From NCBI GenBank assembly GCA_963977445.1, contig CAXBPH010000072.1:1-27812 (forward strand): a stretch of DNA of 27,812 nt, in the 5' to 3' direction. Made by a program: the position numbers and the translations under genes. The DNA comes from an uncultured bacterium (GTDB lineage: Bacteria; Hydrogenedentota; Hydrogenedentia; Hydrogenedentales; JAEUWI01). Shown here in pieces: positions 1 to 27,812 of this stretch. A model generated the notes under the pieces. The model did no database searches. It was not told the DNA's origin and saw only the letters and a program-made list of their open reading frames with translations. Within the stretch, counting starts at the first letter, position 1; the number at the start of each line of letters is the position of its first letter.

Positions 1-3
1 GGG

Positions 4-289
4 GGGACGTACCGCCGCAAGCAAGCCCGCAGCGAAGAAAGGCACTCGGCGGCCACCAAGCCTGCTCCTACAAACGGAGAACCGCCACAACGCGGGGGTA
101 TGTCCCGAACGGGGTAGAACTCAAAGACCCAGCCCCCGTGCCAACCGCCTAGACCAAACCGATTACCCCAGTCGGGACAGACCCACGCCCGTTCGTGCCT
201 TCCGCTGTATCGAGCCACCCTGTTCGCCCGAAAAACACGACCACCACCTCGGGTTCACCTGCGTGGGCCCGTCCCCACACGTGGGGACG
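4..289. repeat. Cluster of imperfect GC-rich inverted repeats (REP-like doublets) and a hairpin downstream of the thioesterase gene
   Basis: GGGACGTACCGCCGC (4-18) pairs with GCGGGGGTATGTCCC (92-106) at 13/15. GGGACAGACCCACGC (174-188) pairs with GCGTGGGCCCGTCCC (261-275) at 13/15. Hairpin CGTCCCCA-CACG-TGGGGACG at 270-289 lies just past the minus-strand stop at 294. Confidence 0.4.
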
Positions 290-293
290 CCCC

Positions 294-722
294 TCAGCTA
301 TTCCCTTTATCAAAGGCATCAAAGAGGTCTTGGGGAATACGGGCGGCACGGCCCGTTTCCAGGTTCAGCAGCATGACGCGGTGGGTCGCGTGGGCACAGC
401 AGGCGTCGCCGATGGAAATATCGGCCTCCAGGTTCATGGTGGCGCGACCTAACTTCGTGCACCACATAGTCCCGACGGGCTCGTCGTAGAGGGTGATGGA
501 TTTCTTGTAGGTGATATGGGTCGAGGCCAGAATCGGAGCCACACCTTCATCCATAAAGCGCTTGATGGGGTAGTATTGGCGGAGCAAATCCATACGGAGA
601 TCTTCCAGCCAGCGGACGTAGACCTGGTTATTTACGTGGCTGGCGAAATCGATATCGTAGGTCTGCACCTTGAGGGGAAGGGTCACCCCCAAGGGGCGGT
701 GGTGGGCTTGGGCGTCACGCAT
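294..722 (-). CDS. Acyl-CoA thioesterase, hotdog fold (YbgC/FadM/4HBT-like)
   Basis: 142 aa with the 4HBT-family N-terminal signature VQTYDIDFASHVNNQVYVRWLEDLR and a C-terminal ...GRAARIP motif. Confidence 0.85.
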   Translation of the reverse strand: MRDAQAHHRPLGVTLPLKVQTYDIDFASHVNNQVYVRWLEDLRMDLLRQYYPIKRFMDEGVAPILASTHITYKKSITLYDEPVGTMWCTKLGRATMNLEADISIGDACCAHATHRVMLLNLETGRAARIPQDLFDAFDKGNS

Positions 723-770
723 GATTCGTCCGTTTCTGTTGTGAATTCAAGGGGCTTTCCCTCGATGGCA

Positions 771-1232
771 TCAACGCCCCACGTGCTTCATAGCACGGGC
801 CATCTCCACTTTGCTTTCCCGCTCTTTGATGGTGTCTCGTTTATCGCGGACGTTCTTACCGCGACCGAGGCCGAGTTCGATCTTGACCATGCCCCGTTTG
901 AAGTACACGCTCAAGGGCACCAGCGTCAAGCCCTTTTCGGCAATGCGCTGGGCGAGCTTTTCGATCTCCCGCTTGTGCATGAGCAACTTGCGGGGCCGTT
1001 CGGGCTCGTGATTGTGTATGTTACCCATTCTATAGGGCTCAATATAGGCCCCCACAAGGAACAGTTCGCCGCTCCGTCGGATGTCGGCGAAACTGTCCTT
1101 CAGGGTCATGGTACCGGGTTCGCGGAGGGACTTCACCTCCGTGCCCACGAGAACAATGCCTGCCTCGAAGGTATCGAGGATTTCATAGTTCCGCCGGGCC
1201 ATCCGGTTTTGCGCTATCTTTTTTTCACCCAT
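771..1232 (-). CDS. smpB: SsrA (tmRNA)-binding protein SmpB
   Basis: 153 aa with the canonical SmpB motifs IAQNRMARRNYEILDTFEAGIVLVGTEVKSLR, RPRKLLMHKREI, GLTLVPL, GRGK..DKR. Confidence 0.97.
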   Translation of the reverse strand: MGEKKIAQNRMARRNYEILDTFEAGIVLVGTEVKSLREPGTMTLKDSFADIRRSGELFLVGAYIEPYRMGNIHNHEPERPRKLLMHKREIEKLAQRIAEKGLTLVPLSVYFKRGMVKIELGLGRGKNVRDKRDTIKERESKVEMARAMKHVGR

Positions 1233-1341
1233 AATAATTTGTGCCTGATTTAGTTTTAAATCGTATTGGTCGTGCCTCGGGGGACGTCATTTTCACCCGT
1301 CCGACACCGTATAGTACGGCCGCATTACGACCTCATTCCGC

Positions 1342-2655
1342 TTAGTGCCTGCGGGGTCCCCAGGAGGGTCCTTCACACGCAAGACTGATGCGCGGCAGTT
1401 TGCGCTCTTCACCCGACTCCATGGAGAAGGTGTAGAGGCTCTTCTGCCCGTTGCGGGTGGAGCTGAATATAATGTGCCGTGAATCGGCCGACCAGCTGGG
1501 CGATTCATTGCTGCCCTGGCTGTTGGATATACGCTGTGCATTGGAGCCATCGGCACCCATGATGTAAATCTCGAGTCCGTCACCCTTCTTCTCAGCCACA
1601 TAGGCAATATACTTGCCATCGGGCGACCAGGCCGGGTCATAGGAGCTGCCGCCCTGGAAGGAAAGGCGCTTTGCATCTTCGCCATTCACATCCATACTAA
1701 AGACCTGGGGACTGCCTGCACGGTCACTTACAAAGGCAATATGCGTACCATCAGGGGAGAAAACCGGGGAGGTTTCCACGTCACGGTTACGGGTAAGACG
1801 GCGAAGATTGGAGCCATCGGCGTTACGAAGATAGATTTCGTTGTTGCCGTCCTTACTGAGCACCATGCCCAGCGTGTTGCCATCGGGCGACCAGGCCGGT
1901 GCGATATTCAGACCCACTTCTTTCGACACGGGAACAGATTTACCGGTCATCCGATCGAAGACATACAGGAACGTGTAGCGGTCTTTGTAGGAGAGATAGG
2001 CAATCTTGTTGCCGTCGGGGGAAATCTTGGGTTTGATGGAGATGGAGTTGTGCTTGGTTACCTGCTGCACATTGGCACCATCATAATCGGCCACATAGAT
2101 CTCTTTGCTGCCCGTTGCACCGGCGCTGAAACAGATTTCTGAAGTGCCGATGCCGGCGGTACCTTCCAGATTTCGGATGATTTCTTCCGAAAAGTGGTGG
2201 GCGGCCAGGCGCGGGAACTTCTTGTCCACTTTCAGCTGCAGGCCGAAGACCTGGTTCAACGTGGCCAGATCAAAGAGACGGAACTCCGTGACCAGCTGAT
2301 CGCCATCCTGAACCAGATTGCCAAAGACCAGGTGCTCCGCCTTGGTGGAGGCCCACATGTCCCGATTCAACTTGGTCGCATCGGGGTCGAGGGCGGTAAA
2401 TCCAACGGGATATTTCTCCGCAGGAAGGACGTTGAACAGTCCTGAGAAGGCCAAATCGTCGGCAACGACCTGGGCCAATTCGGTGGCCAGCGACGTCAGC
2501 GCGGGATCGGCCGCAGCGCACGGCGGCACGGCAATGGGAATACGAGTATCGACCCGATTGGGATTACCAAAGATCTCGACCTGCGCGTTCGCCAGTTGCG
2601 ATACGAGTAGCAGTGCGCAAAGCACCGTCAGGGTATGCCACATGTTGTGTTTCAA
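1342..2655 (-). CDS. tolB: Tol-Pal system beta-propeller protein TolB
   Basis: Signal peptide (...SQLANA-Q), TolB N-domain (IPIAVP...VADDLAFSGLF), then repeated PD40 blades (SPDGNKIAY, PAWSPDG, SPVFSPDG, PSWSADS). Directly downstream of the TolA-like gene. Confidence 0.92.
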   Translation of the reverse strand: MKHNMWHTLTVLCALLLVSQLANAQVEIFGNPNRVDTRIPIAVPPCAAADPALTSLATELAQVVADDLAFSGLFNVLPAEKYPVGFTALDPDATKLNRDMWASTKAEHLVFGNLVQDGDQLVTEFRLFDLATLNQVFGLQLKVDKKFPRLAAHHFSEEIIRNLEGTAGIGTSEICFSAGATGSKEIYVADYDGANVQQVTKHNSISIKPKISPDGNKIAYLSYKDRYTFLYVFDRMTGKSVPVSKEVGLNIAPAWSPDGNTLGMVLSKDGNNEIYLRNADGSNLRRLTRNRDVETSPVFSPDGTHIAFVSDRAGSPQVFSMDVNGEDAKRLSFQGGSSYDPAWSPDGKYIAYVAEKKGDGLEIYIMGADGSNAQRISNSQGSNESPSWSADSRHIIFSSTRNGQKSLYTFSMESGEERKLPRISLACEGPSWGPRRH

Positions 2656-2673
2656 AATTTTCTCCTCTTGACC

Positions 2674-3720
2674 TTAAGGTATCGCTCTAAATACATACAC
2701 GACGTATTGTTCCGGTTCATTAAAATCCTCCGGGAAGGGAGGGAACGGCACAACCGCCTTGATTGCGCTGATGCATGACGCATCCAGGGCCTTTTGGGTT
2801 GTGCCTTCCAGTATATTCGGTTCGGACATCAAGTCACCATCACTGGTCACATAAAAGCCAACCTTGATGGTCTCGCCTTCTGCGCCCAGACTTATACCAG
2901 CGGGCAAGACCCAAGTACGATCGACCTTGCGTTTCACGTTAGCGGCCCATCCCCGAAGGGCATTGGGCAATTGGGCGTCTTCTACGCCCTGGGTTACCGG
3001 ACCTTTATTCTTTGCCAGCGCTTCCAGCTTTTTCTTCTCCTCCTCCGCCGCCATTTTCTTCTTCTCCTCCTCCAGCTTTTTCTTCTCGTCTTCCTTCTTC
3101 TTCTCTTCGGCCATTTTCTTTTTCTCGTCTTCCTTCTTCTTCTCCTCCTCTAATTTCTTTTTCTCCTCCTCCTTCTTTTTCTCCGCCGCCATCTTAGTCT
3201 TCTCTTCCTCCAGGCGCTTCTCTTCCACCAATTTCTTTTTCTCTGCCTCGGCCGCCTCCTGCTTCTTCTTCACCTCCGCCTCTTTCTTTTTCAGCGCCTC
3301 TTTTTCCCGCACGGCCAATTCGGTGGGTGATTCCGGTTTCTCCACGGGCGGCGTGGGCTTTTCTACCGGCTTCTCCATAGGCTTCTCAACCGGTTTTTCC
3401 GGTTCGGGCTTGGGAGGCTCGACTTTGGGCTCTGGAACAGGCTCCGGCTTCGGTGGCTCTGGCTTTGGGGGCTCTGGCGTCGGCACCGGGGGCGAATTCT
3501 CTACCACTTCCCTCGGGGCCACATCGGAGACTGCCTCCGACATCTGCTCGATAGTTACGGTAAAAACCTCAGGCGGCTTTGTTTTCGGACGCCAGTTAAA
3601 ATAACCAAACAAGATCACCACGAGCAACACGTGGGCCAATATAGAGCCGAGTAGTGCATACCGTAGCCGTGGGCGATAGATCGTGGAGCGCCAATATTGT
3701 TCGAATCGATTGTCTATCAC
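2674..3720 (-). CDS. tolA: TolA/TonB-family energy transducer (single TM anchor, Pro/Glu/Lys-rich linker, TonB_2-like C-terminal domain)
   Basis: N-terminal TM segment with the S-x3-H motif (LLGSILAHVLLVVIL), PEPPK repeats, a long K/E-rich helix and a C-terminal domain (VKRKVDRTW...LDASCISAIKAVVPFPPFP). Adjacent to tolB. Confidence 0.8.
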   Translation of the reverse strand: MIDNRFEQYWRSTIYRPRLRYALLGSILAHVLLVVILFGYFNWRPKTKPPEVFTVTIEQMSEAVSDVAPREVVENSPPVPTPEPPKPEPPKPEPVPEPKVEPPKPEPEKPVEKPMEKPVEKPTPPVEKPESPTELAVREKEALKKKEAEVKKKQEAAEAEKKKLVEEKRLEEEKTKMAAEKKKEEEKKKLEEEKKKEDEKKKMAEEKKKEDEKKKLEEEKKKMAAEEEKKKLEALAKNKGPVTQGVEDAQLPNALRGWAANVKRKVDRTWVLPAGISLGAEGETIKVGFYVTSDGDLMSEPNILEGTTQKALDASCISAIKAVVPFPPFPEDFNEPEQYVVYVFRAIP

Positions 3721-3822
3721 GTGTCAAAACAAACCTACGTTGGTGGTGGTATATGGTGTCTGCCGCGCTACAAAATGTGGTGGAACGATTCCACCCCATA
3801 CCCTGCATAGTATACCGCGTCT

Positions 3823-5370
3823 ATGGCCGGAGGTTCCATAAATGGGTATTTTGTCGGCGGACCAGCTCCGGTCACTGGCTGCCCGGATTATACAGTCTTG
3901 CCCGCTCGTTTACATCCTCGCTCCGCCTCCGCTACAATGCGGCCCATGCGCCGCTCCTACCACGATTTGCCCGCCCGTTCGGGTCTGGGTCTGACCCATA
4001 TATACGTCCGCACCCTGTTGGCCTATCTTCTTGCCATGGGCGGGCTCTGGATCCTTGGTCTTGAAGGCATTTACGGTCATCCTACGCCCTTTTACGCCCT
4101 GTTTGCGCCCGTAATGCCCACCTTCTCGGCCCTGGGATGGCAACTCCCCTGGATTGGGGTAGTTCTACTCGGTTTCGCCGCGTTTCGTCATTTCCTCCTT
4201 CCCCGTCTCCAAAATGACGCCCCCATGCCGCCGAAGACCGTCTGGCGGTATCTACTGGGCATTTTTATCTTCGCCGTCCTCTTTTCCGCTGCAATCGCCA
4301 TGATTCGGGGCGGATTCCATGGAATCGAGCAGGCCTACAGCCGACAGGCCTATGAATATATTGGTGATATTGGTAAAACCCGGAACATCCAACAACTATT
4401 CGAGCGCTACCACGAAATTCACCCCTATCTTTCCATGCACGCCAAGGTCCACCCCCCCGGCCCCATTGCCCTCTTGTGGTTTATGTCCTATTTCGTGGGC
4501 ACCACCCCGGCCGCCTTGTCCGTTGCCACTATTCTCTTCAGTTGTACCGCCTTATTTCCTCTTTTTTTCTGGACCCGGCTCCTGACCAACCAACGCACGG
4601 CCTTTCTCGCGTGTGTCTGCTACAGCCTGGTCCCCTCCATCGTGCTTTTCACGGCCACCAGCGCCGACGCCCTCTTCACGCCCTTCACGCTCACGACCCT
4701 CTATCTCTTTGAACGGGCTATCCGGCAGAATTCCGGGCGAATGGCCCTGCTGGCAGGCATCGGCTATGGCCTGATGATCCTGCTCAAGTTCTCTCTCATC
4801 GGAATGGGTGCCTATTTCGGGCTGGTGGGCCTGTGGATGTTGTGCCGCGAAGATACCCGGCGCAACGTCATCCAGACTGCCGTGGTCATGGCCGTTGGCG
4901 TGGCCGTAGTGCTTGGGGGCGTCTATTGGTGGTCCGGCTTTAACGTGGTGGACACCTTTCACCTGGCAAAACAGCAATTCGATACGGACCAGATGCATCT
5001 GGACGAACTCTCCCCCCGGCTGCCCGCGTGGACCTACCGCATCCTGAATCCCGCGTGCTGGTTCTTTTTTGCCGGCATTCCCGTATCCGTGTTGGCCATT
5101 CGGGAATTTTTCAGTGGCGAAGAGGAGACCAAGGTTCGTTGGCGCATCTTTTTCCTCATGCTACTGGTGCTCAACCTGCTCTACCTGGCCCGGGGCGAAG
5201 GAGAGCGCTCGGCGCTGTACCTTTTTCCCTTCCTGGTGATACCGGCCGCCCACTATCTCGGGCGCGCATTGAACCGACAGACAAACAACCCCGGCCCCCT
5301 GGTGGCGACGGTGGTCTTCCTGGCCCTCCAGTGCTGGTTCGTTGAGACGGCCTTCTATACCTATTGGTGA
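3823..5370 (+). CDS. Polytopic membrane protein, probable GT-C fold glycosyltransferase (PMT/GT39-like); true start probably ATG 3937 or 3946
   Basis: About 10-12 hydrophobic segments, an extracytoplasmic loop with HAKVHPPGP, SADALF and a C-terminal GEGERSALYL. Sits directly upstream of a GT2 gene. The family call is inferred from topology and motifs. Confidence 0.55.
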   Translation: MAGGSINGYFVGGPAPVTGCPDYTVLPARLHPRSASATMRPMRRSYHDLPARSGLGLTHIYVRTLLAYLLAMGGLWILGLEGIYGHPTPFYALFAPVMPTFSALGWQLPWIGVVLLGFAAFRHFLLPRLQNDAPMPPKTVWRYLLGIFIFAVLFSAAIAMIRGGFHGIEQAYSRQAYEYIGDIGKTRNIQQLFERYHEIHPYLSMHAKVHPPGPIALLWFMSYFVGTTPAALSVATILFSCTALFPLFFWTRLLTNQRTAFLACVCYSLVPSIVLFTATSADALFTPFTLTTLYLFERAIRQNSGRMALLAGIGYGLMILLKFSLIGMGAYFGLVGLWMLCREDTRRNVIQTAVVMAVGVAVVLGGVYWWSGFNVVDTFHLAKQQFDTDQMHLDELSPRLPAWTYRILNPACWFFFAGIPVSVLAIREFFSGEEETKVRWRIFFLMLLVLNLLYLARGEGERSALYLFPFLVIPAAHYLGRALNRQTNNPGPLVATVVFLALQCWFVETAFYTYW

Positions 5371-5425
5371 AATACCCGTAAAGGCAAGATGGCCCCAGGC
5401 CACCTGCCGATGAGGCGAGCTTTGC

Positions 5426-6166
5426 ATGTGGCGTGACAAAAAAGTTTCGGTCATCTTCCCCACCTACAACGAAAAAGACTCCATCCGCGCAGCGATTGAA
5501 GACTTCTTTGCGTCGGGTTACGTGGACGAAGTCATCGTCGTCAACAATAATGCTGCCGAAGGTACCGATGAAGAGGTGGCTCACACCGATGCCCGGCTGG
5601 TCTATGAGACTGCCCAGGGTTACGGCCGCGCCATCTGGAAAGGCCTGGAGGAGGCGGAGGGAGAACTCCTCATTATTGCAGAACCTGACGGCACCTTTTC
5701 TGGCAATGATGTCATAAAACTGCTCGCCTTCAGCGACGACGTGCCGGTCGTTTTCGGCACCCGGACCGCCCGGGAGTTTGTCTGGGACGGCGCAAATATG
5801 GGCATATTCCTGAAGTGGGGTAACTACGCCGTAGGGAAGCTCATGGAGTTTCTCTTCAACACCACCTTTCTCAGTGATGTGGGCTGCACCATGCGACTCC
5901 TCCATCGCGACGCCTACGAAAGCATCCGACCACAGTTCTCCATTGGCGGCTCCCACTTTGGTCCCCAATTGATGTTGCTGGTCATACTCAACGGATTTTC
6001 CTTTGTGGAGATACCGGTCAACTACCGCAAACGGGTGGGCCATTCATCGGTAACGGGCAGCTTCTTTCGGGCCTTTACGCTGGGCTGCCAGATGATTCTG
6101 CTTATCCTTCGCTATCGCCTGGGTTCGTGGCTCGGCTTCCTTCCCCGCGTCCCCCCGACGCCCTGA
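5426..6166 (+). CDS. Family 2 glycosyltransferase (DPM1/polyprenol-phosphate glycosyltransferase-like)
   Basis: VSVIFPTYNE, EVIVVNNN, QGYGRAIWKG, IIAEPDG (DxD variant), VVFGTR, SDVGCTMR, EIPVNYRKRVG. Confidence 0.88.
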   Translation: MWRDKKVSVIFPTYNEKDSIRAAIEDFFASGYVDEVIVVNNNAAEGTDEEVAHTDARLVYETAQGYGRAIWKGLEEAEGELLIIAEPDGTFSGNDVIKLLAFSDDVPVVFGTRTAREFVWDGANMGIFLKWGNYAVGKLMEFLFNTTFLSDVGCTMRLLHRDAYESIRPQFSIGGSHFGPQLMLLVILNGFSFVEIPVNYRKRVGHSSVTGSFFRAFTLGCQMILLILRYRLGSWLGFLPRVPPTP

Positions 6167-6168
6167 GT

Positions 6169-6197
6169 TTGACTTTCAAAAAATACGATGGTATAGT
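6169..6197 (+). promoter_or_regulatory. Sigma70-type promoter for dnaG-rpoD
   Basis: TTGACT (6169-6174), 17-nt spacer, TATAGT (6192-6197); each box is 5/6 to consensus. Confidence 0.65.
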
Positions 6198-6310
6198 CTG
6201 TTCACGTCTTGACAGATCCTTGGGCCGTGCTGTGCCTGCACATAGCATGGGACTACCTACCGTAGTTTTAATGGAATCGGTTAAGGGGTATGCGGGTTAC
6301 AGAAAGTTGA

Positions 6311-8095
6311 TTGTCCCAGAAAGGTCTCTATCCACGCGTGCCGATTTATCCACGAGAAGTTGTTGCGGAAGTCCTGGCGGCCAACGATATAGTCCAGGTA
6401 ATCGGCACCCATGTGGAACTGAAAAACGCGGGCGGTGGTCGAATGAAGGCCCTCTGTCCCTTCCATCGTGAGAAGACCCCTTCCTTCGTTGTTAATCAGG
6501 ATCGCCAGTCTTATCATTGCTTTGGCTGCGGCAAAGGCGGGGATGCCCTCAGCTTTATTATGGAGCAGGAAGGGCTGCACTTCACAGAAGCCCTGCAATC
6601 ATTGGCTGATCGCGGAAACGTTCGGTTGCCCGCCGTTTCGGAAGCCTCGCTGGAGCGGGATGGCCTGCGCATACAATTATTAGCGTTTAATAAGAGCGCC
6701 AGCAAGTTTTACCAGAATATATTGAGTCACCCCACACGGGGACAGAAGGGACGGACCTATCTCGAAAGCCGCGCACTGAAGGACGAAACGATTGAACGTT
6801 TTGGCCTGGGCGTTATCCCGGATGAGTGGTCCCTCTTGTTTGAAGCTGCCCAGAAGAAAAAGACCCCGACAGCGGTATTAGATGGTAGCGGCCTCGTTAA
6901 AATTGGTGAGCGCGGCAATTATTACGACTTGTTTCGTGACCGGCTCATCATCCCGATTAAAGATGTATCGGGCAATGTGGTTGCCTTTGGTGGCCGCGAT
7001 CTGGGCGACAGCCCGGCAAAATACATAAATTCGCCGGAAACGGCTATCTATCGGAAGAGCAAGACGCTCTACGGGCTCCATGAAGCCCGGGACGCCATGC
7101 GCCAGGAAAAATTCGTAATTCTCGTTGAGGGCTATTTTGACGCCCTCCGTTGTTTTGATGCCGGCATTGAAAACGTCGTTGCCACCTGTGGCACGGCCCT
7201 CACATCGGAGCAAGCCTCGTTGATTCGACGCTATGTGCCCGAGGTCGTGTTGGTGTATGACGGTGATGCTGCGGGCATCCAGGCGGCCATGAAAGGCACG
7301 GGTGTCTTAACGGCAGCTGGACTTTCGGTCCGCGGCATGGCCTTGCCCGACAACCAGGATCCGGACGACTACGTCCGGCACCAGGGTGTCGAGGCGTTCC
7401 GTGGACTGCTGGCGGATGCGCCGGATTTTGTGACATTTTACGCGCGTCAGAGCCAGGAGCGTCTGGGCAGCATTGAAGGTGCCACCGCGGTGGCCCATGA
7501 GATATTTGAAATACTGCGTCATATTGACGACGAAGTGCGACTGGATGAGTATCTGCGCCTCGCGGCACAGGAACTCCGCCTGAATGAACGGGCGTGCCGC
7601 ACGGAATATGAGCGTTTCACGACCCAGAGCTATCGTCAACCCATCCAGCAGGAGACCGACGAGTCGGCACCGGTATTTGTCAGCAAAGATGACTGCGATT
7701 TCCTCTCGGCGCTAATTAATAGTAGCGGATTAATGGAAGAAGCACGGTCCGGCCTGGGTGAAGGCGTCGGACTGGGTCTCGGCCCCTTGGCCGAAGTGCT
7801 CAACGTCGTGCTCTTCCGCGATGTTCGCAGTATAGAATTGGATTTTGATACACAAAGTGCCCGGAGCCTCTACGCGGCAGCCACCGCTGTGGAGTCCGAC
7901 ACCATAAAAGACCCCGACGCACTCGTCGGGTTACGCCTGAACCGCCTGAAGAGAGAATCGTTGCGCATTCAAGTCGCAAATGTAATGAAAGAACTTCAGG
8001 AAGCAGAACGTAGCCGGAACACCGTGCGGATGGTTGAATTGCTTCAACAAAAATCACAATTAGGAAAAGAGTTGGAACGGGTCGGGGCATCCTAG
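6311..8095 (+). CDS. dnaG: DNA primase (start may be GTG 6338)
   Basis: CHC2 zinc finger CPFHREKTPSF...HCFGCG, FRDRLIIPI, VAFGGR, KYINSPET, TOPRIM motifs VEGYFD and YDGDAAG, DPDD. Confidence 0.97.
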   Translation: MSQKGLYPRVPIYPREVVAEVLAANDIVQVIGTHVELKNAGGGRMKALCPFHREKTPSFVVNQDRQSYHCFGCGKGGDALSFIMEQEGLHFTEALQSLADRGNVRLPAVSEASLERDGLRIQLLAFNKSASKFYQNILSHPTRGQKGRTYLESRALKDETIERFGLGVIPDEWSLLFEAAQKKKTPTAVLDGSGLVKIGERGNYYDLFRDRLIIPIKDVSGNVVAFGGRDLGDSPAKYINSPETAIYRKSKTLYGLHEARDAMRQEKFVILVEGYFDALRCFDAGIENVVATCGTALTSEQASLIRRYVPEVVLVYDGDAAGIQAAMKGTGVLTAAGLSVRGMALPDNQDPDDYVRHQGVEAFRGLLADAPDFVTFYARQSQERLGSIEGATAVAHEIFEILRHIDDEVRLDEYLRLAAQELRLNERACRTEYERFTTQSYRQPIQQETDESAPVFVSKDDCDFLSALINSSGLMEEARSGLGEGVGLGLGPLAEVLNVVLFRDVRSIELDFDTQSARSLYAAATAVESDTIKDPDALVGLRLNRLKRESLRIQVANVMKELQEAERSRNTVRMVELLQQKSQLGKELERVGAS

Positions 8096-8138
8096 GGATG
8101 CCACGACTACAGCCAACAGTACCAATCGAGGGTAAGCC

Positions 8139-9902
8139 ATGGCCGTAGCGAAGAAAAAGAAGTCGACTATCACCGATCCGAAAACGACCGAGGCCATCAA
8201 GCGTGCCAAGAAAACGGGTAAGCTCACCTATGATGAGTTGGGCGAGCTGCTGCCCAATGACGCCACCCCGGCTCAAATCGATGATGTTATGGTCGCGCTC
8301 AGCGAGACCAATATCGAGATTGTAGACGATCTTAAAATTGATTCGGAGAAAAAGGCCGAAGAAAAGCGCAAAGAAAAAGTTGCCAAGAAGGCCGAACTGC
8401 GCCGGGAAGCCGCCCACACCCGATTGGAACGGGCCGATGACCCGGTTCGCATGTACCTTCGTGAAATGGGTCGGGTCCCTCTCCTGACCAAAGATCAGGA
8501 AGTGGCCATTGCGAAACGTATTGAAGCGGCAGAAGACGATCTGAATGACGTGATTCTGGGCACCCCCTACACCCTCAAAGAAGTCCAGATGATTGGTGCC
8601 CGCCTGCTCGCAGGCCGCCTGAACTATGCGCAAATCTGCAAAGACGAAGACACGCGGAAGTTGCACCGGTTTGTAAACGACCTTCCTGATTTAATGGAAA
8701 GCATCGTCGAACTGGATGAGAATATCGCGACGCAGGATAAGCGCTCACGGCGTACCGGCCTTACGGAAAAAAGCCTGGCCAACATCATGAAAAAGCTTGC
8801 GGATTATCGCGTCGATCAGATCGCTATCATCTGCAAGTTTGACCTGAAGTCGAAAGAAATCGCGAAAATTGGTCGTAAGATCAAGGGGCTTAAGCGACGT
8901 ATTGCCGCATGCCGCGATGAAATTGATCGGGTAGAGCGTGAAGTTGGCTACAACACCGAAACAGTCCACGAAATGGCCGTCAAGCTTCGTCGCACCCCTG
9001 CGGTAGCTGAAAATCTTGGTGTAGAAAAAGAGCCGATTCTTGATGCGGAGCGTCGCCTCACCATCGCGCAGCGTAAAATCGACCAGATCGAGAGTGACGC
9101 CAAGCTTGACGCCGACCAGATCAGCGAATTGATTGACGTCATCAAGCACCGCGAAGAACTCATCTACAACGCCAAGATGGAGCTGGTTGAAGCCAACCTG
9201 CGCCTGGTGGTCAGTATTGGTAAAAAATACACCAACCGGGGCATGTCTTTCCTTGATCTGATTCAGGAAGGCAATATCGGCCTCATGAAGGCGGTAGACA
9301 AGTTCGAATACCAACGTGGCTACAAATTCTCGACCTACGCCACCTGGTGGATTCGCCAGGCCATTACACGCTCCATTGCCGATCAGGCCCGGACAATTCG
9401 TATTCCGGTCCATATGATCGAATCGATCAATAAGCTGGTGCGGACAAGCCGCCGTCTGGTGCAGGAACTCGGTCGCGAACCCAGTCCCGAAGAGATTGCC
9501 GAAGAGATGGAGATGTCCGCCGATAAGGTCCGCTCCATCCTGAAAATCGCCCAGGAGGCCATCAGCCTCGAAACGCCCGTCGGCGATGAAGGCGATTCAA
9601 GCTTTGGCGACTTTATCGAAGACAAGGGTGCCGAGAGTCCCGCCAACGCGACGGCCTTCAGCGTATTCCAGGAGCGCCTCGATGATGTCCTTGGCTCCCT
9701 CACGGAACGAGAAGAAAAAGTGCTTCGCCTCCGCTTTGGGCTCGGCGATGGCTATCCCCGGACCCTGGAAGAAGTCGGCAGCGTGTTCAACGTAACCCGT
9801 GAACGTGTGCGCCAGATTGAAGCCAAGGCGTTGCGCAAGATGCGCCACCCCACGCGCTCCCGCGAATTAAAAACCTTCCTCGACTGGAGCCTGATACAAT
9901 AA
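8139..9902 (+). CDS. rpoD: RNA polymerase primary sigma factor RpoD/SigA
   Basis: Region 1.1, [12 protein letters not shown] (1.2), a non-conserved insert, [74 protein letters not shown]. Follows dnaG. Confidence 0.98.
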
Positions 9903-9924
9903 CACCCGGTCTAGCATACATTTC

Positions 9925-9954
9925 GGGCCGGATGAGAAAAATCTCATCCGGCCC
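9925..9954 (+). terminator. Hairpin after rpoD, probable terminator
   Basis: Perfect 13-bp stem GGGCCGGATGAGA / TCTCATCCGGCCC with an AAAA loop. The following U-tract is weak. Confidence 0.6.
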
Positions 9955-9955
9955 C

Positions 9956-9985
9956 TTGCGTTCAATCCCCTGAACACAGTATGAT
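9956..9985 (+). promoter_or_regulatory. Candidate sigma70 promoter for the tRNA
   Basis: TTGCGT (9956-9961), 18-nt spacer, TATGAT (9980-9985), ending 21 nt upstream of the tRNA 5' end. Confidence 0.45.
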
Positions 9986-10006
9986 CACGACCCAATGTCT
10001 CCCAAA

Positions 10007-10083
10007 GGGCCCTTAGCTCAGTTGGTTAGAGCAGGTGACTCATAATCACTTGGTCGTTGGTTCAAGTCCAACAGGGCCCACCA
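10007..10083 (+). tRNA. ileX: tRNA with CAT anticodon, most likely tRNA-Ile2 (lysidine-modified, ileX-like); integration site of the island
   Basis: 77-nt cloverleaf GGGCCCT...AGGGCCC-A-CCA, D arm GCTCAGTTGGTTAGAGC, anticodon loop CTCATAA (CAT at 10041-10043), T loop TTCAAGT, encoded CCA. Paired G1-C72 and no triple G-C anticodon stem argue against initiator tRNA. The sequence closely resembles enterobacterial ileX as I recall it. Confidence 0.9.
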
Positions 10084-10087
10084 ATTA

Positions 10088-10196
10088 TATCAACGACTTA
10101 CGCACATCGCGTAGGTCGTTTTTTCTGTTTATTGGGAAAATGATGCAAAAATGATGCACTAAAACCGGCCCAAAAATACCCTCGATTTGCATCATT
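10088..10196. promoter_or_regulatory. att-arm-like region: IHF consensus site, tRNA terminator hairpin and candidate integrase arm-type sites
   Basis: TATCAA-CGAC-TTA (10088-10100) matches WATCAANNNNTTR exactly. Hairpin AACGACTTACGC/GCGTAGGTCGTT is followed by a T-run. Direct repeat AAAATGATGCA x2 (10137-10158) and inverted copy TTTGCATCATT (10186-10196). Confidence 0.6.
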
Positions 10197-10326
10197 AAAT
10201 AGTCACCTCCTCTCTAAGTCATTCTTATACATCATCTTATTATGCTTTGACCACGTGTATTATTGTGTTTTGGTGCTATTAGGTGTAGAATGGCGTCGTG
10301 TTAAAACTGAAGGGACGTATGCAACC

Positions 10327-11496
10327 ATGGCGACCATTATTGAACGCAAGACCAAGACCGGTAAGAAACGTTTCACCGTCCAAATACGTATGAAGGGTGC
10401 TAAACCCCTCATTAAGACGTTCCACACTAAGGGGGAGGCTCAAGCGTACATTCAGGACAAGGAAAGCGACATCCGCCACGGGCGCCACTTCCCGGCCCAA
10501 GAGGCAGAGCGACGCACCCTGGGCGAACTGATAGATCGCTACATTGAAACCGTCCTGCCCCAGAAAAGTGAATCAACCCGCTACGGGCAGACTATCCAGC
10601 TGGCCTACTGGCGGCGGGAATTGGGCTACAAGACACTATCGGCACTCACGGCCCCCACCATCGCCGATGAACGCGACAAGCTGTTAATAGGCACCACACA
10701 GCGGAAGGTGGGCGGCAAGCTGGACCGCAAGACTCGAAGCAAAGGCAAGTCGGCAAGCGAGGATATTGAATGCAAACAGCGGACCCCGGCTACAGTGGCC
10801 CGCTATCTGGCTATCCTGTCCCATTGCCTGAGCTACGGCCAACGGGAATTAGGCTGGATTCAAGACAACCCGTGCCGAAACGTGAGTAAACCCAAGGAAC
10901 CCCGTGGGCGGGTTCGCGTACTCGACGAAGACGAAAAGAAACGATTATTGGATGCGTGTAAGGAATCCCAAAACCCCCACTTGTATGATTTCGTCATTCT
11001 TCTACTGAGCACGGCGGCACGTAAAAATGAGATTTTGCAACTGAGCTGGAAGGACGTAGACTTTGACCGCCGTGTCATCGTGTTGGACAAGACCAAGAAC
11101 GGTGACCGACGCGTGCTTCCCCTCCGTGGCGAAGCGGAACGACTTCTAAAGGTACGGTCAAAGATACGACGGCTGGACACGGCCTACATATTCCCCGGTC
11201 CGCGCCGTCACGGACAGGAAACCAAGCCCGTACACATTCAATCCGCATGGGATTGGGCGCTGGAACGTGCAAAGATTACAGACTTCCGAATGCACGACAC
11301 CCGGCACACGGCGGCTAGTGCCATGGCGATGGCGGGTGCGTCTTTGCCGGAACTGGCGGCGCTATTGGGACACCGTCAGTTGGCTATGGTACAACGGTAC
11401 GCGCATTTCTGTGAAGGCCACGGAGGCGAATTGGTAGAGCGGATGAACGCCGCCATGTTCGATGTGAAAATGGTTAGCGATGCGGAAGAAAAGTGA
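10327..11496 (+). CDS. Tyrosine recombinase / phage-type integrase
   Basis: Catalytic residues in order: R (LSTAARKNEI), K (KTKNG), HxxR (MHDTRHT), H (LLGH), Y (VQRYAH). N-terminal arm-binding-like domain MATIIERKTKTGKKRFTVQIR. ATG 10327 is preferred over the ORF-track start at 10255. Confidence 0.95.
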   Translation: MATIIERKTKTGKKRFTVQIRMKGAKPLIKTFHTKGEAQAYIQDKESDIRHGRHFPAQEAERRTLGELIDRYIETVLPQKSESTRYGQTIQLAYWRRELGYKTLSALTAPTIADERDKLLIGTTQRKVGGKLDRKTRSKGKSASEDIECKQRTPATVARYLAILSHCLSYGQRELGWIQDNPCRNVSKPKEPRGRVRVLDEDEKKRLLDACKESQNPHLYDFVILLLSTAARKNEILQLSWKDVDFDRRVIVLDKTKNGDRRVLPLRGEAERLLKVRSKIRRLDTAYIFPGPRRHGQETKPVHIQSAWDWALERAKITDFRMHDTRHTAASAMAMAGASLPELAALLGHRQLAMVQRYAHFCEGHGGELVERMNAAMFDVKMVSDAEEK

Positions 11497-11619
11497 GGAC
11501 CGCCACATGGCGAGATGTTTGATTCTTGGTAGGCCTCACCTACTTTCAACGTTTTGATGGGTTGCACCGAACATATAAATGAACGAAAAACCAACCACCA
11601 CCACAGGAGACCGGAATAC

Positions 11620-11853
11620 ATGACCACAGCAACCCCCGAATCTAACCGCCGACTAATAACCATCGACGCATGGCCAGACTTTCACCCGTGGCCCACTGCC
11701 AATGGCCTACGCTTCTACGTGAAGCACCGCCACACAAACGGACTGGACAAGCACGGCGCAGTGCTGCGCGTTGGCCGTCGAATCCTCATCGATTCAGACC
11801 GATTTCACAAATGGATCGACGCGCAGAACGGCATCGAGGACGGCAAGCCCTGA
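11620..11853 (+). CDS. Small DNA-binding protein, probable excisionase / recombination directionality factor
   Basis: 77 aa with RBS CAGGAGA upstream. WPTANGLRFYV...NGLDKHGAVLRVGRRILIDSDRFHKWI resembles the winged-helix Xis/AlpA-like proteins that follow integrases. Confidence 0.65.
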   Translation: MTTATPESNRRLITIDAWPDFHPWPTANGLRFYVKHRHTNGLDKHGAVLRVGRRILIDSDRFHKWIDAQNGIEDGKP

Positions 11854-11988
11854 CCCGATCAAAAACCTTAGCTTGCACCAAAACTAAGGATATGGGCTAG
11901 GCCGACGGGCCATTGTTCACCGGCTGGTCTGGGAGTCATCCCCCGGAGCCAGCCGGTGGACGCCCTCCACCGACAAGGATGACGGACC

Positions 11989-13413
11989 GTGGAACCAAGA
12001 AGTAAGCGCATACGCGGCGACCGCCCCCCGGACCGTAATGCTCGCCGCCGTGCGTTACACGCACCAAACCTCCGGGACCGTGAGAGCCGCTGTTTTGCCA
12101 TCTATGAGTTGAGTGGTGAGTTTGTGCGGTTTGTTGATGAGGAAGTCCTCCCACTGGTGGACTTGCCCGGCTACAAGCGGACGGAAAAGCAGATCATACT
12201 ACGCCACGCCACCCACAACCTCATCCTTACCGGGTTGGCGGGCCGTGTGGTGGCCGATGGCCGCAATTGCCGTGACAAGGGCGTGCGCCTACGGGTGGGC
12301 GTTTGGGATGCACTGGTCAAGGCAGGTTTTGCGGAATTGCACCGGGGCAGTGAACTATCCGGGAAAACAACACGGTACGCCGCCACCAAGAAACTCTTGA
12401 TCCTGCGCCATCAATGGGAATTACAGATGCTTGAAGGTATCGAACTATTTAGAAACTCCGAACTTTCTTCCCCCACGCACCGGGCTTTGGTCTATCTTCA
12501 CACTGGCAAGGTGGACCTTTTCACCGGGGACCCGTTGCCGGATGAGGAAAAACGGAAACCTGTAAGTTTTCTGGACCACCTTGCCAAGGTGGCGCAACCG
12601 GGGCCGGACGGTAAAGCGGACCCACGGGCTATCCAAAATGGGCTTGACTACTTCAAGGCCAAGGAGGACACCATTGAAAGTATTAACGCCAACAACCTCA
12701 CGCACGGGTGGGCGGCAACTTGCACACACCCGGACGGGACCACGACCACGTTCCAACCAAACGTGTGCCTCCGGCAGATTCATGTAGGGGGTTTTTTCCA
12801 AGCGGCCCGTCTCTACAGTTTTGGGGAGCTATCCGGCCAAAACCTGCCCAAGGAGGTACGGCGCACCATGTTGATCGATGGGGAGAAGGTGGCGGAGTTA
12901 GATTACAGCGGTATGCACCCACGGATGCTGTACCACCGTGAACGGTGCAACCCATCCGGGGACATTTACCAACCGGAGTTGGTTTTACCGGGCTGTGCCA
13001 CCGCTCCCGGCGTCCGGGGGCTTATCAAGCAGGCCACCAACATTTGCTTGAACTGCCGGAGCCGGAGAGCCGCCCATTCATCCATAAACAAGAAGCTACT
13101 CGACCATGGTGATTTGGGCCGCATGATGCTCCAAGAGGCGGGGGGCGTGATCGGACTCGTTAAGCGTCTGGAGGAAGCCCACGCCACCATCTTCATGCAC
13201 TTTTTTACCGGCGTTGGCATGGAACTAATGACGGAGGACGGCAAGATCATGATGGCCGTCATGCGGGCCTTCCGGGACGCGGGCAAGCCCGCCTTGCCCA
13301 TCCATGATAGCGTGGTGTGCCGGGTAAGTGACGCACGGTTTGCACGGGCCACAATGGTGGAGACATACCGCCAAGGACAGAGGTACACACCGGAGATTCA
13401 CCGGAAATTCTAG
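11989..13413 (+). CDS. Divergent family-A-fold nucleic-acid polymerase-like protein (TV-Pol-like candidate)
   Basis: C-terminal half has RLYS...QNLPKEVR, motif A-like VAELDYSGMHPRMLY (Asp codon at 12901), DIY, motif B-like RGLIKQATN and motif C-like ALPIHDSVV (His codon at 13303), in PolA order. No recognisable exonuclease or helicase domain. Confidence 0.6.
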   Translation: MEPRSKRIRGDRPPDRNARRRALHAPNLRDRESRCFAIYELSGEFVRFVDEEVLPLVDLPGYKRTEKQIILRHATHNLILTGLAGRVVADGRNCRDKGVRLRVGVWDALVKAGFAELHRGSELSGKTTRYAATKKLLILRHQWELQMLEGIELFRNSELSSPTHRALVYLHTGKVDLFTGDPLPDEEKRKPVSFLDHLAKVAQPGPDGKADPRAIQNGLDYFKAKEDTIESINANNLTHGWAATCTHPDGTTTTFQPNVCLRQIHVGGFFQAARLYSFGELSGQNLPKEVRRTMLIDGEKVAELDYSGMHPRMLYHRERCNPSGDIYQPELVLPGCATAPGVRGLIKQATNICLNCRSRRAAHSSINKKLLDHGDLGRMMLQEAGGVIGLVKRLEEAHATIFMHFFTGVGMELMTEDGKIMMAVMRAFRDAGKPALPIHDSVVCRVSDARFARATMVETYRQGQRYTPEIHRKF

Positions 13414-13625
13414 GCAGTATCGGGACTGGAAAAAGTGGGTTTTTCGGTCTGTTTTGGTCCGTTTTTTGGGTGTTTTTTATAGCCTTGTAAAGTGCTGGAA
13501 TCACAAGACTTACACCAATATGCATTGGTAGATGCCCCCCCCTCCCCCCCCGCCTTCCCTCCTCCTCCTCCATTTGGAGGCCCCCGGCCCCCCATCTCCA
13601 AGACACCATCCCGGCCCCGGAGGCC

Positions 13626-13889
13626 TTAAAATATCCGTTGTTTGATCGTCCCGTCTTCCATCTCATGGGGTGGCTCTTCCGGACGTGGTACGTATTCAAG
13701 GATCGTAGCCCCCAACTCTTCCTCCATGTATTGGGCATACGTGCCGTCAATGTCCGGACCGTACCCGCCCGCAATGGATACCATTTCCGCCGCACCCTCT
13801 TCTATCAACCGGACCGTGGCCGGGGCCCCCTTGATGAAGACACCACGCACAATTTTGAATTCCTCCCCATTTAGTTCTAACCGTACCAT
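13626..13889 (-). CDS. Hypothetical acidic protein, 87 aa
   Basis: Strong RBS GAAAGGAGG 7 nt before ATG 13889 on the minus strand; protein-like composition (MVRLELNGEEFKIVRG...). Confidence 0.6.
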   Translation of the reverse strand: MVRLELNGEEFKIVRGVFIKGAPATVRLIEEGAAEMVSIAGGYGPDIDGTYAQYMEEELGATILEYVPRPEEPPHEMEDGTIKQRIF

Positions 13890-13997
13890 CTCAAGACCTC
13901 CTTTCCGATTAAATGATAGCATCGTTCTCCGGAAGCCGGAGAAAAAGATCGAAACTAATCCCACCGATAGGACCCCCACAGGTTACCACCCAAAACA

Positions 13998-14040
13998 CCA
14001 CCCGGCATTCAGGCCCCACCCGGCATTCAGGCCCCACCCG
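13998..14040 (+). repeat. 18-bp tandem direct repeat, about 2.4 copies
   Basis: CCACCCGGCATTCAGGCC at 13998-14015 and 14016-14033, plus partial CCACCCG at 14034-14040. Confidence 0.9.
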
Positions 14041-14369
14041 CCCGGACATTGGGAACGCGGGAACACCGCACCCACCGGGAAGTCCCGCACCCGGCCACCG
14101 ACACCACAAAGCCTCCATAAGCCCCTGGAAGCCTCCTGGACCAAAAGTACACCGGAGAGACTCCCCAGCCACTCCCGACTTGAACCGCTGTTTGAGGCCG
14201 GAATTGACTCCCCGTCAGCCTGCATGCAGACCTACCTGAAAGGATTACACCATGGACACCACACCGAACTACGTCTGCACTTCCAGAAGCTTTGGAATGC
14301 GCATGGAACGATGACCTAATAGACGGCCCGTACCATACCGCCGTAATTCCACCAAAAGGAGAGTAATCC

Positions 14370-14603
14370 ATGGAAAAGATCATCTACACAACCGTTTACC
14401 ACGGGGGATCGTATGGTAAAGAGGGGGAGGCCGGACCGGAAACGAAAGATCCGTGGAAACTGGCGGAAATCACCTTGGAAGGAAACGACCAGTGCCTCAC
14501 CGCCACCGCCCCGGACGGCACCTGGAAGAGGTACAAATTCATTGGATCAACTACCCGGCGGTTAATAGCCATTGAGAAAACCACTTCATCGATTTTCGAT
14601 TGA
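14370..14603 (+). CDS. Hypothetical protein, 77 aa
   Basis: RBS AAAGGAGAG just upstream of the ATG, and an intrinsic terminator directly after the stop. Confidence 0.6.
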   Translation: MEKIIYTTVYHGGSYGKEGEAGPETKDPWKLAEITLEGNDQCLTATAPDGTWKRYKFIGSTTRRLIAIEKTTSSIFD

Positions 14604-14608
14604 CACCC

Positions 14609-14644
14609 GCCCTGGACCCGCACAAAACGGTCCAGGGCTTTTCT
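14609..14644 (+). terminator. Rho-independent terminator
   Basis: 10-bp stem GCCCTGGACC / GGTCCAGGGC, 10-nt loop, then TTTTCT. Confidence 0.7.
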
Positions 14645-15910
14645 ATGCCTGTCGTTTTCTACGTAACATTTGTAACACCCACTCGCCAAGGAAAATCGAA
14701 CTATGGTGAGGGAGAAAACCACCATGAAGACCGAAGTCAGGCCCGCCCGCCTTCACTGATAGTATATAGATGACCTATTGGGTCCCGTGCAGTTGCATAA
14801 GATGATAATATCCGAAACTAAGATTGATCTAGGGGAGTTTAGGTACATCGGGCAATACAGGTAGAAGCTGGTACCACGGGGTGGCAGAATGCTCAAAATA
14901 CAACGCGTAATCATTACCCCACCACCATCGCCCGGTTCCAAGTTATGGATCATGTATGGGAAGTTTTGGGATGAGGCCGGTGCCCCACGACTACGCAACC
15001 TAGTTATACCGTCCTCCCGGCCAACACGCTGTTAAGCCCCCAACGCACGAGCCAAGTAGGCCCCGAAATCCAGCCTGCGAGGCGGGCACGCCACGGTAAG
15101 CTACTGATAATTTTGGGATAGGTGGATACGGTAAAGACGATGTCTTTTACTAGCCACCACGGTCACCAATGTTACGCTCCCGGCATCAAACGCAATGTGC
15201 GGGACTACATGGGCTTTAATGCGGATGCCATAAAACTCAAACCGCAACAACGAATGGCCAAACGAATCAAGCACGGGGCCATCATCAATATAAGCTTATC
15301 CGTCGGGATCCCGGAGTTTGCGTAGGCTTACCCGGAGTGGCTTGAGAACCCCACCCGGCACCGTTGGTGTGCGATCTTGCGGACACATCCACATTTCAAC
15401 CTTTGGCCACTAGTGACCAGGCACACTGGTATCTACGTTGGTGACAAGATACTGACCGCGATATACCCCCTGCCCAACAATCACCGCAGAGCGTGATAGA
15501 CGCTATTGTGTGGGGCGGCAGTGATTGGGGCAACATGACAACGTCAAGAACTTTCAAGAGTTCTCTGAGGACGCAGAGCGGGCACGGTGGGCTGGGGCAA
15601 AAACGCAACCCCATAAACCGCTGTTGGGGCCATCAAAACTGTTCACTGCCGTCCTGCCCAAAAAAAGATCGCGCACCATAACCCATTGTTATGAATTGAG
15701 TTGTGATTTTACACCCCCAAGAGAAGACGATCGTAACTCGCGCTCAGGCCGAATATATAGGTAGTGGGAGTGTTTTCCCGCGCACCGCATGGTCGGACTG
15801 TGAACAATTAATCTTCACGGGATGTGGCGGTCTAGGCATAGGCCAGTCACCTACGCACAGTTAGAAGGTACGTGATTGGGAACGAGTAAACCACGGAAAG
15901 GAACAGGTAG

Positions 15911-16300
15911 ATGAACACAAAACGGAATGCCCCAAATGGTATTGAAGACTTCGGGTCAAAACCAAGCAAAAGCTCTCCCGAGGCAGCCGCTCTTTGGGCC
16001 TATGGGAAGCGACAAAATTTTCTGAGCGGCACCGATCCCCTAGAGCTACTGCTGGCACACCTGGGCACAAAGAAGGATAGCGATATTGTCAGATTATTGT
16101 GGGGCAAGACCAGCGCGACTATAGACGAACTTTGGGATCTCACCGAGGAAGAACCCCTAACGACCGACGCCTTGCGAAAGAGAATAGAGCGGTTAAATAT
16201 ACTATTTGTCCAAGCGAAGTTGCCCTTAAGAATCCACAAGGCCCGTGGCAGAGCGAGCAGGCTTGGCAAGCAGAGCGTCTGGCTGGACGTTTGCGCCTAA
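15911..16300 (+). CDS. Hypothetical protein, possible winged-helix DNA-binding domain
   Basis: 129 aa with a purine-rich upstream sequence (GGAAAGGAACAGG). DIVRLLWGKTSATIDELWD...TTDALRKRIERLN...LRIHK resembles an OmpR/PhoB-type wHTH pattern (by eye only). Confidence 0.5.
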   Translation: MNTKRNAPNGIEDFGSKPSKSSPEAAALWAYGKRQNFLSGTDPLELLLAHLGTKKDSDIVRLLWGKTSATIDELWDLTEEEPLTTDALRKRIERLNILFVQAKLPLRIHKARGRASRLGKQSVWLDVCA

Positions 16301-16426
16301 CCCACCTCTCCAATAGGACAGATTCTGTCCTGAATCGGTGTCAAAAAAATTTGTATCATTAACCTCGTTAAGACCCACGCGTGTGGGTCACCTAACAAAT
16401 CTGGAAACAACCAAAGGAGAATTGGA

Positions 16427-16906
16427 ATGAACGAACCGACAACGTGTACCCGTGACGAGATAATCGCAAATAGGCGAAAAGATCTTAAAGAAGCCGGACC
16501 CAGCAAAGCATTATCGTATTTTCTGAAAACAAATGAAAAAGAAAAGCGCGAAGTTGCAGAGAGCGATTGCGAGTTCCTGGGCGGCGGCGGCTTGGGATTG
16601 AATGTTACTCTGCATATGGCAGCACAGAAAGACGCGGAAGAACTCTTCAACCAGCACAACCTGCCTCCGTTGGAAGACGCCATTCTCGAATGCCACACAG
16701 TAATCCTGGCCGCCGCAATCGGGGATTCCGCGCTACGAGCCTACTTTCGCCACCTGCTTGTAGAGCTCTTCGACTGGTGCGATGAACTCGATGGTATGAT
16801 TGATGTCCTGACAGAGATGCACAACAGTCGTGTCGAGATGCCCGTCGACCAGACGCCGGCGTACCTCGAATCGTGGTGGGAAGATTTAGCACCTGTGGCC
16901 AGCTAA
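16427..16906 (+). CDS. Hypothetical acidic, helical protein, 159 aa
   Basis: RBS AAAGGAGA upstream of the ATG; open frame with normal composition; no family recognised. Confidence 0.6.
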   Translation: MNEPTTCTRDEIIANRRKDLKEAGPSKALSYFLKTNEKEKREVAESDCEFLGGGGLGLNVTLHMAAQKDAEELFNQHNLPPLEDAILECHTVILAAAIGDSALRAYFRHLLVELFDWCDELDGMIDVLTEMHNSRVEMPVDQTPAYLESWWEDLAPVAS

Positions 16907-17127
16907 TGGGACGTCTTGGTGAACGTGTGCTGAAGGGCGTCGAAAAGCTTGTGACGTTCCTTTGGACTACCCGCGCCTCCTGCATACGCACGCGGTCCCC
17001 AGTGTGCCAAATAGGGTGGTAGCCGCCAATATCGCCTAAAGCACACGATTTCCTGACATTCCTCTGCTTGCGGTATGTGTTGTTTGGGGTGTACCCTATA
17101 TGGAACATAATAAATAGGAGAAAAGCT

Positions 17128-17724
17128 ATGAAAAAAATAGCGGTTTATATCCGCGTTTCCACCACCGGCCAAAACGAAGAGGGCCAACGTGCGGCCATAA
17201 CGAAATGGCTTACCGCGCATGGCCACGCCCCCGACACCACGTCGTGGTACGTGGATAAGCATACGGCCACGACAATGGCCCGTCCCGCGTTGGACAAACT
17301 ACAAGCGGCCATCTTTGCGGGTAGCCATGCAACAGTGGTGACGTGGCGGCTGGACCGTTTGTCACGCAATATGCGCGACGGTATCAACCTACTTGCCGAA
17401 TGGTGTGATGCCGGGGTGCGGGTTGTATCCATCACCCAGCAAATTGACTTGTCTGGTGTAATGGGCAAGATGATTGCCAACATATTGTTTGGCCTGGCCG
17501 AAATGGAATTGGAGGCAATGAAGGAGCGGCAGCGCGCGGGCATCGATGTGGCGAAGAAGCACGGCGTTTACAAGGGCCGCATGCCCGGCACCACCAAGGC
17601 GAAGCCCGAACGCGCCAAGAAGCTACGTGACAAGGGCCTTAAACAGCACGAGATAGCGGCGGCCTTGGGCATATCACGCACCACCGTCAATCGTTACCTG
17701 AGAGATACCGGGCAGTCGGCCTAG
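17128..17724 (+). CDS. Small serine recombinase (resolvase/invertase family) with C-terminal HTH
   Basis: YIRVST (catalytic Ser), RPAL, VTWRLDRLSRN, AEMELEAMKERQRAGI..AK..G.YKGR, HTH QHEIAAALGISRTTVNRYL. RBS TAGGAG before ATG 17128. Confidence 0.95.
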   Translation: MKKIAVYIRVSTTGQNEEGQRAAITKWLTAHGHAPDTTSWYVDKHTATTMARPALDKLQAAIFAGSHATVVTWRLDRLSRNMRDGINLLAEWCDAGVRVVSITQQIDLSGVMGKMIANILFGLAEMELEAMKERQRAGIDVAKKHGVYKGRMPGTTKAKPERAKKLRDKGLKQHEIAAALGISRTTVNRYLRDTGQSA

Positions 17725-17807
17725 TAAGAAACATAGACGGACCTTGACCGCGCTTTTTTCGCGCAGTATTTCTTGCGATCAAATGATCACCATATATTCC
17801 AGAGCTT

Positions 17808-18878
17808 CTACACAAGCCCCAACTTATCAATATGCGGCTTTAGCGCCCGCTGGAACAAAACCATATCGCTGACCATCGTCTTGCTCAATTTACTAATTTC
17901 GACGTCACTACTCGCAAACCCGCCCTTCGTATACGTTCTCTCGATACGCCCCACGTCATTGTTTGCACCGATTAACTCCCACACGAGGCTTCCACCAAGA
18001 TCCCGCTCAACCTGCGTCTTGTGTCGCTCCAGCTGTTCTAGTGACTGCCGACTCAACGCGGCTCCCTTTTGGATGATGAGCTCGATGGTGGATGTATTCT
18101 TGGTCCTTGCTACGAATCGATAGCTGACTCCCCCGATGCCTGTTTCAATTCGTATATATTTTGTGTATTTGTCTTTCCTGTTTATGGTCAACTCGTTCGT
18201 CCTATCGATCTCCTCCAGCAGGATCGCCCAGAAACGATCCCGCAATTTGTCCGCCGGGCTGCTTCCCCCACTCTGTCCGTGAATCCCGACACCACCCGTG
18301 TTGTTATTTTCCATGAGGCTTGGTTCAACGACCGACCTTAGATCCGCGCCTCTATCGGGGAGCTTGCTTCTGCCTGGAAGTAGCGCATTCTTGGCCCGCT
18401 CCGATTCCAGGTTGGTTTCGATAGAAGCCAAGATTGCCTGAGATAAATTCTCGCCGGCCCTCGCCCAAAGCCCGTCGAAGTAATCGTGACATTGGCCAAC
18501 GATGGACGGCTTCTCGGAGAGAAACCCAAATTCCAGGTTACGATGCATCGCCGATTCGGTCAAATTGGCCGACGCGACAATGACCCGCCTTTCGTCAAAA
18601 ATATACAGCTTTGAATGCAGGTTCTTTATTCCACGAATCTGCGCGCCCGTATTCAAGAGCCAAAGCAGTGCCTCGGTATCGCTGACTCCATTGTAGAAGT
18701 CTTCCTCGTTGAACCGAGTGAGGACTTGAAACTCGCCTACTGAAGAATCCTTGAACGCCCTCTCCACAGCCCCTCGCTTGATGAACGGACACATGATCTT
18801 AATGGTCTCCGTGGCCATCGCGCAGGATTCCGCCAGCACATGCTCCCAATCTGAATCGATTACCATCAAATCCGCCAC
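17808..18878 (-). CDS. PLD-superfamily (single HKD) nuclease domain fused to a DUF4268-like C-terminal domain; candidate restriction/defence protein
   Basis: IMCPFIK, LHSKLYIFDERRVIVASANLT...NLEFG is the HxK-x4-D...SxN nuclease motif. The C-terminal DRFWAILLE...LEQLERHKTQVERDLGGSLVWEL resembles DUF4268. Start placed at GTG 18878 (RBS GAGGGAG); the ORF track extends to 18998. Confidence 0.75.
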   Translation of the reverse strand: MADLMVIDSDWEHVLAESCAMATETIKIMCPFIKRGAVERAFKDSSVGEFQVLTRFNEEDFYNGVSDTEALLWLLNTGAQIRGIKNLHSKLYIFDERRVIVASANLTESAMHRNLEFGFLSEKPSIVGQCHDYFDGLWARAGENLSQAILASIETNLESERAKNALLPGRSKLPDRGADLRSVVEPSLMENNNTGGVGIHGQSGGSSPADKLRDRFWAILLEEIDRTNELTINRKDKYTKYIRIETGIGGVSYRFVARTKNTSTIELIIQKGAALSRQSLEQLERHKTQVERDLGGSLVWELIGANNDVGRIERTYTKGGFASSDVEISKLSKTMVSDMVLFQRALKPHIDKLGLV

Positions 18879-19254
18879 AGTAAGCTCCCTCAATTCGTTG
18901 TTTCGCCACCACGCGCAACGCTCCATGCAAGACGCACCCGGATCGACATGTTCGATACCGTCCCAGACATCATAGCAGAGCGTATCGCCACCCAACACAG
19001 CGTTCCTTCTATCAATTTATGAGCCTGGTCTGGAAGACCTCCGATAATTCGGAGTACCCTTTTGTTGTGGTCATTCTATTGAAGCGGGGCCACGAAGACA
19101 GCTACTATCTCTTCGAGGAGAGTTCACCCCATTCAGGTATGGTCCGGCAATCTCTGGCCATGGCGTTAGCGGGCTCCTTCAATTCGGTGTTGGGGGTGCA
19201 CGGCGGGGTTCATCGATAACGGAGAGACGATATCGCTTCACGAAGCGGTCAAGA

Positions 19255-22200
19255 GTGGGCAAATTGGCTAAACCGACCTTCAATAACTGGACAACCATCT
19301 CAGAATCCCAGTTTCCCTGGGAACGCGATGCGCTGGAATTCGTCCGAGCGCAATTCCCCACACACGAGCCCTATCGGGCCTGGTCCAATTTCGAGTTTAT
19401 CGCCGAAGATGGTAGCGTCAACGAAGTAGACCTGCTCATCTTCTCGCCCCAGGGCTTCTTCCTCATCGAGATCAAAAGTCACCCAGGCCGTCTCTCCGGC
19501 GACGCCGGCACCTGGACCTTCACCGAGAGCGGAAAGATCTGGACGTTAGACAACCCCCTCCTGAGCGCTAACCGCAAGGCCAAAAAGCTCAATTCTCTCC
19601 TTGGCCGTCAGAAGGGTGCCAATAAGAAAGGCCCCATTCCCTATATCGAAGCCCTCGTGTTCTGCTCCCATGCGGACCTGAAGTGCGCGCTGCAAGGCAC
19701 GGCCCTTAGTGGCGTCTGCCTGAGGGATACGGCAGCGGAAAAAGACCGCTCCGCACGCCCCGGCATCATGGCCGCCATAAAACGACGGGAATGTCCCGGC
19801 CTCACCAGTCAGCCCCGGGGCACCCACGACCGGCCCACGGCCAAGGTGGTCAGCCAGGCCCTTGATAAAGCGGGCATACGGCCCCTGCAGCGCACCCGCC
19901 GGGTTTCCGATTATATCTTGGAATCGCTGCTCGACGAAGGCCCCGGTTACCAGGACTGGCTCGCGTCTCACGCCACGTTGAAAGACTCAAAGCGCCGTAT
20001 CCGCCTCTACAACGTACGGCGCGAGGCAAACGCCGAAGACCGTAGCGTCATTGAGCGCGCCGCCAAACGGGAGTTCCAACTCCTCGAAACCGTGCAACAC
20101 GCCGGCATCCTCCGGGCCCACGGCTTCACCGAACACGAACTCGGCCCCGCCCTCATCCTGGAGCACGATCCTGCGGCCCGCCGCCTCGATCTCTATCTCG
20201 CCGAGAGCCAGCAATCCCTGGGCGCAGAAAAGCGCCTTTACCTGCTCCGCCAGATCGCCGAGGTCGTGCGTTTCGCCCACGAAAAGAAGGTGGTCCACCG
20301 CGCTATTTCGCCCCGAAGCATCCTCGTCACCGATCCCGAAAGTGATCACCCCAAAATTCGCCTCTACAACTGGCAACTGGGCTACCGCGACGCCGGCACC
20401 ACCTCGACTGGTGCACCCATATCCAGAACGTCCCATATCGACCGTCTCGTGGATGATTCCAGCACCGCCTTCATGGCACCCGAGGCCCTCTCCGGGGCAG
20501 ACGAGCTCGGCGAACACGTGGATGTCTTCTCCCTGGGCGCGCTGGCCTACTATCTCTTCTCTGGCATGCTCCCAGCCGAAAACGGCGTAGCCCTCAGCGA
20601 AAAACTCCGTGGCAGCAGCGGCCTGCAGATTTCCTCCGTTCTCAACGGAGCTGGTGAAGCCCTCCAGGAGCTCGTGGCCTACAGCACCCACCCCGACGTG
20701 GCCAACCGGCTCGAAATCGTATCCGATTTTCTCGAAATGCTGGACAGCGTCGAGCAGGAACTCCACGCCCCCGCCCACGACATCGTGGAAAATCCCACCG
20801 AGGCCCAGAGTGGCGATCTGCTGCCTGGCGGACTCACCGTCGTCCGGCGCCTGGGCCACGGCAGTACCTCCATCGCCCTCCTCGTCAAGCGGGACGAAGC
20901 CTATTATGTCCTTAAGGTGGCCGCCGACCCCGAATACAACCAGCGCCTCCAGGATGAAGCGGAAATTCTCCAGAAACTGCGCCACCAGCATATCGTCGAG
21001 TTCCACGAGCTCGTCCACATCGGCGATCACCAGGGCGTCCTGGTCCACCCCGCCTTTTCCGACAAAGAAAAACTCCGCATCGAAACCCTGGGCGACCGCC
21101 TTCGCAGAGAGCGCCAGCTCCACGTCGATCTGCTCCAGCGCTTTGGCGAAGACCTCATCGGCACCGTCAGCTACCTCGAAGAACAGGGCATCCCCCACCG
21201 GGACATCAAGCCCGACAACATTGCCGTGGGTATGGTGGGTAAGGGCGACAAACTACATCTGGTCCTTTTCGATTTCTCCCTCTCCCGCGCGCCCGCCGAC
21301 AGCGTCCGCGCCGGCACCAAGGGTTACCTCGATCCCTTGCTACCTGTGCGCAAACGGTGGGACCTCCAGGCCGAGCGCTATGCCGTAGCCGTCACCCTCT
21401 TTGAGCTGGCCACAGGCTCCCTGCCCCAATGGGGCGATGGTAAGACCGACCCCTCGCACCTCTCGTGTGAGGTTAGTCTTGATCCAGAGCGTTTCGACGC
21501 CAGCCTGCGCGATGCCTTCACCGCCTTTTTCCAACAGGGCCTCCGCCGCGACGCCGCCGCCCGCTTCGACAACGCCGAAGACATGCTCCGCGCCTGGCGC
21601 AAGGCCTTCGAAGGCATTGAAGCCCCTGGCGCCCTCACCGAACTTATCACCCCCGAGGACAGGGCCGCGCTGGACGAGCGCCTGGCCCAGGCCACGCCCG
21701 ATACGCCCATTCACGAGCTCGATCTGGGCACCCGCGCCACCAACGCCCTCGATCGCATGAACGTCATCACCGTTAACGATCTCCTCACCATTAAGTTGAA
21801 GGTCCTCCAGCGTCAGCCCGGCGTGGGCAACAAGACCCGCCGCGAGATCGCCCTGGCCACCCGGGCCCTGCGCAAGCGCCTCGGTGCCCTCCCTGCACCC
21901 GAGTCCCGCGTATCGACTACCGAAACGACCGAAGAGACCGGCGACCCCGCCACCATGAGTGTCGATGGCCTTGCGGCCCGCGTCCACAGCCCCGCCCTGA
22001 AGAAAGGTCCGTCTGGGCAGGCCACCATGAATGCCCTCCTGGGCCTCGATACCGCCGTGGACGACCCCTGGCCGAGCCAGATTGAGGTGGCGCGCAAGAT
22101 CGAGCTCACCCGCGCCCGCGTCGGCCAGTTGCTCGGCGGCTTCCAGGAACGCTGGAAAAAACAGCCCTCCATTACCCGCCTTCGGGAAGACCTCGCTGAG

Positions 22201-23487
22201 GCCCTCGAAGGGGCCGGCGGCGTGATGACCGCCGGGGAACTCGCCCAGGCCGTCCTCGCCGCCCGGGGCTCCGTGGAAGAAGAACCCCACCGCAGCCGCC
22301 TGGCCAACGCCGTCGTCCGCGCCGCCGTGGAAGTCGAGCGCACCCTCAAAGATCCACGCTTTTCCGTCCGCCGCACCGGGAAACTGGTCCTCATTGCCCT
22401 GAACGGCAGCCTCGCAGACTATGCCATCTGTCTGGGCAAAGCCGCCGACGAGCTGGCCCAGGAAGATCCCCTCGTGCCCCCCACACGGGTGCTGGAGAAG
22501 CTGCAACGGATCAAGCTCCCGGCCGAGGCGATCCCCGGGGCGCTGGCCGATGCACGACTCATCCGCCTCGCCGCCAGCGCATCGCAAAACGCCGCGGTGT
22601 CGAGTCGCCAGGAGCTCTATCCCCGGGGCATGGCCGCCGACCGCGCTCTCAAGCTCGCCCAGAGCGCCCTGCCCGCCATGCAGAAAATGACGATCGACCA
22701 AATCCGCGATCGCGTCGCCAGCCGCTATCCCGAGGCCCACCGTCTCCCCCCGCGGCCCAAGCTCGATGCCCTCCTCGCCGAGGCGGGCTTCGATCTCCTG
22801 TGGGATGCCGCCGAAAATGGGGGCCAGGGCGCCTACGTCAACCGCTTCGCCGCCACCAGTTCCCTCACCCACAGCTCGGGAACCCTCGGTCGACATTCCA
22901 CCGTCACCGTAGCTCCCGGCACAACCTTTACGCCCGAAATCGCCGACGCACGTCACTTCGAGGAAAAACTGCAGCGGGGCCTGAAAGACGGTGCCTTCTT
23001 CACCCTCATGGTCGCCCCCAAGCGCTACCAGGCCGCCGCCGACGAGCTGGCCCGACGCTTCCCCGTTGAACGCATTGACTTCGAGGGCCTCTTCATCGAC
23101 GCACTGAAGGCCGCTGCCGACGCTGCCGGCATCGATTGGAAGCTCGTCTGCAAAACCGACGCCACCCCCGGCACCGCCGACTGGAGCAAGCTCCTCCTCC
23201 TCGTGAAGCGCGCCCTGCCGGCCGTTGAGGAACGACTGCGCGCGGCCAAAAATACCATTCTTCTCGTCTATCCCGGGCTCATCGCCCGCTATGAACAAAT
23301 GGACCTGCTCGAGCGCCTCCGCGACCAATCTGGACGCCGCGACGGCATCCCCGGCTGCTGGATCCTGGCCCCCGGCGATCAGGCCGCTATCGAAAACCGC
23401 GCCATCCCATTACTCGGCGCGGGCCAGTGCGCGCGCATACCGAAGAGTTGGTTGGAGAACGCCCATCGGGCGGTGAGGGAAATGTGA
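19255..23487 (+). CDS. pglW: BREX type 2 (Pgl) serine/threonine kinase PglW
   Basis: SQFPWERDAL...WSNFEFIAEDGSVNEVDLL...IEIKS (NERD domain); a degenerate kinase domain (HRAISPRSI); an intact kinase domain (VLKVA, HRDIKPDN, LFDFSL); an RNAP alpha-CTD-like domain (LGTRATNALDR...GVGNKTRREI); an HTH (SQIEVARKIELTRARVGQL). 1410 aa and upstream of pglX. Confidence 0.92.
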   Translation: MGKLAKPTFNNWTTISESQFPWERDALEFVRAQFPTHEPYRAWSNFEFIAEDGSVNEVDLLIFSPQGFFLIEIKSHPGRLSGDAGTWTFTESGKIWTLDNPLLSANRKAKKLNSLLGRQKGANKKGPIPYIEALVFCSHADLKCALQGTALSGVCLRDTAAEKDRSARPGIMAAIKRRECPGLTSQPRGTHDRPTAKVVSQALDKAGIRPLQRTRRVSDYILESLLDEGPGYQDWLASHATLKDSKRRIRLYNVRREANAEDRSVIERAAKREFQLLETVQHAGILRAHGFTEHELGPALILEHDPAARRLDLYLAESQQSLGAEKRLYLLRQIAEVVRFAHEKKVVHRAISPRSILVTDPESDHPKIRLYNWQLGYRDAGTTSTGAPISRTSHIDRLVDDSSTAFMAPEALSGADELGEHVDVFSLGALAYYLFSGMLPAENGVALSEKLRGSSGLQISSVLNGAGEALQELVAYSTHPDVANRLEIVSDFLEMLDSVEQELHAPAHDIVENPTEAQSGDLLPGGLTVVRRLGHGSTSIALLVKRDEAYYVLKVAADPEYNQRLQDEAEILQKLRHQHIVEFHELVHIGDHQGVLVHPAFSDKEKLRIETLGDRLRRERQLHVDLLQRFGEDLIGTVSYLEEQGIPHRDIKPDNIAVGMVGKGDKLHLVLFDFSLSRAPADSVRAGTKGYLDPLLPVRKRWDLQAERYAVAVTLFELATGSLPQWGDGKTDPSHLSCEVSLDPERFDASLRDAFTAFFQQGLRRDAAARFDNAEDMLRAWRKAFEGIEAPGALTELITPEDRAALDERLAQATPDTPIHELDLGTRATNALDRMNVITVNDLLTIKLKVLQRQPGVGNKTRREIALATRALRKRLGALPAPESRVSTTETTEETGDPATMSVDGLAARVHSPALKKGPSGQATMNALLGLDTAVDDPWPSQIEVARKIELTRARVGQLLGGFQERWKKQPSITRLREDLAEALEGAGGVMTAGELAQAVLAARGSVEEEPHRSRLANAVVRAAVEVERTLKDPRFSVRRTGKLVLIALNGSLADYAICLGKAADELAQEDPLVPPTRVLEKLQRIKLPAEAIPGALADARLIRLAASASQNAAVSSRQELYPRGMAADRALKLAQSALPAMQKMTIDQIRDRVASRYPEAHRLPPRPKLDALLAEAGFDLLWDAAENGGQGAYVNRFAATSSLTHSSGTLGRHSTVTVAPGTTFTPEIADARHFEEKLQRGLKDGAFFTLMVAPKRYQAAADELARRFPVERIDFEGLFIDALKAAADAAGIDWKLVCKTDATPGTADWSKLLLLVKRALPAVEERLRAAKNTILLVYPGLIARYEQMDLLERLRDQSGRRDGIPGCWILAPGDQAAIENRAIPLLGAGQCARIPKSWLENAHRAVREM

Positions 23488-23517
23488 ATAGTGAATTTAG
23501 AATAGTGAATTTAGAAT
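23486..23517 (+). repeat. 14-bp tandem repeat overlapping the pglW stop codon
   Basis: GAATAGTGAATTTA x2 (23486-23513) plus GAAT. Confidence 0.85.
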
Positions 23518-23533
23518 GAAGATGGGTCGGACA

Positions 23534-23696
23534 AAGAAAGGGGCTCAGACATTCCTGTCTGAGATTAAGAAAGGGACTCAGACATTCCTGTCTGAGATTA
23601 AGAAAGGGTCTCAGACATTCCTGTCTGAGATTAAGAAAGGGACTCAGACATTCCTGTCTGAGATTAAGAAAGGGTCTCAGACATTCCTGTCTGAGA
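23534..23696 (+). repeat. Tandem array of five 33-bp palindrome-containing units (REP-like)
   Basis: Unit AAGAAAGGG[G/A/T]CTCAGACA-TTCC-TGTCTGAG-ATT starts at 23534, 23567, 23600, 23633 and 23666 (last copy ends after ...GAGA). The single variable base reads G,A,T,A,T. Confidence 0.95.
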
Positions 23697-23820
23697 AAGA
23701 GCCCACGTCAATATTAGAAAGGCCCGTTGGCATGTATATCAGTCCCAGAAAAACAGTTTGTTGGCATCCCAGGTGACTCCACAACTTCTCCGGGCCTCTT
23801 CAGGTCTGGGCGCGCTTTGC

Positions 23821-23847
23821 CTCAGACAGGAATGTCTGAGCCCCTTT
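23821..23847 (-). repeat. Inverted partner copy of the 33-bp unit core
   Basis: CTCAGACAGGAATGTCTGAGCCCCTTT is the exact 27-nt reverse complement of 23537-23563. Confidence 0.92.
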
Positions 23848-23885
23848 GGGCCCAAGACCACAACCAGAATCGATAGAACAAACTC

Positions 23886-26800
23886 ATGGTAGACAAAAAA
23901 CAACTCCTCGACGGCTGCAAAGGCCTCATGAAAGCCCTGGAACTCGACCTCACCGCCCGGAGCCATGGGGCCACCGCCCTGCCGGAAATCGTCGAAACCC
24001 TCCAGCGTGAATACCAGGAAGCCAAGGACGCCAAACGCACCGCCCAGAACTTTGAGGACTGGCGCTCGGACTATGCCACCCAGCAGGCCGCCGCCTGGGT
24101 GCTCAGCACCGTCTTTGTCCGCTTTCTGGAGGACAACGGCCTCATCGCGCCGCCCCGTTGGGCCGGGCGAGGCCCTCCGCCATGCCCGGGACCAGCACGA
24201 GCTCTACTTCCGCGATCACCCCACCGAAACCGACCGGGAATACCTCCTCCATGTCTTCCACGCCGTGGGCCAGCGCCCCGGCGGCCAGGAGATCTTCGGG
24301 CCCCACAACCCCGTCTTCGAACTGCCCCAATGGCTCAGTGGCGACGCCGCGGGCGACATCCTGGCCTTCTTCCAGCGCATCGACGCCGACACGGGCGAAC
24401 TGCACCACGATTTCACCGACCCCGACTGGGACACCCGCTTCCTGGGCGATCTCTATCAGGACCTCTCCGAGGCGGCGCGAAAGAAGTACGCCCTCCTCCA
24501 GACCCCCGAGTTTGTGGAGGAATTCATCCTCGACCGCACCCTCGACCCCGCCCTGGACGAATTCGGCCTGGACGCCCCGGCGGTGGAAAACCGCGACGGC
24601 GACCCCATCACGGCCCCCGGCTTCCGCCTTATCGACCCCGCCTGCGGCAGCGGCCACTTCCTCCTAGGCACCTTCCGCCGCCTCCTCGACCGGTGGCAAC
24701 GCCAGGAACCCGGTGCCAAGGCCCCCGACCTCGTCCAGCGCACCCTCCACAGCGTCTGCGGCGTGGACATCAACCCCTACGCCATTGCCATCGCCCGATT
24801 CCGCCTCCTCATCGCCGCCCTCCAGGCCTGCGGCATCGGACGCCTCCAGGACGCCCCCGCCTTTCACTTCAACCTCGCCGCCGGGGACTCCCTCCTCCAT
24901 GGCGCACCCGGCGCGGATCAACAACTCTTCGGCTTCGACCCCCTGAGCCACCACTACCAGAGCGAGGACCTCGACGCCCTCCGCCAGCTCCTCCGCCCCG
25001 GCACCTACCACGCCGTCGTGGCCAATCCGCCCTATATCACGCCCAAAGACAAACTGCTCAACCAGGCCTACCGCGATCGCTACCGCGCCTGCCACCGGCA
25101 ATACGCCCTCACCATACCCTTCATGGAGCGCATCTTCGGCCTCGCCATCCAGGGCGGCTTCACGGGCCAGATTACCTCCAACAGTTTTATGAAACGGGAA
25201 TTCGGCAAGAAACTCATCGAATCCTTCTTCCCCACGGTGGACCTGACCCATGTCATCGACACCAGCGGCGCCTACCTCCCCGGCCACGGCACGCCCACCG
25301 TCATCCTCCACGGCCGCAATCGTGCCCCCGTCGCCAGCACCCTGCGCACCGTCCTCGGCATCCGCGGGGAACCCAGTACGCCACAAGACCCCGCGAAGGG
25401 GCTCGTCTGGTCGGCTATCGTGGACCAGATAGACCGACCGGGGAGTGAGTCGGACTATGTGAGCAGTGGGGACTCGGATCGGAGTCTGTTTCATTCTCAC
25501 CCGTGGTCCATTGGTGGCGGTGGCGCATCGGAGCTCAAAGAGCATATTGAGCTGTCTTCGAAGAGTATTCTTGGGAAGTGCGTATCGATTGGAATTGGTG
25601 CGATTACCGGGGAAGATAACTGTCTAGTCTACCCAGTTGGCGCGACTTCCGGGCGTCTTCATCTTGCGGTGAGAGAGCTATTGATTGGCGAGCCGATTAG
25701 AGATTGGTCCGCCATTGCCGACCAGGTTGTGCTCTGGCCAAATACTCCCACAGGAGAACGAAAACCAGAAGACGAAGTCCAGCACCACAAACGGCACCTT
25801 TGGGCATTTCGTCGCACATTGAAAAGTCGGTTACTTTTTAGTGTCCCGTTGGAGGAAAAAGGTATTCCTTGGTGGGCTTTAAAGGAGGTCTACACCGACA
25901 AACTCCGCACCCCCCTCTCCATCGTGTTTGCGTTCGTGGCGACGCACAACCATTTCGTGCTGGACCGGGGCGGCAAGGTGTTCAAGCAGTCCGCGCCGGT
26001 CATCAAGCTGCCCGAAGGGGCGACGGAAGAGGAGCACCTGGCGCTCTTGGGACTGCTGAATTCCTCCACCGCGTGCTTTTGGATGCAGCAGGTATTTCAC
26101 AATAAGGGTGGGCCCGGCGGCGGTAGCTCCAAAGATGAGAAGTGGCATGATTTCTTCGAGCACGACGGCACCAAACTTAAGCAATTCCCCCTGCCCGCCG
26201 AGCGCCCGACAGCCTTGGCGCGGGTACTGGACGGCCTGGCGCAAGAGACTAGCGCGTGCACTCCCGCGGCGGTGCTGGCGGTGTGGGATGGAGCGGCGGA
26301 CCTCGGCGCAACGCTAGAAATGGCCCGTGCTCAGTCGGAAACCCTGCGGAGCCAACTAATCGCCCTGCAGGAGGACCTGGACTGGCAGAGCTACCGCCTC
26401 TACGGCCTGCTGGACGAAGACCTCACCCTGGAAGGAACGCCCCCGATGAAGCTGGGCGAGCGCGCCTTTGAAATCGTCCTGGCGCAGAAACTGGCGGCGG
26501 GCACGGTGTCCACCATTTGGTTTGAACGCCTTGGTGCGAAGTCTATAACGGAAATTCCGGTGCACTGGCCCGAGGCCTACCGTGCGCTGGTGCAACGGCG
26601 CATTGACCTTATCAATTCCGACAAGAACATCAGGCTCGTTGAGCGGCCGGAGCACAAGCGACGTTGGGAAACCGAATCGTGGGACTCCCAACAGGAACGG
26701 GCCCTGCGCGGGTGGCTGTTGGACCGGCTGGAGCGCTATTTCGATTTCGATGGGCGTATGAATGACGACGGCACGCCGACGGCGGAGCTGGCGGTGGAAC

Positions 26801-27564
26801 TGTGCTCCACGGCCCACCTGGCGGACATCGCCCAGCGGGACCCGGCCTTCCATGCGGCGGCCGCGTTGTACACCAACGACCCCGCCTTCGATGGGGCGCG
26901 GCTGGTGGCGGAGTTGGTGGCGTCGGCGAGCGTGCCCCACCTGCCCGTGCTGCGCTACAAGCCCGCGGGCCTGCGCAAGCGGGAAGTCTGGGAACAGACC
27001 TGGGCCCTCCAGCGTCAGGAGGACGTCCTCGACGCCTGCGCGGCACTGCCGGAGGATCATCCCAACCACCTGTCCAGAGACGAGGCGGACAAGCGGAAAA
27101 AAGCGTCCATCGGGGACATCCCCGTGCCGCCGAAATACGGCAGTGGCGATTTTCTGAAGAGCAGCTACTGGAAGCTCCGGGGCAAGCTCGACGTGCCCAA
27201 AGAGCGCTGGCTGAGCTTCCCCCACGGCGAGGGCCAGGACGGCAGCCTCATGATTGCCTGGGCCGGCTACGATCACCTCCAACTCACCCAGGCCCTCAGT
27301 GCCCACTACGTGGACGTGCAACAGAACATCGGCGGCAGCGACGACCCCCGGCTCCTCCCCCTGCTCGCGAGTTTGATTGAACTAATCCCCTGGCTCAAAC
27401 AATGGCACAACGACCTCGACCCCGAGTTCAACATGGCCATGGGGGATTACTTCGAAGGCTTTGTGCAGGAAGAGGCGCGGGACCTTGGGATGACACTGGA
27501 GGAGGTGAAGGGCTGGGAAGCGCCAAAGAAAATGAAAGTTGCACGCAAAAAGAAGAAGGAATAG
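23886..27564 (+). pseudogene. pglX: BREX type 2 adenine DNA methyltransferase PglX, split by a +1 frameshift near 24159 (pseudogene, phase-OFF allele or sequence error)
   Basis: A PglX-like N-terminus (MVDKKQLL...AAAWVLSTVFVRFLEDNGLI) is in the frame starting 23886. The remainder (GPGEALRHARD..., WDTRFLGDLYQDLSE...KYALLQTPEFVEEFILDRTL, motif I DPACGSGHFL, motif IV NPPY, FVATHNHF, RGKLDVPKER) is in the 23965..27564 frame. Confidence 0.88.
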
Positions 27565-27596
27565 TGAATTGAGAATAGTGAATGGTGAATAGTGAA
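27559..27596 (+). repeat. 14-bp (7+7) tandem repeat overlapping the pglX stop codon
   Basis: GAATAGTGAATTGA, GAATAGTGAATGGT, GAATAGTGAA; the stop TAG at 27562-27564 lies inside the first unit. Confidence 0.85.
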
Positions 27597-27628
27597 ACGG
27601 GAACGAAGGGTGAAGAGGGAATTCCCCA

Positions 27629-27790
27629 CTCGTTCCCACGCTCTGCTTGGGAATGCAGTCCCCGAAGCTCTGCTTCGACGTTGCGAAACATGGTGAATAG
27701 GTATTTAAACCACGAATGAACACAACGCAGCCGTTGGCCGCAACCGAAAAGAGAAATTTTCACCACGAAGGACACGAAGAGCACGAAGAA
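27629..27790. repeat. Cluster of short REP-like hairpins and a 9-bp tandem repeat
   Basis: Imperfect hairpin GTTCCCACGC-TCT-GCTTGGGAAT, hairpin CGAAGC-TCT-GCTTCG (27663-27677), and CACGAAGGA/CACGAAGAG/CACGAAGAA (27764-27790). Confidence 0.6.
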
Positions 27791-27812
27791 ATAAAGAAAT
27801 GAAGAAACGAAG

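Follow-up and report, generated by a model that had tools for sequence, protein, structure and literature searches.

DNA polymerase I (Pol I) carries three characteristic motifs: motif A with a steric-gate Glu, motif B with a Phe and a Tyr, and motif C with the triad His-Asp-Glu. In T7 RNA polymerase (RNAP), Tyr639 selects the ribose. The TV-Pol family of polymerases was described by Iyer, Abhiman and Aravind (2008, Biol Direct 3:39; PMC2579912). TV-Pols have two conserved Asp residues in the palm, an Arg in a beta-hairpin, and an Asp and an RxxxK motif in the fingers, which are inserted after the first palm strand; the thumb consists of two antiparallel helices. They are neither fused nor linked to nuclease domains and reside in mobile elements, where a gamma-delta-type resolvase, a lambda-type integrase or a transposase is found in their neighbourhood. 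The same work reported planctomycete members and a subset with an N-terminal domain (TV-PolN, predicted to be all-helical), and named the Microcystis phage Ma-LMM01 as carrying a TV-Pol; its main text does not mention a missing steric gate. The family was proposed there to consist of primase-polymerases and to represent the Pol I / T7 RNAP fold in a minimal, near-ancestral state (PMC2579912).

The experimental precedent for de novo priming by a family-A fold is CcPol-MP of SCCmec, a TV-Pol member shown to be a primase (Bebel et al. 2020, PMC7581432; Rice 2023, PMC10061031). CcPol is reported to prime with dNTPs only, to need the OB-fold, SSB-like partner MP, to work with a helicase, and to retain the equivalents of Pol I Glu710 and Phe762 (PMC7581432). 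According to that 2020 paper no other TV-Pol had been characterised, and we found nothing later in the literature; CcPol itself is atypical for the family and resembles Pol I. Pipolins, which are reported to be defence islands (PMC11551731), share their layout with the locus studied here: an integrative element beside a tRNA gene with a tyrosine recombinase, an unusual polymerase and cargo genes for defence, which in our case are PglW and PglX. The likeness is an analogy of layout only, because the polymerase is a primer-independent PolB in pipolins and has a family-A-like fold here.

In this study, we analysed a polymerase gene in a stretch of 27,812 nucleotides (the window; Table 1). The preliminary description of this DNA had read the gene as an ORF with three polymerase motifs and had named its kinship with the TV-Pols. 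The ORF and its motifs are exactly as described there, the codons of the two catalytic Asp residues lie at 12901 and 13306 as given, and the protein fits a new member of the known TV-Pol kind. The four features that define TV-Pols (PMC2579912) are present: it shares with them the family-A-like core, the hairpin Arg, the two palm Asp, the fingers Asp with RxxxK, the lack of a nuclease domain and a mobile-element setting with integrase and resolvase. It differs in its N-terminal domain, which is modelled as alpha/beta and weakly resembles winged-helix proteins, whereas that of TV-PolN was predicted to be all-helical, and in having no D5-type helicase near the polymerase.

Table 1. Features of the polymerase gene and of the island that carries it (positions in the window)
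Feature	Position	Strand	Details
tRNA-Met (CAT)	10007..10083	+	ARAGORN; Rfam tRNA 73.4 bits
Tyrosine integrase	10255..11496	+	Pfam Phage_integrase, E 3.5e-33
Small ORF, 99 aa	11554..11853	+	Excisionase position; no family match
TV-Pol-type polymerase gene (P0001)	11989..13413	+	474 aa, GTG start
N-terminal accessory domain	11989..12618	+	Residues 1-210; conserved; possibly winged-helix
Beta-hairpin Arg and QN motif	12808..12849	+	R274...Q284 N285; counterpart of Pol I R668/Q677/N678
Motif A, DYSGMHPR	12901..12924	+	Residues 305-312; D305 catalytic, H310 at the steric-gate position
Motif B / O-helix, RGLIKQATNICLN	13015..13053	+	Residues 343-355; R343, K347, N351, N355
Motif C, LPIHDSVV	13294..13317	+	Residues 436-443; H439, D440
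Terminator-like hairpin	13423..13450	+	Right after the polymerase stop codon; consensus scan
Small serine resolvase	17068..17724	+	Pfam Resolvase, E 3.6e-33; 3.6 kb downstream of the polymerase
PLD/DrmC-like nuclease with DUF4268	17808-18998	-	PADLOC DrmC 3.1e-38; island cargo
PglW	19255-23487	+	PADLOC E 0; island cargo
PglX	23965-27564	+	PADLOC E 0; island cargo

The gene lies in a mobile element, as had been proposed, with the tRNA-Met and the integrase upstream and the resolvase downstream. The tRNA-Met is the probable attachment site and left edge of the island. A search of the window for a second copy of its 3' end (an att repeat) returned the tRNA only, and the right edge is therefore undefined. 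The gene had been placed "after integrase and xis". The integrase belongs to the Phage_integrase family, but the label xis is tentative: searches of Pfam, PHROGs and PADLOC with the 99-aa ORF gave nothing significant, BLASTP matched it to none of the ORFs in eight related loci at E<=1e-4, and it is a candidate Xis by position only. The statement that no exonuclease, primase or helicase domain lies nearby is correct for the island part of the window (Pfam, PADLOC), but a DnaG primase gene (6311-8095, in a dnaG-rpoD pair) is located 3.9 kb upstream of the polymerase on the host side of the tRNA. The polymerase protein itself contains no recognised nuclease domain, and the sole nuclease-family gene in the island part is the PLD/DrmC-like gene, 4.4 kb downstream on the opposite strand. 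This gene, PglW and PglX form the cargo of the island (17808..27564; PADLOC, Pfam). Between 13.4 and 17.0 kb no ORF has a match to any family, and the window's element may be decayed. The hairpin behind the polymerase gene is weak evidence for a terminator because such sites are no more numerous in the region than in shuffles.

The preliminary description had claimed a right-hand family-A fold with its motifs in PolA order, and the structural and sequence comparisons bear this out. The AF2 model of the polymerase was of high quality (pLDDT 92.9, pTM 0.88) and gave 151 Foldseek matches in the PDB at E<=1e-3 (best E 1.6e-6); the 49 listed were all family-A DNA polymerases (Taq, Bst, M. smegmatis Pol1 and apPol). 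The BFVD matches were led by 11 phage proteins aligned over their full length (400-450 aa, E 5e-16 to 5e-21), with phage PolA next. In the model, R274 lies in strand 273-277, D305 ends strand 299-306, motif B forms helix 342-355, and motif C occupies the turn between strands 435-438 and 441-445; helices spanning 309-430 are placed between the two palm strands, and the candidates for the two thumb helices are a long helix at 212-236 and a short one at 194-201. HHalign, run against single sequences, placed the motifs collinearly with those of E. coli Pol I (D305=D705, H310=E710, R343=R754, K347=K758, H439-D440=H881-D882; numbering verified on the E. coli polA sequence). The E-values of these alignments are weak (0.21 for the hairpin and motif A region against Pol I residues 665-719; 0.036 for motif C and the following helix against H811-D812-S813 of T7 RNAP; 0.23, or 0.064 in an extended run, for T7 DNAP), and the alignments therefore serve for residue register only. 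The protein shares with Pol I / Klenow the overall fold and counterparts of R668, Q677, D705, R712, R754, K758, H881 and D882, but it carries no exonuclease domains, lacks the Glu of both the steric gate and motif C as well as the Phe and Tyr of the O-helix, and has no Pfam match.

Conservation was counted in 136 aligned relatives. Both catalytic Asp residues proved to be conserved, as the proposed polymerase function had presupposed (D305 in 134/135, D440 in 129/131), and H439 is invariant (131/131), as are R343 and K347 (134/134 each) and R291 (133/133). R274 (125/132), Q284 (119/133) and D325 (130/135) are also well kept. The losses noted earlier in this one gene turned out to be family-wide. 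At the steric-gate position 310, Glu occurs in none of 135 sequences and His in 63; an aromatic residue is found in 0/134 at position 351 and in 4/134 at position 355, where Asn predominates (120/134). The residue after the His-Asp of motif C is Ser in 72, Ala in 34, Gly in 24 and Glu in 1 of 131 sequences. CcPol-MP is likewise an exonuclease-less family-A polymerase on an integrative element beside site-specific recombinases, but it keeps both the Glu and the aromatic at the Phe762 position that are missing here, and its OB-fold partner and helicase have no recognised counterpart in our locus. Because the family as a whole lacks the Glu of the steric gate and the aromatics of the O-helix, its sugar selection would be relaxed, and the use of rNTPs by these enzymes is plausible.

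The protein had also been called minimal, which was not borne out: about 210 N-terminal residues form an additional conserved domain that is present in 118/136 relatives, with G120 kept in 123/123. When this domain was modelled alone (AF2, 7 sequences), the pLDDT was 75.6 and the model was good for roughly the first 120 modelled residues, corresponding to about residues 25-145 of the protein. A Foldseek search of the PDB with the domain gave no match at E<=1e-3 (best E 0.076). The sub-threshold matches were mostly winged-helix proteins. A separate search of PDB sequences weakly matched the winged-helix domain of a cullin (E 0.11). The domain is possibly a winged-helix domain, a reading that remains a lead because no PDB match reached E<=1e-3.

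Database searches outline a very large family. Eighty-three proteins match the polymerase at E<=1e-3, with identities of up to 74%, and a profile search collected 10,756 clusters (50% identity), 4,555 of them at E<=1e-30. Given the number of homologues and the near-invariance of the motif residues, the ORF and its motifs are not due to chance, and the size and conservation of the family argue for selection on an active enzyme. The protein matches phrog_4756 (E 2.2e-38) and, partially, phrog_414 "RNA polymerase" (residues 417-462, E 0.012). It has no match in Pfam or NCBIfam. Pfam DNA_pol_A matched 0/39 aligned members at E<=10, and these members had scattered single Pfam matches, none to any polymerase family including RNA_pol. 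Searches of PDB sequences with the single protein and with the family profile gave nothing significant, and none of the names of the relatives' clusters was informative. Longer fused forms were sought with residues 225-474 and none was found, which is weak evidence; the 19 longest of 150 listed relatives had no Pfam domain save one sub-threshold peptidase match. In the whole genome of Ma-LMM01, the family HMM had no match below E 1, and HHalign of the family with gp030 of this phage, which lies beside transposases, was weak (E 0.042 over 84 columns). These comparisons gave no clear sequence link to a named TV-Pol. Distant homologues in phage genomes sit in odd places, and some genomes have 2-3 copies. 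One plasmid copy of the polymerase gene is interrupted by an IS21 element, and two plasmid records carry no annotation at the matching site.

The genomic context was compared between the window and eight related loci (L002 to L008 among them). The relatives reside in elements of roughly 10-12 kb, such as those of L002 and L003, which lie beside tRNA genes and contain serine recombinases together with a terminase and a small resolvase. Resolvase homologues were located 2.2-3.7 kb downstream of the polymerase on the same strand in L002, L003 and L004, the terminase large subunit in L002, L003, L004 and L007, and large serine recombinases in L002 and L003; the window, L002, L003 and L005 have a tRNA gene no more than 3 kb upstream of the polymerase. 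The polymerase relative in L006 is truncated and frame-broken. Across these nine loci the relatives do not consistently sit by tyrosine integrases: an integrase lies upstream of the polymerase in the window and directly upstream of it in L008, a short integrase-family ORF is present in L007, and serine recombinases are at least as common beside the relatives. When the ORFs at 10000 to 19100 of the window were compared with the eight loci by BLASTP, matches were confined to the polymerase, the resolvase and, at a weak level, the integrase, so that there is no conserved small neighbour. The cargo genes are not conserved beside the polymerase in these loci. Neither the island part of the window nor the roughly 7 kb around the polymerase in the eight loci yielded a helicase, and no SSB partner or other replication gene was recognised in the window's island or in the related elements. 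The polymerase is the sole recognised replication-type gene of the mobile element integrated beside the tRNA-Met.

We consider it probable that the polymerase is a TV-Pol-type replication starter of its element, a primase-polymerase that primes de novo and hands over to the host. In this scheme, the integrase would excise the element, and the N-terminal domain would hold the element's DNA, either at an origin or as a single-stranded template. In the palm, D305 and D440 would carry out two-metal nucleotidyl transfer, while R343 and K347 would bind the incoming triphosphate and R274 and R291 would contact primer and template. The enzyme would make a primer de novo, extend it and then pass it to the host replisome; the hand-over is suggested because the element has no helicase, clamp or SSB of its own. 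Several points count against this reading. By analogy, CcPol would lead one to expect MP and a helicase, neither of which is recognised here, and the links to Pol I and T7 RNAP that are drawn from sequence only are not significant by themselves. The missing Pfam DNA_pol_A matches, the weak winged-helix reading of an N-terminal domain that is not all-helical in the model, the weak match to Ma-LMM01 and the possible decay of the window's element also speak against it.

The polymerase might instead serve transcription of the element's genes as a miniature version of T7 RNAP, a small DNA-dependent RNA polymerase of the single-subunit type, with the N-terminal domain reading promoters. Motif C had been described as RNAP-like, and indeed the best sequence matches of motif C and the following helix are T7 RNAP and phrog_414. 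The protein shares with T7-like RNAPs the IHDS of motif C, a similar helix behind it, the lack of a steric-gate Glu (none in 135 sequences, and the motif-C Glu of Pol I in a single one of 131) and an extra N-terminal domain. If it binds nucleic acid, this domain would be the equivalent of the N-terminus with which T7 RNAP binds promoters, a comparison made in PMC10061031. However, no RNA polymerase was among the 49 listed of the 151 PDB matches, and no Pfam RNA_pol match was obtained. The position of Tyr639 is occupied by Asn in most relatives. With 474 aa the protein is half the size of T7 RNAP and is without most of its promoter-melting parts, no promoter-specificity parts were recognised, and the genes of the related elements look ordinary. 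We therefore regard a transcriptional role as improbable.

A role in defence or conflict, such as the making of a DNA or RNA product upon phage infection, is very unlikely. The polymerase shares its island with PglW, PglX and the DrmC-like nuclease, defence is raised as a possible role of PolA-SSB primases in PMC10061031, pipolins with their analogous PolB are reported as defence islands, and the odd placement and multiple copies of the distant phage homologues would suit such a role. However, PADLOC assigned the polymerase to no defence family, the only match being a partial one to Csx3-AAA (20 bits, E 6.7e-5, residues 39-100), BREX-type genes lie beside the polymerase in 0/8 related loci, and its recurrent partners are recombinases and terminase, which serve mobility and packaging. 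That the gene is a relic, or encodes a non-replicative accessory enzyme for gap filling or repair after transfer that does no priming in a decaying island, is just as hard to credit: the stretch without family matches, the missing att repeat, the broken relative in L006, the plasmid copy cut by IS21 and the second-strand synthesis after transfer discussed among possible roles in PMC10061031 would fit, but the ORF is intact with all catalytic residues present, and the family is very large and conserved.

The replication starter could also be more autonomous than CcPol. It is conceivable, though rather doubtful, that the polymerase, which would couple a nucleic-acid-binding N-terminal domain with a family-A core devoid of steric gate and O-helix aromatics, is a self-contained primase that acts without SSB or helicase, initiates de novo at one particular site of the element and can take up ribonucleotides. 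If this were true, the enzyme would be an intermediate, still living today, that connects DNA polymerase I with the T7-type RNA polymerases, and it would add to the known primases a kind beyond the DnaG and AEP families. The family of 10,756 clusters is invisible to Pfam and NCBIfam and differs from CcPol exactly at the residues of sugar choice. It raises the questions of whether a family-A core can prime alone and whether the core of this family uses rNTPs, dNTPs or both, and of how replication proceeds in phage-like islands and in small elements bounded by recombinases when these bring no helicase. For the window, the gene is most likely to be annotated as a replication gene, that of an island at tRNA-Met with a BREX type 2-like (Pgl) system as further content.

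We found the three polymerase motifs and the codons of the two Asp (12901 and 13306) where the preliminary description had put them: DYSGMHPR at residues 305-312, RGLIKQATNICLN at 343-355 and LPIHDSVV at 436-443 of the product, and its observation is correct. The polymerase gene is real and is a member of a large family. A word-indexed search returned 83 proteins at E<=1e-3, with identity up to 74%, and the named proteins among them are all 'hypothetical'. When the family profile, built from 39 sequences, was searched in a set of 1.84 billion cluster representatives, it had 10,756 matches at E<=1e-3, 8,343 at E<=1e-10 and 4,555 at E<=1e-30. Neither Pfam nor NCBIfam matched the protein, and none of the 39 profile members (0/39) matched a Pfam polymerase family at E<=10. 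PHROGs assigned it to phrog_4756 (function unknown; E 2.2e-38, residues 225-461), with weak and well placed matches to phrog_414 'RNA polymerase' (E 0.012, residues 417-462) and phrog_17 'DNA polymerase' (E 0.56, residues 284-328). One cluster among the ESM Atlas look-alikes is auto-named 'DNA-directed DNA polymerase family A palm domain-containing protein'. Distant homologues also occur in 233 phage records; most of these phages infect Rheinheimera or Vibrio and are 80-145 kb in size, and there are up to 3 copies per genome among the matches listed. In Vibrio phage 1.121.O, the homologue (4362-5690) lies, as an inserted selfish gene would, within a small opposite-strand block of genes of unknown function placed between the neck and head-completion genes. 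The annotation note of the Aeromonas phage 4L372D homologue cites an ICP1 hypothetical protein.

Structure prediction supported the family-A fold that had been proposed. The AlphaFold2 model, obtained from the 39-sequence alignment, had a pLDDT of 92.9 and a pTM of 0.88. Foldseek against the PDB returned 151 matches at E<=1e-3 (best E 1.6e-6, probability 1.0); the 49 of these listed are all family-A DNA polymerases (Taq, Bst, M. smegmatis Pol1 and apPol), with no RNA polymerase among them. The TM-scores were low (~0.3), as expected because the protein is a multi-domain hand with an additional domain. The top BFVD matches, which extended over the full length, were eleven proteins from phages with 400-450 aa each (E 5e-16 to 5e-21, TM 0.45-0.63); ordinary phage PolAs ranked after them. 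D305 ends the strand 299-306 of the model and H439-D440 lies in the turn joining strands 435-438 and 441-445; these residues are thus predicted to occupy the standard motif A and motif C places.

The annotated E. coli polA and T7 genes 1 and 5 were compared with the family profile by HHalign, in which no E-value against E. coli DNA polymerase I (Pol I) or T7 RNA polymerase (RNAP) was significant alone and the alignments served only as a register added to the structural match. The best local alignment with Pol I (family 271-319 to 665-719, E 0.21) paired R274 with R668, Q284 with Q677, N285 with N678, D305 with D705, H310 with E710 and R312 with R712. A permissive alignment was still collinear and added R343 with R754, K347 with K758 and H439-D440-S441 with H881-D882-E883. 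The best alignment with T7 RNAP (family 424-462 to 795-838, E 0.036) covered H811-D812-S813 and the next helix. Such a match would suit a rival reading of the enzyme as a small transcriptase; the PDB matches listed are those of DNA polymerases.

Conservation was counted over non-gap residues in 136 sequences, namely the query, 7 distant members from the word-indexed search and 128 of the 150 profile matches listed; the remaining 22 had already been found by the word-indexed search, and three of them are in the alignment. Both Asp are kept in the relatives, as had been anticipated (D305 in 134/135, D440 in 129/131), together with H439 (131/131), R343 and K347 (134/134 each), R291 (133/133), R274 (125/132), D325 (130/135), Y327 (134/135), H398 (130/133) and N355 (120/134). 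We take Pol I E710 to be the steric gate, F762 and Y766 the O-helix aromatics, and T7 RNAP Y639 the ribose-selecting position. At the gate position (residue 310), Glu was found in 0/135 relatives; the residue is His in 63, Ala in 19, Gln in 14, Asp in 9, Phe in 8, Ile in 6, Met in 5, Val in 4, Ser in 3, Asn in 2, and Trp and Leu in 1 each. Aromatic residues are found at 351 in 0/134 and at 355 in 4/134, and His-Asp is followed by Ser in 72, Ala in 34, Gly in 24 and Glu in 1. Because these counts extend across the alignment, the 'hybrid' motif pattern noted earlier is real but characterises the entire family rather than this gene alone. Ribonucleotide use by the polymerase is plausible from its sequence, since both sugar-discriminating residues are absent.

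The enzyme is not the 'minimal' polymerase that it was first taken for. Residues 1-210, which precede the polymerase part, form an additional domain conserved in 118/136 relatives, with G120 in 123/123 of those that have this column. When this domain was modelled alone from an alignment of 7 sequences, the confident part was about the first 120 of the modelled residues (~25-145 of the protein), arranged as helix-helix-strand-helix-strand-strand. Foldseek of this model against the PDB gave no match at E<=1e-3. Its weak matches (best E 0.076) were mostly to winged-helix proteins (ribosomal eS10 and eS19, PadR/MarR/ArsR regulators, TFIIE, Pol III subunits), and the family profile touched the cullin winged-helix domain (E 0.11). 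Because these matches are weak, a nucleic-acid-binding winged helix is a lead and not a result. By analogy, the domain may do for the polymerase what the OB-fold protein MP does for CcPol, the TV-Pol of SCCmec, or may act as the N-terminal domain of T7 RNAP does.

The TV-Pol family has been known since 2008 and was already named in the preliminary description. Its defining features are a thumb made of two helices, an Arg that does not vary in a beta-hairpin, a pair of Asp in the palm, and a conserved Asp together with RxxxK in the fingers; its members lack nuclease domains, a subset carries an N-terminal domain, the neighbourhoods contain a resolvase, a lambda-type integrase or a transposase, and planctomycete members are included (PMC2579912). 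Setting aside how the thumb is built and what the N-terminal domain is, the present family shows these features. The same paper names Microcystis phage Ma-LMM01 as a TV-Pol carrier. The family HMM found no match in the Ma-LMM01 genome, and HHalign against its gp030 was weak (E 0.042, 84 columns) but collinear over the regions of the motifs. By this alignment, gp030 may be the Ma-LMM01 TV-Pol reported by Iyer et al. The gene of this 506-aa hypothetical protein adjoins two transposase genes (in the region 22746-26129). On its features we therefore class the polymerase of the window as TV-Pol-type, with reservation about a direct sequence link to a named member.

CcPol is the only TV-Pol assayed; by itself it extends primers, and together with MP it starts chains de novo on ssDNA from dNTPs only (PMC7581432, PMC10061031). 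CcPol retains the counterparts of Pol I E710 and F762, whose roles PMC7581432 also gives, whereas the steric gate and O-helix aromatics are lost throughout the present family. A 2023 reclassification placed CcPol beside a true PolA cluster (PMC10201439), whereas the present family is invisible to Pfam DNA_pol_A. Our literature search, which left most subscription journals outside, found no biochemical study of a TV-Pol with an N-terminal domain, and PMC7581432 likewise stated in 2020 that there was none.

Features of the island and its insertion site
Feature	Position	Strand	Remarks
DnaG primase gene	6311-8095		3.9 kb upstream of the polymerase gene
tRNA-Met(CAT)	10007-10083	+	
Hairpin	10092-10120		Strong, terminator-like; downstream of tRNA-Met
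Tyrosine integrase	10255-11496	+	Pfam E 3.5e-33
99-aa ORF	11554-11853	+	
Polymerase ORF	11989-13413	+	GTG start, 474 aa
Stretch without recognisable gene	13414-17067		~3.6 kb; short ORFs without family match
Tandem repeat	13998-14040		Perfect, 18-nt unit
Small serine resolvase	17068-17724	+	
PLD/DrmC-like nuclease with DUF4268	17808-18998	-	Matches DISARM DrmC and PDC-S11/DUF4268
PglW	19255-23487	+	NERD, kinase and RNAP alpha-CTD-like domains; PADLOC E 0
33-nt repeat, pglW-pglX gap	23484-23696		CTCAGACATTCCTGTCTGAG, own palindrome, 4.9 copies within this region
PglX	23965-27564	+	Methylase with DUF7008; PADLOC E 0

The island is inserted at tRNA-Met, which comes after the host dnaG-rpoD pair. 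The DnaG gene is part of this pair, across the tRNA from the island. The portion of the island that the window covers gave no exonuclease, primase or helicase domain, in agreement with the earlier reading. The 99-aa ORF had no family match in Pfam, PHROGs or PADLOC, so that 'xis' is a positional guess. No copy of the tRNA 3' end marking the right boundary was found in the window. In the stretch after the polymerase gene the GC skew is strongly negative; this DNA may be a decayed part of the element, or the origin may lie there. PglW and PglX make up a BREX type 2-like (Pgl) set, with the PLD nuclease ahead of them on the other strand (17808-27564 in all), and the window ends before PglY/PglZ could appear. 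Short GAATAGT(GAAT) repeats lie downstream of the pglW and pglX stop codons (within 23484-23696 and 27559-27596); the repeats at these two genes could be regulatory or slippage-prone.

A profile scan of genome contigs revealed 8 related loci, hosted by Phycisphaeraceae, Rubripirellula, Pirellulaceae, Spirochaetales, Planctomycetia, Planctomycetaceae, Odoribacter and Oceanospirillaceae. Their ORFs were called crudely as the longest ORFs; 110 were scanned with Pfam, and 30 proteins (6 from the window) with PHROGs. Like the window, loci L002, L003 and L004 have a small resolvase gene 2.2-3.7 kb downstream of the polymerase gene and in the same orientation, and these resolvases are homologous; a terminase large subunit follows in these three loci and in L007 (phrog_2, E 2e-22 to 5e-30). 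A tyrosine integrase is directly upstream of the polymerase gene in L008, a short integrase-family ORF downstream in L007 and a capsid-protein fragment upstream in L001. The 3 kb upstream of the polymerase gene contain tRNA genes in the window and in L002, L003 and L005. The L002 and L003 elements lie inside arrays of 14 and 19 tRNA genes, are flanked on both sides by tRNA-Lys(TTT), ~10-12 kb apart, end with large serine recombinases, and look like small, phage-like or satellite-like elements. In these two Pirellulaceae chromosomes, the polymerase gene opens the ~10-12 kb element (L002 7097-19193, L003 9736-20002), at the ends of which no long direct repeats were found. The copy in L006, a Planctomycetaceae MAG, is decayed, only the C-terminal half being left in two frames (10001-10792); this remnant adjoins a SIR2-family gene on the opposite strand. 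None of the elements, in the 8 loci or in the window, had a recognisable helicase, SSB or second polymerase, an absence that means little in L001, L004, L005, L007 and L008 because these contigs stop close to the gene.

Judging by analogy and genomic context, the role of the polymerase is most likely to start replication of the excised element: it would make a primer and extend it somewhat, and the host replisome would then take over. Besides the small transcriptase, a rival is a defence function, which the sharing of an island with PglW and PglX would suit and the recombinase and terminase genes recurring near its relatives would not. A passive or repair polymerase is a further rival. What is new for the TV-Pols is how large this family is, that curated libraries do not see it, that all of it, unlike CcPol, has lost the steric gate and O-helix aromatics, the candidate winged-helix N-terminal domain, and the phage-like content of the related elements, which combine a resolvase, a terminase and a serine integrase next to tRNA genes.
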